NCBI GenBank assembly: GCA_029007825.1
Contig: JAQXIO010000019.1
Span: 1,259-65,258, forward strand
Reading direction: 5' to 3'
From: Bacteroidales bacterium
GTDB taxonomy: Bacteria > Bacteroidota > Bacteroidia > Bacteroidales > JAQXIO01
DNA: 64,000 nt
In this document: piece by piece, positions 1 through 64,000 of the stretch
How positions within the stretch are numbered: the first letter of the stretch is position 1
How the letters are laid out: the number at the start of each line of letters is the position of its first letter
Notes under the pieces: model-generated
What the model was told of the DNA's origin: nothing
Database searches by the model: none
Seen by the model: the letters and a program-made list of their open reading frames with translations, nothing else
Translations under genes and position numbers: made by a program

Positions 1-288
1 GAACTGATAAAGATAATCTTTTAAATTTCCGGGAACTACCTCGTCGGAATCCACTACGAGTATCCATTCATTTGTGGCAGCAGCTATTGCAAAATTCCGG
101 GCAGGTTCTACAATTCCGGTATGTTTATGATAAACAATGCGGGAAGTATATTCTTTTGCTATTGCGACTGTTTCATCGGTGCTGTACATATCGCATATAA
201 CGATCTCGTCAAAATTACTTACTGCGTTCAGACATTTTCTGAGTGTGTTTGCCGAGTTATAAGTATTTATGACAACCGATATTTTCAT
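1..288 (-). CDS. Glycosyltransferase family 2, N-terminal part only (gene runs off the left edge)
   Basis: Absent from the ORF track because there is no stop in the window. The reverse complement of 288..1 reads MKISVVINTYNSANTLRKCLNAVSNFDEIVICDMYSTDETVAIAKEY...WILVVDSDEVV, a classic GT2 N-terminus with a DxD-like motif. ATG at 288..286. Confidence 0.8.
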   Translation of the reverse strand, partial: MKISVVINTYNSANTLRKCLNAVSNFDEIVICDMYSTDETVAIAKEYTSRIVYHKHTGIVEPARNFAIAAATNEWILVVDSDEVVPGNLKDYLYQF

Positions 289-299
289 TTTAAAAAGGC

Positions 300-1412
300 T
301 TAAATTGAAGAAGACTGAAGCTCTTTGTATAAAGCATAGGTTTTTTCTGCCATTTTTTTTGTATTGAAATCATGGGAGATCAGTTCTTCCGCATTTTTTA
401 TTAATTCTTTCGATACAGCTGGATTCTCTTTTAAATAGAGGATATTTTCCGCCAGAGTTTTATAGTCTCCGATATCTGCTAAAAGTCCGGTTTCTTTATG
501 ATGTACAGCTTCCGGTATTCCGCCTGCCCTGGTAGCGATTACGGGTATTTTGCTTTTGAACGACTCAATGATGGTGAGATTTAATCCTTCTTCTTTTGAT
601 GTTACCAACATCGCATTGAACTGAGGCATAAAGGAAGCCGCTGCCGGTTGGAAGCCCATAAAAAACAGATTCTTTGCCAGTCCGAGACTGTTGTAGGTCT
701 TCTTTAGTGCCTCCGTATATTTGGATTCTCCACCTATTTGGATGAAATATATATCTTCTTTTTGTAAAGAATGGGCTAAAAAGTCTGCTGTTAACAGAAG
801 TGTGTTCAGGTCTTTTGGGGGGGTATGATTAGCAATATTTCCTACCAGATAGGCATCGGACGGTAAAGAAAAATGTGTGCGGATATCGAAGGGTGCAGGA
901 GGAAGTTGTTCTTCTAAGTTGGTGCCGTCGTGAATAATAACAGTTTTTCCCTTATTTTTTTGATATAGATGAGGAGAGAGACTTTTCTGTACGGCTTCTG
1001 ATATGCAGATAATGGATTTTATTCCTTTACAGTTATATTTTAGCCGGCTTAAGAAGGTGCTTGTTTTGGAAAGTATATTTTTCGTATATACGCAAGGTGT
1101 TTTGATATAACCTAAGGTGTAACCGATAAAATAAGTTGCCAATGCATCGGATGTATGTATGTGGAGCAGATCCGGTTCTTTCTCGTTGAGGATAGTTCCC
1201 AGATTCCGTGCCCGGGATAATATATTTGCCTTTTTGTTGTATGATGGGTAGCAAGAAATTCCGTTCTTTTCGGCTTCCGGGATTAAAGGGCTTTTTTCTG
1301 TGCAATAGACAGCTACGGATACTCCGAATTTGTCGAGCCAGGTAACCAGCTCGAGCAGATCATGTTCTCCGCCGCCCCAATAGGTCGCCCCTGAAAAATG
1401 TAATACTTTCAT
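300..1412 (-). CDS. Glycosyltransferase family 4 (GT-B fold)
   Basis: Track ORF 300..1454. Probable start is MKVLHFSGATYWGGGEHD (ATG 1412). The C-terminal EEGLNLTIIESFKSKIPVIATRAGGIPE is the GT4 E-x7-E region. Confidence 0.85.
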   Translation of the reverse strand: MKVLHFSGATYWGGGEHDLLELVTWLDKFGVSVAVYCTEKSPLIPEAEKNGISCYPSYNKKANILSRARNLGTILNEKEPDLLHIHTSDALATYFIGYTLGYIKTPCVYTKNILSKTSTFLSRLKYNCKGIKSIICISEAVQKSLSPHLYQKNKGKTVIIHDGTNLEEQLPPAPFDIRTHFSLPSDAYLVGNIANHTPPKDLNTLLLTADFLAHSLQKEDIYFIQIGGESKYTEALKKTYNSLGLAKNLFFMGFQPAAASFMPQFNAMLVTSKEEGLNLTIIESFKSKIPVIATRAGGIPEAVHHKETGLLADIGDYKTLAENILYLKENPAVSKELIKNAEELISHDFNTKKMAEKTYALYKELQSSSI

Positions 1413-1463
1413 GCGTTTTGAATTTAAGAATTCTTGTGTTTGTAAAAATAACAATAATATCTG

Positions 1464-2600
1464 TTATCTGCCATCCTCATACAAGCGGTTATATATGCTG
1501 TATAGTTGTTCTGCTATATTTTTTCCATCGAATCGTTTTACATATTCTTTTCCCTTGTTTATCATTTCCTGCATTCGATTTTTATCCGAGAGTATTTTTG
1601 AGATCGTGAGGACTAACTCCTGTTCGTTATTCGGGTCGATATAAGCAGAATCCGGGCCTCCCGCTTCTTCAAGGCAGGAGCCTTTGGCTCCGATAACAGG
1701 AACGCCAGAGGATAAAGCTTCAATGATAGGAATTCCGAAGCCTTCGAAAAATGAAGGATATACAAAAAGGGAAGCGAGTTGGTAAAATGCAGGGAGATCA
1801 GTAAACGGCACCTGATGATAAAAATGTATTTTCTCCGATAGCCCTTTCTGTTTTACATACTCTTTTATTTTTTCGGCATAAGGGGTTGATTTTCCCACTG
1901 CTACAAGATGAATGTGGGATGGCAGAGATTCTATCGCTTTAACGACGAGCATGAGATTTTTCCTTTCTTCTATGCTTCCTACGGATAAAAGAAAAGTGGA
2001 AGGGAGATTGTATTTTTCAGATACAGTCTTTTTTTCATCTTCACTTCTTTTTGTTTTAAAACTATCGTCGCAGCCTTGATATACGACTTCAATCTTTTTT
2101 TCGGGTATACCATAGAATTTTATAATGTCTTTCTTTGTGCATTCGCTGATCGCTATAATCCGGTCTGCAACATGACAAGCGTAACGGAACTTCGAGTTAT
2201 ATATATTCCGGTCTATAAGAGAATAATACTGGGGATAACGGAGAAAAATAAGATCGTGAATAGTGACGATGGTTTTAACTCCTGTTTTTTCAATGTTCGC
2301 AGGCAGTTCTCCGCTTAGTCCGTGATATATCTGTATATTATTTTCGGCTATGGAAGAATTGATACCATAAGATCGCCATAAAGAGGGACAGATTTTCCAT
2401 AGACCGGACGGAAGGATACGTTTTACATTGTCATTATCCAACAATTTTGAAAATTGTACATTTCTTTTTTCTTTCGGGACAAAAAGGATATAATCATCTT
2501 TTTTCCCAGTTTTTAAAAGGATATCAATGATAAAACGACTGTAATTCCCTAATCCTGACAAATTGGAAGCTGCCCGCTTTGCATCGAATCCTATTTTCAT
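1464..2600 (-). CDS. Glycosyltransferase family 4 (GT-B fold)
   Basis: Track ORF 1464..2624. Start MKIGFDAKRA at ATG 2600, which overlaps the upstream stop as ATGA. YPSFFEGFGIPIIEALSSGVPVIG is the GT4 E-x7-E motif. Confidence 0.85.
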   Translation of the reverse strand: MKIGFDAKRAASNLSGLGNYSRFIIDILLKTGKKDDYILFVPKEKRNVQFSKLLDNDNVKRILPSGLWKICPSLWRSYGINSSIAENNIQIYHGLSGELPANIEKTGVKTIVTIHDLIFLRYPQYYSLIDRNIYNSKFRYACHVADRIIAISECTKKDIIKFYGIPEKKIEVVYQGCDDSFKTKRSEDEKKTVSEKYNLPSTFLLSVGSIEERKNLMLVVKAIESLPSHIHLVAVGKSTPYAEKIKEYVKQKGLSEKIHFYHQVPFTDLPAFYQLASLFVYPSFFEGFGIPIIEALSSGVPVIGAKGSCLEEAGGPDSAYIDPNNEQELVLTISKILSDKNRMQEMINKGKEYVKRFDGKNIAEQLYSIYNRLYEDGR

Positions 2601-4564
2601 GGTTGTTTCTTTTCTGTTTGCCATGAGAGGCGGTTTTCAACTATCCTGTGGGTATATTCCTGTAAAAATGCTTTAAGCAATTTTTCCATTTGATGTGCTT
2701 TTTCAGGCATATCGGAAATAATATTTTTTTGTAGAAGCGGGTCTGTTTCTTTATCGAACATGGCCACGCTTTGCTCTCCGTTGAATTGCAGAAGATAGGG
2801 ACCTTGTACGATTTGATATTGGTTGTTTACGTTATTAACAGCAAAACGTCCGGATATAGGATCTGAAAATATATTTTGTCCCACAGCAATAAATGGTTCG
2901 TTGTAGCCGAGGTAACCCAGAATGGATGGAAATATATCCAGTTGCGAAGCTGTCAGGGTGTCGATTTGTGGAGCAATGCTTCCGTCCGGAGTAAAGAAGA
3001 TTAAAGGCACTTTGTAGAGTGTATTGGGCGAATTATAGAGTGGGTTTTCCATAATGGAACCATGATCGGCTGTTATGACAAAAAGCGTATTGTCATACCA
3101 ATCCGTTTTTTGGGCCTCTTTGAAGAAGTCGCTCAATACTTCGTCTACGTATTCAACCATTTGATCCATTGTCCGGTCAGGTGATTTATATTTTCCTTTG
3201 TAAGCCTCAGGAAGGGCATAAGGACCATGTGAGGAGATTGTGAACCAGGAAGCCAGAAACGGCTGTGTAGTGTGTTGCAGGTCGTTCAATATATAAGCGG
3301 CCATCTTATCATCGAAAATGCCCCACGTGCCATCAAAATCTTCTTCATTATTATATTCTTCCCGTCCGATAAATTTATGGTATCCGATGCTTTTTGAGAA
3401 TGTTTCGAAAGCATACGATCCTTTATTACAACCACAATAAAAAGCAGATTGATATCCTTTTTTTGCAAGGAGAGCTGGTAAACCGTCTATCGTATTATGG
3501 TTATAGGGAGAACTCATATAGAAAAAGCTTTTAAATGCAGGGAATCCGCCTAATATGGCATTGATGCCTTCGCTCGAACGTCTTCCTGTCGAATAGGTGT
3601 TTTTACAGATATAGCTTTCGGAACATAATGAATCGAGAAACGGAGTAAGACTTTTGTATGATGGGTCTAAAGACAGGTTATTGAATTTTTCGATAAAAGA
3701 GGCTCCTATTCCTTCTAAAATGATCAATACGATATTTTTTTGCCTAAATGCTGTTTCATTTTTCGTTGGGACATGTATCGGCGAATATATGGAAGCAACA
3801 GAATCCTGAGGCATATAATCCATTATTTCCACAACTTCTCTTTTGCCGATCGAGCGCATCATTGTAAAAGGTGTATTTAGTACCAGATTTACGTCTCTGT
3901 TATTATGTGTGTAGGTAATAGCGTCAGCGATTGCGATGGGATAACCGTCCTGTATTCCACCCCGTATGCCTATAAGAATGATCCCGGCCAAAACCGGAAT
4001 TAAGCACCATTGTAAGATGGTTTGAAGTTTTTTATTCGTAAATGTAATGGGCTTTATCTCTACTCTTTCCGATAAATAGATTAAAAGTAAGATCAGGAGA
4101 ATCCCTCCGGCAAGCAAAGGCCAGTAATGGAGGGTCTGATTTATAAAAATCCCGATGGCATTGTTGTCTTGCCCCAGCTCTTTGAAAAACATTGCCCTTG
4201 TCCGGGTATTGGTAAAACGGAAATAGCCTGTGTCTCCTACATTCGCTGCGATTCCGAGTCCGTTACATACTGCAAATACAATATTTGTAGTCTTGATATA
4301 TCCTTTTTTATATACGAAACGGAAAGGTAAAACGCGCATAACGATAAAAAGGATGTTGAGATAGAGTATTGCCGTGAGGTCGAAGCGTAATCCGCCTAAA
4401 AAGATTCTGGCTAAAGAGGAAAACGGAATGTCGTTGAATTGGTCGATATTGTAAATATAAAAGAACAGACGGCATGCGGAAAAAAGGAACATTGCAACCA
4501 GCAGTTGATATAAGGTTGCCAGGTAGATATTGGTGGAAAAACGTTTTTTTAAGGGACAAGACAT
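2597..4564 (-). CDS. LTA-synthase-family membrane sulfatase-fold transferase (phosphoglycerol or phosphoethanolamine transferase-like)
   Basis: 655 aa. Several N-terminal TM helices precede an alkaline-phosphatase/sulfatase domain (IVLIILEGIGASF, LFVITADHGS). Confidence 0.8.
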   Translation of the reverse strand: MSCPLKKRFSTNIYLATLYQLLVAMFLFSACRLFFYIYNIDQFNDIPFSSLARIFLGGLRFDLTAILYLNILFIVMRVLPFRFVYKKGYIKTTNIVFAVCNGLGIAANVGDTGYFRFTNTRTRAMFFKELGQDNNAIGIFINQTLHYWPLLAGGILLILLLIYLSERVEIKPITFTNKKLQTILQWCLIPVLAGIILIGIRGGIQDGYPIAIADAITYTHNNRDVNLVLNTPFTMMRSIGKREVVEIMDYMPQDSVASIYSPIHVPTKNETAFRQKNIVLIILEGIGASFIEKFNNLSLDPSYKSLTPFLDSLCSESYICKNTYSTGRRSSEGINAILGGFPAFKSFFYMSSPYNHNTIDGLPALLAKKGYQSAFYCGCNKGSYAFETFSKSIGYHKFIGREEYNNEEDFDGTWGIFDDKMAAYILNDLQHTTQPFLASWFTISSHGPYALPEAYKGKYKSPDRTMDQMVEYVDEVLSDFFKEAQKTDWYDNTLFVITADHGSIMENPLYNSPNTLYKVPLIFFTPDGSIAPQIDTLTASQLDIFPSILGYLGYNEPFIAVGQNIFSDPISGRFAVNNVNNQYQIVQGPYLLQFNGEQSVAMFDKETDPLLQKNIISDMPEKAHQMEKLLKAFLQEYTHRIVENRLSWQTEKKQP

Positions 4565-4761
4565 TTTACATACAGAGATTTAATCGTGTACTAAAGGAAA
4601 TAAACAGTTTGTAATACAAATTTAATGCTTATTCTTTGATATTTATCTCTTACTGTTTTATTTTACTCTGTTCATGCTGCCGGCAATCCGATTTTATGTT
4701 ACTTTGCAGAGTGTATAAACAGAGTTTTTCATACATATTGAATATTTTATTTGTTTCCTGA

Positions 4762-5580
4762 ATGATTAGTATAATTACTACGGTTTATAATCAACTCGGT
4801 ATGAATAAGCTTTTTCTGGAATATCTGGAAAAGAATACGACGGTTCCGTACGAGTTGATTATCATAGATAATAATTCTGAAGATGGCTCGGGAGAGTTTT
4901 TTAAAGGGCGTGATAATGTCGTTGTCATCAGAAATGACGGAAATTATAGTTATCCTTATACCCAGAATCAGGGAATAAAGGCTGCAAAATACGATATACT
5001 GGCTTTCTTTAATAACGATATTATCGTTTCAAAGAATTGGGATGTACACCTTCTCGAGGTTTTGTCGAAACATAATCTCGAAACGGTATCGTTCGCTACG
5101 AACGATCGTATAGGCCCAAAGTCTGAAACTAAGCGTTTTAATAAAAAGTGGAGGATGATAAAATATCCTATGAATTTCTTTTTCGGAACGGGCTACGAAA
5201 GCCTGAAATGGATGTTCCGGCTGATGTATCCCGATTATAATACTTTTACGGAAAAACGTTTTGATGAATGGGGACTGCAGATCGAAGAGGGCTTTTCTGG
5301 TTGTGCTATCGTAATGAAGAAAAGTGCTATTGACAAAATCGGATTGTGGGACGAACGTATTCAGGGAGCGGATTATGATTTTTATTGCAGGACAAAAGAG
5401 CGTTGGAATACGCATAAAGATATTATTCCTTTATCCATAGCGAAAGGAATATATTTTCATCATTACCAGCGGTTAACGCTGAAAGCCAAGTTCCCGCCTT
5501 TTGCAGATAGGGATAACCTTATTTCGTTGTCGGACAAATGGGGAGGGAAAGAAGCATTATATATGAAGGATCTCCGTTAG
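4762..5580 (+). CDS. Glycosyltransferase family 2
   Basis: 272 aa. MISIITTVYNQLGMNKLFLEYLEKNTTVPYELIIIDNNSEDGS is the GT2 N-terminal motif set. Confidence 0.85.
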   Translation: MISIITTVYNQLGMNKLFLEYLEKNTTVPYELIIIDNNSEDGSGEFFKGRDNVVVIRNDGNYSYPYTQNQGIKAAKYDILAFFNNDIIVSKNWDVHLLEVLSKHNLETVSFATNDRIGPKSETKRFNKKWRMIKYPMNFFFGTGYESLKWMFRLMYPDYNTFTEKRFDEWGLQIEEGFSGCAIVMKKSAIDKIGLWDERIQGADYDFYCRTKERWNTHKDIIPLSIAKGIYFHHYQRLTLKAKFPPFADRDNLISLSDKWGGKEALYMKDLR

Positions 5581-5669
5581 AAAAAGGGGTAAGTGAATCG
5601 TGAGTTTTATGTAGATTTAGCCTTATTATGTAATTTGTCCGGAACATAAGACCAGAAAAGCGGTCGACA

Positions 5670-6245
5670 TTATTTATTACGTATGAGATTGATGAATTCT
5701 TCCCGTGTTTTGGCTTGATTGAAGGCTCCGGTAAAATCGGAAGTAGTCGTGACGGAGTTTTGCTTTTCAGCTCCTCTCATTTGCATACACATGTGTTGGG
5801 CCTCGATTACAACCATAACTCCGAGGGGTTTTAATGCGTCTTGAATACAATCTTTTATTTGAGTGGTGAGTCTTTCCTGTATTTGTAAACGGCGGGCAAA
5901 TACGTCAACGACACGGGCGATCTTGCTGAGGCCTGTTATATACTGATTGGGAATGTATGCTACATGGGCTTTCCCGAAGAATGGAAGCATATGGTGCTCG
6001 CAAAGAGAGAAAAAATCAATGTCTTTCACGATTACCATTTGCTTGTAATCTTCTTTGAAAATGGCGGAAGATAATATTTTCTGAGGGTCCTGGCTATATC
6101 CTTTCGTGAGATACATCATTGCTTTGGCAACTCGTTCCGGTGTCTTTACCAACCCTTCCCGTTCCGGATCTTCTCCCAGTAATTTAATTATGGATTTATA
6201 GTTTGAAGCAAGTGCTTCCCGGTTGTTTTCCTCGTTTTCTAACAT
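5670..6245 (-). CDS. folE: GTP cyclohydrolase I
   Basis: 191 aa. [22 protein letters not shown] and [13 protein letters not shown] are FolE zinc and active-site signatures. Confidence 0.95.
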
Positions 6246-6254
6246 ACCTGATAT

Positions 6255-6725
6255 TTATAGAGGGATTGTAATTTCTTCACGGACAACATACATCTCTTTT
6301 CCGAAATTCGGAAACTCTTTCATTAATTGCCGGAGAAGAAGGTAGGCCTCTTCGTAATTTCTGAAATCACCTACCCGAAGCCGCCAGAAAGGCGATTTGT
6401 AAGTAATATAGGTAGATATTTCACTATTGAATTCTTTTACTAATTGCTCTTTCTTGAAAGCTTCTTCCTTCGACAGGCGCTGGTTGTTTCCTGAAAAAAC
6501 CTGTACACGGTATCCTGAAATTTTAATGTGTTCTTTTTCAGTACTCGGGCTGGATGCTGAATTTCGCTTTCCGATTATGTCCGAGATTTGAGCATCCTGA
6601 TGAATTGTCACTTTTCCTTCACCGAATTCGTTTTTTTGTATTTTATCGATAATCGAATTCTGGTTCTGACTAAACCCTGCTGAAATGACGGTCCAAAAAA
6701 GAAAACAAACCAGTTGAAACTTCAT
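6255..6725 (-). CDS. SPOR domain-containing protein (secreted)
   Basis: Signal peptide plus a C-terminal SPOR repeat (GYRVQVFSGNN...WRLRVGDFRNYEEA). Start moved to ATG 6725 (MKFQLV...) because a -7 box at 6741..6748 overlaps the longer track start at 6743. Confidence 0.8.
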   Translation of the reverse strand: MKFQLVCFLFWTVISAGFSQNQNSIIDKIQKNEFGEGKVTIHQDAQISDIIGKRNSASSPSTEKEHIKISGYRVQVFSGNNQRLSKEEAFKKEQLVKEFNSEISTYITYKSPFWRLRVGDFRNYEEAYLLLRQLMKEFPNFGKEMYVVREEITIPL

Positions 6726-6740
6726 GATAGCTATTTTTTG

Positions 6741-6748
6741 CAAAGTTA
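6741..6748 (-). promoter_or_regulatory. Bacteroidota -7 box (TAACTTTG on the minus strand) upstream of the SPOR/folE genes
   Basis: Matches the TAnnTTTG consensus. It lies 16 nt upstream of ATG 6725. Confidence 0.45.
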
Positions 6749-6763
6749 CGAAAAAGAGTCGGT

Positions 6764-6805
6764 TAAAAAAAAAGTCTGCAATTTGTAAATTGCAGACTCT
6801 TTTTA
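6764..6805 (-). terminator. Rho-independent terminator downstream of tpiA
   Basis: Stem AGTCTGCAATTT (6773..6784) pairs with AATTGCAGACT (6788..6798), with A/T runs on both sides. A T-tract follows on the minus strand. Confidence 0.7.
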
Positions 6806-6817
6806 TGGAATTGAAAA

Positions 6818-7576
6818 TTAATTGAATGCTTCTATAATAGGCATAAATTTGGCAGCTTCCAGAGAGGCTCCACCAATAAGACCTCCGTCAACGTCCGGAT
6901 TTGAGAAAAGTTCTTTTGCATTTGAGGCATTACAGCTTCCTCCGTAAAGGATAGAAGTATTATCTGCTATTTCTTTTCCGTATTTTTCTGCCAGTGTTTT
7001 CCGTATAAATGCATGCATTTCCTGAGCCTGTGCAGCAGTTGCCGTTTTTCCTGTTCCGATTGCCCAAACAGGTTCGTAAGCTAAAACGATTTTGCCGAAA
7101 TCTTCTGCTGATAAATTGAAAAGAGATTCTTCAATTTGTTTTTTTACCACATCAAAATGTTTTCCGGATTCTCTTTCTTCCAGAACTTCTCCGATACAGA
7201 AAATAGGAGTAAGTTTATTTTCTAATGCCAGTAACACTTTGTTTTTTAGTATTTCGCTTGTTTCTCCGTAGTATGCACGACGTTCGGAGTGTCCCAAAAT
7301 AACATATTTGGCACCTGTCGAAGCAACCATAGCCGCAGAAACTTCTCCTGTATATGCGCCGGATGCTTTATCTGCTGCATTTTCTGCCGCAACTCCGATG
7401 ATAGAACCTTTAACTTCTTCCACAACACTAGCTAGGTGGATAAAAGGTGTACCAACAATTACTTCGCAATTTACTTTTTTACCGGCAAGTGCGTCTTTTA
7501 CGCTTTTAGCCAATTCGATACCCTCTTGAAGGGTTTTGTTCATTTTCCAGTTTCCTGCAACAATGTTCTTTCTCAT
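6818..7576 (-). CDS. tpiA: Triose-phosphate isomerase
   Basis: 252 aa. Motifs [27 protein letters not shown] and IGGASL. Confidence 0.95.
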
Positions 7577-7587
7577 ATTTCAATAAA

Positions 7588-8844
7588 TTAAGAATGATTT
7601 GAGTTTTCTTTTTTCTTTTTCTTTATCATTGCCGTACCGAGAGGTACAATTAACAGTGCGATCGCAATAAGTAGTTGGTTCCTGTTTTTTTTATGTGCAA
7701 TTACTTCAAACGGAATATCCTGCAAAGGCTTTTCAAAAAAATCTTCACCCGGGATCTGAAATGCAGACCATTTGTATAATATTTTGCCTTCTTTTATGAG
7801 CAAGAGTCCGGAATTTGAACGTATAATCGTTTTTAATAGAATTTCATCGGCTTTTAAAAATGGATAATCCGCTCCTGTGTTATCTTTCCATATTTCGATT
7901 TCAGTATCTGAAGAGGCTGTCACTCCATAAAATTTGTAATGATGCTCTGTAGAATAGTCGTATAAATCATTAATCAAATCGGCCTTTGAGTCATTTGCCT
8001 TTTTCAGATTATGGGAGATTAACAGAAATGTGAAATCGGGAGAGGTAAGTATTTCATCGGTAATGTTTTCTCCTTCTTTATTAAGAAGCACGAATTGTTC
8101 TGAATGTTGTGCATTGCTTGAATTTTTCTCTACCGTTATGGCATCTATGAAGACCCAGGTGGTGTCATCTGCCGGGTAGTTATCAATGGTAAACTCTTTT
8201 TTTATACCCTCTTTTTCATAGATGAAAGTGGTTTCGAACTGTGGTTCTTCCGATGAAGTGTCTACGTCGGAAGAGAGAGGAATCGTCGCTCCTACTTTGT
8301 ATGGCCTGAAATCGATGAGTGGAAGCCCCCATGTTGTACAGTAGACAGATAATCCTATCGGGTATATCGTACATAGAAAGAGAGTAAAGAATGCATGATT
8401 TCTGGGAATCAGGCTGGTGAGTTGCTTGCAATATAGAAAAAGAAGTATGGCGCATCCCAATAATACTATATTCTTCCAGAATGTAGCCCAATTCGATATA
8501 ACCCATGCATCACCGAAGCATCCGCAATCACTTATCGGGTTCTTTATTGCAAGATAAAGAGTGAGAGGGGTCATGATACAAAGGAAAATCAGTGCCAAAG
8601 TAGATGAAAATTTTCTGAAGATTCCCAGTAATAAGAGTAATCCGATAAGAAACTCGATAGTAGAGAGTAAAATTGAAAGTGGGAAGGCCAGCATACTGAA
8701 AAAATCAAGTCCGAAAGCATGCAGATAGTCTCCTATTTTGTAGGTTGTTCCTAATGGATCAATGCTTTTTACAAATCCCGAAAAAACGAAGAGGACTCCT
8801 ACGATGATTCGGGCTGTTTCTGCTATTACTTTAGTTTTTTTCAT
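7588..8844 (-). CDS. MauE/DoxX-family membrane protein with a C-terminal thioredoxin-fold-like domain
   Basis: 418 aa. N-terminal TM helices carry SDCGCFGD (MauE/DoxX type). The soluble C-terminal domain has no CxxC. Confidence 0.65.
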   Translation of the reverse strand: MKKTKVIAETARIIVGVLFVFSGFVKSIDPLGTTYKIGDYLHAFGLDFFSMLAFPLSILLSTIEFLIGLLLLLGIFRKFSSTLALIFLCIMTPLTLYLAIKNPISDCGCFGDAWVISNWATFWKNIVLLGCAILLFLYCKQLTSLIPRNHAFFTLFLCTIYPIGLSVYCTTWGLPLIDFRPYKVGATIPLSSDVDTSSEEPQFETTFIYEKEGIKKEFTIDNYPADDTTWVFIDAITVEKNSSNAQHSEQFVLLNKEGENITDEILTSPDFTFLLISHNLKKANDSKADLINDLYDYSTEHHYKFYGVTASSDTEIEIWKDNTGADYPFLKADEILLKTIIRSNSGLLLIKEGKILYKWSAFQIPGEDFFEKPLQDIPFEVIAHKKNRNQLLIAIALLIVPLGTAMIKKKKKENSNHS

Positions 8845-8850
8845 CCGGAA

Positions 8851-9393
8851 TTATTCTCCAAATTCTAATTTAATTAATCCGAACAGGGCATAGTTAACCA
8901 TGTCCATATAATTAGCTCCGATTCCTTCTGAGACCAGAGTTTTGCCTTTATTATCTTCAATCTGTTTAGTCCGGTATATTTTCATGAGAATCAAGTCTGT
9001 GTAGGAACTGATCCGCATAGATCTCCATGCTTCATCGTAGTCGTGATTTTTCGCATACATCAGTTCTTTAGTTTCCGTCATATATTTATCATAGAGGGCT
9101 ATTGCCTCGTCATTCGATATATCGACGGATTCTATATGGTTCAGTTCTAATTGAATGAGGCCGATGATTCCATAATTTACGATTGCGATGAATTCTCCTT
9201 TTATACCTTCAGCAATTTTGCTTTCTTCTTTTGTTTCGAGTGTGCGGATCCGGTTTGCTTTAATGAATATCTGGTCGGTAACGGATTCGGGCCGCATAAT
9301 TCTCCATGAAGCGCCGTAATCTTTTAACTTATTGCAGAATAGTGTTCTACATATGTTGATAACGTACTCAAACTGATCCCGTGTCTTTTCCAT
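8851..9393 (-). CDS. DUF1599-type protein (family name from memory)
   Basis: 180 aa with an internal duplication (KDYGASWRIMRP... and HDYDEAWRSMRIS...). It sits in the conserved Bacteroidales neighbourhood with tpiA and folE. Confidence 0.6.
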   Translation of the reverse strand: MEKTRDQFEYVINICRTLFCNKLKDYGASWRIMRPESVTDQIFIKANRIRTLETKEESKIAEGIKGEFIAIVNYGIIGLIQLELNHIESVDISNDEAIALYDKYMTETKELMYAKNHDYDEAWRSMRISSYTDLILMKIYRTKQIEDNKGKTLVSEGIGANYMDMVNYALFGLIKLEFGE

Positions 9394-9464
9394 TGCAATA
9401 ACGCTCTATTTTCTGCAAAAATACACAATAAATCGCAGATTTCTATTCGGTTCGGTATAAAAAC

Positions 9465-9499
9465 AATGAGGTATGGTTACAAAATAGCCATACCTCATT
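9465..9499 (-). terminator. Rho-independent terminator downstream of the M23 peptidase gene
   Basis: Stem AATGAGGTATGG (9465..9476) pairs with CCATACCTCATT (9488..9499). On the minus strand it is followed by GTTTTTAT. Confidence 0.65.
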
Positions 9500-9518
9500 A
9501 GAAAGTTGTTACATCAGG

Positions 9519-10430
9519 TTAATTGCATCGGATAGATTGTCCGATACGCAATACGCTTGATGTAGAGAGTTTATTTAATTTACACAATTGAGTCACAGTC
9601 GTCCTGTATCTTTTTGCGATTACATAAAGAGAATCGCCTTGTTTTACTTTATGATAAACAATACCTTCGTTATTTGGTGTCCCGTAAACAGGTAGAGTTG
9701 CTTTTCTCTTTACAAAAGTGTAGGAGTCTTTGTGTGGCACAAAGTTTTGGAAGTCTATGATTTCTTCAGGATTTATAGCAATTCCTAAGAAGCGTGTTTC
9801 AAAATGGAGATGAGAACCGGTAGAACGACCGGTATTGCCGCCCAATGCGATTGGTTGTCCGGCTTTGATGATATCGTTTTCTTTTACGAGGAACTTGGAT
9901 AAATGACCGTAAACGGTTTCCAATCCGTTGTTATGGCGTATAACCAGATAGTAGCCATAGCCTTTTCTTTCGTAATGGCGGATACGGACTTTTCCGTCGA
10001 AAGCAGCAACAATAGTATCTCCTACCTGTACTTTTAAATCGATCCCTTTGTGTTGCCGATAACGCCGGGGGCCGAATCTGGATGTGATTTTACCCTCGAC
10101 CGGTATAATAAAAGAGGAACAATCGACAGTAAAAGAATCCGGAATTTGTACCCCTTTATAGGGATTAACCCGTTCATTTGTCCAAGAGGCATAAAGATCG
10201 TCTGCAGGAAACATTTCCTCTTCTTCGGCGATTGCATCTTCCAGAATCAGAGAGTCCAGTAGTTCGATTTCTCTTCTTATGGGAGAGTTTGCTGCAAATT
10301 TTGTTTGTTTATCGTTTTCAATAACTACCCGTATGGAGCCTGTACTTATTTTATCGTCTGCATATCCTTGTTTGAAAGAGGATAGAGAGATAATCGAAAG
10401 GACAAGAATTATAGATGTTTTTATGTTCAT
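9519..10430 (-). CDS. M23 family metallopeptidase with a C-terminal LysM domain
   Basis: 303 aa. Signal peptide, then HKGIDL and GNTGRSTGSHLHFE (LytM metal ligands). LysM region: YHKVKQGDSLYVIAKRYRTTVTQLCKLNKL. Confidence 0.9.
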   Translation of the reverse strand: MNIKTSIILVLSIISLSSFKQGYADDKISTGSIRVVIENDKQTKFAANSPIRREIELLDSLILEDAIAEEEEMFPADDLYASWTNERVNPYKGVQIPDSFTVDCSSFIIPVEGKITSRFGPRRYRQHKGIDLKVQVGDTIVAAFDGKVRIRHYERKGYGYYLVIRHNNGLETVYGHLSKFLVKENDIIKAGQPIALGGNTGRSTGSHLHFETRFLGIAINPEEIIDFQNFVPHKDSYTFVKRKATLPVYGTPNNEGIVYHKVKQGDSLYVIAKRYRTTVTQLCKLNKLSTSSVLRIGQSIRCN

Positions 10431-10446
10431 TTGTTATAAATATCCT

Positions 10447-10908
10447 TTATTTTTCATCGCTTGCGTAAATGCTGTCTATCAATTTAAACTGATAATCGAA
10501 TAACTCTTCTTTTTTAAAGAAGCGGTTGATTTCAATTTCCGCATTTTCCGTAGAATCCGAAGCGTGTATAATATTTTCCTGAGTGCTCATGCTATAATCG
10601 CCACGAATTGTTCCTGCGGGAGCCAATCGTCCGTTTGTCGGGCCAATCAGTGTCCGCACAACGCTTACAGCATCTTTTCCTTCCCAACACATTAGTACTA
10701 CAGGACATGAACTCATTGCTTTTTTCAGAAGTCCGAAAAAGGGCTTATCTTTTAAATGGCTATAATGTTCGCTTAGTATTTGATCGTCAAGCCATTGCAT
10801 TTTTAGCCCTACAAGGAAAAGTCCCTTTTTTTCCAGTCTTGAAGTCACTTCCCCGATAAGTCCTCTCTGAACGGTTCCGGGTTTTAGGATAACAAGAGTT
10901 CTCTCCAT
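10447..10908 (-). CDS. ndk: Nucleoside-diphosphate kinase
   Basis: 153 aa. MERTLVILKPG, GTIRGDY and NIIHASDS (catalytic His). Confidence 0.9.
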   Translation of the reverse strand: MERTLVILKPGTVQRGLIGEVTSRLEKKGLFLVGLKMQWLDDQILSEHYSHLKDKPFFGLLKKAMSSCPVVLMCWEGKDAVSVVRTLIGPTNGRLAPAGTIRGDYSMSTQENIIHASDSTENAEIEINRFFKKEELFDYQFKLIDSIYASDEK

Positions 10909-11086
10909 AAAGTACTGTATATGTTCAAAGGGTTACTTCAAAATTAATATTTTCAAACAAAGAAAGCGCCTTTTCAGTTCGTAAAAAAACTGTAGTAAAT
11001 CATAGAAAATGATAAATTGATACGTAATATTCTGATATATAAGTGATTGACTATTATATGTTTTACAGCATATAAATAGGGAATGA

Positions 11087-13180
11087 TTAGCTTATTTGTC
11101 CCCATTCGACTTCTTTCCCGAAAAGATCGTTTAACCTTTTCCGTAACAGAGCATTGCTTTGCAGGGATAGTTGGGGATCAGCAGCAAGAATTTCCGTTGC
11201 AATGTCTCGGGCGTATTGGAGGACTTGTCCGTCTTTCGCCAGGTTTGCAATATGTAAGTTTATAGGTATTCCGCTTTGCTGCGTACCTTCCAAATCACCC
11301 GGTCCGCGCATTTTCAAGTCTGCCTCGGCAATTTCAAATCCGTCGTTGGTCGAAGTCATCACTTCGATACGTTTACGTGTTTCTTCCGAGATCGAATCGG
11401 ATGTCACCAGTATGCAATATGATTGTTCGGCACCTCTTCCGACGCGTCCCCGCAGCTGATGCAACTGGGAAAGTCCGAAACGTTCGGCATTCTCGATTAG
11501 CATTACGGAGGCATTCGGGACGTTCACTCCTACTTCGATTACCGTAGTGGCCAGCAGGATTTGAGCGCTACCTTCTACGAACCGAGCCATTTGCAGTTCT
11601 TTCTCTGCGGGTTTCATTTTGCCGTGTATCATGCTTACCTGATAGTCGGGGAATATTTCTTTAATATGTTCGAACCCGTCTTCGAGATTTTTGTAATCCA
11701 GATTTTCGCTTTCTTTAATGAGAGGGTAAACGATATATACCTGGCGTCCCAACTCTATCTGTTTACGAATGGAACGGTAGAGGCCTGCACGCTGCCCGTC
11801 GAAAACATGGATTGTCTGAATCGGTTTTCTTCCGGGAGGAAGTTCATCGATCACCGAAACATCGAGGTCACCGTAAAAAGTCATGGCTAAGGTACGTGGA
11901 ATAGGGGTTGCTGTCATGACAAGAACGTGGGGGGCGACGGTTCCTTTATTCCATAATCTGGCACGTTGGGCGACACCGAATCTATGTTGTTCGTCTATAA
12001 TAGCCAGACCCAGATGTTGAAACAGAACTTCATCTTCAATAAGAGCATGTGTCCCTATTAGAAGGTGAATATCGCCGTTTCGTAGTCCTGTGTGTATAAT
12101 TTCCCTCTCCTTCTTTTTAGTTGATCCGGTCAGAAGGGCTACATTTACTCCGATACCGTCAAGTAGAGTGGACAAGGTTTCGAAGTGCTGGGTTGCCAGT
12201 ATTTCGGTCGGTGCCATTAATGCTGCCTGAAATCCGTTGTCGATTGCAATCAGCATAATCATAAGGGCAACCAATGTTTTTCCGCTTCCTACATCGCCTT
12301 GAAGAAGGCGGTTCATTTGTTTTCCGGTGCGGAAATCGTTCCGGATTTCCTTGATCACCCGTTTTTGGGCATTGGTTAGTTCAAACGGAAGTTTTTTTTC
12401 GTAGAAAGAGTAAAAGAGGTTTCCTACTTTGGTAAATACATGTCCTTGTATTTTTTCTTTTCGTAAAACAGAGCGTTGCAAAATGTTCAGTTGTAAATAA
12501 AAAAGTTCTTCGAACTTAAACCGGTATTGTGCTTCTCTGAGTGATACAGGAGATGTCGGGTTGTGTATTTGCCAAAGAGCCTCATTGATTTCCATTAAGT
12601 TGGCTTTTTTCCTGAGAGCCATAGGCAGGGTTTCCGGGTATTCCCGGTTCAGGGATTCCAGTAACGGAAGAATGATTTTGTGCAGGTTTTTCGATGTTAG
12701 AAAAGAGCTTTTCATCCGTTCCGTCGTGTTGTAAGACGGTTGCAGCGCTTTTCCGTAGAGGGAATTTTCCGTTACTGTTTCTATTTCCGGATGAGCTATG
12801 TTATAATGAGATCCGAAAAGCGTGGGCTTTCCGAATACGATATATTCTTCTCCGGGGCGGTATTTATTGGTAATGAATTTGATGCCTTTGAACCATACCA
12901 GTTCGATGGTGTCGGTTCCATCTGAGAACTCGGCGATCAGTCGTTTATTCCGACCTTCTCCGGTTGTAGAAAAATACTCGATCCGTCCTCTTATCTGTAT
13001 ATAGGGCATTTGTCCGTTTATCTCTTTGATCCGATAAAATCGACTTCTGTCAACGTATTTATATGGGAAGTAGTATAATAGGTCTTCCACGGAACGAATG
13101 TTGAGTTCTTTGTTGAGAAGCAGCGCTCGCTGGGGGCCTACTCCTTTAAGGTATTTTATGTCACGTCCCGAATAATCCAA
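11087..13180 (-). CDS. recG: ATP-dependent DNA helicase RecG
   Basis: 697 aa. N-terminal wedge/OB region, Walker A GDVGSGKT, DEQHRFG box, and C-terminal helicase motifs (QLRGRVGRG). Confidence 0.95.
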   Translation of the reverse strand: MDYSGRDIKYLKGVGPQRALLLNKELNIRSVEDLLYYFPYKYVDRSRFYRIKEINGQMPYIQIRGRIEYFSTTGEGRNKRLIAEFSDGTDTIELVWFKGIKFITNKYRPGEEYIVFGKPTLFGSHYNIAHPEIETVTENSLYGKALQPSYNTTERMKSSFLTSKNLHKIILPLLESLNREYPETLPMALRKKANLMEINEALWQIHNPTSPVSLREAQYRFKFEELFYLQLNILQRSVLRKEKIQGHVFTKVGNLFYSFYEKKLPFELTNAQKRVIKEIRNDFRTGKQMNRLLQGDVGSGKTLVALMIMLIAIDNGFQAALMAPTEILATQHFETLSTLLDGIGVNVALLTGSTKKKEREIIHTGLRNGDIHLLIGTHALIEDEVLFQHLGLAIIDEQHRFGVAQRARLWNKGTVAPHVLVMTATPIPRTLAMTFYGDLDVSVIDELPPGRKPIQTIHVFDGQRAGLYRSIRKQIELGRQVYIVYPLIKESENLDYKNLEDGFEHIKEIFPDYQVSMIHGKMKPAEKELQMARFVEGSAQILLATTVIEVGVNVPNASVMLIENAERFGLSQLHQLRGRVGRGAEQSYCILVTSDSISEETRKRIEVMTSTNDGFEIAEADLKMRGPGDLEGTQQSGIPINLHIANLAKDGQVLQYARDIATEILAADPQLSLQSNALLRKRLNDLFGKEVEWGQIS

Positions 13181-13181
13181 G

Positions 13182-13853
13182 TTATTGTCGTTTTAAATAG
13201 GTTTCAGCCCATAACAAATCCGAGGGGTGGGTGATTTTTATATTTTCCCGGTTTCCGTCAATAAGGGTAATTTCTTTTCCCAAGGCTTCTACTACGGAAG
13301 CGTCATCAGTGAAAAGCTCGTCGTAAGGTTGTGAATAGGCCTGTTTCAGAAGTGCCAGATTAAAAGTCTGGGGCGTTTGTACAATACGATAAGACGAACG
13401 GTCGGCAACTTTACTGCCTTTCGGGAGAATGAAACGTATGGAGTCCGTGAGGGGTAATACAGGAATTGCGCTTCCTGTCTTTAAAGCCGTGGAGAAAGCA
13501 TTTTTTATTACTTGTGGAGCCGGAAACGGGCGAACACCATCATGGATTGCAACTACTCCTTCTGTTTCGGAAATAGAATTCAGAGCGTTTTTTACCGATT
13601 GAAAACGGGTATTTCCTCCTTCAATAATGGAACAGGGAATATCGAACCGATACTTTTTGCAGAGAGTATTCCAGTAGGTAATGTGGTCTTTGGGTAAAAC
13701 CAAAGTGATCCGGATATCAGGCTGAATAGTGTAGAATTGCTGTAACGTATGCATTAACAGAGGTTTGTCTCCTATTATCATAAATTGTTTGGGCAATTCC
13801 CCTCCCATTCTTAAACCTTTTCCTCCCGCTACGACAATTAAAAATTTATTCAT
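13182..13853 (-). CDS. ispD: 2-C-methyl-D-erythritol 4-phosphate cytidylyltransferase
   Basis: 223 aa. VVAGGKGLRMGGELPKQF N-terminus and IHDGVRPF. Confidence 0.9.
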   Translation of the reverse strand: MNKFLIVVAGGKGLRMGGELPKQFMIIGDKPLLMHTLQQFYTIQPDIRITLVLPKDHITYWNTLCKKYRFDIPCSIIEGGNTRFQSVKNALNSISETEGVVAIHDGVRPFPAPQVIKNAFSTALKTGSAIPVLPLTDSIRFILPKGSKVADRSSYRIVQTPQTFNLALLKQAYSQPYDELFTDDASVVEALGKEITLIDGNRENIKITHPSDLLWAETYLKRQ

Positions 13854-14062
13854 TCTCCGTTATCTTCTAAATTGGCAAGAATCTTTTTTACTTCGTCATT
13901 CGTGCTGTTCAATTTTTTTTTGCAGGCGTTGATGAGTTGTACAGCTTCTTTTACTTTTTGAAGCAGTTCGTCGATTCCATACCGGTTATTTTCTATATTG
14001 GAAGCAATTTCTTCGAGTGAGCCGATCGCTTCTTCAAAATTCAATTCATTCTTTTTTCCCAT
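13850..14062 (-). CDS. xseB: Exodeoxyribonuclease VII small subunit
   Basis: 70 aa. FEEAIGSLEEI helix-hairpin. Located immediately downstream of xseA, with a 4-nt ATGA overlap onto ispD. Confidence 0.85.
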   Translation of the reverse strand: MGKKNELNFEEAIGSLEEIASNIENNRYGIDELLQKVKEAVQLINACKKKLNSTNDEVKKILANLEDNGE

Positions 14063-14071
14063 AACGTCAGA

Positions 14072-15322
14072 TTATTGGATTGTCGCTTTTTTACTTCCGT
14101 CGGAAAAACGTAACTCGACGGTTTGTTCTCTATCTAATAATTTAGAGCTTTCTATTACTTTCCCTTCTTTTAGAACAAGGGCATATCCTTTCTGGAGGAT
14201 GTAAGACGGTGAAGCCATACGAAAAAACTGATCCAGTTCTTTTAACCGGAATGATAAAGAATCGAATTCCCGGGTTATTGCACTTTTAAGGGATATTTCG
14301 GTTCGGATTATGTGATTGTTTTGTTTCGAGATGATTGCAGAGCTTGCCCGAATGATATTGGCAGAAAGAAATTGGAGTTCCTTCTGTGTTTCGTTTATTT
14401 TATCCGTGACTGCCGATGTAATGGTCTGTGATAAATAATTTAGCCTTTGAGCACTTTCTGTTACGCGGTTAATAAGGAAATCGGCAACGGCTGTAGGCGT
14501 TTTTAACCGTGTATGAGCAACCAGATCGACAATGGAGTCGTCCCGTTCATGTCCTATCCCAGTTAGTATGGGGAGTGGGAACTGTGCACAGTTGGCCGCC
14601 AGATCATATGAATCGAAAGAGTTGAGGTCGGACGTCGCACCACCTCCTCTGATGATAACAATTGCGTCGAACAGTTCAATGTTTTTATGGATAGATTCTA
14701 ATGCCTGAATGATGGAAGCTTCGGTTTTTTCTCCCTGCATAGTCGCGGCGAATAGTTTTACAGCAAAGAGAGAGTTCCAGGGAGAACTGTCCAGATGACT
14801 CATAAAATCACCGTAGCCCGCAGCGGAAGGAGACGATATGACTGCAATGCGTACGGGCAGCAAAGGCAGATTGAGTTCTTTATTCATAGAAAATATCCCT
14901 TCTTCCTGTAATTGGGCAATGATCTGGCTTTTTCGCAGATGCATTTCTCCGATTGTGTAAGAAGGCTCGATCTCTTCTATCGATAGACTGAATCCATACA
15001 ATTCGTGGAAGTCAACGGAAACCCTTATCAATATTTTAATTCCTGCAGCGAACGTTTCTCCTGTCCGGCTCTCAAAAAGATATTTTATGAATGGGTATTT
15101 GTTCGCCCAGATTACGGCACGGGCTTTTGCTGTCATTTGGTTTGTATCCGGTCTTTTTTCAATAAGTTCCAGATAGCAGTGGTGAGAAAAACTGTTTTCT
15201 TTTAATTCTCCGATTTCGGCCGTAATCCAATACGTATCCATCATAGTCGCGCGTATTGTGTCACGGACCATGAGGTTCAGTTCAGAGAGTGTGAATATCT
15301 GAGATGGACAATTTTCCTTCAT
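14072..15322 (-). CDS. xseA: Exodeoxyribonuclease VII large subunit
   Basis: Track ORF 14072..15358. Start chosen at MKENC (ATG 15322). OB-fold N-terminus, IIRGGGATSDL and GIGHERD motifs. Confidence 0.9.
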   Translation of the reverse strand: MKENCPSQIFTLSELNLMVRDTIRATMMDTYWITAEIGELKENSFSHHCYLELIEKRPDTNQMTAKARAVIWANKYPFIKYLFESRTGETFAAGIKILIRVSVDFHELYGFSLSIEEIEPSYTIGEMHLRKSQIIAQLQEEGIFSMNKELNLPLLPVRIAVISSPSAAGYGDFMSHLDSSPWNSLFAVKLFAATMQGEKTEASIIQALESIHKNIELFDAIVIIRGGGATSDLNSFDSYDLAANCAQFPLPILTGIGHERDDSIVDLVAHTRLKTPTAVADFLINRVTESAQRLNYLSQTITSAVTDKINETQKELQFLSANIIRASSAIISKQNNHIIRTEISLKSAITREFDSLSFRLKELDQFFRMASPSYILQKGYALVLKEGKVIESSKLLDREQTVELRFSDGSKKATIQ

Positions 15323-15327
15323 ACTTA

Positions 15328-15335
15328 CAAATGTA
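15328..15335 (-). promoter_or_regulatory. -7 box (TACATTTG on the minus strand) directly upstream of xseA
   Basis: TAnnTTTG match only 5 nt from ATG 15322. Confidence 0.4.
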
Positions 15336-15540
15336 TGAAATCGAAAAAAGATTGGCAAATGTGTTTTTTTCTCTTTTTTCTTTTAATTAGGGAAATTAAA
15401 TCTTTAATTTGATAATGGCGAGAGGGTAGTTTGTCATATAGATGAAATTGGATCGTCTGCCTGGAGTAACATCTCCGTTGACATAAAATACATGGATGTA
15501 AATGCTGTTTTGATATTTATTAAATAAAAAGGTTAAGGCA

Positions 15541-15576
15541 ATAAAAAACACAGACAATTTTGCCTGTGTTTTTATT
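15541..15576 (-). terminator. Rho-independent terminator downstream of the HIT gene
   Basis: AAAAACACAG (15544..15553) pairs with CTGTGTTTTT (15564..15573). A T-run follows on the minus strand. Confidence 0.6.
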
Positions 15577-15590
15577 CGTTTTTTCTGAGA

Positions 15591-15983
15591 TTAAAAAGCA
15601 TCTCTTATTTTTTCAGCAATGGTTTCAAATTCTTCCTTGGTTAAGGATAATTTTTCTTTCCCGAAATAGATATCCGATTCTTTGTTAATAGGAACCAGAT
15701 GAATGTGCGTATGAGGCACTTCGAGTCCTATTACAGAAAGTCCGATACGTTTGCACGGAATGGCTTTTTCCATTGCTTCGGCTACTTTTTTTGCAAAAAG
15801 AACCAATCTGGAAAGTTCATTGTCATCTAATTTAAAGATATAGTCGACTTCCTTTTTAGGAATTACTAAAGTATGGCCTTTTGCCAACGGATTAATATCT
15901 AAAAAAGCAAAATGCATTTCATCTTCCGCTATCTTATAACAGGGTATTTCTCCTTTTATAATTTTACTGAAAATTGTTGCCAT
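15591..15983 (-). CDS. HIT family (histidine triad) protein
   Basis: 130 aa. HTHIHLVP histidine triad. Confidence 0.9.
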   Translation of the reverse strand: MATIFSKIIKGEIPCYKIAEDEMHFAFLDINPLAKGHTLVIPKKEVDYIFKLDDNELSRLVLFAKKVAEAMEKAIPCKRIGLSVIGLEVPHTHIHLVPINKESDIYFGKEKLSLTKEEFETIAEKIRDAF

Positions 15984-15995
15984 GTCGAATCTTTT

Positions 15996-16466
15996 TTAAA
16001 TTGAAATATCTTCGATAACAAAAGACATTAGACCCGAAGGAACCTGAATATCTACGGTTTCTCCTACTTTTTTACCCATTAGGCCTTTAGCTATGGGTGT
16101 ATTCACGGCAATCTTTCCCTCTTTCAGATTCGCTTCGCTTTCTGAAACAAGGGTATATTGCATCGTTTGATTATTTTTTGTGTTGCGAATCTTTACCTTA
16201 TTAAGAATCTGAACGGAATCTGTTCCGATCCGGTTCTCATCAATGAGGCGGGCATTGGCAATTAATCCTTTCAGCTGTGCTATTTTTCCTTCAAGAATAC
16301 CCTGAGCCTCTTTGGCGGCATCGTATTCGGCGTTTTCAGATAAATCGCCTTTGTCGCGAGCTTCTGCAATCTGCTTTGTGATTTCCGGCCTTTTTACTGA
16401 TTCCAAGTAATTTACCTCATCCACAAGCTTTTTGTAACCGTCTTCGGTCATGTAACTTACGGCCAT
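15996..16466 (-). CDS. greA: Transcription elongation factor GreA
   Basis: Track ORF 15996..16508. Start MAVSYMTEDGYKKL (ATG 16466), 40 nt downstream of a -7 box. GDLSENAEYDAAKE is the coiled-coil tip. Confidence 0.9.
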   Translation of the reverse strand: MAVSYMTEDGYKKLVDEVNYLESVKRPEITKQIAEARDKGDLSENAEYDAAKEAQGILEGKIAQLKGLIANARLIDENRIGTDSVQILNKVKIRNTKNNQTMQYTLVSESEANLKEGKIAVNTPIAKGLMGKKVGETVDIQVPSGLMSFVIEDISI

Positions 16467-16505
16467 AAAAATACCTCCTTTTTTTACTTTAAATTTTGGA
16501 TAATA

Positions 16506-16513
16506 CAAAAATA
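16506..16513 (-). promoter_or_regulatory. -7 box (TATTTTTG on the minus strand) upstream of greA
   Basis: TAnnTTTG match. It overlaps the longer track start at 16508, which argues for the 16466 start. Confidence 0.45.
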
Positions 16514-16626
16514 AAAGAAGAACCCCGCCGAAATATAAAATCGGTGGGATCCCTCTATTAATTTACCTTATAATGCAAAGGTAATCTATTTTTTATACTT
16601 TGCAAAAGAATAATCCGATTATTTAT

Positions 16627-17775
16627 TTAAAAATAGGAAGAAATGATCGATTCCAAGTCTTTGTCTCCATCTATTCTTTGAATGATATTACCACTTCGGT
16701 CGATAAGAAAAGAGGTCGGTAATCCCTGAATATTGTATTGCGTAAAGATCGAATTCGGTGTGTTGATATCGTCTTTAACACACATCCAGGGAAATTTTGA
16801 TGCTTTGTTTTTCCAAATATGCTCGTCTTCGTCGATGGATATTTGATAAATTCTGAAGCCTTTGTTTTTATATTTTTCGTAAAGTTCGCCTAACAGCATT
16901 GTGTGAAGAGGAGAATAATCCAATTCGTATCCGGTGAAATCCAGAAGGGTTATGTTTCCTTTGGCGTAGTCGGAGAGGCTAATTTTTTGTCCGTCGATGG
17001 TTGGAAGGGATATATCGATCATACCGGTATTTTCGACAGGAAAATCGGAGACAGAGTCGTTCTTTGCAGAATTCTTAATAACGGCCATACCCTCGAGTGC
17101 AAGCTGGTATAATCTTTTAGTCCGTTCGTTGTCAGGATAATAAAAATTCAGAACGTTTGCTACAGCGGCAAAAAGTTTTGCCTCTTCTTTATCGTAAGGG
17201 TCGAAAAGAATACCTCCGTTTATTTTCTGGAACAAAGCATAATAGGCGACTAAAGATTGTGGTTGGCGAATAATATAGGTCTTTGAAAATTTTTTCATAT
17301 CGTTCAATGCCTTTATTGCTTCGATATAATAAAGGGAGTCGGAAAGAGTACCTGATTTATTTTCTTTTTTCAACCGGTTGATTGCCGCTTCGGTTTCTAT
17401 TTGTTTTAAAGTGAGTTGTTTCATCTCTTCGCAAACTGCCGAACCCGAAACTTCGTAGTTTTGTCCGAATGTTGGTGCGTCCGCATTAATCTGGATATGC
17501 TCTATGGAATCTATTCCCAGATTAATGAAGTTGTCTCCTAACCGCAGACGGAAAAAAGAGGGATCTTTCGGAGCTGTCCCCTGAAGGGCGAAATTACCCG
17601 ATTGATCTATTTGTGCTGAATCAACGGGTTCGATGGAAGACAGAGTTACCTGTTCCAGATAAATTTTCTGTTTATCGGCATTTGTGATATTGCCTGTTAT
17701 CTGAAACTTGCCCTGCTTATCGCAGGCAGTAAGAAAGCCGCCCAGAAGTAATAATATTATGATGTAATTTTTCAT
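16627..17775 (-). CDS. Thioredoxin-fold (TlpA/AhpC-like) lipoprotein lacking the CxxC active site
   Basis: 382 aa. Lipobox LTAC, N-terminal beta-sandwich-like region, C-terminal redoxin fold (KGFRIYQISIDED, GLPTSFLIDRSGNI). The position normally holding WCxxC reads FTGYELDYSPLH. Confidence 0.7.
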   Translation of the reverse strand: MKNYIIILLLLGGFLTACDKQGKFQITGNITNADKQKIYLEQVTLSSIEPVDSAQIDQSGNFALQGTAPKDPSFFRLRLGDNFINLGIDSIEHIQINADAPTFGQNYEVSGSAVCEEMKQLTLKQIETEAAINRLKKENKSGTLSDSLYYIEAIKALNDMKKFSKTYIIRQPQSLVAYYALFQKINGGILFDPYDKEEAKLFAAVANVLNFYYPDNERTKRLYQLALEGMAVIKNSAKNDSVSDFPVENTGMIDISLPTIDGQKISLSDYAKGNITLLDFTGYELDYSPLHTMLLGELYEKYKNKGFRIYQISIDEDEHIWKNKASKFPWMCVKDDINTPNSIFTQYNIQGLPTSFLIDRSGNIIQRIDGDKDLESIISSYF

Positions 17776-17912
17776 AGATGCTGTAATTGTTTCTATTGCA
17801 AAAGTAGACTATTTTGTTTTAAAACCCAATAACATTTCAGTACCGGTTGACGGGAGGCTGCAAGGCGCCTAAAAATTCAATTGAATATAGATTAAGGTAT
17901 TGATAATTATTG

Positions 17913-17920
17913 TATCTTTG
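17913..17920 (+). promoter_or_regulatory. -7 box TATCTTTG upstream of pnp
   Basis: TAnnTTTG match. It favours the ATG at 17958 over the track start at 17931. Confidence 0.5.
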
Positions 17921-17957
17921 TAAAGATTAGATGAGAGTAAAAACAATAAAGAAAATT

Positions 17958-20108
17958 ATGATTAATCCAATTTCAAAAACAATTGACCTGGGTGATGGAA
18001 GAACCATTACGATTGAAACGGGGAAATTGGCAAAACAAGCTGACGGAGCAGTAACGGTACGTATGGGTAACACTGTCCTCTTGGCTACAGTATGTGCTGC
18101 AAAAGATGCAAATGAAGGTGTTGATTTTATGCCGTTACAGGTCGAGTACAAAGAGAAATTTTCTGCATTCGGCCGTTATCCTGGCGGGTTTATGAAAAGA
18201 GAAGGAAAGGCTTCTGATTATGAAATCCTGACTTCCCGTTTAGTTGACCGTGCTTTACGACCTCTTTTCCCTGATAATTATCATGCTGAGGTCTATGTAA
18301 ATATAATTCTTTTTTCAGCTGACGGCGAAGATATGCCGGACGCATTGGCCGGTTTGGCAGCTTCTGCTGCATTAGCCGTTTCCGACATTCCTTTTAACGG
18401 GCCGATTTCTGAAGTCCGTGTAGCCCGGGTGGATGGTAAGTTTATGGTAAATCCTACTTTCGATCAACTGAGCCGTGCCGATATCGACATTATGGTTGGC
18501 GCGACCATCGATAACATTATGATGGTAGAAGGAGAGATGTCCGAAGTTTCTGAAAAAGAACTTCTGGAAGCTATTAAAGTTGCTCACGAAGCAATCAAAA
18601 TACAGTGTCAGGCGCAGCTGGAATTGACGGCAGCTGTTAATAAGACGGTAAAAAGAGAATATTGCCATGAACAAAACGATGAGGAACTTCGTCAGGATGT
18701 TAAGGCAAAATGTTATGATAAGGCTTATGCGATTGCCGTATCGGGAAATGCAAATAAGCATGAACGTATGGATGCATTCGATACTATTAAGGAGGAATAT
18801 AAAGCAACTTTCTCAGAAGAGGAACTTGCTGAAAAGGGTGCTTTGATAGATCGTTATTATCACGATGTGGAAAAAGAAGCTATGCGCCGTGCTATTCTGG
18901 ATGAAGGCAAGCGTCTCGATGGCCGCTCTACCACGGAAATACGTCCTATATGGTGTGAAGTCGATTATCTCCCGGGACCTCACGGATCAGCAATTTTTAC
19001 ACGTGGGGAAACACAGTCGCTCAGTACTGTAACGTTAGGAACCAAAATGGACGAAAAAATCGTTGATGATGTTTTGGTGCGTGATAAAGAACGTTTCTTG
19101 TTACATTATAATTTCCCACCTTTTTCAACGGGAGAAGCGAAAGCTCAAAGGGGCGTCGGACGTCGGGAGATCGGTCATGGAAATTTGGCACACCGTGCTT
19201 TGAAACGTATGATCCCTGACGATTATCCGTATGTGGTACGCGTTGTTTCCGATATTTTGGAATCGAACGGTTCTTCTTCTATGGCTACCGTTTGTGCGGG
19301 AACTCTGGCTTTAATGGATGCCGGTGTAAAAATGAAGAAGCCGGTATCAGGTATTGCAATGGGATTGATTTCTGAAAATAAGGGTAAGAATTTCGCTGTC
19401 CTTTCCGATATTCTGGGAGATGAAGATCATCTGGGAGATATGGACTTTAAAGTAACAGGTACGAAAGATGGTATTACGGCTACCCAGATGGATATTAAAG
19501 TGGATGGCCTCTCCTTTGAAATTCTTGAAAAAGCATTGAATCAGGCACGTGAAGGCCGGATGTATATATTGAATAAATTAACGGAAACAATTGCTGAACC
19601 GAGAGCTGACCTGAAGCCTCATGCTCCACGGATTGAGACATTGACAATTCCTAAGGAATTTATTGGAGCTGTGATAGGCCCCGGTGGAAAGATTATTCAA
19701 GGTATTCAGGAAGCTTCCGGTGCTACTGTTACGATTGAGGAAATCGACGGTGTCGGACGTATCGAAGTTTCAGGAAATAATAAAGCTGCTATCGATGCTG
19801 CGTTGGCTCAGATAAAAGGAATTGTCGCTGTTCCTGAAATCGGTGAAGTATATCAGGGAAAGATTACCTCTATAATGCCTTATGGCGCTTTTGTAGAGTT
19901 CCTCCCCAACAAAGAAGCATTGTTACATATTTCTGAGATTGACTGGAAGCGGTTTGAAAAAATGGAAGATACCGGTTTAAATGTCGGAGATAAAATCGAA
20001 GTGAAATTGCTTGATATAGACCCGAAGACAGGTAAATTTAAACTTTCGAAGAAAGCACTTCTTCCGCGTCCTCCCCGTCCGGAAAGACCGGAAAGGACTC
20101 AAGACTGA
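17958..20108 (+). CDS. pnp: Polyribonucleotide nucleotidyltransferase (PNPase)
   Basis: Two RNase PH domains ([17 protein letters not shown]), a KH domain ([15 protein letters not shown]) and an S1 domain ([15 protein letters not shown]). Confidence 0.95.
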
Positions 20109-20126
20109 AAAATAAAAATTTAGACA

Positions 20127-20160
20127 TAAAAAAGCTTCCATATTTTGGAAGCTTTTTTTC
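20127..20160. terminator. Bidirectional rho-independent terminator between pnp and the GH36 gene
   Basis: AAGCTTCCA (20132..20140) pairs with TGGAAGCTT (20146..20154), flanked by an A-run and a T-run. Confidence 0.75.
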
Positions 20161-20195
20161 CCCGTTATTAAAGCAGTTATAATTAAGGGCTAACA

Positions 20196-22367
20196 TTATT
20201 TTTCAGTAATCCTGACAATCATTCCTTTCTCTGGGCCGTATACAGGCCAGCTTATTCCTGTTTTTCTTAAATATTCACCGTTGAAAGAGTGTTCGGGTTG
20301 TGAAGATGCAGGATGGCCGCATAACTCTATCTGATAATTTTTTTCATCGTTTAAGCCTAAGAGCTTCAGATTACTATTTCCTCTTTCATTGAAATTTCCG
20401 TTCGGAAATAATTCTGCCATGTTGTAGCAAAAAACAACAGCGCTGTCTGCGTTTTCATTTACATATTCAATTGCACATCTGTTCCCTTCGAAAGGAGAGA
20501 GCAGGCGATAGGTAGTTCCTTGCTGAACCAAGGGGCGAAGTTCCTTGTACAGAGCGATTTTTTGTTTTGCGGTTTTTATCTCTGTCTCATTCCATTTCGA
20601 TAAATCGTTTCCTATGCCCAGTACTCCTGACATAGAGACGTCGAACTTGAAATCTAATGAGTTATCGGCCGGTCCGTCAGTAGTCCAGGAGACCATAGTA
20701 TTGGCCGGCAATGCACTAAGATAGCCGTATTGAATGAACAGGCGGTCGATCGGATTGGTGTTATCGCTGGCCCATGCCTGATCCATGCGAGCTAACATGC
20801 CCAGATCGGCACGTCCGCCGCCCCCCGAGCAGGTTTCAAACCAAACCTTGGGAAATCTTGTTCTAAGCGTTTCTATCAGGCGGTAAAGGTTTTGTATGTA
20901 GCGAATACGTACTTCTTTTTGCTTGTCGGGAGAAACCACCGGCCAACCTGGCTCGGACAACGTACGGTTGTGATCCCATTTAATAAATTTGATATTGTGT
21001 TCTTTTAATAATTGGGTAAAACTTTCAAGCAAATATTGGTATACGTCTTCCCTTGCTAAATTTAAAGTGAGCTGGTTGCGGGCTTCCGTTCTTTTCCTGT
21101 TTGGAAAATAAAGAACCCAATCGGGATGTTTTCGGTATAAGTCGCTATTAGGATTAATCATTTCCGGTTCGATCCATATACCGAAATCCATTCCCATATT
21201 ATTGATTTTTTGTATGAGAGGGTTTAGTCCGTTCGGGAATTTGTTTTTATCTACGGTCCAGTCGCCTAATCCGGCATGGTCGTTGATTCTTCCTTTGAAC
21301 CATCCATCGTCTATTACAAATAGTTCGACTCCGATTTCTTTTGCTGTTTCTGCCAGTTTTAACTGGTTTGCTTCCGTTACGTCGAATTCTGTTGCGTACC
21401 AACTATTGTAGAGAACCGGTCTTAGTTGATTCCTGTGTTTTTCGGGTAAAATGGTTTTGCGGACGTAACCGGCCATATTTTGTGCGGCTCCTTCGCTGCC
21501 GTTTTCTGTATATCCGATAATGAGTCTGGGACTTTCGAACGATTCTCCGGGCTTCAGAGACCATGACGTATCCCAGAAATTAATTCCGGATGTAATCTGA
21601 AGTCTTTGATTGTAGAATGTTTCGAAGTTAATGATCCAGTTTCCACTGTATTGAATAGCTCCGAAATAGGCAGTGCCTCTGTATTTATCTTTTTCTTCTT
21701 TTGGGCGCAGCATAAACCATGCTGGTGTATCGTACGATTTAAAATCTCTTGCCTGCAGAGTCTTGACACCCGGCGTCAGAATGGTTTCGTAAAGTTGAAA
21801 TTCGGCACCCCATCTTCCTCCTAAATGAGTGAGCTCATACGAATCGGGAGGTAGTATGATGCTTCCGGATTGCAGATTTTCGATTAATATATCGCCTTTT
21901 CGTCCGGTATTGTGCACTGTGATCCATTTTTCAAGTATGTCGAATTCAGGTAATACACGGATATAAGAAACTACTTCCAAGGGATAGTACCGATCTTTTT
22001 GTGTAATTTTTAAAGTTTGTCTGTTGTCGATTTCAATAATTTCACTGTTAACAAACTGAAGATCCAAATCGCGGACATGATCTGGAAATGTGACTTCAAG
22101 AATGGGCAGCTTGTCGGGCATTCCGCCTCTGTAGGGAATCTCTGTTATCGATTGAGGTAGCTCCGGAATGTCTTTATTGGCAGAGGTGCCGTAAAAGACC
22201 GGTTTTACATAGTCTTGATTGTCAACGATCAGTTTGTATGAAGAGTTGTTTGTAGAGATAATCCATCCTTTAGGGTTTTCGGTTTCCTGAATGTAGGAAT
22301 TTCCGGCGAATAGAATAGTGTTTACTGTAGTAAACAGGAAAATAAGAACAGAGTATAAACTTTTCAT
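20196..22367 (-). CDS. Alpha-galactosidase, glycoside hydrolase family 36
   Basis: Track ORF 20196..22436. Start MKSLYSVLIFLF (signal peptide, ATG 22367). GH36 core motifs FVIDDGWF, IKWDHN and CSGGGGRADLG. Confidence 0.85.
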   Translation of the reverse strand: MKSLYSVLIFLFTTVNTILFAGNSYIQETENPKGWIISTNNSSYKLIVDNQDYVKPVFYGTSANKDIPELPQSITEIPYRGGMPDKLPILEVTFPDHVRDLDLQFVNSEIIEIDNRQTLKITQKDRYYPLEVVSYIRVLPEFDILEKWITVHNTGRKGDILIENLQSGSIILPPDSYELTHLGGRWGAEFQLYETILTPGVKTLQARDFKSYDTPAWFMLRPKEEKDKYRGTAYFGAIQYSGNWIINFETFYNQRLQITSGINFWDTSWSLKPGESFESPRLIIGYTENGSEGAAQNMAGYVRKTILPEKHRNQLRPVLYNSWYATEFDVTEANQLKLAETAKEIGVELFVIDDGWFKGRINDHAGLGDWTVDKNKFPNGLNPLIQKINNMGMDFGIWIEPEMINPNSDLYRKHPDWVLYFPNRKRTEARNQLTLNLAREDVYQYLLESFTQLLKEHNIKFIKWDHNRTLSEPGWPVVSPDKQKEVRIRYIQNLYRLIETLRTRFPKVWFETCSGGGGRADLGMLARMDQAWASDNTNPIDRLFIQYGYLSALPANTMVSWTTDGPADNSLDFKFDVSMSGVLGIGNDLSKWNETEIKTAKQKIALYKELRPLVQQGTTYRLLSPFEGNRCAIEYVNENADSAVVFCYNMAELFPNGNFNERGNSNLKLLGLNDEKNYQIELCGHPASSQPEHSFNGEYLRKTGISWPVYGPEKGMIVRITEK

Positions 22368-22524
22368 GTTAAACCAGATAAAAAGAGTATTAGAAAAATA
22401 CTTGCAAGATACTTTAAAATCGCCAGAAACCGGCATTTCGACTTCGGAAAATTATAATTTTTTTTTGGTTAAAAAAAAGCCTCCTAAAAAACCTTAAGAC
22501 TGTATTTAGATGATGATATTTTGT

Positions 22525-22532
22525 TACCTTTG
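22525..22532 (+). promoter_or_regulatory. -7 box TACCTTTG upstream of pckA
   Basis: TAnnTTTG match 73 nt upstream of ATG 22605. Confidence 0.5.
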
Positions 22533-22604
22533 TATGCGGTATAAGAGGCAATTAGCTATTGTTTTATATATTCACGAATCAAAATTTTTAAAATCATTCT
22601 GAAA

Positions 22605-24215
22605 ATGGCAAATTTAGATTTAACCAAGTATGGAATTGTGGGTACAACGGAGATTGTACACAATCCTTCTTACGATCAGCTCTTCAAAGAGGAGACTAAG
22701 CCCGGTTTGCAAGGTTTTGAAAAAGGCCAAGTAACCGATATGGGTGCAGTAAATGTAATGACCGGTGTTTATACAGGTCGTTCGCCTAAAGATAAATTCT
22801 TTGTAAAAGACGCTACTACTGAAAATACCGTATGGTGGACTTCAGAAGAATATAAAAATGACAATAAACCGGTTGACCAGAAATGTTGGAATGCTGTTAA
22901 AGATTTGGCAGTAAAAGAACTTTCAAATAAGAGATTGTTTGTTGTTGATGCATTTTGCGGTGCAAACGAAAATTCTCGTTTAAAACTGCGTTTTATTATG
23001 GAAGTGGCATGGCAGGCTCATTTCGTAACAAACATGTTTATCCGTCCTACAGCAGAAGAGCTGGCTAATTTCGGAGAACCTGATTTTGTTATTATGAATG
23101 CTTCTAAAGCCAAAGTTGAAAACTACAAAGAATTAGGATTGAACTCTGAAACTGCAGTTGTATTTAATTTGACTGAAAAGATGCAGGTTATCCTGAATAC
23201 ATGGTACGGCGGTGAAATGAAGAAAGGTATGTTCTCTTATATGAACTACTTGTTGCCTCTTAGAGGAATGGCTTCTATGCACTGTTCTGCCAATACGGAT
23301 AAAGAAGGTAAAAATACAGCTATATTCTTCGGTTTGTCAGGTACGGGTAAAACAACTTTATCAACTGACCCGAAACGTCTTTTGATCGGTGACGATGAGC
23401 ATGGATGGGATGACGAAGGTGTATTTAACTTTGAAGGCGGTTGCTATGCTAAGGTTATCAATCTGGATAAGGATAGCGAACCGGATATCTGGAATGCAAT
23501 CAAACGTGATGCTCTTCTTGAAAATGTTACGGTTGATGCTAACGGAAAGATTGATTTTGCAGATAAGAGTGTAACGGAAAATACACGTGTATCTTATCCT
23601 ATTTATCATATCGATAATATTGTTAAACCGGTTTCTAAAGGGGGGCCTGCTCAACAGGTTATCTTCTTGTCAGCTGATGCATTCGGCGTATTGCCTCCGG
23701 TATCTATTCTGACTCCGGAGCAAACAAAATATTATTTCTTATCCGGATTTACTGCTAAGTTAGCAGGTACAGAACGCGGAATTACCGAACCGACTCCTAC
23801 ATTCTCAGCTTGTTTCGGTGCTGCATTCCTTTCTTTGCACCCTACAAAATATGGTGAAGAATTAGTGAAGAAAATGGAAAAATCAGGAGCTAAGGCTTAT
23901 TTGGTAAATACAGGATGGAACGGTTCTGGTAAGAGAATCTCTATCAAAGATACCCGTGGTATTATCGATGCCATTCTCGATGGTTCTATCGATAAGGCTC
24001 CTACTAAAATAATTCCTTTCTTTGATTTTGTAGTACCTACTGCTCTTCCGGGTGTTGATCCGAAGATCCTTGATCCGCGCGATACTTATGCTGATCCTGC
24101 CCAGTGGACGGAAAAGGCAAAAGACTTGGCTGCACGTTTCCAGAAGAACTTTGCTAAGTTTACAGGAAATGAAGCTGGTAAAGCATTGGTAAATGCGGGC
24201 CCTAAAGTAGACTGA
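22605..24215 (+). CDS. pckA: Phosphoenolpyruvate carboxykinase (ATP)
   Basis: 536 aa. [12 protein letters not shown]-loop, IGDDEHGW, and the [18 protein letters not shown]-terminal motif. Confidence 0.95.
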
Positions 24216-24240
24216 TTAAGCGAATTATTATAATTGAAAC

Positions 24241-24271
24241 GGGACATTTCTCAGAAATGTCCCGTTTTTTT
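24241..24271 (+). terminator. Rho-independent terminator of pckA
   Basis: GGGACATTTC (24241..24250) pairs with GAAATGTCCC (24254..24263), followed by GTTTTTTT. Confidence 0.8.
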
Positions 24272-24331
24272 ATCACTAAATTAATGATTGAAAAAAAATT
24301 GCCGAATGTCTTTTTACAATTGAACCGGATG

Positions 24332-27124
24332 TTAAGATTGTAACTTTTCTTTTAAAAAACGTCCGGTGTAGGATTCTGCGCATTGCGCAATGTCCTCGGG
24401 CGTACCCGTACAGACAACATAGCCGCCTTTGTCGCCACCTTCGGGACCTATATCGATCACATGGTCGGAACATTTGATTACGTCCATATTATGTTCTATT
24501 ACTACGATAGTATGGCCTCTGCTTAATAAGGCATCGAATGCGTTGAGTAATGTTTTTATATCATGAAAATGGAGACCTGTAGTAGGCTCGTCGAAAATAA
24601 ATAGGGTTGGCTCCTGTCTTTCTTCTCCGAGATAATAGGCCAGTTTAACACGCTGGTTTTCTCCGCCCGATAGTGTAGAAGACGATTGCCCGAGTTTAAC
24701 ATAACCCAGTCCTACATCTATAAGTGGTTTGAGCTTTTTCACAATTTTTTCTTCCTGGCTGCCCTTTGTTTCCGAGAAAAAGCTGATGGCCTCTTCTATC
24801 GAAAGTTCCAGTATATCGTAAATACTTTTGCCTCTGTATAAGACTTCCAATATTTCTTTTTTGAAACGCTTTCCTCCACATGACTCACAGGTCAGTCTCA
24901 GATCGGCCATAAATTGCATTTCAACGAGTATGAAGCCTTCTCCTTTACATTCTTCACATCGTCCTCCGTCTACGTTAAAAGAGAAGAATGCCGGTGTGTA
25001 ATCGAGCTGACGTGCCAAAGGCTGTTCGGAAAAAAGTTTCCGAATTTCATCGTATGCCTTGACGTATGTTACTGGATTGGACCTGGAGGATTTTCCGATA
25101 GGGTTTTGGTCTACATATTCTACGGATTGGATGAGATCATAATCACCGGTAAGATTGTCCATTTGCAGGGATTGTACACTGGCTCCGTCTTTTTTTCTTT
25201 TTAATCCTTCATAGAAGAGGTCTTTGACAAGAGTTGATTTGCCTGATCCGCTTACTCCGGTAACGGATGTCATTGCAAAAAGTGGAAATTTGACATCAAT
25301 TCCTTTCAGGTTATGTAATCTGGCTCCTTTTACTTCGATAAATTGGTTCCAGCGTCTTCGTGCCGGTGGAACGATGATTTGTTCTGTTCCGTTTAAATAT
25401 GCCGTTGTGAGGCTTTTTGTGGCTTTTTTGATATCTTTACTGTCTCCCTGATAGACAACTTTTCCCCCCAGGCTTCCAGCTCCCGGGCCTATATCGATAA
25501 TATAGTCGGCTGCCCGGATAATTTCTTCGTCGTGTTCTACGACAATCACCGTATTTCCGAGGGATTGCAATTGTTTCAAGACTTTTATAAGCAGGTCGGT
25601 ATCGCGAGAATGGAGACCTATGCTCGGTTCATCGAGAATGTATAGTGAGCCGACAAGAGCACTGCCTAACGAGGTCGCCAGGTTAATGCGCTGGCTCTCT
25701 CCACCGGAAAGCGTGGATGAGAGACGATCGAGAGTCAGGTAGCCTAAACCTACATTTATGAGAAAATCGATCCGGTTATTGATTTCAACCAGAATGCGTT
25801 TGGCTATTTTTTCCTCATGCTCGTCTAATTGGAGCGACTGGAAAAATTCTCTCAGTCCGGTAATCGGCATTGTTACCAGTTCTGCAATATTTTTATTCCC
25901 GATGTGTATATAGAGGGCCTCTTTTTTAAGACGGCTTCCTTCACATTCAGGGCATATTGTTTTGCCTTTGTAACGTGCCAGCATGACACGGTTCTGTATT
26001 TTGTAAAGGTTTTCTTCGAGGAAGGAAAAAAAATCATTTATCCCGTAAAGTCCAGGACGGCCTTTCCACAACAGATCTTTTTCAGCTTTTGTTAATTCTT
26101 GATAAGGCCTGTGTATAGGGAAGTTATATGCAGCACTGTGTTCGATAAAGAATTGCTTGAATTCCTGCATCTTTTCTCCACGCCAGCAGACAACGGCATC
26201 ATCGTATATGGAGAGAGATTTATTGGGTACCACAAGGTCTTCATCTATTCCCAATACTTTTCCGAATCCTTCACATTTGGGGCATGCACCGATTGGATTA
26301 TTAAAATTGAACATGCTGTCTGACGGTTCTTCAAACTGAATACCATCGGCTTCGAAATGTGTGGAAAATTCTTGTGTGATTATTCCATTATCGCTATATG
26401 CTTTAATTATGGCAATTCCTCCGCCTTCGAAAAATGCGGTTTCAATAGAATCTGTTGCCCGGCTTAAGAAATCTTTTTCGTTTGAGACGGTGAATCGGTC
26501 TATTAACAGTAATGGTTGTTTTTTACCGATTAATGAGGGGGTCTCGATTACCTGGTCTATCCGGAATAGTTCTCCGTCTATTTCGATACGTGAATATCCT
26601 TCTTTGAGAAAAACCTCCAATTGTTGTAACAGTGTTCGTCCGGATCGTACCTGTATGTTTGTAAGCAACATGATCCGTGTATTCTCTGGATAAGATAGAA
26701 TATATTTGAGGACATCTTCCGTAGAATGTTTTTTTACCTCTTTTCCTGTTACCGGAGAGATGGTTTTGCCTATTCGCGCATAGAGTAAACGGAGGTATTC
26801 ATATATCTCTGTCGATGTTCCGACGGTTGAACGGGGATTGCGGGTATTTACTTTTTGTTCGATTGCAATAGCCGGAGGGATACCTTTTATGTAGTCACAT
26901 TCGGGTTTGCTCATCCTTCCTAAAAATTGTCGGGCATACGCCGAAAGGCTTTCGACATAACGTCTTTGCCCTTCGGCATAAAGAGTATCGAAAGCCAGAG
27001 ACGATTTTCCCGACCCAGACAATCCGGTTATAACTATGAGTCGGTTGCGGGGAATCTCAACATCACTGTTTTTAAGATTATTGATGCGTGCACCTTTTAT
27101 TTGTATAGAAGAGTTTCTACTCAT
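24332..27124 (-). CDS. uvrA: Excinuclease ABC subunit A
   Basis: Track ORF 24332..27154. Start [17 protein letters not shown] (ATG 27124), downstream of a -7 box. Two ABC modules (GLSGSGKSS and GVSGSGKST), LSGGE signatures and CxxC zinc modules. Confidence 0.95.
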
Positions 27125-27142
27125 GAAGCATAAATATATTAC

Positions 27143-27150
27143 ACAAAGAT
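27143..27150 (-). promoter_or_regulatory. -7 box (TATCTTTG on the minus strand) upstream of uvrA
   Basis: TAnnTTTG match 19 nt upstream of ATG 27124. It lies inside the longer track ORF, so the shorter start is preferred. Confidence 0.5.
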
Positions 27151-27200
27151 ACAAACTTTCATCCGAAAGTGGAGATGAGTGGGAGTTCCCTTCTCTTCAT

Positions 27201-27240
27201 AAAAAAAGGATGCCTTAATTAAGGCATCCTTTTTATTTTT
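27201..27240 (-). terminator. Rho-independent terminator downstream of the TPR lipoprotein gene
   Basis: AGGATGCC pairs with GGCATCCT around a TTAATTAA loop, with A/T runs on both sides. Confidence 0.7.
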
Positions 27241-27255
27241 GTATATGACTTAGGA

Positions 27256-28950
27256 TTATTTTACTAAGCTTGCGAATTCTGAATTGCTGAAATATTTAGC
27301 AAATTCAAGGTCAGTAGCAGCTTCCTGAGCCATTGATCTATCCATTTGGATAGCTGTTTTCAAGTTGTTGATAACACCGCTCTGGTTGTTTGTACGAGCT
27401 GCAACGACTGCTTTCAGGTAAGAAGTAAGAGCATCAGGATTTTCAACGCCGTTCAATGTAGATTGAGCTTTGTTGTAGTCCTTAGCAAGGATTTGTGCGA
27501 TAGCAGCGTTGTTTGTCTTAGCAGAACCGAATGCGTTAACAGCTTTTGCATATTCGCCGTTTTCGATGTAAAGGATACCAAGAGCTTCTCCTAACTCAGG
27601 AGTTCCGGCAGCTTTACCGAAGTATTGTTCTGCAGTAGATTTGTCACCTTTAGCCAAGGCGATCAAACCGAGGTTCATATTTACTTCAGGAGCGTTAGGT
27701 GCGATCTGAGCAGCTTTTTTGAATAAGTTTTCAGCGTCAGAGATTTTACCTTGTTCGAATTCAACCATTCCTAAGTTGTTGTAACCACGGAAATCGTTCG
27801 GGTAGATCTGAGTAGCACTCTTGTAGATAGCAGCTTTTTCGTTCAATGATTTAGTAAGAGTTGCAGCATAAAGCAATTCTTCTACATTGAGCGATTTAGG
27901 ATCGCTTGAAGCAAGAGATTTGATTTCTTCGTCTGATTTACCAATAGTTTCAACGTTAGCAGTTAATTTAGAACGTCTCAGTTTCGGAAGGATTTCTTCA
28001 GCAAGATAGCTGAATACAGAGCTCATTTTCTTCAACTCAGCATCTCTTTGTTCAGGATCAGAATACATTGAAAGAACACGTAAAACGAGGTCTTTATCCT
28101 GCATGTTTGATTTTTCAACCAATTCTTTGAAACCAGCCCAGTCTTCAGCTGTGTAACGAGCATCAACAGGAACGTCGCTGATTTTTTCTTTCTTGAATGT
28201 TTTGTCAAGATATTTGCTTGTATTCTTTTCACGATTTTCAGAAAGATTCGTGTTCAGTTCAAGAGGACCATCAGGAGAAGCATATGCCTGAATTTCTACG
28301 GCTACATTTTTATTAGGAGCTTCGTTAGCATCTTTTACTGTAGAGTTCCAGTCTTTCATTGCTTCGCTTTTCAACTGGTTGTCACGAATAACAGCTTGTT
28401 GAATCAAGAACATAATGTCTGCAACGTATGCATCTTTTGTGATACGTTGGAATTTGTCAGGAGCAATAGCCGGAGTAGAATTTTCTGCTGTAGCCAATTC
28501 TGAAGTAGAAATTACACCGTCAGCAACTTTAAGATCGGGAAGTTTTACGGTCTTTTTTCCAACTTTAGCATTGAAAACAAGGTAAAGCTCTGATTTTCTC
28601 ATAGCAGGAACATACTTGAATGAGCTAGTCATCGTAATGCTTGCTCCTTCTTTGTAAGGAACTACCATATTGTTACCTTTAACCTTTTCTCCCTGGAAAG
28701 TATAAGCTGTACCAACAGCTTCACCTCCTTGATATCTCAAAACAGGAGTTACGGTTACTGTGGCTTTCTTTACAAACCATTTTGCAGGAACAGTAGCATT
28801 GATAGTCACGGGAACTTGTCCGGCCACCGCTTCCAGTGGATTCGGATTTACTTTGATGTTATCTTGTGACAGAGGCTTGAGCTTCGCACAAGAAGAGAAC
28901 GATACGATTGCTGCCAAAACAATTATTGGCAAATAGAACTTGTTACTCAT
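27256..28950 (-). CDS. Lipoprotein with C-terminal tetratricopeptide repeats
   Basis: 564 aa. Lipobox FSSC. TPR units near the C-terminus (YNNLGMVEFEQGKISDAENLFKKAAQIAPNAPEVNMNLGLIALAKGD). Confidence 0.7.
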   Translation of the reverse strand: MSNKFYLPIIVLAAIVSFSSCAKLKPLSQDNIKVNPNPLEAVAGQVPVTINATVPAKWFVKKATVTVTPVLRYQGGEAVGTAYTFQGEKVKGNNMVVPYKEGASITMTSSFKYVPAMRKSELYLVFNAKVGKKTVKLPDLKVADGVISTSELATAENSTPAIAPDKFQRITKDAYVADIMFLIQQAVIRDNQLKSEAMKDWNSTVKDANEAPNKNVAVEIQAYASPDGPLELNTNLSENREKNTSKYLDKTFKKEKISDVPVDARYTAEDWAGFKELVEKSNMQDKDLVLRVLSMYSDPEQRDAELKKMSSVFSYLAEEILPKLRRSKLTANVETIGKSDEEIKSLASSDPKSLNVEELLYAATLTKSLNEKAAIYKSATQIYPNDFRGYNNLGMVEFEQGKISDAENLFKKAAQIAPNAPEVNMNLGLIALAKGDKSTAEQYFGKAAGTPELGEALGILYIENGEYAKAVNAFGSAKTNNAAIAQILAKDYNKAQSTLNGVENPDALTSYLKAVVAARTNNQSGVINNLKTAIQMDRSMAQEAATDLEFAKYFSNSEFASLVK

Positions 28951-29014
28951 AACAGAAAAATTAGGTAAGTTGTTTATTAATTCATTTATATTTAAATCCT
29001 TTCCTTACAACGCG

Positions 29015-29022
29015 CAAATGTA
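29015..29022 (-). promoter_or_regulatory. -7 box (TACATTTG on the minus strand) upstream of the TPR lipoprotein gene
   Basis: TAnnTTTG match 65 nt upstream of ATG 28950. Confidence 0.45.
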
Positions 29023-29090
29023 GATGTTTTTCTAATAAGCGGAGCAAATTTAATACTTTTTAATAACAATTTTTTGTATAATTCTCCGTT

Positions 29091-30029
29091 TTACTTCTTA
29101 TCTGCTGAAAAAGAGGGCGAAAAACCTGCCTTATTGTACCATGGATGATGTGCTAGAATTTCTTCCCGAAGATGTTGATTGTTCACATGGGTATATATTT
29201 CGGTTGTCGTGATTTTTTCATGACCGAGCATAGCTTGAATAGCTCTTAAATTTGCGCCTCCTTCTAAAAGATGAGATGCAAATGAGTGTCTGAAAGTATG
29301 GGGGCTTACATTTTTCTTGATACCGGCAAGTTCGGTTAGTTCTTTAATTATGTGGAATACCATAATCCGGGATAGGGCAGTTCCTCTCCGGCTTAAAAAT
29401 AAGGTATCTTCAAATCCTTTTTTACATTCGATTTTGTTCCTGTCCGGATAATAAAGTTTAATTTCATGAATGGCTTTTGATGAAATCGGTATCAACCGTT
29501 GTTTGTCTCCTTTACCTATTACTCTGATGAACCCTTCGTCGAAATACAGATCAGAAAATCTGAGAGTGATAAGTTCCGATACACGTAAGCCACAACTATA
29601 TAGGGTTTCCAATATCGCTTTATTGCGTTGCCCCTCGTCTTTTGAAAGGTCGATTGCCGATAAGATGGCATCTATTTCTTCGATGGAAAGGACTTCCGGG
29701 AGCCGGAAACCTATTTTGGGAGATTCTACTAATTCTGCGGGATCATGCTCTATTTTTCCTTCTATGGTTAAATAACGGTAAAATGATTTAATACCCGATA
29801 ATATCCTTGCCTGCGAACGAGGATGGATGCCAATATTGGATAAGAGGGACATGAACCGATGAAGAGTGTCGACCGTTATTTCCTGTAGAGTGATATGTTC
29901 TGTTTCCAAAAAAGATAGGAGTTTATCGACATCCCTAAGATAGGCGTCAATAGAATTGGGAGAGTGACCGCACTCCAATTTCAGGTAAAGAGTGTAATCT
30001 TTGAGAAGATTGTGAGTTGCCGTTTCCAT
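29091..30029 (-). CDS. xerD: Site-specific tyrosine recombinase XerD (chromosome dimer resolution)
   Basis: 312 aa. HTFRHSFASHLLEGGANLRAIQAMLGHEKITTTEIYTHV carries the catalytic HxxR...H...Y. It is divergent from aroQ, as in other Bacteroidales. Confidence 0.85.
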   Translation of the reverse strand: METATHNLLKDYTLYLKLECGHSPNSIDAYLRDVDKLLSFLETEHITLQEITVDTLHRFMSLLSNIGIHPRSQARILSGIKSFYRYLTIEGKIEHDPAELVESPKIGFRLPEVLSIEEIDAILSAIDLSKDEGQRNKAILETLYSCGLRVSELITLRFSDLYFDEGFIRVIGKGDKQRLIPISSKAIHEIKLYYPDRNKIECKKGFEDTLFLSRRGTALSRIMVFHIIKELTELAGIKKNVSPHTFRHSFASHLLEGGANLRAIQAMLGHEKITTTEIYTHVNNQHLREEILAHHPWYNKAGFSPSFSADKK

Positions 30030-30050
30030 ATCTCTTTATATAAAAATAAC

Positions 30051-30058
30051 TATCTTTG
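30051..30058 (+). promoter_or_regulatory. -7 box TATCTTTG upstream of aroQ-pyk
   Basis: TAnnTTTG match. It overlaps the track start at 30056, so the ATG at 30107 is the likely start. Confidence 0.5.
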
Positions 30059-30106
30059 CACTCTGCAGCAATATATGCAAAAATAGATATAATTATCCGT
30101 AACGTT

Positions 30107-30526
30107 ATGAGAATCCAGATTATTAATGGCCCTAATTTGAATTTATTGGGGAAAAGAGAGCCTACTATCTATGGTAAAACGTCTTTTGACGGATATCTTG
30201 AGATTTTGAAAAAAGAGTTTCCGGATGTATTTATCGACTATTTTCAATCGAATATCGAGGGGGAACTTATTGACAAAATTCATGAAGTCGGATTTTCGTA
30301 TGATGGTATTATTCTTAATGCGGGAGCTTATACGCATACGTCGATTGCTCTGTACGATGCGATAAAGGCAGTTGATACTCCTGTGATAGAAGTGCATTTG
30401 TCTAATATTCAAGCCCGGGAATCGTTTCGCCACGTTTCTATGATCGCTGCGGCTTGTAAAGGTTCGATTGCCGGATTCGGAATGGATTCGTATCGGTTGG
30501 CTATGGAGGCTTTCCTGAATAAATGA
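30107..30526 (+). CDS. aroQ: Type II 3-dehydroquinate dehydratase
   Basis: MRIQIINGPNLNLLGKREPTIYG N-terminus and GIILNAGAYTHTS, then EVHLSNI, all hallmarks of AroQ. Confidence 0.9.
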   Translation: MRIQIINGPNLNLLGKREPTIYGKTSFDGYLEILKKEFPDVFIDYFQSNIEGELIDKIHEVGFSYDGIILNAGAYTHTSIALYDAIKAVDTPVIEVHLSNIQARESFRHVSMIAAACKGSIAGFGMDSYRLAMEAFLNK

Positions 30527-30568
30527 TCTGTAAAAACTATTTATTATAAGTAACTTAAGGAAAATTGT

Positions 30569-32026
30569 ATGTTGAAGAAACAAACAAAAATTGTAGCCAC
30601 TATTTCGGATAAAAAATGTGATGTTGAATTTATTCGTGCTTTGTTTAACGAGGGAATGAATGTTGTCCGTTTAAATTCGGCTCATTTGGACGAAACAGGG
30701 TTCCATAAAATTATCGATAATATCAGAGCGGTTTCTAATCGTATCGGGATTCTGATGGATACGAAGGGGCCTGAAATAAGAACGACGGTTGCAGAAACCC
30801 CCGTTGACCTGAAGTCCGGCGACACTATTCGGGTAAAGGGTGATCCGGCAGCGCTCTCTGACAGAAACTGTATCTCGGTTTCTTATTCCAATTTTGTCCG
30901 GGACATGCATGTCGGAGATCATATATTGATCGACGACGGTGAGATCGATTTATTAGTGGATAAGAAGGAAGATTCTTATTTGGTTTGTACGGCTCAGAAC
31001 GACGGAACGATAGGAAGCCGGAAAAGTGTGAATGTTCCGGGGGTACGAATAAATCTGCCGTCACTGACCGATAAGGATAAGAATAACATTTTATTCGCCA
31101 TAGAGAATAAAATAGACTTTATAGCTCATTCGTTTGTTCGTAGTAAGCAGGATGTACTGGATATTCAGAAGATATTGGATGCACATAAAAGTCCTATAAA
31201 GATTATTGCTAAAATAGAAAATCAGGAGGGTGTCGATAATATCGATGAGATACTGGAGGCTGCTTACGGAATTATGATAGCCCGGGGTGATTTGGGTATA
31301 GAGGTGCCTCAGGAAAAAATTCCCGGTATCCAGCGGGTATTGATTCGGAAATGTGTAGAGGTTAAAAAAACGGTTATAGTGGCCACCCAAATGTTGCATT
31401 CGATGATTCAGAATCCACGTCCGACAAGAGCCGAAGTGACGGATATCGCAAATGCTATTTATTATCGAACGGATGCTTTGATGCTGAGCGGGGAGACTGC
31501 CTACGGGAAATATCCTGTAGAAGCCGTACGTACGATGGCAACTATTGCTGCTGAGGCAGAAAAAACGAAGCTTTCTGCAAACGATATACGTGTTCCTTTT
31601 TCCGGAGATGATCTGGATGTTACATCGTTTCTTGCAAAACAAGCTGTAAAATCATCTTCCCGATTGGGCGTTAAGGCAATTATTACGGATAGTTATACCG
31701 GCCGGACTGCCCGTTATCTGGCGGCATTCAGGGGGAAGGCTCCTGTTTATGCGATATGCTACCGTGAACGTACTACGCGTGAACTGGCGTTATCGTATGG
31801 CATTTGGGCAGTTTATCAGCAGGAACTGAAGAATGCTCGTCAGTATTTTTTGCATGCGTTGCAGGCTTTGCTCGATACGGAGATGATAGAGCAGGATAGT
31901 TTGGTCGCTTATTTGAGTGGAAGTTTCGGAGAAGGTGGAGGAACCTCGTTCCTTGAGTTGAATTATGTAAATAAAGTATTGAAGGCAGGAGATAAGTTTG
32001 TTCTTCCAAATTATGAAAAAGAATGA
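30569..32026 (+). CDS. pyk: Pyruvate kinase
   Basis: 485 aa. MDTKGPEIRT, IAKIENQEGV, MIARGDLGIE and ATQMLHSM motifs. Confidence 0.95.
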   Translation: MLKKQTKIVATISDKKCDVEFIRALFNEGMNVVRLNSAHLDETGFHKIIDNIRAVSNRIGILMDTKGPEIRTTVAETPVDLKSGDTIRVKGDPAALSDRNCISVSYSNFVRDMHVGDHILIDDGEIDLLVDKKEDSYLVCTAQNDGTIGSRKSVNVPGVRINLPSLTDKDKNNILFAIENKIDFIAHSFVRSKQDVLDIQKILDAHKSPIKIIAKIENQEGVDNIDEILEAAYGIMIARGDLGIEVPQEKIPGIQRVLIRKCVEVKKTVIVATQMLHSMIQNPRPTRAEVTDIANAIYYRTDALMLSGETAYGKYPVEAVRTMATIAAEAEKTKLSANDIRVPFSGDDLDVTSFLAKQAVKSSSRLGVKAIITDSYTGRTARYLAAFRGKAPVYAICYRERTTRELALSYGIWAVYQQELKNARQYFLHALQALLDTEMIEQDSLVAYLSGSFGEGGGTSFLELNYVNKVLKAGDKFVLPNYEKE

Positions 32027-32658
32027 TTGAGGCTCTTGAAAAGTATATTCTTGAACATAGCGATCCGGAAGAAGAGCTTTTGCAGAAAATGGTTCGTGAT
32101 GCCCACGTCAATTTATTACGACCCAGAATGGTTTCCGGACATTTGCAGGGTCTTTTTCTTAAATTATTTTGCAGGGCGGTTAATGCCCGAAGGATTTTGG
32201 AGATAGGCACTTATACGGGTTATGCCACGATTGCTATGGCAGAAGCGTTGGATGAAAACGGATATATCGATACAATAGAGATTGACGATGAGATGGAGCC
32301 TTTTATCCAACGGTATTTTTCTTCTTTTCCGGCACGGGAAAAAATACGTTTGCATATTGGCGATGCGGTAGATATTATACCGAAACTGAACAATGACGAA
32401 TATGATCTTGTTTTCATAGATGCTGATAAAAGAATCTATAATACGTATTACGACCTGGTTTTTGATAAGGTGCGGAAAGGCGGAATTATTTTGGCCGACA
32501 ATACGTTATGGGATGGAAAGGTTCTGGAGAAGCCGTCGCCGTCTGACAAACAGACAATCGGGATATTACAGTTTAATGACCGTGTGGCTTCCGATACGCG
32601 TGTAGAAAAAATGATTCTTCCTTTACGGGATGGATTGACGATAATATGGAAAAAATAA
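32023..32658 (+). CDS. Class I SAM-dependent O-methyltransferase (caffeoyl-CoA OMT-like)
   Basis: 211 aa. ILEIGTYTGYAT (motif I) and LVFIDADK. ATGA overlap with the pyk stop. Confidence 0.8.
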   Translation: MIEALEKYILEHSDPEEELLQKMVRDAHVNLLRPRMVSGHLQGLFLKLFCRAVNARRILEIGTYTGYATIAMAEALDENGYIDTIEIDDEMEPFIQRYFSSFPAREKIRLHIGDAVDIIPKLNNDEYDLVFIDADKRIYNTYYDLVFDKVRKGGIILADNTLWDGKVLEKPSPSDKQTIGILQFNDRVASDTRVEKMILPLRDGLTIIWKK

Positions 32659-32670
32659 AAAGTGAATGTT

Positions 32671-33006
32671 ATGGAAGGTACCAGATTGTTAAGAATAGGA
32701 CGTTTATTGCAAAAGGAGATCGGTGATATTTTTTTGCAGGAGACCAGAGCAATGCAAGGTGTGCTGATCTCTGTATCTGCGGTAAGGGTCAGTGCGGATT
32801 TAAGCGTGGCAAAAGTTTATCTGAGTATTTTCCCTTCAGATAAGGCAAATGATTTGCTCGAATCGATCCGTACCAATGTGAAATCGATCCGGTTTGATCT
32901 CGGACAGCGTGTCCGTACGCAATTGAGAAAGATTCCTGAATTGGTTTTTTATCTGGACGATTCGCTCGATTATATCGAAAATATTGATAATCTGCTTAAA
33001 AAATAG
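32671..33006 (+). CDS. rbfA: Ribosome-binding factor A
   Basis: RIGRLLQKEIGDIF and VSADLSVAKVYLS, typical of RbfA. The track uses GTG 32662; ATG 32671 is equally possible. Confidence 0.85.
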   Translation: MEGTRLLRIGRLLQKEIGDIFLQETRAMQGVLISVSAVRVSADLSVAKVYLSIFPSDKANDLLESIRTNVKSIRFDLGQRVRTQLRKIPELVFYLDDSLDYIENIDNLLKK

Positions 33007-33012
33007 AGGTCG

Positions 33013-34239
33013 TTGAAGTTTTCTTTTTATGTTGCATTGCGGTATTTATTTTCAAAGAAATCGCATAATGCTATAAATCTGATATCATTAGTGTCGGTCA
33101 TCGGAATTGCTATTGCTTCGATGGCGCTGGTTTGTACTTTGTCTGTGTACAATGGATTCAACGATTTGATATCTTCCCTTTTTTCGACGTTTGATCCGGA
33201 TCTTAAGATTACGCCTGAAAAGGGAAAGACATTCGTTTTACCGGATGAGTTTATGCGAACTTTGACTTTGTTAGAAGGTGTGGAAACGATATCGCCTGTA
33301 ATAGAAGGGAATGTACTGGTAAAGTATAATGACAGGCAGGTACCGGCAATTATAAAGGGGGTTGCCGACAATTTTGCGGAGACGACAAAGATTGACAGTA
33401 TTCTTTTGGACGGGACTTTCGTTTTAAAGGATGAGATTGTTAATTATGCTAATTTTGGGGCCGGTCTTGCTTCTTTGCTGGGAGTTAGGTCTGGGTTCGT
33501 ATATCCCGTAGAGCTTTATGTGCCGAAGCGTAATGCAACGGTCAATTTATTGCAGCCGGCTTCTTCTTTTTCAATGGAAGCGGCTTATATAGGGGCTGTA
33601 TTTGCTACAAATCAGCAGGTTTATGATGACCAGTATATGCTTGTTCCGCTCGAGCTTACCCGTACGTTGTTCGATTATGACAAAGAAATAACGGCATTGG
33701 AAATAAAAGCGAAAAAGGGTACGGATATTCCGACTCTTCAGAAAGAGATAAAAAATTTGTTGGGCGGAGAGTATGTGGTGAAGGATCGTTACCAGCAACA
33801 GGAGACGTCATTTAAAATGATGAAAATCGAAAAATGGATTACTTATCTTACTCTTTCTTTTATTTTAATGATTGCTATTTTTAATGTTGTCGGTTCTCTT
33901 TCTATGCTGATTATAGAGAAAAAAAACGATGCAGCGACTTTGCGGAGTCTTGGGGCTGATAAAAGTCTGATATCTTCTATTTTTTTGTTGGAAGGCTGGC
34001 TGATTTCTTTATTCGGTGCTTTATTAGGAATAATAAGCGGGGTCTTACTTTGTTTGGCTCAATCTTATTTCGGCTTGCTGAGGTTGAGTTCCGTATCGGG
34101 TACGTTTGTAATCGACGCTTATCCTGTACGTGTGGATTTTATGGATATATTCTATATTCTTCTTACCGTTCTTTTCTTCGGCTGGTTCTCTGCATGGTAT
34201 CCGGTCCGTTATGCGTTGAAGAGCCATAGTATCGGATAA
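33013..34239 (+). CDS. FtsX-like (LolC/LolE-type) ABC transporter permease
   Basis: 408 aa. The conserved N-terminus MKFSFYVALRYLFSKKSHN begins at a TTG codon (33013). One TM, a periplasmic domain, then three C-terminal TM helices. Confidence 0.8.
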   Translation: MKFSFYVALRYLFSKKSHNAINLISLVSVIGIAIASMALVCTLSVYNGFNDLISSLFSTFDPDLKITPEKGKTFVLPDEFMRTLTLLEGVETISPVIEGNVLVKYNDRQVPAIIKGVADNFAETTKIDSILLDGTFVLKDEIVNYANFGAGLASLLGVRSGFVYPVELYVPKRNATVNLLQPASSFSMEAAYIGAVFATNQQVYDDQYMLVPLELTRTLFDYDKEITALEIKAKKGTDIPTLQKEIKNLLGGEYVVKDRYQQQETSFKMMKIEKWITYLTLSFILMIAIFNVVGSLSMLIIEKKNDAATLRSLGADKSLISSIFLLEGWLISLFGALLGIISGVLLCLAQSYFGLLRLSSVSGTFVIDAYPVRVDFMDIFYILLTVLFFGWFSAWYPVRYALKSHSIG

Positions 34240-34313
34240 ATATTAAAAGTTTACGTTCTTGCCAGATCGCAATCAAAAGCGTAACTTCGCAATCGATTTT
34301 GATTATATGACAA

Positions 34314-35822
34314 ATGCAACGTAAATTACTTTTAATCATTCTGTTGGTCATTTCTCAGACCATTTGCTCAATAGCACAGGTAACCCCAAAAAGAGAGTTC
34401 CGCGGCGTATGGATGCATACAATAGCCCAATCTCAATATAAGGACCTTCCCACAGCAAAATTAAAGCAATATCTTATCGAGGCTCTTGATTATTTCAAGG
34501 CATGTAATATGAATGCCGTTATATTTCAGGTACGTCCTCAGGCAGATGCCTTTTATGAATCATCTCTGGAACCTTGGAGCCGTTATCTGACGGGTGTACA
34601 GGGACAGGCTCCCGAGCCGTATTTCGATCCTATGGCTTTCATGATAGAGGAGTGTCATAAGAGAGGCCTTGAGTTTCATGCCTGGCTGAATCCTTACCGG
34701 GTGAGTAGTTCAGAAAGTCAGGAACTGGCGAATTCTCATATTTACCATCAACATCCCGAATGGTTTGTGAAGTATGGAAAGCAGCTTTATTTCGATCCCG
34801 GCATCCCGGAAAGCCGGCGTTTTATCCGTAGGGTGGTTCGTGATATAGTAAGCCGTTATGATGTCGATGCAATCCATATGGACGATTATTTTTATCCTTA
34901 TCCTGTTGCCGGACTGAATTTCCCTGACGGAGAGAGCTTTGCCCAATACGGAGGAAAATATTATCCTGACAGAATAGGGGATTGGCGCAGAAATAATGTA
35001 AATCTGCTTATAGAGGAATTGAAGACGACTATTTTGCTAACGAAGCCTTGGGTACGTTTTGGTATAAGTCCTTTCGGGATATACCGGAATAAGAAAAACA
35101 GTACGAACGGTTCGGAAACAAATGGTCTTCAAAATTATGACGATTTGTATGCGGATATAAAATTATGGGTAAAGAATCAATGGATAGATTATAATATACC
35201 ACAAATATATTGGGAGATAGGGCATAAAGCTGCCGATTATGAAACGTTGATAAAGTGGTGGGATAAAAACAATTATGGTGGTCACTTGTACATCGGACAG
35301 GATGTCGTACGAACCATGAAGGCTCCGGATCTTAAATACTCCAGTCGTAATCAGCTTACCCGTAAAATGGAACTGGAAAGATCTCTTCCGAATGTCCATG
35401 GCAATTGTTGGTGGCCGGGTTATGAGGTATGGAAAAATACGGGAGGCGTGGCAGATAGTCTTTTCGATCATTATCAGAAATATCCGGCTCTTATTCCTGC
35501 TTATACCCATATGCACGATAAGGCCCCCAAAGAGGTGCGGAAAATGAAAACTAAATGGACCGAGAAGGGCTATATGCTGTCATGGCAGACCAAAGGTAAG
35601 CGCTCTAACCCTGAGAATGCTCAGTATTTTGTCGTTTACCGTTTTCCCGCCAAAGGCAAGGCAGACCTTTCCGATCCGTCGAAGATCGTGGCGATAACAC
35701 GTGATCCGTATTATCTTATGCCGTACAAGAAAGGGGAGAGGAAATATAAATATGTTGTTACTGCCGTCGATCGTTTTCATAACGAATCAACGAAGGGGAA
35801 AAGCAAAAAGGTAAAGCTTTAA
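34314..35822 (+). CDS. Glycoside-hydrolase-like family 10 (GHL10 / YngK-type) secreted protein
   Basis: 502 aa. Signal peptide, then REFRGVWMHT...AVIFQVRPQADAFY...AWLNPYR...IHMDDYFYP, matching the TIM-barrel GHL10 pattern recalled from memory. Confidence 0.65.
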   Translation: MQRKLLLIILLVISQTICSIAQVTPKREFRGVWMHTIAQSQYKDLPTAKLKQYLIEALDYFKACNMNAVIFQVRPQADAFYESSLEPWSRYLTGVQGQAPEPYFDPMAFMIEECHKRGLEFHAWLNPYRVSSSESQELANSHIYHQHPEWFVKYGKQLYFDPGIPESRRFIRRVVRDIVSRYDVDAIHMDDYFYPYPVAGLNFPDGESFAQYGGKYYPDRIGDWRRNNVNLLIEELKTTILLTKPWVRFGISPFGIYRNKKNSTNGSETNGLQNYDDLYADIKLWVKNQWIDYNIPQIYWEIGHKAADYETLIKWWDKNNYGGHLYIGQDVVRTMKAPDLKYSSRNQLTRKMELERSLPNVHGNCWWPGYEVWKNTGGVADSLFDHYQKYPALIPAYTHMHDKAPKEVRKMKTKWTEKGYMLSWQTKGKRSNPENAQYFVVYRFPAKGKADLSDPSKIVAITRDPYYLMPYKKGERKYKYVVTAVDRFHNESTKGKSKKVKL

Positions 35823-36343
35823 TAAATAATCATTCCAATTATTCCTGTTAACACGATCATCAGAATGGGATGTATCCGTGTAAACATAGAGAGTATAAAA
35901 GCTCCGAAAAATAAGATGTAGCTTGAGTAGTCGAAAAAGGTTTCTTTATTCATCAGATAAAGAGCTGCTGAGGCTATCAAACCTACCGTTACGGGTTTGA
36001 GTGCATGAAAAAAACGTTCTACATAGCGGTTTTCTTGGAACTTAGCCAGATAATAACTTATTAACAATACTAATATAAATGAAGGAAGACATACGGCAAA
36101 GGTGGCGATAATCGCACCCCAAACATTTCCTGTTGCCGTGTAGCCGATGTATGTAGCGCTATTGATACCGATCGGACCCGGTGTCATTTGCGAGATAGCT
36201 ACGATATCGGTAAATTGCTGGTCGGTTATCCATTTATAGCGTTCTACAACTTCAAACTGGATCAGTGAAAGTAAAGCATATCCTCCACCGAAACCGAAAA
36301 GGCCGATTTTTATGTAAACCAAAAAGAGTTGAAAATAAATCAT
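35819..36343 (-). CDS. Chromate transporter family protein (short-chain CHR, second half)
   Basis: Track ORF 35819..36436. Start MIYFQLFLVYIKIGLFGFGGGYA (ATG 36343), which overlaps the upstream stop as ATGA. Confidence 0.8.
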   Translation of the reverse strand: MIYFQLFLVYIKIGLFGFGGGYALLSLIQFEVVERYKWITDQQFTDIVAISQMTPGPIGINSATYIGYTATGNVWGAIIATFAVCLPSFILVLLISYYLAKFQENRYVERFFHALKPVTVGLIASAALYLMNKETFFDYSSYILFFGAFILSMFTRIHPILMIVLTGIIGMIIY

Positions 36344-36888
36344 TGCTTTAATTTTCTTTGTCTGTACCAGTAAAGAGCTATGGAGCCGATTCCCATTACG
36401 AGAATAATAATGATGGGAGAGACTCCGAAACTCCATATCAGAATGGCCGTTAAAATCGCTATCGTTACATTATAAGGGGTGAAGCCGATCTTTTTTATGG
36501 CATTTACCATGGGGACGGCAATCAGTGCTATTACAGCGGGTCTTACTCCCATAAAAAATCGTTTTACCCACATATTGTCTTCAATGTGGGCGAAAGATAT
36601 GGCAATTGCCAGAATAATTATAAATGAAGGTAAGATGGTGCCTAAAGCTGCAGCAACGGCTCCTTTTACTCCTTTTACTTTATATCCTACAAAGACCGAA
36701 ATATTTACAGCCCAGATACCGGGAAGAGATTGAGCAAGGGAGAGAACATCCAGAAACCCTTCCGATGTGATCCATTTCCGTCGTTCGATGACTTCTCTTT
36801 CGACCAGAGGGATCATGGCATAACCTCCTCCTATGGTAAAGCCTCCTATTTTGACGAATGTAGTGAAAAGACTGAGTAATGACCCCAT
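36340..36888 (-). CDS. Chromate transporter family protein (short-chain CHR, first half)
   Basis: Track ORF 36340..36954. Start MGSLLSLFTTFVKIGGFTIGGGYAMIP (ATG 36888). Confidence 0.8.
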   Translation of the reverse strand: MGSLLSLFTTFVKIGGFTIGGGYAMIPLVEREVIERRKWITSEGFLDVLSLAQSLPGIWAVNISVFVGYKVKGVKGAVAAALGTILPSFIIILAIAISFAHIEDNMWVKRFFMGVRPAVIALIAVPMVNAIKKIGFTPYNVTIAILTAILIWSFGVSPIIIILVMGIGSIALYWYRQRKLKQ

Positions 36889-37036
36889 TTTGCAGCAAAC
36901 ATTAAGTTTTTTGGAATTTCTTTCATATAAAAATTCTATTCTTACCGATTCCACAAACAGATATTTTGGTGTTTGCGGAATGGAGAATAGAATTTCCTGT
37001 AAATTCTTTTCAGAGCCTAAAGTTACAAAAAACTTT

Positions 37037-38104
37037 TTATCTCTGCTTTCTGACAGAACGTACCGGCATTGCAGCTTTCGGTGCTTTTGATTTTGGCGCT
37101 TTTGCTTCTTTTACCTTCTGGTTACTGCTTTTTGAAGCAGAAGAACGGGAACTGCCTCTACCCCTTGAAGCTGTTGCTTTTTCGGCTTTATCCGAACCTT
37201 CTTTGCTTATCTCTGTTGTATCGGCTTTTGTCGTCCATAAAGATTCTTCAAAACTTACAAGCTCTTTTTCTATACGTTCCTGCTCTGCTTTTAGCGCTTC
37301 TTCATTTTCACAGTATTGCATAAGAGGGCGGTTCATCAGATTGGCAACTTTGAAGATTTCTCCTTTGAACATTCTTTTCCGGAAGTAATCGTCCAATGTG
37401 AGAATTTTCGCATTGTTCAGGTTGGATGTCATAACCGGATTTTTGGATATGTACGGACGAATGCTTTCATAAGTAAACCAGAACATCGGATAACGTGTTG
37501 CTTCTCCTCCGAAATCGCCTGTTCTGAAAAGAATAGGACATATGGAGATGATCTGAGAATTATAAGTAGATGTTTTCTGGTCGAAGAACCATACCTCTTT
37601 CATATAATAGCCCAACACTTCTTCAGATGGAATATCGCTGTTGTCTATTTCGATCGATACGGATTTACTGTTTTTTACCGGTTCTTCTTTGTAGAGAATA
37701 TTAAACCGGTCAAGAATATCTTTTAGGTTCGATTTGTATTGGTCTGTAAATTCCTCATATCCGTCTATATATTCGTAGGCCGGTATTTTACCTTGTGCCA
37801 TCAACCGGAATAAAGTCGTGAATAAATTCATTTCCGTTGCCGTAGGCTGAGCAGGATAATAAAGAGGTGTATTTTTTTCCTCTTTCAGGTCGATAAACCG
37901 ATAAACAATCCTTTTCCAAGGTGCCTGGTCGATATTGACTGTTAACTGATCGTTCATCGCCTGGGCACGGACGGTAAGTTCGGAATTCTTGTCTTCCTTT
38001 TTATTACGGTTGCGAGAAGTTCGTTCCTGTTCTTCCTGTGCAATTAAATTGCCGGTGAGAAATGGAAACAATAGAATCGGAATTATGTATTTAAGAATTC
38101 TCAT
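37037..38104 (-). CDS. gldN: Type IX secretion / gliding protein GldN (PorN)
   Basis: 355 aa. Signal peptide; WKRIVYRFIDLKEEKNTPLYYP matches the GldN pattern. It is the last gene of the gldKLMN block. The C-terminus has a Lys/Ser/Ala-rich tail. Confidence 0.85.
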   Translation of the reverse strand: MRILKYIIPILLFPFLTGNLIAQEEQERTSRNRNKKEDKNSELTVRAQAMNDQLTVNIDQAPWKRIVYRFIDLKEEKNTPLYYPAQPTATEMNLFTTLFRLMAQGKIPAYEYIDGYEEFTDQYKSNLKDILDRFNILYKEEPVKNSKSVSIEIDNSDIPSEEVLGYYMKEVWFFDQKTSTYNSQIISICPILFRTGDFGGEATRYPMFWFTYESIRPYISKNPVMTSNLNNAKILTLDDYFRKRMFKGEIFKVANLMNRPLMQYCENEEALKAEQERIEKELVSFEESLWTTKADTTEISKEGSDKAEKATASRGRGSSRSSASKSSNQKVKEAKAPKSKAPKAAMPVRSVRKQR

Positions 38105-38121
38105 GATGATATTTCTTTTTC

Positions 38122-39741
38122 TTAATTTACAATTACTTCAATAGTTGGGATAGTACGTTCGATTCCGTCAGGACCTTTGGCAACCACACGTGAAATATAG
38201 AAACGTTTTCCTTTGGAAAGACGACGTATATAATCTTTTTGGCGTTGGGAAAAAGTTGAGCCTTCCGATATTTCGGGGATCGCATTTCCCATGGAGTCGA
38301 AGAACGTGGTTTCAAACCGTAAAACCGTATAATTTACATTGAGTAAATCGTCGTCTATTGCGGCCTTGATTCCTTCGGCTGCAATCAGACTTGATTTGGC
38401 AAAGGCTCCACCTTTAAATTTCCGGACATTTCCGTTTGCGTCCTTATATTCTATATAGGGAAGCGGATCGGGAAGGGCACGTACGCGGAAGGCGGTTTTT
38501 GCCATTTCTTGTGTTCGCCCGTCCGGCATTTTTGCCGTTACGCTGATTATAGCTTCTTGTCCTACTTTTGAAGGGCGTGCAGACCATACGTCTCCGTTAC
38601 GTGTTAACGTTCCGTTCGTCATGGTTGCAGATACGTTCGGTCCGGCAAAACCCGGAACGGCGATTTTGATGGGGTTTTCAATTCCTGCGTATAATACATT
38701 CATCATAGTAGGAGCGATGGTTGCATTTGGCTCTACTACGATGTATTCGCTTTCGAATTCCCGCTTCATAACGCTTCCGTCCCCGCGCGTAACTTCCATG
38801 TAACCTTTTATAGGGAAAGTACCTGTAGAAGAAGTTCCTACCTGAAAAAGACCTTTTTGTGAAGTCGGAAGTTCTCTTCCGTTAACGAATATTTTCGGAC
38901 GTTGTGTAGAGTCCTCGGCCGATAGTACCAGATTGGCACTGTATTGTCCTCCACGAACAACCACGTGTGACTGAGGAATGACGTATGCTTTAATCTGATT
39001 GACACGGAAATCTCCGACATCAATATTGTCGATCAAATTCGAAAGTACCTCTCCTTCTGCGTAACGGATATCACTTTGTAATTTCGATAAAATAGTAATT
39101 GCGCTTACCACAGGAACGTTCTCAAACATGACTTCCTGCCAGTTTTTATTTAAAGTCGAGTTTTTCCTTGATATGTCGGTGCTTAATGAGGATTGGATAA
39201 TACGTCGTTTAGTCGTATCCGGAATCATTGCGGCAACAGTTTCCCGGTAATAATCGATTGCTTTCTTCAACTGGGCTCCCTGTGCTTTTCCTTCCGTATA
39301 ATCGAAAAGTGTTTTCGGTTGTTGTTCCGTAATGCCTTTTAAGGCGGGTGAAAGCATAATGACAGATGCGGCTTCCAGATCGTCTTTTCTCCGGATATCG
39401 TTTATATTTCCGTCTTCACCGTCCGCACGTTTTACAATGCTTTCTTTTAACGTTTGTGCATAAAGAAAGAGGGAGTCGGATAGCTCTTTTACTTTTTTTC
39501 CGTGCTCGTACCATACCTCCGTTTTTTCGGGATTGGTCTGGTAGTATTGTTCCAGCTCACCGAAAACAATCGCGTTGCGGTTGGTTCCGATTTCTGTTGA
39601 ATTGCGAAGGCTCTCATCTACCAGTTCGAATCCGTTCAGTACCTCGGACGAAACGTTCAGCGCCATCATGGCGATGAAGACCAGGTACATAAGATTGATC
39701 ATCTTCTGGCGTGGGGAGTTTGCTCTATTTGCTGATGACAT
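38122..39741 (-). CDS. gldM: Type IX secretion / gliding protein GldM (PorM)
   Basis: 539 aa. N-terminal [22 protein letters not shown] is the canonical GldM TM helix, followed by a long periplasmic region. Confidence 0.9.
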
Positions 39742-39755
39742 AGTCTAAATCGGTC

Positions 39756-40862
39756 TTATTTTTCTGTTGGGTTCTGAACATTCTGATAACCTCCGCCATA
39801 CATCGGATTTGCACCGGATGTCATGGCGTTGAGCAATCGGGCATAGATGTTGTTAAGGGCTGCCAGTTGCTGAGCCATTTTTTCCGTTTCGCTTTTAAAT
39901 ACGGAACTATCTGTGATGGATCCGTCATAAAGATCCCGGATACGGCTGAGTCCGCCGTTGATTCGTTCAATCGTATCGATTTGCGAACTGATACTTTTAA
40001 GTTGGATTTCATAGATGGTATTCAACCCTGAAATATTTCTGTTAAGAGATTCCATCTGGTGGATATATCCGTAGGAATTGGATTGAATGTTTTCGGAATT
40101 ATCTACCACATGCTGATAAGAGTCGAGCAGTATGCTGGATGCATCGGTAAGAGAATTTGTCACTTCTCCGAACCGTTGCATATTAGAGGCCATTTCGTTT
40201 AATTGAGACATGCATTGTTGTGTAGCTTCGGTCAACTCGCTCATTTTAGAAAGTTGTTCGGCTGCTGCCGAAAGTTTCTTGATGCTATCCGAAAGATTTT
40301 TCGTGTCTTCTTCGGAGACATTCATTTGAGGAGGTATATTGATAACAGGAGCTCCACTGCCTCCTGATATAGTCCCGTTACCTATTTCTCCACTATAATT
40401 ACCAACTCCGCCACCGGAGAATCCTCCTCCGATGAAAGCTCCACCGATGTTTCCTATCGCACCCGGATTTGCACCATTCTGGGCTTTTAAAGCTTCGAGA
40501 GCTTCCGGCGATAAGTCTGCTTGTCCACCTCCGATAACAACGGTGCCGTTAGGGCCACTTTCACCGCTGCCGAATTGAGGCCTTTCATTCGGATCCTTAC
40601 TGTTTAAGACAGGGAAAACTTCTTCCCAGCTATATTCTTTAGTCGGTTTTTCAAATGCAGAGATGAAGAATACAAAAAATTCGGTCATCATACCGATAAA
40701 AAGCATCTGGTTACCGAACGGTAAGTGTAAAAGCTTAAACAGTGCACCTAAGATTACGATAGAAGCGCCCCAGCTATAAAAGAAACTGAATAATCTTTTA
40801 CCTTTCTCACTTGATAGAAAATGTTCTAATCTGTTTTTATATTTTTTATATTGCTTTTTCAT
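39756..40862 (-). CDS. gldL: Type IX secretion / gliding motor protein GldL (PorL)
   Basis: 368 aa. Two N-terminal TM helices, the second carrying a Glu (MMTEFFVFF). A coiled cytoplasmic C-terminus follows, with a Gly-rich insert between. Confidence 0.85.
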   Translation of the reverse strand: MKKQYKKYKNRLEHFLSSEKGKRLFSFFYSWGASIVILGALFKLLHLPFGNQMLFIGMMTEFFVFFISAFEKPTKEYSWEEVFPVLNSKDPNERPQFGSGESGPNGTVVIGGGQADLSPEALEALKAQNGANPGAIGNIGGAFIGGGFSGGGVGNYSGEIGNGTISGGSGAPVINIPPQMNVSEEDTKNLSDSIKKLSAAAEQLSKMSELTEATQQCMSQLNEMASNMQRFGEVTNSLTDASSILLDSYQHVVDNSENIQSNSYGYIHQMESLNRNISGLNTIYEIQLKSISSQIDTIERINGGLSRIRDLYDGSITDSSVFKSETEKMAQQLAALNNIYARLLNAMTSGANPMYGGGYQNVQNPTEK

Positions 40863-40891
40863 AGTCGTTGGCTATTTAATATCGTTATTGT

Positions 40892-42304
40892 TTACTTTTT
40901 TCCAAATCCTAAGTGAGTTCGTACACATCTGAATCCGATGTAAGAGCGTGTTTCATTTTGAAATTCAGCGCTGCGCATATCCGAGCGGATAAAAGTTCCC
41001 ACATCTTTCCATGAGCCGCCTCTTACAACTTTACGTTTCATAGAATAGGGGTCTTCTTTTGCTGCATCATAACGGAAATCGGGATTTAAATCGCTCATTA
41101 AACTGGGTCCGGATTCCGAATAAGAGGTGGATGTCCATTCTGCCACGTTTCCGGCCATATCGTAAAGCCCAAATTCATTCGGAGAGTATGAGCCTACCCT
41201 TGAGGTAATGAGATTACCATCTTTGGTATAATTCCCCTTGTCTGGCTTGTAGTTTCCGAGAAAACAACCTTTGGTGCTTTGCATGCCTTCTTGCATCCAG
41301 GGAAACTTCCGGTCGTTTTTTCCTGCCCGTGCGGCATATTCCCATTCTCCTTCCGACGGCAGGCGGAACGGTTCTATGATTTGCCCGGCTTTGAGGTTCA
41401 ACGTTTGTTTCATATAAGCCGTGCGCCATACGCAAAATGCGGTAGCCTGTTCCCAGGAAACACCGACTACAGGATAGTCGTTATAGCCCGGATGAGAGAA
41501 ATACATCCGAACATATGGTTCGTTGTATGAATTGTTGAAGTCATTCACCCAGCAGGTTTCATCCGGATAGATGTTAACAATCCGTGTATGGAGGAAGTCG
41601 TGAAGGCCTGTCAGCGGACGGGTTATCGTTTCGTTGATAATTTGTCCATCTTCATTAATGTAGGCAGTGTCTTTTGAAATCATAATGACTTCGTCCGGAT
41701 TTGCCGGAATATCTGTATTCCGGTTTCTTAAGGCCGGATCGAGATTGTATTTGCGCAAAGAGGCTGAAGTCTGGTCGAACCATTCGTAGCGAAAATTCAT
41801 TTGTTTTTCGTCCAAACGTTTTTCACCGGTGATGGGATGAATGTAATAAACACTTTCGATAGCGCGTAATTCATCTTCATTCGGTTTTTTCCAAGGAATG
41901 GGACGAGCCCAGTTCAAGTAAGGCTTGATAGGCTCCCCTAAAGCATCTTCCTGTATTTTGAATAGATCGTTACCTCCGAATGAAGGGTCTGCTAAACGTT
42001 CGCGGATAATAGAATCCCGTACCCAGTAAACGAACTGACGGTATTTGGCATTGGTTATTTCTGTTTCGTCCATCCAGAAAGAGCTGAATGAGACCTCTTT
42101 TTGTGCTTTGTCAATGCCCCAGAGTGAATCGCTTTCAGAAGGTCCCATACTGAATGAACCTTGTTTGATCAGAACCATGCCGTAAGGGGCTGGCTCATTC
42201 CATGCCACGGCATTTACTCCGGTAAGTTCTCCCCCCGGGCGGCTCGATTTGCCACATCCGGTAAGAAGCGTGATTACAACTATAAATAACAAGATTTTTT
42301 TCAT
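40892..42304 (-). CDS. gldK: Type IX secretion / gliding lipoprotein GldK (PorK), FGE-sulfatase fold
   Basis: 470 aa. Lipobox LLTGCG, then SUMF1/FGE-like motifs (YDMAGNVAEW, VVRGGSW, GFRCV). Confidence 0.9.
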   Translation of the reverse strand: MKKILLFIVVITLLTGCGKSSRPGGELTGVNAVAWNEPAPYGMVLIKQGSFSMGPSESDSLWGIDKAQKEVSFSSFWMDETEITNAKYRQFVYWVRDSIIRERLADPSFGGNDLFKIQEDALGEPIKPYLNWARPIPWKKPNEDELRAIESVYYIHPITGEKRLDEKQMNFRYEWFDQTSASLRKYNLDPALRNRNTDIPANPDEVIMISKDTAYINEDGQIINETITRPLTGLHDFLHTRIVNIYPDETCWVNDFNNSYNEPYVRMYFSHPGYNDYPVVGVSWEQATAFCVWRTAYMKQTLNLKAGQIIEPFRLPSEGEWEYAARAGKNDRKFPWMQEGMQSTKGCFLGNYKPDKGNYTKDGNLITSRVGSYSPNEFGLYDMAGNVAEWTSTSYSESGPSLMSDLNPDFRYDAAKEDPYSMKRKVVRGGSWKDVGTFIRSDMRSAEFQNETRSYIGFRCVRTHLGFGKK

Positions 42305-42307
42305 ATC

Positions 42308-43258
42308 TTAGAGTATGCGTATGCTTTTATGTTTATTTTTACTTCCTTTCGGTATACTTAAATCCAATTCATAACTTACGAATAATTCATGACTTCCGCT
42401 GCTTCCTTTTAAAATTGTCGAGGTTGGCAGGTCATAGGCATATCCGGCCCTTATACTTTTTATTTTTGCACCCAAGAAGAGGCTAACCGATTCATTCATT
42501 CTCCAGTTAAGTCCTCCCCAGAACATTTTATTATAGACCAGTTTCGCCTGTACATCCCAAGCGAAGAACTGAAAAGTTGTCTTCAAAAAAGTAGAGGGTT
42601 GCAACTCAAATAACGATTCATTGAAACGGATATTGTATCCAAGCGTTAAATTATATGACCGGGCGACAAAAGTTCCGTACCTGTCGACCAGCCTGATACT
42701 GGGTTCTGTCAAGTGCATGACTCCGATTCCTCCATATAGAGTGGAAGAGGTATAATAAACTCCCATATTGATGTCGAATGCCATACCTTGTACCTGTGTG
42801 GTCGGAATCGCTTCGTCATTCGATTCGTTCGATTCACCTTCAGAGGGGATCTCTACTTTACTTCCGTCGAATGACTGGTTAAAGAGCCCCGGTTGTATGC
42901 CGATACTTAGTGTGCCATCGAAAAGTTTGAAAATATAAGCGTACTGGAGGCCGACGGATACGTTGTTAAAAAGTCCCAGTCCTTCGGAGAAAAGAGCGAC
43001 GCCTATTCCATGTTGGCGTTTAAAGAGTTTGAGGGGCATATCGGCATTAACGACGAAGGCGTTCGGTGCATTTTTGATTTTGCCGACCCATTGCAGTTTG
43101 GTCGCTGCGTTGACACGAAGATATTTCGAGTTTCCGGCAACGGCAGGGTTGTAATACGACATCATGCCCCAGTATTGCGTAAATTGAGCGTCAAACTGGG
43201 AAAAGGCATCGATGCTGATTGAGAGGAATATAATTATGCTAAAAAGAAATTTCTTCAT
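42308..43258 (-). CDS. porP: PorP/SprF family type IX secretion outer-membrane protein
   Basis: 316 aa. Signal peptide, then QFDAQFTQYWGMMSYYNPAVAG (canonical PorP/SprF N-terminus). It lies directly upstream of gldK. Confidence 0.85.
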   Translation of the reverse strand: MKKFLFSIIIFLSISIDAFSQFDAQFTQYWGMMSYYNPAVAGNSKYLRVNAATKLQWVGKIKNAPNAFVVNADMPLKLFKRQHGIGVALFSEGLGLFNNVSVGLQYAYIFKLFDGTLSIGIQPGLFNQSFDGSKVEIPSEGESNESNDEAIPTTQVQGMAFDINMGVYYTSSTLYGGIGVMHLTEPSIRLVDRYGTFVARSYNLTLGYNIRFNESLFELQPSTFLKTTFQFFAWDVQAKLVYNKMFWGGLNWRMNESVSLFLGAKIKSIRAGYAYDLPTSTILKGSSGSHELFVSYELDLSIPKGSKNKHKSIRIL

Positions 43259-43389
43259 TCAGGCTAATTCCGGACCTACTGTTTTAAATTATAATAACTC
43301 TGAAAGCCGATGTTAAATTGCATTTTGTAATAGAATTAACATTTCTAAATAAAATATAAAAGAAAGTATTTCTTTATTCCGTAGTAGTC

Positions 43390-43397
43390 TACCTTTG
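43390..43397 (+). promoter_or_regulatory. Orphan -7 box TACCTTTG with no plus-strand ORF downstream
   Basis: Perfect TAnnTTTG match in the porP/DUF2795 intergenic region, pointing at the hairpin at 43479..43517. Confidence 0.35.
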
Positions 43398-43478
43398 TAC
43401 AAAAAACAGTACGATAGTAAAGATATGGATTGGCTAAATCGGTGATAAGGTTATAAATATCTATATATTATAAAATGC

Positions 43479-43517
43479 GAAAGAGATAATCTGGAAATTA
43501 TCTCTTTCATATTTTTC
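43479..43517. terminator. Rho-independent hairpin, usable on either strand
   Basis: GAAAGAGATAAT (43479..43490) pairs with ATTATCTCTTTC (43497..43508). ATATTTTTC follows on the plus strand and GCATTTTAT on the minus strand, downstream of the DUF2795 gene. Confidence 0.65.
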
Positions 43518-43555
43518 ATCCGATTGATTGTCCGGACGTTTAATTTCTGACCTTA

Positions 43556-43777
43556 TTAATACTCCTCTTCGTTGAAGAAGAAATCTTCTTTGCTTGGGTA
43601 GTCGGGCCAGATATCTTCTATACATTCATAAATTTCGCCTTCATCTTCCATTTCCTGAAGATTTTCTATCACCGTTAAAGGTGCTCCTGAACGCTGGGCA
43701 TAATCGATGAGCTCATCTTTGGTTGCCGGCCATGGAGCATCCTCCAATTTTGAAGCTAATTCCAATGTCCAATACAT
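43556..43777 (-). CDS. DUF2795-type small protein (family name from memory)
   Basis: 73 aa. LEDAPWPATKDELIDYAQRSGAPLTVIENLQEME matches the DUF2795 pattern. Confidence 0.6.
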   Translation of the reverse strand: MYWTLELASKLEDAPWPATKDELIDYAQRSGAPLTVIENLQEMEDEGEIYECIEDIWPDYPSKEDFFFNEEEY

Positions 43778-43821
43778 AATAATTCTCTATTTAAATTTGT
43801 ATTTGCCGTGTTTTTAGGGTG

Positions 43822-43829
43822 CAAAAATA
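43822..43829 (-). promoter_or_regulatory. -7 box (TATTTTTG on the minus strand) upstream of the DUF2795 gene
   Basis: TAnnTTTG match 45 nt upstream of ATG 43777. Confidence 0.4.
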
Positions 43830-43840
43830 TACAATAATCA

Positions 43841-44422
43841 TTATACACAACTACTATCCCAGAAAAATTCCTTTATTTGTTCATCATGAAGCAGTTTTCT
43901 TGATAGAACAAACAGATAGTCGGATAGCCTGTTTATATATTTAAGAACCGTCGTTTCGACATAATCCGATTCGGAAAGCCGGTACATTTCTCTTTCTGCT
44001 CTTCTGCATACCGACCGTGCTATGTGGGCGAGAGCAGAAGAAGACGATCCTCCCGGAATAACGAAAAATTTCAAAGGTGGCAATTTTTCATCTATCCGGT
44101 CTATTTCATTTTCGATTTCGTTTATATGTTGTTCTGTTATTTTACAAGGGATATTTTCTTTTTCTGCAGGCGTAGCAAGATAACTACCAAGAACGAACAA
44201 TCTGTGTTGTATGGTTTTGATGAACTTCCGGTCATTTTCATCAGGGATGTTGGTTACCAGCAAGGCCAGAAAAGAATTTAATTCATCTACAGTTCCGTAC
44301 GATTCGATTCTTTGATCTGATTTGTGGACTTTTTTCCCTCCTACCAAAGATGTCGTTCCGTTGTCGCCGGTACGGGTATAAACATTGCTTTTTTTCATAT
44401 CGTTATGATTCAGTTTGTTCAC
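43841..44422 (-). CDS. PduO-type ATP:cob(I)alamin adenosyltransferase
   Basis: 193 aa. YTRTGDNGTTSL N-terminal motif and a four-helix-bundle-length body. An alternative start is at ATG 44398. Confidence 0.85.
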   Translation of the reverse strand: MNKLNHNDMKKSNVYTRTGDNGTTSLVGGKKVHKSDQRIESYGTVDELNSFLALLVTNIPDENDRKFIKTIQHRLFVLGSYLATPAEKENIPCKITEQHINEIENEIDRIDEKLPPLKFFVIPGGSSSSALAHIARSVCRRAEREMYRLSESDYVETTVLKYINRLSDYLFVLSRKLLHDEQIKEFFWDSSCV

Positions 44423-44427
44423 GATAA

Positions 44428-45057
44428 TCAGAAAGAGACGATGTAATTTTTTTTATGCAGGCATTTTCGCGGGAAAACAATGCCGATATCATATAAATCG
44501 AAGGTTACATGAACCGATGAATCTTTACATAATCCTTTCCAGAATATTTTTTTCTCCTTATCTTCTTTTATACGAGGAATTGCAATTATTATTGTTTCCT
44601 TTAATAAAGGATTCAAAGCTTCAAAAAGTTTAAACCACTCTTCTGAAGTTTTTTGATCGTCTAATAATAGTAGATAGGGTGAACCGGAAAGATCGCTTTT
44701 AATCAGTCCGATCGCTTTTTTATCCGAATTGCAATAATGCAGGTTTATTTTAGAATTGGGAGCACAACAATAGATACTCAAGGCCGGATGTTGTTTTCCT
44801 ATAACGATGATATTTCTAAGCGAAAAAAATTCTACGGTGCGGAACAATAGCCTTCCTACTTTTTCTTCGGTTTGGGGAGATAATGAGTTTCGGGTATTCT
44901 GTTTTTTTATTTGAGGCGGAGTATCGAAGAAATAATATTTATAAGGATTATTAATGACTTTAGATATAAAATCGAAAGCAAAGGGAGAGTGCACTCCGTA
45001 GCCTTTAGAGTGCGCCGCTTTTCTTATCGTTTTGATATAAAAAGAACGAATGCTCAT
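44428..45057 (-). CDS. Hypothetical protein (possibly a degenerate class I methyltransferase-like fold)
   Basis: 209 aa. The N-terminal GYGVHSPFAFDF resembles uncharacterised Bacteroidota methyltransferase-like proteins, but I could not find a GxGxG SAM motif. Only 5 nt separate it from the PduO gene. Confidence 0.5.
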   Translation of the reverse strand: MSIRSFYIKTIRKAAHSKGYGVHSPFAFDFISKVINNPYKYYFFDTPPQIKKQNTRNSLSPQTEEKVGRLLFRTVEFFSLRNIIVIGKQHPALSIYCCAPNSKINLHYCNSDKKAIGLIKSDLSGSPYLLLLDDQKTSEEWFKLFEALNPLLKETIIIAIPRIKEDKEKKIFWKGLCKDSSVHVTFDLYDIGIVFPRKCLHKKNYIVSF

Positions 45058-45105
45058 TTTTAGAGATCTGTTTGTTTTTGTTTTTTTGCTTGAATATTGT
45101 CCGAT

Positions 45106-46251
45106 TTATTCCTTACGTAAAGAGAGCAGGAATAAATAGAATATGCCGGCACATAATATTATTAAGGCTCCGGTCTGGGAGTTCATTGCATCTGAAGCAA
45201 TTCCCATCATCAAAGGGAAAACGGTTCCACCGAATAATCCCATAATCATTAAGCCTGACACTTCATTTTTTTTGTTCGGCAGATGTAGTATTGCCTGGGA
45301 AAAAAGAATGGAGAATACGTTGGAATTTCCAAGGCCTATTAATGCCGTACATATATAGATGGGGATTAACGACTTGAAAATAAACAGGCCGGCTACCGCT
45401 ATTATCATCGTACATGTGCTGATAAGGAAAAACGTTTTTTGCTTCCATTGAGCTAAAATGAAAGCTCCTGCCAAACTACCGATTGTACGAAATAAAAAAT
45501 ATACACTAGTTGCGATGCCGGCGCCGGCTAAATCTATACCTAAGCGTTCTATTAATAATTTGGGAGCTGTAAGGTTAAATCCGACATCGACGCCTACGTG
45601 ACACATAATTCCGATAAAGGAGAGTAATATCAGCTTGTTTTTTAACAGGGCGAAGCACTCTTTGAAAGTAGAACTTTTCCCTTCCATGTCTTTTTCCTGA
45701 ATCGGTGTTACGGCAAGCATTACTACGGCTATGATAGCGATAATCAGAAATACAGGGAACAGATAAAGCCAATCTCCTAATTTTAATGCTGCCCAGCCTG
45801 CGATGAGGGGAGCCAGAAATGAGGCTATTGCTTTTACGAACTGACCGAATGTAACGGAACTGGCCAGCTTATCGCTGTTTACAATATTGGAAAGGAGAGG
45901 ATTTAAGGATACCTGCATTATGGCATTTCCGATGCCGAGCAATGAAAAAGAGATCAACATTGTCGAAAACGTATAATCGATCCATGGAAGTATCAGGGCG
46001 CATGCCGTAAAAATAAGACTTAATAGTACGGTTTTCCTGCGTCCGATTTTGTTCATCAGCATCCCTGTCGGGACGGAAAAAATCAGGAACCAAAAAAATA
46101 CCATCGAAGGGAAAATATTCGCGACGGTGTCGGATAATTCAAAATCGGCTTTTACGTAATTCGTTGCGATACCTACTAAATCGACAAATCCCATGACGAA
46201 GAAAGAAAACATCACAGGGATTAGTTCTATATATATGTTTTTGTTTCTCAT
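45106..46251 (-). CDS. MFS transporter (sugar porter-like)
   Basis: 381 aa with about 12 predicted TM helices and the loop GMLMNKIGRRKT between TM2 and TM3. Overlaps the upstream kinase gene by 4 nt. Confidence 0.8.
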   Translation of the reverse strand: MRNKNIYIELIPVMFSFFVMGFVDLVGIATNYVKADFELSDTVANIFPSMVFFWFLIFSVPTGMLMNKIGRRKTVLLSLIFTACALILPWIDYTFSTMLISFSLLGIGNAIMQVSLNPLLSNIVNSDKLASSVTFGQFVKAIASFLAPLIAGWAALKLGDWLYLFPVFLIIAIIAVVMLAVTPIQEKDMEGKSSTFKECFALLKNKLILLSFIGIMCHVGVDVGFNLTAPKLLIERLGIDLAGAGIATSVYFLFRTIGSLAGAFILAQWKQKTFFLISTCTMIIAVAGLFIFKSLIPIYICTALIGLGNSNVFSILFSQAILHLPNKKNEVSGLMIMGLFGGTVFPLMMGIASDAMNSQTGALIILCAGIFYLFLLSLRKE

Positions 46252-47123
46252 ATCTGGAATTTTTTAGGATAAATCGGCCATGCACCGCTGCGTGTACAAA
46301 CAAAGGCAGCTATTTCGACGGCTTTTTTATGAGATTCCTGTAAAGATTTTCCTGTAAGAATGGAGTGGATAAAAGCTCCGGAGAACGAGTCTCCTGCTCC
46401 TACCGTATCGACAACTTCGACTTTGGGTGTCGGAATAGTTGATTGTTCGTTCGGGGTGTAGATGGTACTGAAGGCGCTTCCTGCGGTGAGAATCAGATAG
46501 CGTAAAGAATAATCCTGAATCAGCCGGAGGCAAATATCGTCGGTATTTCCTTTTAAACCGAGCATGTTCCGTAATAAATCTAACTCTTCATCATTGATTT
46601 TAAATACATTAGCAACATGGAGTAATTCTTCGATCAGTTCTTTCGAATAATAGGATTGACGGATGTTTATATCGAAGAAACGAAGAGATTCTTCCGGAAC
46701 ATAAGAAAGTAAAGAGCTTATGGTTTCCCTCGATTCCGGAGAGCGTTGCGCCAATGTGCCGAAACAAACGGCATTGGCTTTTTTCATCAGATCGACAGCA
46801 CTTTCCGATATAGGTATATGGTCCCACGCTACATCTTCGATAATGGTATAGTTGGGAATACCGTTTTGCAGTTCGACCAGAACACTACCGGTAGGATAAT
46901 TTACGGTACTGACAAGATGATGAATGTGATTCTTTTCCAGTTCACGAAGCATTTCCGAACCGGAAGCATCGTTTCCTACGGCGCTGATTGCGTAGCCGTC
47001 GGAACCCATTTGTGTTGCATGATACACGAAATTGATCGGTGCCCCTCCCGCTCTTTTCTCGCTGGGAAGAATGTCCCATAGTAATTCGCCTATGCCAACT
47101 ATAACTGGTTTTGCATTTTTCAT
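46248..47123 (-). CDS. PfkB-family carbohydrate kinase (fructokinase-like)
   Basis: 291 aa. GIGELLWD N-terminus and the DTVGAGDSFSGAF ATP-site motif. Confidence 0.85.
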   Translation of the reverse strand: MKNAKPVIVGIGELLWDILPSEKRAGGAPINFVYHATQMGSDGYAISAVGNDASGSEMLRELEKNHIHHLVSTVNYPTGSVLVELQNGIPNYTIIEDVAWDHIPISESAVDLMKKANAVCFGTLAQRSPESRETISSLLSYVPEESLRFFDINIRQSYYSKELIEELLHVANVFKINDEELDLLRNMLGLKGNTDDICLRLIQDYSLRYLILTAGSAFSTIYTPNEQSTIPTPKVEVVDTVGAGDSFSGAFIHSILTGKSLQESHKKAVEIAAFVCTRSGAWPIYPKKFQI

Positions 47124-47127
47124 GGTA

Positions 47128-47135
47128 CAAATATA
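47128..47135 (-). promoter_or_regulatory. -7 box (TATATTTG on the minus strand) immediately upstream of the PfkB kinase gene
   Basis: TAnnTTTG match only 4 nt from ATG 47123. Confidence 0.35.
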
Positions 47136-47194
47136 AAAATAAGAGGTACTGGAAAGTTGATTATCTTTATTTTACCTGTCTGATAAGATGGATA

Positions 47195-47290
47195 TTGTAT
47201 ATTTTAATCTATAAATCGCTCGTGATAAACACTGTGCCTCGGCATAATTCAAGTAAGTTTGATTCTGCACTCGGCTTGCAGTTTATTTTA
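47195..47290 (+). repeat. Intergenic repeat, copy A (partner at 53226..53318)
   Basis: Hand alignment with 53226..53318 gives about 75 identities over about 96 columns with 3 gap positions, in the same orientation. It ends in a conserved hairpin, CTGCA-CTCGGCT-TGCAG, followed by TTTATTTTA. Confidence 0.75.
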
Positions 47291-47637
47291 TTAATAGGTC
47301 TCCATTTCTGTTCCGGATTGGAATGGGTGGTGGAGAGTTGACCCCGGTAACTTTTTTCCGGAATAAAATTTTCATGGGCAAAACTATAAAAAAGAATATA
47401 GAAAGATGTGTTTAAAGAAATTTTTTTCTGATAGCGTTGGGAAATGTACTTTTCTGTGTTTTCTATTCATCTTGATCGAATTTTAAAAATAAACTGGGAA
47501 TAAAAGTCTGAGAATTGTATCGGTTGCTTAATGACGGGATCAGTATAGATTGTTGGTGTAATTATGTATATGTAATCTGCTTTCCTACGTATGGCTTTAG
47601 TTTTATAAATATTTTTTAGTCGACTGGATAAAAAACG

Positions 47638-47645
47638 TATTTTTG
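47638..47645 (+). promoter_or_regulatory. -7 box TATTTTTG upstream of the 47664 gene
   Basis: TAnnTTTG match 18 nt upstream of the ATG. Confidence 0.45.
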
Positions 47646-47663
47646 TGAAAATATCTGATAATA

Positions 47664-48185
47664 ATGGAAAATCTGGAACGACTGACTAAAAAAGAGTTGA
47701 TCGAATTGATTGATATATATGCTAAAAATCAGCTGGCGCTGGATGGTGTATGGTTTCAGTCGATTGAAGCGAAACATGGAATGGATGAGGCAATGGAACA
47801 TGACCGTAATGTCTGGAGAAAGCATACGGAAATAGAAGCCCGTCGTATAAAGTCGTTCCTTAATTTGCCTGATAATGCGGGGCTAAAAGGTCTTAAAAAG
47901 GCTCTTTCCTTTCGTTTTAATGCAATGCTAAACCGAACGGAAGCTATAATTGAAGGCAACACGATGCGTTATTATGTGCGGAATTGCCGTGTACAGACGG
48001 CACGTGCCAGAAAAGGAATGCCGTTTCACCCGTGCAAATCGGTCGGAATATTGGAATATGCCTATTTTGCGAAAATTATAGACCATCGTATTGAATGTGA
48101 AACTATCAGCTGCTATCCGGATGTTACTGATCCGGGCTGTGCGTGTGCCTGGAAGTTTACATTGAAGGAAAACCCAGAAGATTAA
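47664..48185 (+). CDS. Conserved hypothetical protein (possibly the DUF6125 family, recalled from memory)
   Basis: 173 aa. ELIDIYAKNQLALDGVWFQSIEAKHGMDEAMEHD, then a Cys-rich C-terminal half (NCRVQ, HPCKS, CETISC, PGCACAW). Confidence 0.55.
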   Translation: MENLERLTKKELIELIDIYAKNQLALDGVWFQSIEAKHGMDEAMEHDRNVWRKHTEIEARRIKSFLNLPDNAGLKGLKKALSFRFNAMLNRTEAIIEGNTMRYYVRNCRVQTARARKGMPFHPCKSVGILEYAYFAKIIDHRIECETISCYPDVTDPGCACAWKFTLKENPED

Positions 48186-48191
48186 TATATT

Positions 48192-48527
48192 ATGGCTGAA
48201 AAGGTCGATGTCCGTTTATTCAGGAATCTGGTATATGAGATCGTAAAAATGATACCGGAGGGAAGAGTTACCAGTTACGGGGCGATAGCAAAAGCTATCG
48301 GATATCCGAATCATTCACGGATGGTAGGTACGGCAATGAATAATTGTGATGTTACCGTTCCGGCACATCGGGTAGTGGGACATGGTGGCCGTCTCACGGG
48401 AGAGTCCAATTTTCATGCTCCTGGAGAAATGCAGAGGCTACTGGAAAAAGAGGGTATAATTATCGATAAAAACCGGATAAGGAATTTCAAAAATGTGTTT
48501 TGGAATCCTGTCGAGGAAATTGAATAA
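48192..48527 (+). CDS. Alkyltransferase-like (ATL) protein: an MGMT-family DNA-binding domain without the acceptor cysteine
   Basis: 111 aa. IPEGRVTSYGAIAKAIG is followed by VPAHRVV where O6-alkylguanine transferases have PCHRV. The Ala codon gca is at 48363..48365. Confidence 0.8.
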   Translation: MAEKVDVRLFRNLVYEIVKMIPEGRVTSYGAIAKAIGYPNHSRMVGTAMNNCDVTVPAHRVVGHGGRLTGESNFHAPGEMQRLLEKEGIIIDKNRIRNFKNVFWNPVEEIE

Positions 48528-48754
48528 ATCATATCGGCTGTATTTATTTACTATAGTAAGTTTTTTAACTGTGACAAGTGGATAAAATAAGAACACTTAT
48601 GTAAGTCGTATATTACGATAAAGCCATTCAGCCAAGATGATTAAAAATGTTTTGCTTCATTTTAGTGGAGAGGATATTCTTTCTTTTCGTTTAAATTGTC
48701 TGAACTTAATCTAAGTAGGATATGTTTTAATTAAGTAACTAAACATAATCTGAT

Positions 48755-49351
48755 ATGATAAACTACGTTGATAGAATGGCCGACGCATTGGTCGACGTGC
48801 TGAAATATTCTAATTCTGAGGTGGAATGGGTGGAAGCGAGTGATCTCAAACAAAATGACGGCGTGAAACCCGAGTGGTTTTATCCGGCAATAGAGAGTGC
48901 CGAGTATTCTGAAATAACCTCTATTTTGCAATATACGCAGCAGCAGGCTCTATTTGATGAGGAAATAGGAGAATTATTGTTGGGCATTGCATTGGTAGAA
49001 ATGAAGCATTATGCTGCAGTAAGAGATGCTATTGTTGCGTTGGGCGGAAAATTACCTCAACCGTATAGCAGTACAAATGTTAAGATGGGAGGTAATGCCA
49101 TAGAAGCATTGGTATTGGCTGCACATTCTGAAATTGCAACTATCGATTTTTATAAATCCGTAGAGTCTAATCTTACAACCCAGAGTGATTCGGTAAATAT
49201 TGCACGTAAATTGCTGACGAAGCTGATTGCGGATGAAAGTCTTCATCTGAAGTTGTTAAATGACCGTTTGAAAAGTATGATTAACGATGAGAAGAAATAC
49301 AATGTTGTAATGGATCAGATGTTAGCTAAAGTGAAATTGTATACGAAATGA
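48755..49351 (+). CDS. Ferritin-like di-metal protein (CotJC / manganese-catalase-family-like)
   Basis: 198 aa. Two ExxH motifs (VEMKH and DESLH) and EITSILQYTQQQ, giving a ferritin-like four-helix-bundle pattern. Confidence 0.65.
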   Translation: MINYVDRMADALVDVLKYSNSEVEWVEASDLKQNDGVKPEWFYPAIESAEYSEITSILQYTQQQALFDEEIGELLLGIALVEMKHYAAVRDAIVALGGKLPQPYSSTNVKMGGNAIEALVLAAHSEIATIDFYKSVESNLTTQSDSVNIARKLLTKLIADESLHLKLLNDRLKSMINDEKKYNVVMDQMLAKVKLYTK

Positions 49352-49394
49352 TTTTAGGACTATTTTTTAATTTTGACATTAAAAAGTAACATGT

Positions 49395-49436
49395 ATGAAA
49401 AGTGGTAAAAAAATTTTACCACTTTTCATTTTCTTG
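49395..49436 (+). terminator. Rho-independent terminator of the ferritin-like gene
   Basis: Perfect 16-bp inverted repeat: ATGAAAAGTGGTAAAA (49395..49410) pairs with TTTTACCACTTTTCAT (49414..49429), followed by TTTCTT. Confidence 0.75.
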
Positions 49437-50008
49437 AGTTTTTTGGCTCACTTTTTTTGAGATAAACTTTAATTGAAATTTTATATAAATGTTGATGCTT
49501 AACTGTAAAATAAATTGGATATAAAAATGTGATAAATAAGTTTAATTCTTATATTTGAAAAATAAAGAACAATGTGTGTATTATTGGATGCTGAAACAAT
49601 CTTGGAAGTATAATTGGATTGAAACAGCAATTTTATTTGGCAATGTAATTGACGAATTCGGGGAGGAAGCTCAAGCATTTAGTTTGTAAATTTTTTTTAG
49701 AATATCAAGTTGAGAATTAGACTATCGAGAATTGTATGCAGAAAACATTGTTGCATAGAGTTCAATCACCGAAGTTACTTGAAATTTTATCAGCCTCTTT
49801 TTATAGCACGATATAGTGGATTTCGTTTTGTATAGAAATACTTTTATATCGTTGAACGAAAGAAACAGATTGCATATTAAAATATAATTTTTTCATTTAA
49901 TCGATTAAAGATGCTAAATTTAAATTCCTATAAAGATTTGAATTTCGTTATTTATAAAATTGAATAATGGAAGTATATTGAAACGTAAAATAGTTTTCAA
50001 GTTGATAA

Positions 50009-50104
50009 TTAGCTTCCTATGAACGGATTCTTGAAATACTTATGAATTCGGGAGATTTTATTTTCTTTCTTGATGGGTATGATGAAGTTAACTCTTCAAA
50101 ATAA
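50009..50104 (+). pseudogene. Relic of a NACHT/STAND-type NTPase gene (Walker B region only)
   Basis: A 31-codon open fragment bounded by stops reads LASYERILEILMNSGDFIFFLDGYDEVNSSK. FIFFLDGYDEV fits the NACHT Walker B signature hhhhDGhDE. There is no start codon context and no Walker A nearby. Confidence 0.45.
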
Positions 50105-50213
50105 AGAAAGATCACCAAGAAATAAGATGATTTAGTTAATTAATTGTTATAAGGAATCAATTAGAGAATTATAGCATTCAGCCATTGACATATTGGCCAA
50201 ATAAAAATGAATT

Positions 50214-52736
50214 ATGAGTTGTGATAATGCCCTATTAAAGTTAGAAGAGTTTATTAGAGAATACGATTCTTATAAAGCAACTGATTTGTCTGAATCAGAT
50301 ACTCGGTCAAAAATAATTGACAATCTACTAATTAACATACTCGGATGGTCAGAAGAAAATATAACTAGAGAAGGACATGTTGGTTCTGGTTTTTTTGATT
50401 ATAAAGTATCGCTAGCTGGCTTCAATGTAATTGTAGAAGCTAAAAAACAATTTAATGAGTTTATTTTACCAACCACTACAAGAAGGCAAACTAAATTAAG
50501 GACATTATATGCTGAAAACAAAGAGGTAATAGATCAAATTAGATCATATCTATTTGACATTGGATATGATACAGGAATAATTACAAATGGCAAGCAATTT
50601 ATTATTGCTAAATTTGTCAATAATAACGGAGAACCGTGGAAGGATAATGACAGTATAATTTATAGAAGTGTTGATGATATTAGAAACCATTTTGTTGAAT
50701 TTTGGAATAATCTATCCAAAGAAAGTATTATTGAAAATGGAGGAATTAAATTACTAATCAAGGCTCAGATTAATTTTTCAAAAACAATATTATCAACAAT
50801 TCTTGAAAAAGATAACGAAATTACAAGAAATGATATTGGTTCAAAAATAGTTTCAATAATTAATAATGTTTTCGGAGAAATTTACAAAGTTGATAGTTCC
50901 GAAGATAATATCACATTTATCAAAGCTTGTTTTGTTGAAAACAAAGAAGTAATTAAGAATAAAGCTGAATTAAACGGCCTGTTTAGTGATGATGCCCCTT
51001 CTTTTGGAACAGTAATTAAAGCAAAAAACTATAAAAGTATAGCGGATCAGATAGGTACTGAAATAAATTCAGAAACTACAATATCACAAAGACAGCCAAC
51101 TCCAAGACCCGTAATTATTATTGGGTCAAAAGGTGCTGGTAAAACTACTTTTATTAACTATTTATTTAAAAATGATTTATCTAATAATGGGTTATCTGAT
51201 CATCCATACATTTATGTCAATTTAATGAAATACTACAATGGTACTTCTGAAATTGATTTCGAGAATATGGCCAAAGATTCAATAAATCAATTAAATGATA
51301 ACTACCCTGATTTAGAGATAAATAGCATAAAGGTTTTAAAAAGAATTTACATCAAAGAAATTAATGAAAAAGATAAAGGTGTATGGAACTATCTTAAGGA
51401 AAATGAAAAAACGAAATACTCTGAAAAATTATCCAAATTTATCGAAGATAAGACACTCTGTTCTCAAGAACATTTAGAAGCAATAAATATATATTTTACA
51501 CGAGAAATCCATAAAAGGCTAATTATTATTTTTGATAATGCAGACCAATTGTCAGATGATATACAGGAAAAAGTGTTTCTTTATGCTTGCTCTTTAAATA
51601 CTAAGGCTAAGTTCGGAACCTTTATTTCTTTAAGAGAAGGATATTATTATAAATGGAGAAATCAAACGCCTTTTAATGCATTTGAGAGTAATGTATACCA
51701 TATTTCTGCCCCAGATTATGGTACAATACTCGCTAAACGCATAGAATATGCAATTGGTTTAATAAAAAGTAATAAGGATAATTTATTCACAGGGGTTAGT
51801 GGAGAGTATGCTGGTAAGAAAGTCAATATAGATTCAACTAAGATAGAAGAATTTTTTGAAGGTATAAAAGGATCTCTATTTGGAGTACAAAATAGTCCAG
51901 TGCTTGAATTTATTCGCTACTATACTTTTCCTAATATAAGAGAAGGATTAAGGTTATTTAAAATATTTCTAACATCTGGATATACAGATGTGTCGGAGTA
52001 TGTTTTAAGAGTCGTATTTAATCAAACATATAATCAGAATATATCAATTCCATTACATGAATTTATCAAAACCGTAGCTTTAGAAAATAAACTTTATTAT
52101 AATCATCAATCTAGTAGTATTCAAAATATATTTTATCCAACACATAATAGTAAAGATTATTTTGTAAAATATTGGATATTAAAAAGATTAGGTAATCAAC
52201 TTTCTTTAGAAGGTAATGTAAGCAAATTTGTTGGCTACAACTCATTTATCGATGAATTTTGCGAATATGGCTATAAAAAGGACGCATTGAATCAAGAGTT
52301 AGAATATTTATTATCTAATGAATTGATTGATGCAGATACTGTGTTGTCTGATATAAAATGGGCTCAACTACCTAACGATAATTTTAGCCTTACTATAACA
52401 TCAAAAGGTTTATATTACATAGAAAATTTAGTTAATACATTTTCCTACATCGATTTAATCGCTCAAGATACTCCAATTTTTGATAAGGATAAGTTCGAGT
52501 TGATAAGATCAGTCTTCCCATTGTGTGATAAAAATTCAAAAAGGAACATGAATGAACGACTAAAATTTGTTGAAACATTTATTGAGTATTTAAGTTCTAT
52601 AGAACAAACTCTTAACCCAAACATTCTTATCAAAAAATATGGTAGTGTTGTGTCAAACATAAGGGCTAATGGATTAATTGCAAATATAGAACGTATAAAA
52701 GAGAAGTTAGATAGGGCAAACTCTAGTGAAGTTTAA
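50214..52736 (+). CDS. Orphan PD-(D/E)xK (HsdR_N/Mrr-like) nuclease fused to a P-loop NTPase and a winged-helix-like C-terminal region; candidate defence protein
   Basis: 840 aa. Nuclease motifs: SESDTR (res 26-31), FFDY (D62), IVEAKK (E75/K77), ITNG (res 123-126). Walker A GSKGAGKTT (res 304-312, nt 51123..51149). Walker B RLIIIFDNAD (res 435-444, nt 51516..51545). About 370 aa of C-terminal region with no catalytic motif. Very AT-rich codon usage. Confidence 0.8.
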   Translation: MSCDNALLKLEEFIREYDSYKATDLSESDTRSKIIDNLLINILGWSEENITREGHVGSGFFDYKVSLAGFNVIVEAKKQFNEFILPTTTRRQTKLRTLYAENKEVIDQIRSYLFDIGYDTGIITNGKQFIIAKFVNNNGEPWKDNDSIIYRSVDDIRNHFVEFWNNLSKESIIENGGIKLLIKAQINFSKTILSTILEKDNEITRNDIGSKIVSIINNVFGEIYKVDSSEDNITFIKACFVENKEVIKNKAELNGLFSDDAPSFGTVIKAKNYKSIADQIGTEINSETTISQRQPTPRPVIIIGSKGAGKTTFINYLFKNDLSNNGLSDHPYIYVNLMKYYNGTSEIDFENMAKDSINQLNDNYPDLEINSIKVLKRIYIKEINEKDKGVWNYLKENEKTKYSEKLSKFIEDKTLCSQEHLEAINIYFTREIHKRLIIIFDNADQLSDDIQEKVFLYACSLNTKAKFGTFISLREGYYYKWRNQTPFNAFESNVYHISAPDYGTILAKRIEYAIGLIKSNKDNLFTGVSGEYAGKKVNIDSTKIEEFFEGIKGSLFGVQNSPVLEFIRYYTFPNIREGLRLFKIFLTSGYTDVSEYVLRVVFNQTYNQNISIPLHEFIKTVALENKLYYNHQSSSIQNIFYPTHNSKDYFVKYWILKRLGNQLSLEGNVSKFVGYNSFIDEFCEYGYKKDALNQELEYLLSNELIDADTVLSDIKWAQLPNDNFSLTITSKGLYYIENLVNTFSYIDLIAQDTPIFDKDKFELIRSVFPLCDKNSKRNMNERLKFVETFIEYLSSIEQTLNPNILIKKYGSVVSNIRANGLIANIERIKEKLDRANSSEV

Positions 52737-52990
52737 ATAAGAAAGCATGTTGGAGATTAGTTCTGCATCCTTTTTGACTGACATCATACTTTGTATAGAT
52801 GAGAATATTCTATCTATTACCTTATCAATAATGCAAAAAAAAAATTTGAAGCCACAATTCTCTTGATAGAGATACTTAATATTCAGTCTTATAAAACATA
52901 AAAGAAAATCCGAATTTATAATAAAATAATTCTTAATCTATTTATTTTGATTCAATCATTTATCCACAAGTGGGGAAAATCCAACCAAAT

Positions 52991-53030
52991 AAAAAGCTAA
53001 GTGATTGACTATTCAATACTTAGCTTTTTA
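52991..53030. terminator. Hairpin terminator downstream of tRNA-Leu, which also closes the islet
   Basis: AAAAAGCTAAGT (52991..53002) pairs with ACTTAGCTTTTT (53019..53030). A T-run follows on both strands. Confidence 0.65.
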
Positions 53031-53033
53031 TTG

Positions 53034-53120
53034 TGGTACCCAGAGCCGGGATCGAACCGGCATGGAAGTGAATCCACTGGTGTTTGAGACCAGCGCGTCT
53101 ACCAATTCCGCCATCTGGGC
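53034..53120 (-). tRNA. tRNA-Leu (anticodon CAA), class II with a long variable arm and an encoded CCA
   Basis: Reverse complement: GCCCAGATGGCGGAATTGGTAGACGCGCTGGTCTCAAACACCAGTGGATTCACTTCCATGCCGGTTCGATCCCGGCTCTGGGTACCA. Anticodon stem CTGGT/ACCAG with loop CT-CAA-AC; T-arm CCGG-TTCGATC-CCGG; acceptor GCCCAGA/TCTGGGT. Confidence 0.9.
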
Positions 53121-53130
53121 GTAGACGGTG

Positions 53131-53138
53131 CAAAGGTA
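53131..53138 (-). promoter_or_regulatory. -7 box (TACCTTTG on the minus strand) upstream of tRNA-Leu
   Basis: TAnnTTTG match ending 10 nt upstream of the mature tRNA 5' end. Confidence 0.5.
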
Positions 53139-53225
53139 GATATTTTTTAGAAATATACAAGCATTGGAATTGATTTCTTCAAAAAAGCTTAATCTTCTTT
53201 CCTTGGTGCCTTAAAATGATTATGT

Positions 53226-53318
53226 TTGTATTTCAATCGATAAATTGCTTGCAATAAACGCGGAGCCTCAGCACAATCAAGCGAGTCTGCTTCTGCGTTC
53301 GGTTTGCAGTTTATTTTA
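53226..53318 (+). repeat. Intergenic repeat, copy B (partner at 47195..47290)
   Basis: See copy A. The conserved terminal hairpin here is CTGCG-TTCGGTT-TGCAG, followed by TTTATTTTA. It lies 25 nt upstream of the manC ATG. Confidence 0.75.
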
Positions 53319-53342
53319 AACTTGAAAAAGTCAGGCGCTGTT

Positions 53343-54419
53343 ATGAGTAATAATTATTGTGTGATCATGGGAGGTGGCATAGGAAGCCGTTTCTGGCCTT
53401 TCAGCCGTCAGAGTAAGCCGAAACAGTTTTTAGATTTGCTGGGTGTCGGAAAATCCCTTTTGCAAATGACATATGATCGTTTCAGAAAAATCATTCCGAA
53501 AGAAAACATTTTTATTGCGACAAACCAGCTCTATATTGAAGAGATATTAAAACAGTTGCCCGAGTTATCGGAAAGCCAGATATTGGTAGAACCTACACGC
53601 CGTAATACGGCTCCTTGTGTTGCTTATTCTACTTATCGAATTCATACGATCGATCCGGAAGCGAATATTGTAGTGGCTCCTTCCGACCATATAATTCTTC
53701 AGGAAGATATATTTCTTGAGAATATCCATGCTGCGTTGAACTTCGTGCGTGAAAACGAGGCTTTGGCTACATTGGGTATTAAACCTACCCGGCCGGAAAC
53801 GGGTTATGGGTATATTCAATCGGATGTTGAAGAGATCGGTAATTTTAAAAAAGTAAAGACATTTACAGAAAAGCCTGATCTCGAGTTGGCAAAGGTTTTT
53901 TTCGCTGCAGATGAATTTTACTGGAATTCAGGAATTTTTATTTGGAATGTAAGAACGATCATGAAGGCATTTCATGAGCATATGCCGGAGGTTTCTGCCC
54001 GTTTCGATACGGGAATCGAGCTATTCAATACACCTCAGGAGAGTGAGTTTATTGCAAGTATATTTCCGTATTGTCCCAATATATCGATTGACTACGGGAT
54101 TATGGAAAAAGCCGATAATGTTTATATGTTGCCTGCACAGTTCGGATGGTCGGATTTGGGAACGTGGGGAGCTTTGCATGAACTGGCGGTAAAGGACGAT
54201 AATAATAATACAACACTGAAAAAGAATGCTCTTTATTATGAGAGCGAGGGAAATATCGTTGCAGTACCGGAAGGAAAGTTGTGTGTTATACAAGGGTTAA
54301 AAGACTATATCGTCGCAGAATCGGGTAATGCTTTGCTGATATGCCGCAGATCGGACGAACAGAGTATCAAGCAATTCGTAATGGATGCCAATCTGAATTT
54401 CGGAGAGGAGTTTAATTGA
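53343..54419 (+). CDS. manC: Mannose-1-phosphate guanylyltransferase
   Basis: Track ORF 53304..54419. Start MSNNYCVIMGGGIGSRFWPFSRQSKPKQFL (ATG 53343). The nucleotidyltransferase GGxGxRxxP motif is present. Confidence 0.85.
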   Translation: MSNNYCVIMGGGIGSRFWPFSRQSKPKQFLDLLGVGKSLLQMTYDRFRKIIPKENIFIATNQLYIEEILKQLPELSESQILVEPTRRNTAPCVAYSTYRIHTIDPEANIVVAPSDHIILQEDIFLENIHAALNFVRENEALATLGIKPTRPETGYGYIQSDVEEIGNFKKVKTFTEKPDLELAKVFFAADEFYWNSGIFIWNVRTIMKAFHEHMPEVSARFDTGIELFNTPQESEFIASIFPYCPNISIDYGIMEKADNVYMLPAQFGWSDLGTWGALHELAVKDDNNNTTLKKNALYYESEGNIVAVPEGKLCVIQGLKDYIVAESGNALLICRRSDEQSIKQFVMDANLNFGEEFN

Positions 54420-54444
54420 ATTTATTTTTAAGTAAGTATTTAAA

Positions 54445-54484
54445 AAATAGAAAAGCCTTATTTTGAAATAAGGCTTTTTCATTT
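54445..54484. terminator. Bidirectional terminator between manC and typA
   Basis: AAAAGCCTTATTT (54451..54463) pairs with AAATAAGGCTTTT (54467..54479). Confidence 0.7.
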
Positions 54485-56284
54485 TTATTTTTTCGCTAAC
54501 CGTTTGCGTTCGGTTTCGTCCAGTATGATTTTCCGTAACCGCATAAAGTTCGGTGTGATCTCTACATATTCATCTTCTTTGATGTATTCCAATGCATCTT
54601 CGAGACTGAATTCTATTTTCGGAGCCAAACGGACCTTATCATCCGAACCAGAGGCACGCATATTCGTGAGCTTTTTCGATTTGGTAACGTTTACCACCAG
54701 ATCTCCTTCTTTTGTATGTTCACCAACGATCTGTCCTGCATATACTTCTTCCTGGGGTGCAATGAAAAAGCGTCCGCGATCTTGTAGTTTATCCAATGCA
54801 TAGGCGTAGGAAGTACCATTTTCCATACAGATTATGGAGCCGTTTTGCCTCCGTTCTATATCGCCTTTCATCGGTTGATATTCCAGAAAACGGTGAGCCA
54901 TAATCGCTTCTCCTGCTGATAAAGTCAGGATCGGATTGCTCAATCCGATAATTCCGCGTGAAGGAATGGTAAATTCCATGTGGATACGGTCTCCTTTACT
55001 CTCCATAGAGAGCATTTCTCCTCTGCGCCGGGTAATGATATCAATGATTTTGCTCGAATACTCTTCGGGGGTATTGATTGTCAGTTGTTCTACCGGCTCG
55101 CATTTTTCACCGTCGATCTCTTTTATAATTACCTGAGGTTGTCCTACCTGTAATTCATAACCTTCACGACGCATGGTTTCAATCAGCACGGACAAGTGAA
55201 GGATGCCCCGTCCGTAAACAATCCATGAGTCTGCATTGTCCGACGGCATAACGCGGAGAGCCAGATTTTTATCCAGTTCACGCATTAGGCGGTCGTGTAT
55301 ATGGCGGGATGTAACGTATTTACCGTCTTTTCCGAAAAACGGAGAGTTGTTGATGGTAAATAGCATGGACATAGTCGGCTCGTCGATATCAATTGTCGGC
55401 AATGGTTCCGGGTTGTTTAAATCGGCAATGGAATCTCCGATTTCGAATCCGTCTATTCCCACTAAAGCGCAAATATCTCCGGAGCGTACGGATGAAGTTT
55501 TAACGCGGCCCAAGCCTTCGAAAACGTGTAGTTCTTTTATTCTTGACTTCACGATAGAGCCGTCTCTTTTGCAGAGGGCGACATCCATGCCTTCGCGTAA
55601 TTCCCCCCGGTGAATGCGGCCTACCGCAACACGGCCCACATAACTCGAATAGTCGAGTGATGTAATCAACATTTGCGGAGTTCCTTCCAGTATTTCAGGT
55701 CCCGGAATATATTCGATGATTGCATCCAGTAAAGGATAGATATCTTCGGTCGGTTTTTTCCAGTCTTCAGACATCCAGCCTTGTTTCGCAGAACCGTATA
55801 TCGTGTGAAAGTCCAATTGTTCTTCGGTAGCGTCGAGACTGAACATCAGGTCGAATACCATTTCATTTACTTCGTCGGGACGACAATTCGGTTTGTCTAC
55901 CTTGTTAATAACTACAATAGGTTTTAATCCGATCTGAAGCGCTTTCTGCAAAACGAACCGGGTTTGCGGCATGGGGCCTTCGAATGCGTCTACTAAAAGC
56001 AAGCAGCCGTCGGCCATGTTTAGAACCCGCTCCACCTCACCTCCGAAATCTGCGTGCCCCGGTGTGTCTATGATGTTGATTTTGTAATCTTTGTAGTTGA
56101 TGGATACGTTTTTGGAAAGTATGGTTATACCTCTTTCTCTTTCCAGATCGTTATTGTCAAGAATCAACTCGCCCGTTGATTGGTTGTTTCTGAAAAGCTG
56201 TCCTGCAAGCAGCATCTTGTCTACTACAGTGGTCTTGCCATGGTCAACGTGGGCGATGATGGCAATGTTTCTGATTTTTTGCAT
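54485..56284 (-). CDS. typA: Translational GTPase TypA/BipA
   Basis: 599 aa. [13 protein letters not shown]1 motif, [12 protein letters not shown] and NKVD. EF-G-like domains lacking domain IV. Confidence 0.95.
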
Positions 56285-56380
56285 TTACTAAATTTCTTTT
56301 TCGGCTGCAAAGATACGAAAGATCAATGATTTGACAGCATAATATTTTGACCAAAACGCTTGTAACTTAAAAATAAACAT

Positions 56381-56388
56381 TACCTTTG
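56381..56388 (+). promoter_or_regulatory. -7 box TACCTTTG upstream of rpsO
   Basis: TAnnTTTG match 47 nt upstream of ATG 56435. Confidence 0.5.
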
Positions 56389-56434
56389 CAGTCCATTATC
56401 AAATAAAAATTTTTAATAACAAAGTTTCAATTGT

Positions 56435-56704
56435 ATGTATTTAGACGCACAAAAGAAAAAAGAAATCTTTGAAAAGTACGGGAAGTCCAATACTGATACT
56501 GGCTCGTCTGAAGCTCAGATAGCATTATTTTCCTACCGTATTTCTCATTTGACTGAGCATCTCAAGTCAAATCATAAAGATTATAGCACAGAAAGAGCTT
56601 TAAAAATGTTGGTGGGTAAACGTCGTCGTTTACTGGATTATCTTAAAGATAAAGAAATCGAAAGATATCGTGCCATCATTAAGGAGTTGGGAATCAGAAA
56701 GTAA
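56435..56704 (+). CDS. rpsO: 30S ribosomal protein S15
   Basis: 89 aa. GSSEAQIALFSYRISHLTEHLKSNHKDYSTERALKMLVGKRRRLLDYL. Confidence 0.95.
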   Translation: MYLDAQKKKEIFEKYGKSNTDTGSSEAQIALFSYRISHLTEHLKSNHKDYSTERALKMLVGKRRRLLDYLKDKEIERYRAIIKELGIRK

Positions 56705-56730
56705 TATTCCCTTTCTGTCGAAGATTTTGA

Positions 56731-56769
56731 AAGGATCGTTTATCGGAAAAGATAAACGATCCTTTTTCT
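56731..56769 (+). terminator. Rho-independent terminator of rpsO
   Basis: AAGGATCGTTTATC (56731..56744) pairs with GATAAACGATCCTT (56751..56764), followed by TTTTC. Confidence 0.8.
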
Positions 56770-56821
56770 TTGAATAGGGGTGTTTTTTCTTTTCCCTATT
56801 TACATATTAAAGAATTTATGC

Positions 56822-56829
56822 TAATTTTG
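56822..56829 (+). promoter_or_regulatory. -7 box TAATTTTG upstream of the XRE-cupin regulator gene
   Basis: TAnnTTTG match 81 nt upstream of ATG 56910. Confidence 0.4.
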
Positions 56830-56909
56830 CGATACAATGTAAGCAAATAGATTCCGCATTTTTTAAATTTATAATTAACACCAAAGTATAAAGTCTTATA
56901 ATAGCCGCT

Positions 56910-57485
56910 ATGGAAAATAATCAGCAGGTCGGAAGTAAAATTAAGGCCATCCGTGAAAGTAAAGGTCTGACAATTGAAGATGTAGCAGAAAGATCTTCAT
57001 TAAGCACAGAGCAGATTTACCGTATAGAAGAAGATATTGAGCTTCCGTCGTTAGCTCCCCTTATTGCGATAGCCCGCGTTCTGGGTGTACGTTTGGGGAC
57101 ATTTCTCGATGATCATGACGAAATAGGCCCTGTTGTATGCAAGAACGGAGAAAAAGATAAAAGCATCAGTTTTTCGAACAATGCCGACGATGCGCGTAAA
57201 CATATGGGTTATTATTCTTTGGCGAAATCCAAATCGGGGCGCCATATGGAGCCGTTTATAATAGAAGTCACATCATCGGGTGAAGAATTGTATGCACAAT
57301 CTTCCCATGAGGGTGAAGAATTTATTTATGTGTTGGAAGGAAGCATTGAAATAAATTACGGTAAAAAGATTTATAGATTGTCACAGGGCGATAGCATCTA
57401 TTACGATTCTATCGTAGCGCACCATGTGCATGCGATTTCAGGTGAGAGTGCGAGAATTATGGCCGTTGTGTATACTCCCTTTTAA
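56910..57485 (+). CDS. XRE-family HTH transcriptional regulator with a C-terminal cupin domain
   Basis: 191 aa. The N-terminal HTH is VGSKIKAIRESKGLTIEDVAERSSLSTEQIYRIEE. The C-terminal cupin is GEEFIYVLEGSIEINYG...GDSIYYDS...HHV. Confidence 0.85.
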   Translation: MENNQQVGSKIKAIRESKGLTIEDVAERSSLSTEQIYRIEEDIELPSLAPLIAIARVLGVRLGTFLDDHDEIGPVVCKNGEKDKSISFSNNADDARKHMGYYSLAKSKSGRHMEPFIIEVTSSGEELYAQSSHEGEEFIYVLEGSIEINYGKKIYRLSQGDSIYYDSIVAHHVHAISGESARIMAVVYTPF

Positions 57486-57506
57486 GTAATCAGCAGACAG
57501 GATATC

Positions 57507-59159
57507 ATGGAATTAACAACCAGAACAGTTGGTGAGTTCTTAGAACATTGGGCTGAAACCACACCAGATAGGGAATATTTAGTTTATTCGGATCGCAATC
57601 TGCGGTTTACATATAAGCAGTTTAACGAGCGTGTCGATAATCTGGCCAAGGGTCTTTTGGCCATCGGAGTTAAAAAGGGAGAGCATGTCGGGATATGGGC
57701 AACCAACGTCCCTGATTGGCTCACATTTTTGTATGCCAGTGCAAAGATCGGGGCTGTGCTGGTAACGGTAAATACGAATTATAAGCAGAGTGAACTGGAA
57801 TATCTTGTCGAAAATGCCGATATTCATACTCTTTGCATTACGGAGGGCGTTTTTGACGGAAGTTATATCGATATGACTTATACGATGCTCCCCGAACTGA
57901 AAGAATCCCAGCGGGGGCACCTTAAAAGCAAGCGTTTTCCCCGTATGCGTAATGTCGTGTTTATAGGGCCTGAAAAGTATCGCGGTATGTTCAATACGCC
58001 CGAATTATTGTTGTTGGGGCAGAATATAAGCGACGAAAAACTTGAAGAGGCGAAAAAGGGCTTCGATTGTTTCGATGTCGTGAATATGCAGTACACATCC
58101 GGAACCACAGGTTTTCCGAAGGGTGTAATGCTTACGCACCATAACATTGTAAATAACGGTTTCTTTACAGGTGAAGGGATGGCCTTTACAAGTGAAGATA
58201 AGTTATGTTGCTGCGTTCCGTTGTTTCACTGTTTCGGTGTGGTGCTTGCAACGATGAACTGCCTTACCCACGGCTGTACGCAGGTAATGGTGGAGCGTTT
58301 CGACCCTCTTACGGTATTGGCTTCCGTCCATAAAGAGCGTTGTACAGCCCTTTACGGTGTGCCGACTATGTTTATTGCAGAATTGAATCATCCGATGTTC
58401 GATATGTTCGATTTTACTTCGTTGCGTACCGGAATTATGGCCGGTTCGTTGTGCCCGATCGAACTGATGCGTAAGGTTACCGATAAGTTGCATATTACAC
58501 ATATAACCAGCGTGTACGGATTAACTGAGAGTTCACCGGGTATGACTCATACGGTTCTCAATGATCCGTTCGAGGAACGTTGTACGACGGTAGGAAAAGA
58601 ATATCCTTTTACAGAGGTGGCTGTCATCGATCCCGAAACCGGAGAGATGTGTCCTCCGGGAGTACAGGGCGAAATGTGTACGAGGGGGTATCTCGTGATG
58701 AAAGGATATTATAACAATCCTCAGGCGACTGCGGAAGTAATCGATAAAGACGGCTGGCTGCATTCGGGTGATCTGGGAATAAAAGACGAGAACGGTTATT
58801 ACCGTATCACCGGACGTATAAAGGATATGATTATACGTGGGGGTGAGAATATTTATCCCCGTGAAATAGAGGAATTCCTGTTCCAGTTGAAGGAGATTAA
58901 GGATGTCCAGGTGGCTGCGGTGCCTTCAAAGAAATATGGAGAAGAGGTCGGGGCGTTTATTATACTGCATGAAGGGAAGACGCTCACGGAAGAGGTTATA
59001 AAAGATTTCTGCCGTGGTAAGATTGCCCGTCATAAGATTCCGAAATATGTATTCTTTGTAGATACGTTCCCGATGACCGGAAGTGGAAAAATACAGAAAT
59101 TTAAGTTGAAAGACCTTGGTTTGAAATTATTGACAGAAAAGGGAATTAATCCGGAGTAA
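57507..59159 (+). CDS. AMP-dependent synthetase/ligase (acyl-CoA synthetase family)
   Basis: 550 aa. [16 protein letters not shown] (A3 motif), [15 protein letters not shown], and GKIQKF near the C-terminus. Confidence 0.9.
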
Positions 59160-59172
59160 TTTTATATATATT

Positions 59173-60192
59173 ATGATTAAGAACCATCGCATAGCTGTTG
59201 TTGTCCCTTGCTTTAATGTGGAAAAAACGATAAAAGCAGTGGTCGATGGTATGCCTCCGTGGATAGATAATATTGTATTGGTGAATGATGCTTCCGTAGA
59301 TTGTACGGAAAGCATCATTCGTCGTTTAGAAAGGGATTTTTCCGGACGTGTCAACGCGTTGACGCTTACCTGTAATCAGGGAGTAGGAGGAGCTGTAATG
59401 GCCGGGATGAAAGAGGTGATGGCACAAAACGAATGCGATATTGTTGTGAAAATGGACGGTGACGGACAGATGAATCCTGATTATCTGAAATGTCTTTTGT
59501 TTCCGCTTATAGACAATCAGGCCGATGTAACTAAAGGAAATCGTTTCCGTAATTTTAAAGCTTTACGGAAAATGCCGCTTATTCGTCGTTTGGGCAATAT
59601 GGGTCTGAGTCTTCTTATTAAAGCAGCTTCCGGATACTGGAATTTATTCGATCCTTCCAACGGCTTTTTTGCATTGAAAAAAGAGACACTTCAAAAGCTT
59701 GATTTTGAACGGTTGGACAAACGGTTTTTTTTCGAGAGTTCGCTGATTATTGAACTGTATTATACTGGGGCAGTTATCCGGGATATTCCGATGCCGGCTT
59801 TATATGACGACGAAGAGTCCAATTTATCCGTATTGAAATGCCTGGTTACGTTTCCTTCGAAACTGATCCGTGCATTTATCCGGAGGGTACAGATCCGTTA
59901 TTTTGTGATGGACTTTACAATTGTCTCTCTTTATATCCTTTTGGGCGTTCCTTTATTGCTATTCGGTTTTTTATTCGGATTGATAAACTGGATTTATTAT
60001 GCCTCCATTTCTGTTGCAGCACCCACGGGAACTATTTTGATTGCCACGTTATGTATTGTATTGGGCGTACAACTTATTTTGAGCTTTATACAATATGATA
60101 TGTCGGCTTCTAACCCTTTTGATAATAGCGATGAATGTTATGACTATGAAAAACTCGACCAAGAAAAAGACCAAGATGCCCGAACCTCCTGA
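59173..60192 (+). CDS. GT2 polyprenyl-phosphate glycosyltransferase-like enzyme (GtrB/ArnC/DPM1 type) with two C-terminal TM helices
   Basis: 339 aa. IAVVVPCFNVEKTI, LVNDASVDCT and VKMDGDGQ (DxD), then two hydrophobic helices (FTIVSLYILLGVPLLLFGFLFGLINWIY and ILIATLCIVLGVQLILSFI). Confidence 0.75.
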   Translation: MIKNHRIAVVVPCFNVEKTIKAVVDGMPPWIDNIVLVNDASVDCTESIIRRLERDFSGRVNALTLTCNQGVGGAVMAGMKEVMAQNECDIVVKMDGDGQMNPDYLKCLLFPLIDNQADVTKGNRFRNFKALRKMPLIRRLGNMGLSLLIKAASGYWNLFDPSNGFFALKKETLQKLDFERLDKRFFFESSLIIELYYTGAVIRDIPMPALYDDEESNLSVLKCLVTFPSKLIRAFIRRVQIRYFVMDFTIVSLYILLGVPLLLFGFLFGLINWIYYASISVAAPTGTILIATLCIVLGVQLILSFIQYDMSASNPFDNSDECYDYEKLDQEKDQDARTS

Positions 60193-60727
60193 GAAAGGTT
60201 TCTGGGGAACGTTGAGAATTTTATTCAGCTGGCGGAGTCTGTTGTTAGGAATAATCGGATTATTTCTTTTGAAGATTGCCGTAACTACCGATCGCGGTTA
60301 CGATTTTGTTTATAACAGATTGCTGTTGACCAATTGGAGGTATATCAATAAGAATAAGCAATTTTCGTTGGATGAACGTTTATTTGCAAAATTGGGATTC
60401 AGTTATGCCATCATGGCACAGATAAAGGAGAATACGCCCGATTCGGCGGTGATTCTTTTTCCTAAAAAGGAGTATATATTAGAAAAAGGTTCTCAGGAGA
60501 TCAGACCTGAGGTAGCACATAAAGTATGGGTAACATCGTTTCTTTATCCCCGAAAGATCGTTTATGAAGATGAGCGGGGAAAGAATCCTTTTTTCGATAA
60601 GGCGGATTTTGTCGTAATTATGAACGGAAAGGGATATAACCTGATTGAATATGAATGGCCGGAGAAAGGCGAATATGCACTTTTGCCGGTAAAGGAAGAG
60701 ATGTTACACAGGTTATTAAAAAAATAA
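60146..60727 (+). CDS. Hypothetical membrane-anchored protein (start uncertain)
   Basis: Track ORF 60095..60727 overlaps the GT2 gene. Candidate starts are at 60131, 60140, 60146 and 60176. One N-terminal TM helix (LLLGIIGLFLLKIAV). I recognised no family. Confidence 0.5.
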   Translation: MKNSTKKKTKMPEPPEKGFWGTLRILFSWRSLLLGIIGLFLLKIAVTTDRGYDFVYNRLLLTNWRYINKNKQFSLDERLFAKLGFSYAIMAQIKENTPDSAVILFPKKEYILEKGSQEIRPEVAHKVWVTSFLYPRKIVYEDERGKNPFFDKADFVVIMNGKGYNLIEYEWPEKGEYALLPVKEEMLHRLLKK

Positions 60728-60738
60728 ACAGATACGAA

Positions 60739-62133
60739 ATGGTTGCTATCGGATTAATAATAAGCGTATTGTTGGGTATTTCTATGGTGTTTTTGATTTC
60801 ACGGAAACTGACGTTGATAGAGATAATCGGATTGGCATTTCCCGTTGGGATAGGCGTGCAAAGCGTTCTAATGATTTTGCTGGATTCTTTTTCAGTGCCT
60901 TTAAATGCCTTCAGCATGCTGAGTATTTCGCTGGCTGTAATGCTATTGGTCTGTATTTATTTGTTTTTAAAGAAAAAAACAGAGATGCAGAATTGGTTTT
61001 CAACTGTCACAAAATTTTCTGTCCCGAGAATCAATGCATTATGGTTGCTATTGTTGCTTGCCCTTGTTGCAGCAGAAGTCATGAATTTCGGCAAATGTAT
61101 TTATTTCCCGCCTTTCGACAGAGATAGCCTGACTTCATTTAACACAATAGCCCTGATAGTGGCGAAGGAACAGACTTTCCATAATTTATCGTTATTCAGG
61201 GATCCCGGTTTTGCCGAGTATTTCACAGGGGGAGGATCGACGTTATCTTACACACCCTTTGCACAATGTAGTTATGCATATGTTTATATGCTTGGGGCAG
61301 CTACTTCAAAAATGGTTAATGCGTTGCATTATCTGTCGTTTATAATTGTTTTTTATGGACTTACACGCCGTTTTGTAACCGATACGGCTGCTATGTTCGC
61401 CACTTTTTTTGCATTCGTTACACCTGAATTTATTTCATTCTCTTCTCTTTCCGGGACAAATGTACTTCATAGTTGCTATGCCGTACTTGGTATTTTATAT
61501 CTTGTTTTGTGGAGTAAGGAGAGAGACCGGTCGTATTTGTGGCTTTCCACCGTTTTGCTTTGGTTGAATATATGGACGAGGAATGAGGGGGTTGCTTTTG
61601 TGGGAAGTGCCGTTTTGTTTATGCTGGTCGATGCGGTACGACATAAGAATTACAAATCGTTTATACTTTTCACGGCGTTTACGGTTTCTGCATTTGTCTT
61701 CTGGAACATTTATCTGAAAATTTTCGGAATGAACAGCCAGCAGGTCTTTATCTTTTATCCTTTTTGGGATGGTTTGAAAATAAAGACGATGGCCAATGAA
61801 ATGTGGATGCTCTTTACGAATAAGGTCTATTATGGCTGGACTATTTCTCTTTTTGTGTTGCTTTTGTTATCTAACGTATATTATATATGGAAGCGAAAAG
61901 ACCAGCTTCCTGTGTTGGCATTGACTTTAGGAGCCCTTTTTATCTATACGTTGTTACTGTACCAGATTGATTATGTATGGGATACGATTGAGAATGTAAT
62001 CCGGTTCTCTTATAAAAGGTTTTTATTCAGTTTTATTCCTCTTTTTTGGTTTTATATTGTTGCCAACCATAATTCTTCGGTACTTTTTAACTGGATCGAT
62101 CGTTTCGTTTATAGAGAAAAAATCGGTAAATAG
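60739..62133 (+). CDS. Polytopic membrane protein, GT-C-fold glycosyltransferase-like (ArnT/GT39/GtrC-like)
   Basis: Track ORF 60655..62133; start MVAIGLIISVLL (ATG 60739). It has 10 or more hydrophobic helices and an early loop with an acidic FDRD motif, as in GT-C enzymes. The family call is inferred from topology and context. Confidence 0.55.
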   Translation: MVAIGLIISVLLGISMVFLISRKLTLIEIIGLAFPVGIGVQSVLMILLDSFSVPLNAFSMLSISLAVMLLVCIYLFLKKKTEMQNWFSTVTKFSVPRINALWLLLLLALVAAEVMNFGKCIYFPPFDRDSLTSFNTIALIVAKEQTFHNLSLFRDPGFAEYFTGGGSTLSYTPFAQCSYAYVYMLGAATSKMVNALHYLSFIIVFYGLTRRFVTDTAAMFATFFAFVTPEFISFSSLSGTNVLHSCYAVLGILYLVLWSKERDRSYLWLSTVLLWLNIWTRNEGVAFVGSAVLFMLVDAVRHKNYKSFILFTAFTVSAFVFWNIYLKIFGMNSQQVFIFYPFWDGLKIKTMANEMWMLFTNKVYYGWTISLFVLLLLSNVYYIWKRKDQLPVLALTLGALFIYTLLLYQIDYVWDTIENVIRFSYKRFLFSFIPLFWFYIVANHNSSVLFNWIDRFVYREKIGK

Positions 62134-62144
62134 GGCAAAATTAG

Positions 62145-62152
62145 TACCTTTG
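62145..62152 (+). promoter_or_regulatory. -7 box TACCTTTG upstream of ahcY
   Basis: TAnnTTTG match 24 nt upstream of ATG 62176. Confidence 0.5.
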
Positions 62153-62175
62153 TATGATTAATATTAAAAATAAAA

Positions 62176-63591
62176 ATGGATAATTTGTTTTCAACGCTGC
62201 CGTATAAGGTAGCCGATATGAATTTAGCTGATTTCGGACGTAAAGAGATAGAACTGGCGGAGCAGGAAATGCCTGGCTTGATTGCGCTTCGGGAAAAATA
62301 CGAGGGAAAGCAACCGTTGAAGGGGGCCCGTATTATGGGATCGCTTCATATGACCATACAAACGGCAGTATTGATCGAAACATTGGTAAAGCTGGGCGCG
62401 GAGGTCCGTTGGTGCAGTTGTAATATATATTCAACCCAAGATCATGCCGCTGCTGCGATAGCTGCCGCAGGTGTGCCTGTTTTTGCATGGAAAGGCGAAA
62501 GCTTGGCCGATTATTGGTGGTGTACGCTTCAGGCATTGACTTTTGAGGGGGGCAAAGGCCCTAATGTAATTGTTGACGACGGCGGTGATGCAACGCTTAT
62601 GATTCATTTGGGTGCCGACGCTGAAACGGATCCGAAAGTATTGGACACAATGCCTTCGGGTGAAGATGAAAAAGAACTTCAGAATATTCTCCGGAAAACG
62701 ATACAGGCCGATAAGACTTTTTTCACCCGTATGATTCCTGAAATCAGAGGTGTTTCCGAAGAGACTACGACAGGAGTTCATCGTCTTTATCAGATGATGC
62801 AGGACGGGAAGTTGAAATTTCCTGCTTTTAATGTGAACGATTCGGTTACGAAATCGAAATTTGATAATCTTTACGGATGTCGGGAATCTCTGGCTGACGG
62901 TATAAAGCGTGCTACGGATATAATGATTGCCGGAAAGGTGGTCGTGATATGCGGATATGGCGATGTGGGAAAGGGGTGTGCGCACTCTATGCGTTCTTAC
63001 GGAGCCCGTGTTCTTGTAACGGAAGTAGATCCTATTTGCGCTTTGCAGGCTGCAATGGAAGGTTTTGAGGTGGTTACGGTGGAAGACGCTCTTCCCGAAG
63101 GAAATATTTATGTGACGACTACCGGTAACCGCGATGTTATAACGCTGGAGCATCTGAAAAAGATGAAAGATAATGCTATCGTATGTAATATCGGACACTT
63201 CGATAACGAAATTCAGGTAGAGAAGATGAAGAATTATCCGGGGATTCGTTGCCGCAATATAAAGCCGCAGGTAGATCAGTACTTTTTCCCCGAAGGGCAT
63301 TCGGTTATCCTGCTTGCCGACGGTCGTCTTGTAAATCTCGGTTGTGCTACGGGGCACCCTTCTTTTGTGATGAGCAATTCGTTTACGAATCAGACACTGG
63401 CGCAAATAGAGTTGTTCAATAAACCGTATGATATAGGAGTTTATACATTGCCGAAGCATTTAGATGAAGAGGTAGCCCGTCTGCATCTTGCGAAATTGGG
63501 TGTGAAACTGACTCGTTTGACCGAAGAACAGGCGGCGTATATAGGCGTTCCGGTCAATGGTCCGTTTAAATCAGATATTTACAGATATTAA
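62176..63591 (+). CDS. ahcY: Adenosylhomocysteinase
   Basis: 471 aa. [26 protein letters not shown], the [11 protein letters not shown]-binding motif and [10 protein letters not shown]. Confidence 0.95.
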
Positions 63592-63641
63592 TTTTTTAAG
63601 AGGGGCAGGAGCGTTCTGCCTCTGATAATCCCGTTACCGAT

Positions 63642-64000
63642 ATGAAACAAAAAGATTTCTTTAAGCTTGCATTGCCGTATATTGCAGCGATTGTATTTTT
63701 TGCAGTCTTATCGATTGGTTATTTTACTCCTGATATTTTTGAGGGCAAAGAGTTGCTGCAAGGGGATATAAGGCAAGGTTTAGGTATCGGGAAAGAGTTG
63801 ACGGATTACAAAGATCAAAACGATGGGGAGTTGACCCGTTGGACGAATTCCCTTTTCGGGGGCATGCCTACTTATCAGATAGCACCGTCATATCCCTCGT
63901 CCGATGTACTTACTTTTCTGACAAAAATTATTTCTTTAGGACTTCCTTATCCTGCTTCGTTGCTTTTTGTGATGTTGTTGGGATTTTTCCTGCTTATGAA
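63642..64000 (+). CDS. YfhO-like polytopic membrane protein, N-terminal part only (runs off the right edge)
   Basis: ATG 63642: MKQKDFFKLALPYIAAIVFFAVLSIGYFTPDIFEGKELLQGDIRQGLGIGKEL...WTNSLFGGMPTYQI. This resembles the N-termini of Bacteroidota YfhO-family proteins, from memory. Not in the track because there is no stop. Confidence 0.5.
   Translation, partial: MKQKDFFKLALPYIAAIVFFAVLSIGYFTPDIFEGKELLQGDIRQGLGIGKELTDYKDQNDGELTRWTNSLFGGMPTYQIAPSYPSSDVLTFLTKIISLGLPYPASLLFVMLLGFFLLM

Follow-up and report, generated by a model that had tools for sequence, protein, structure and literature searches.

The closest described system is DS-14 (working identifier RMOR), the E. coli protein WP_040091717.1 from the DefensePredictor study (Science 2026, PMC13092281, Tables S6-S8). 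DS-14 is a single-gene anti-phage system that was flagged as defensive and replicated. Cloned as one gene, it was active in the host MG1655, where it protected against 3 of the 24 phages of the panel, a narrow range, with log10 protection of 4.7 (Bas50), 3.7 (Candy) and 1.1 (RB69) (PMC13092281). The authors of that study placed a PDDEXK domain at residues 27-167 and an ORC1-like AAA+ domain at residues 270-569; their HHpred searches returned BpuSI_N (probability 0.99) and ORC1, and their best remote match by HHblits was NLR_like_bNACHT09, with a coverage of 0.54 and a probability of 99 (PMC13092281).

We found that a gene in a 64,000-nucleotide stretch of Bacteroidales DNA (the window, by which we mean the whole stretch analysed) encodes a full-length homologue of DS-14. 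By BLASTP, residues 10-809 of the window protein align with residues 4-786 of DS-14 at 22% identity (E=1e-37), with all motifs in register. All 242 long proteins that a search with the window protein brought up are also matched by DS-14, and intermediates bridge the two clades; one of these, P0219, is 37% identical to DS-14 and 25% identical to the window protein. The domain order is equal in the two proteins, both of them single chains of roughly 820 aa, being nuclease (1-180), AAA+ (296-625) and winged helix (650-735) in the window protein. Each has a PD-(D/E)xK domain, a conserved middle region, an ORC-like AAA+ module, a winged helix and a tail, and each is encoded by a single gene. The differences, besides the low identity, lie in the hosts (Enterobacteria for DS-14, Bacteroidota for the window protein) and in the setting: DS-14 is carried on a mobile element, the Rac prophage, whereas the window copy lies beside a tRNA among housekeeping genes.

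Because DS-14 is a full-length homologue with anti-phage activity, it supports a defence reading of the window gene, which we take to be, in good likelihood, a defence gene of the DS-14 family. The anti-phage role proposed in an earlier note on this DNA is very probably right, judging from this validated homologue, and for a copy of 22% identity it is extrapolated from DS-14, the one family member assayed. The note had also called the system novel and without a named family, while allowing that it might turn out to be an already named system, that is, defence but not novel. The latter is what the homology to DS-14 indicates, and the family is not a new kind of defence system. Taken as a whole, the best explanation, to which we give a probability of about 0.75, is that the gene encodes a stand-alone anti-phage protein, a DS-14-family representative from Bacteroidota in which a nuclease is joined to an ORC/STAND-like AAA+ module that would work as an NTPase switch. 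The gene and its immediate surroundings are as follows.

49352..50213, no strand: AT-rich non-coding leader of the low-GC island, 862 nt, GC 0.23-0.29
49395-49429, inside the leader: terminator-like hairpin of the upstream gene
50042-50104, inside the leader: NACHT-like Walker B remnant, unconfirmed
50214..52736, + strand: DS-14-family nuclease-AAA+ protein, complete ORF with ATG start, 840 aa
52988..53032, no strand: perfect 15-nt inverted repeat between the 3' end of the gene and the tRNA (repeat search)
53034..53120, - strand: tRNA-Leu(CAA) (ARAGORN), right edge of the low-GC island

The ORF is real, with the position, strand and length first proposed for it, and its AT richness and its proximity to a tRNA were likewise confirmed. 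The gene has a GC content of 0.281 (GC3 0.19) versus 0.403 in the rest of the window, and tRNA-Leu(CAA), at which GC climbs from 0.28 to 0.41, begins 297 nt past the stop codon. Neither att-type repeats of the tRNA nor flanking direct repeats turned up in convincing form; the search gave short, AT-rich matches attributable to chance. ORFs in the leader do not exceed 59 aa. The "NACHT-like fossil" reported there (FIFFLDGYDEV) lacks statistical support: its stop-patched 61-aa peptide matches NACHT at E=0.2 and NPHP3_N at E=0.11, with correct profile positions. The inverted repeat is possibly a terminator. A sigma-70 promoter scan did no better than shuffles, the sigma-70 consensus being inappropriate for Bacteroidota, and a search for empty sites or alternative occupants by way of the upstream 198-aa protein found that protein not on record. 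The window copy stands by itself as an insertion amid housekeeping genes, with no defence neighbours. An Odoribacter copy is 89% identical to it, and the DNA common to the two is confined to the ORF. The dN/dS between them is 0.10, which points to strong purifying selection on the window copy. Horizontal acquisition of the gene is supported.

A sequence search returned a 100% match of the window protein to PUB21_02190 of a Bacteroidales MAG and more than 440 homologues. Clustered at 50% identity (E<=1e-30), the family comprises no fewer than 340 clusters of proteins of about 800-900 aa from Bacteroidota, Proteobacteria, Planctomycetota, Actinomycetota, Chloroflexota and Bathyarchaeia. The word "orphan" in the earlier note holds in the sense that the gene has no partner, and fails in that it has hundreds of full-length homologues. 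The DS-14 family is thus far larger and more widely spread than could be guessed from a single E. coli prophage gene. It is a sensible subject for structural and biochemical study, and a "hypothetical protein" of gut-type Bacteroidales becomes a probable phage-defence gene tied to a validated E. coli system. NCBIfam gave zero matches for the window protein, and PDB sequence searches, with the single sequence or a profile, gave merely P-loop-level noise. By tblastn, 50,697 phage genomes yielded no homologues of the window protein, and a viral fold search of BFVD yielded generic AAA+, KAP and RFC matches only.

Conservation was assessed in a close alignment of 38 full-length homologues (42-89% identity) and in a wide alignment of 37 sequences down to 20% identity, which includes DS-14 and E. 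coli and archaeal members. Invariant in the 38 homologues are E27, D29, T30, R31, D62, E75, A76, K77, N125 and G126 in the nuclease part and G304, G307, G309, K310, D441, N442, D444, S472 and R474 in the NTPase part. All 37 sequences of the wide alignment share D62, E75, K77, Q108, Y112, N125, G126, K310, D441, N442, D444, R509 and R576, while R474 is kept in 32 of the 37. Judged from these alignments, the motifs are conserved far above chance, and they offer D62, E75, K77, Q108, Y112, K310, D441, D444, R509 and R576 as residues for mutagenesis. The N-terminal features are as follows.

50214..50753, + strand: predicted PD-(D/E)xK nuclease domain, N-terminal, residues 1-180 (Pfam, AF2, Foldseek)
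residues 27-33, + strand: ESDTRSK helix of the nuclease domain
50397-50399, + strand: D62 of the nuclease triad
50436-50444, + strand: E75-x-K77 of the nuclease triad
50535-50549, + strand: Q108xxxY112, the QxxxY motif
residues 124-128, + strand: TNGxQ of the nuclease domain
50754..51098, + strand: conserved middle region, residues 181-295, structure uncertain (invariant residues)

The prediction that the N-terminal domain is a PD-(D/E)xK nuclease, similar to those of BpuSI and HsdR, is supported by motifs, profiles and models. The motifs read off the sequence at the outset are in place: SESDTR (26-31), D62 in FFDY, E75-A-K77 in IVEAKK and ITNG (123-126), all inside nucleotides 50289..50591. 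Pfam HSDR_N_2 matches the window protein at E=6e-4 and 29 of the 38 close homologues (best 8.7e-6). The AF2 model of residues 1-180 has block-mean pLDDT values mostly of 81-93, with 61 at residues 21-30, and the top of its Foldseek list consists exclusively of PD-(D/E)xK nucleases, namely BpuSI (3s1s), an HsdR fragment (3h1t), Hjc, RecU and Cas4, at weak E-values (best 6.6e-3, none <=1e-3). The domain shares D...ExK, QxxxY, TNG and the HSDR_N_2 match with the N-terminal nucleases of HsdR and BpuSI, but the window protein has neither an SF2 helicase motor (ResIII/Helicase_C) nor a methyltransferase domain. Where HsdR has its helicase, the window nuclease is coupled to what is probably an AAA+ switch; a search for the type I HsdR architecture by Pfam and Foldseek found the HSDR_N_2-type nuclease, no helicase domain and the AAA+ module instead. 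The stretch that follows the nuclease had been passed over as a linker of about 165 aa. It is itself conserved, with S168, S194, R205, N206, G221, C239, E245, K248, F257, D259 and N272 invariant in the 38 homologues; it has no Pfam family match and is poorly modelled (pLDDT 41-62 in the N-terminal AF2 model). The remainder of the protein is divided as follows.

51099..51773, + strand: AAA+/STAND-like P-loop NTPase base, residues 296-520 (Pfam, Foldseek)
51123-51149, + strand: Walker A of the NTPase base, K310 at 51141-51143
between Walker A and Walker B: helical insert of the NTPase base, about 125 aa
51516-51545, + strand: Walker B of the NTPase base, D441 at 51534-51536
51633-51635, + strand: R474 of SxR, NTPase base
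51738-51740, + strand: R509, NTPase base
51774..52088, + strand: helical lid, residues 521-625 (AF2 helices 541-623)
51939-51941, + strand: invariant R576 in PNIREGLRLF of the lid
52161..52418, + strand: winged-helix domain, residues 650-735 (AF2 topology)
52419..52733, + strand: C-terminal helical tail, residues 736-840 (AF2 helices 743-839, pLDDT 76-95)

The single polypeptide does combine a nuclease with a P-loop NTPase at its centre and a winged helix towards the C-terminus, and the P-loop motifs GSKGAGKTT (304-312), RLIIIFDNAD (435-444) and FISLRE (470-475) are as first described. The Walker B, which the earlier note set apart from the Avs types, is not aberrant: D-N-A-D-Q shares its D-x-x-D spacing with the Walker B motifs of NACHT (DGxDE) and KAP (DDxDR). 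All Pfam matches of the window protein itself fall under the gathering threshold; AAA_14, AAA_22, AAA_16 and NACHT, sub-threshold here, are matched by 28-38 of the 38 members. In the full-length AF2 model (pLDDT 80.9) the region 650-735 shows the winged-helix topology that had been suspected, with helices 651-666, 675-684 and 689-701 and a beta hairpin 705-707/725-728, at a pLDDT of 80-93 except in block 711-720 (mean 55). The tail contains an invariant Y792 and six further positions with conservation of 90% or more (F743, Y745, T753, R782, F789 and L793); it is a candidate sensing or oligomerisation module.

Foldseek searches of the PDB gave Cdc6 (1fnn) as the best match (E=9.6e-6), then ORC subunits, RdrA and NLRs; the top 15 are Cdc6/ORC chains throughout (E=1e-5 to 6e-4), in matches that extend over about 500 columns. 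ORC/Cdc6 proteins (PDB 1fnn, 2qby; best matches at E=1e-5 to 1e-4) share with the window protein an AAA+ base, a lid and a C-terminal winged helix. The lid motif PNIREGLRLF, aligned to DIRNALRM in DS-14, may resemble the Cdc6 GDAR(R/K)A sensor-2 motif, PF24389 (ORC-CDC6-like) is matched by 6 of the 38 members, and the HHpred result for DS-14 was ORC1. The window protein differs in adding the N-terminal nuclease and the helical insert of about 125 aa, and its family, unlike ORC/Cdc6, is sporadic, mobile and without a link to replication genes. As far as the models go, the likeness is at the level of the fold and does not imply a replication-initiator role.

From this architecture we infer that the nuclease would be the effector and that the NTPase would gate it as a nucleotide-dependent switch, and we picture the nature of the trigger as follows. 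The winged helix and tail may read a phage-specific cue, which could be a protein of the phage or some feature of DNA. Such a cue would induce an NTP-bound conformational change or oligomerisation, which would bring nuclease domains together and license DNA cleavage, and the cleavage would halt phage replication directly or through cell killing. We put forward this NLR-like sequence of trigger, oligomerisation and cleavage tentatively, at somewhat less than even odds.

The protein may instead be a type IV-like or ORC-like restriction enzyme that senses a feature of DNA, though this is on the unlikely side. Such an enzyme would use ATP to assemble or clamp on DNA and would cut invading DNA directly, its winged helix and AAA+ module binding DNA ends, a base modification, or an origin or intermediate of replication, with no cell death or protein trigger. 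This would fit the nearest folds, the Cdc6/ORC proteins being DNA-binding initiators with a winged helix, as well as the restriction-enzyme type of the nuclease (HSDR_N_2, BpuSI, HsdR) and the absence of a protein sensor of the repeat type. Members that lie beside type I R-M genes could complement these, as described for TgvAB and BrxU (PMC11411939). The annotation "Predicted type IV restriction endonuclease", given to one homologue, is only a COG label of the nuclease domain. The DNA of RB69, one of the phages blocked by DS-14, is modified, yet that protection is weak (1.1 log), and no modification-reader domains (SRA, YTH, PUA, DUF262) were detected by Pfam in the window protein and 38 members.

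A true Avs/NLR receptor, in which the C-terminal region binds a conserved phage protein, for instance terminase or portal, the STAND module tetramerises and the Mrr-like nuclease degrades all DNA in an abortive response, we consider unlikely. The earlier note had compared the protein to Avs/AVAST, and there are likenesses. As in Avs3/Avs4 (with an Mrr/Cap4-like nuclease) and bNACHT, an N-terminal nuclease precedes a P-loop switch NTPase and a C-terminal region; the D-x-x-D Walker B is shared, and so is SxR (R474), a STAND sensor-1-like motif. NACHT, nSTAND3 and nSTAND5 of Pfam match 8-28 of the 38 members weakly, NACHT matching 28 at E<=0.01 (best 1.1e-8) and the window protein itself with 16.2 bits versus a cut-off of 26.7. 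The narrow phage range of DS-14 and its remote match to NLR_like_bNACHT09 point the same way. However, PADLOC models of Avs or bNACHT match none of the 38 members at E<=0.01, and Foldseek places Avs4 (8dgf; E=5.4e-3, probability 0.47) behind about 48 AAA+ chains, with ORC, Cdc6, RdrA and NLR among them. R576, the arginine kept throughout in the lid, would be a feature of the ORC/Cdc6 type. Pfam found no TPR match, and what follows the lid is the winged helix plus some 100 aa of helical sequence, with no repeat sensor. At 840 aa the protein is about half the size of Avs proteins, all of which, to our knowledge, are larger (well over 1,000 aa). The weak PADLOC matches of the window protein and 38 members, to mad8 (best 4.7e-6), PDC-M28C and PDC-S01, are confined to the NTPase domain; we rejected membership in each, and no named system was assigned in this way.

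The KAP proteins (PifA, Tmn, EF_KAP; PMC13552941) resemble the family in their long Walker A-Walker B insert, and PF07693 matches 21 of the 38 members weakly, with no Pfam match in the window protein itself. They differ in that the window protein has no transmembrane helices (maximum 19-residue Kyte-Doolittle value 1.07) and has an N-terminal nuclease as its presumed effector. We excluded as the same system the TM-KAP defence proteins (PMC13552941), the 16 nuclease-NTPase systems that include Hailibu, which is DUF4297-HerA (10.1101/2025.07.10.664194), HEC-01 to HEC-09 (10.1101/2024.01.29.577857), TgvAB (PMC11411939) and the candidates of a domain-centric screen (PMC13069673).

Turning to genomic contexts, homologues occur as cargo of an integrase/Mob element, as a moron within a P2-like prophage, in the Rac prophage of E. 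coli, and on plasmids beside R-M genes or IS elements. Most are solitary, some of them alone amid housekeeping genes, and most loci, the window copy included, lie outside recognisable defence islands, so that the picture of a gene clustered in tRNA-proximal islands was not borne out. No partner gene is conserved across the homologue loci, which is consistent with single-gene function as originally claimed. HsdM and/or HsdR is encoded within 10 kb in 10 of the 78 loci (about 13%). In four of these (L021, L024, L056, L063) the gene sits directly 3' of hsdS and ahead of hsdR (hsdM-hsdS-X-hsdR), in L069 it immediately follows hsdR, and distantly related members from Dehalococcoidia and Marinimicrobium show the association again.

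This recurrent embedding is a hint that members may act together with type I restriction, and prrC occupies the same hsdS-hsdR slot in the prr locus. The family could accordingly be a PrrC-like accessory or guard that is released when a phage anti-restriction factor disables the R-M complex, or else an alternative nuclease subunit, as its HsdR-type nuclease might suggest; we regard this as quite improbable. Type I genes are not nearby in about 87% of loci, including the window, and other members lie in prophages and mobile elements that lack any R-M system. DS-14 was active as a single gene, although in MG1655, which we take to be a carrier of the EcoKI type I R-M system, so that it may still depend on a type I system. 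PrrC, TgvAB and RloF are embedded in type I operons, unlike most DS-14-family members, and the domains of PrrC (an ABC-type ATPase with an anticodon nuclease) and TgvAB (GmrSD-like) are unrelated to those of the window protein. Furthermore, "guilt by embedding" is general to many unrelated defence genes (10.1101/2024.01.29.577857). More speculatively, at low odds, the family may consist of immune nucleases derived from ORC/Cdc6 that detect a feature of invader DNA (an origin, intermediate or modification), with the hsdS-hsdR-embedded members acting as guards, or either of these alone. If true, this would be a sensing principle unlike the protein-pattern recognition of Avs/NLR proteins, embedded members would fire upon inhibition of type I restriction, and a widespread cross-domain family (bacteria and Bathyarchaeia) with a screen-level phenotype would have a new mechanism.

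That the gene is not defensive at all, being instead a selfish or addiction module or a mobile-element replication or maintenance factor (an ORC-like initiator with a nuclease) left over in the chromosome, would suit its ORC/Cdc6-like fold, the carriage of homologues on integrative elements, plasmids and prophages and the lone window copy without defence neighbours, but is very improbable given the 4-5 log phage protection by the full-length homologue DS-14, the absence of conserved linkage to replication or partition genes across homologue loci, the strong purifying selection, although the window and Odoribacter copies have DNA in common only within the ORF, and the chromosomal housekeeping contexts, in which a replication role makes no sense. 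Homologues of the window protein carry the NCBI label "P-loop NTPase fold protein".

We found that the window protein aligns with DS-14, an E. coli anti-phage protein (WP_040091717.1) that Table S6 of the DefensePredictor paper (Science 2026, PMC13092281) lists under the working id RMOR, with the entry defensive TRUE and the category "Remote defense homolog". In BLASTP, the alignment has an E-value of 1e-37, covers residues 10-809 and pairs every motif. Intermediate sequences connect the two proteins, and the 242 long proteins that a search with the window protein brings up are all matched by DS-14 as well. Judged by sequence, the window gene belongs to the DS-14 family as a divergent representative from Bacteroidota. 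This family is known, recently discovered and mechanistically uncharacterised, and the window gene adds a member to it. The earlier note had proposed a novel anti-phage gene: homology to the validated DS-14 lends support to the defence reading, and the same alignment, being to an already validated protein, leaves the claim of novelty unsupported.

Table S8 of the DefensePredictor paper assigns DS-14 a PDDEXK domain (BpuSI_N, residues 27-167, with D65 and ExK at 76-78) and an AAA+ ATPase (ORC1 7MCA, residues 270-569), gives NLR_like_bNACHT09 as its best remote defence match (coverage 0.54) and marks it as replicated (TRUE). The log10 protection values in Table S7 are 4.70 against Bas50, 3.70 against Candy and 1.15 against RB69. 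DS-14 is absent from the main-text discussion, and the paper reports neither mutants nor a mechanism for it (PMC13092281). PADLOC 2.0 contains no model for the family. When we used a Klebsiella homologue as the blastn query, E. coli copies were found in 8 of 5,426 complete genomes. Their annotation is "P-loop NTPase fold protein", they occupy a Rac-type prophage with ydaU/ydaV on one side and DUF1367/1364/1133 genes on the other, and the protein they encode is WP_040091717.1, the DS-14 entry.

The window protein had been taken for an orphan, which it is not. More than 440 significant homologues came from a word-indexed search; almost all have 820-850 aa and 97-100% query coverage, and among them are matches of 100% in a Bacteroidales MAG and 89% in Odoribacter lunatus. 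When 1.84 billion cluster representatives were searched exhaustively, 341 clusters matched at E<=1e-30 and 902 did so at E<=1e-10, with full-length alignments reaching down to about 24% identity. Among species-representative genomes, the close clade is Bacteroidota, with outliers in Fibrobacter and Neomarinimicrobiota; relatives with 22-28% identity come from Chloroflexota, Planctomycetota, Actinomycetota, Proteobacteria, Omnitrophota and Bathyarchaeia. Eight proteins of roughly 800 aa from the exhaustive search (P0170, P0180, P0183, P0188, P0202, P0208, P0212 and P0218) match the window protein in two stretches, the best of which spans only residues ~1-325 (the nuclease, the middle region and the start of the P-loop) at about 30% identity. 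They may represent a sister lineage with a diverged or exchanged C-terminal half. An unnamed viral protein in BFVD (A0A8D4GM15), exactly 840 aa long, aligned to our full structural model over 768 columns (E=3e-4, probability 0.85) and may be a phage-encoded member of the DS-14 family. A tblastn search of the INPHARED phage set found no family member.

The 840-aa open reading frame and all of the motifs named in the earlier note were found at the residues it had assigned to them. In an alignment of 38 sequences (42-89% identity), the invariant positions include E27, D29, T30, R31, S32, K33, D62, E75, A76, K77, Q108, Y112, N125, G126, Q128, G304, G307, G309, K310, D441, N442, D444, Q445, S472, R474, E475, G476, P573, R576 and G578. 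A second alignment comprised 37 sequences reaching 20% identity, including E. coli, Klebsiella, Shewanella, actinobacterial and archaeal members. In all 37, D62, E75, K77, Q108, Y112, N125, G126, K310, D441, N442, D444, R509 and R576 are kept, and R474 is kept in 32. Because many residues between 181 and 295 are invariant in the 38-sequence alignment, we consider this stretch, described earlier as a linker, to be functional and not a mere spacer. The Walker B motif that had been thought deviant, D-N-A-D-Q, is normal for its clade; its D-x-x-D spacing is that of NACHT and KAP NTPases. S-x-R474 bears a resemblance to the STAND sensor-1 motif, and PNIR576EGLRLF to the Cdc6 sensor-2 motif. The dN/dS of 0.10 between the window gene and the Odoribacter copy shows that the window copy is intact and evolves under purifying selection.

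Pfam searches with the window protein alone gave sub-threshold matches throughout (AAA_14, 1.4e-5; AAA_22, 1.9e-4; HSDR_N_2, 6e-4; NACHT, 9e-3). Across 38 members, matches were found to AAA_22 (38), AAA_14 (37), AAA_16 (36), HSDR_N_2 (29), NACHT (28), ATPase_2 (28), KAP_NTPase (21), nSTAND5 (13) and ORC-CDC6-like (6). A full-length AlphaFold2 model, built with the family alignment as input, reached a pLDDT of 80.9 and a pTM of 0.73, and places a winged helix (helix-helix-helix-hairpin) at residues 651-728. When this model was compared with the PDB by Foldseek, Cdc6 (1fnn, E=9.6e-6) and ORC subunits ranked at the top, followed by RdrA (6e-4), plant and animal NLRs (about 1e-3) and Avs4 (5e-3, probability 0.47), a ranking that leaves the proposed Avs membership unsupported. 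A separate model of residues 1-295 had block-mean pLDDT values of 81-93 over most of 1-180, falling to 61 at 21-30. It found no structural match at E<=1e-3; its top matches are all PD-(D/E)xK nucleases (BpuSI, 6.6e-3; HsdR fragment, 1.4e-2; then Hjc, RecU, Cas4 and DrdV). No hydrophobic segment was found in the window protein.

We regard a nucleotide-gated switch as the most likely mechanism, in which the ORC/Cdc6-STAND-like AAA+ module, together with the winged helix and the tail, would respond to a phage cue and license the N-terminal PD-(D/E)xK DNase. The cue could be a protein, as for NLR/Avs-like systems, or a DNA feature, as for type IV/ORC-like ones, and the outcome could be direct restriction or abortive infection; family members embedded in R-M loci might cooperate with type I restriction. 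That DS-14 has a narrow phage range points to a specific trigger, whereas the ORC-like fold together with the lack of a repeat sensor points to the involvement of DNA.

The window gene has a GC content of 0.281 (GC3 0.19) versus 0.403 for the remaining window; the features in and around its tract are as follows.

48755-49351: 198-aa ORF directly upstream
~49352 to 53033: low-GC tract, consisting only of the window gene, an 862-nt leader and a 297-nt trailer
49395-49429: perfect hairpin with 16-nt arms and a 3-nt loop
50214..52736, plus strand: window gene, ATG-initiated ORF of 840 aa
52988-53032: perfect hairpin with 15-nt arms and a 15-nt loop
53034..53120, minus strand: tRNA-Leu(CAA)

The two hairpins bracket the low-GC island; the first resembles a terminator belonging to the 198-aa gene upstream, and the second adjoins the 3' end of the tRNA-Leu. 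The genes around the window gene have ordinary housekeeping functions (DUF6125, an MGMT-like DNA-binding protein, the 198-aa protein, a sugar-phosphate nucleotidyltransferase, TypA/BipA, a PfkB kinase and an MFS transporter). The 198-aa protein had no Pfam match at E<=1e-5, and its exact sequence was not found in the contig index. The leader (49352-50213) is AT-rich and contains no ORF above 59 aa. One of its stop-riddled frames, especially at 50042-50104, reads ...GDFIFFLDGYDEVNSSK*RKITKK*DDLVN*LL*GIN*RIIAFSH..., which bears a likeness to a NACHT Walker B with a degenerate TSR motif behind it. The stop-patched peptide matched only NACHT (E=0.2) and NPHP3_N (E=0.11) in Pfam, values that leave the suggested NACHT fossil unsupported; the putative remnant could stem from a gene that once occupied this insertion site and has since decayed.

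We examined three genes per side at 58 homologue loci with a callable target ORF by all-against-all BLAST, and found no conserved partner gene. The only recurrent neighbour families were HsdM (6), HsdS (5) and HsdR (4). The 110 immediate neighbours matched 103 different Pfam families, mostly housekeeping genes occurring once, and the only repeated types were parts of type I and IIG R-M systems, IstB, Schlafen-AlbA and HTH_3. Type I R-M genes lie within 10 kb at 10 of 78 loci, including those of Dehalococcoidia and Marinimicrobium members at about 26% identity. A 56% homologue sits within an hsdM-rhuM-hsdS-X-hsdR operon, a P2-like prophage carries a 44% homologue between its tape-measure gene and gpU, and plasmid-borne homologues are found beside a type II R-M system or amid IS elements; others are solitary among housekeeping genes. 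The 89% Odoribacter homologue is the final gene of an integrase/primase/Mob_Pre element that also bears SymE and DUF1016.

The window gene and the Odoribacter lunatus copy share 87.5% DNA identity (50206-52725 against 9993-12512 of locus L001). This identity is confined to the ORF: it starts 8 nt before the ATG and stops 11 nt short of the last base of the stop codon, beyond which the flanks on either side bear no relation to each other. Apparently the gene moves or recombines as a cassette of ORF size that lacks its promoter. The Odoribacter element itself (L001, 393-9850) encodes an integrase, a DUF1016/YhcG nuclease, AAA_25, a primase, Mob_Pre and a SymE-like toxin, and an HTH_3 regulator lies directly upstream of the homologue; the element appears to be mobilisable, with several conflict genes. 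In a type I R-M operon (L004/L005/L006/L056, about 600-15750), RhuM and the DS-14-like gene are both embedded between hsdM and hsdR, and the operon is preceded by a 1,624-aa protein with DEAD/Helicase_C and UvrD-helicase domains, in what looks like a compact multi-system defence locus of rumen/gut Bacteroidales. In Flavipsychrobacter (L012/L013/L057, 10001-12481), the family member is a moron within the tail module of the P2-like prophage, and its tape-measure/gpU slot is an unusual place for defence cargo.
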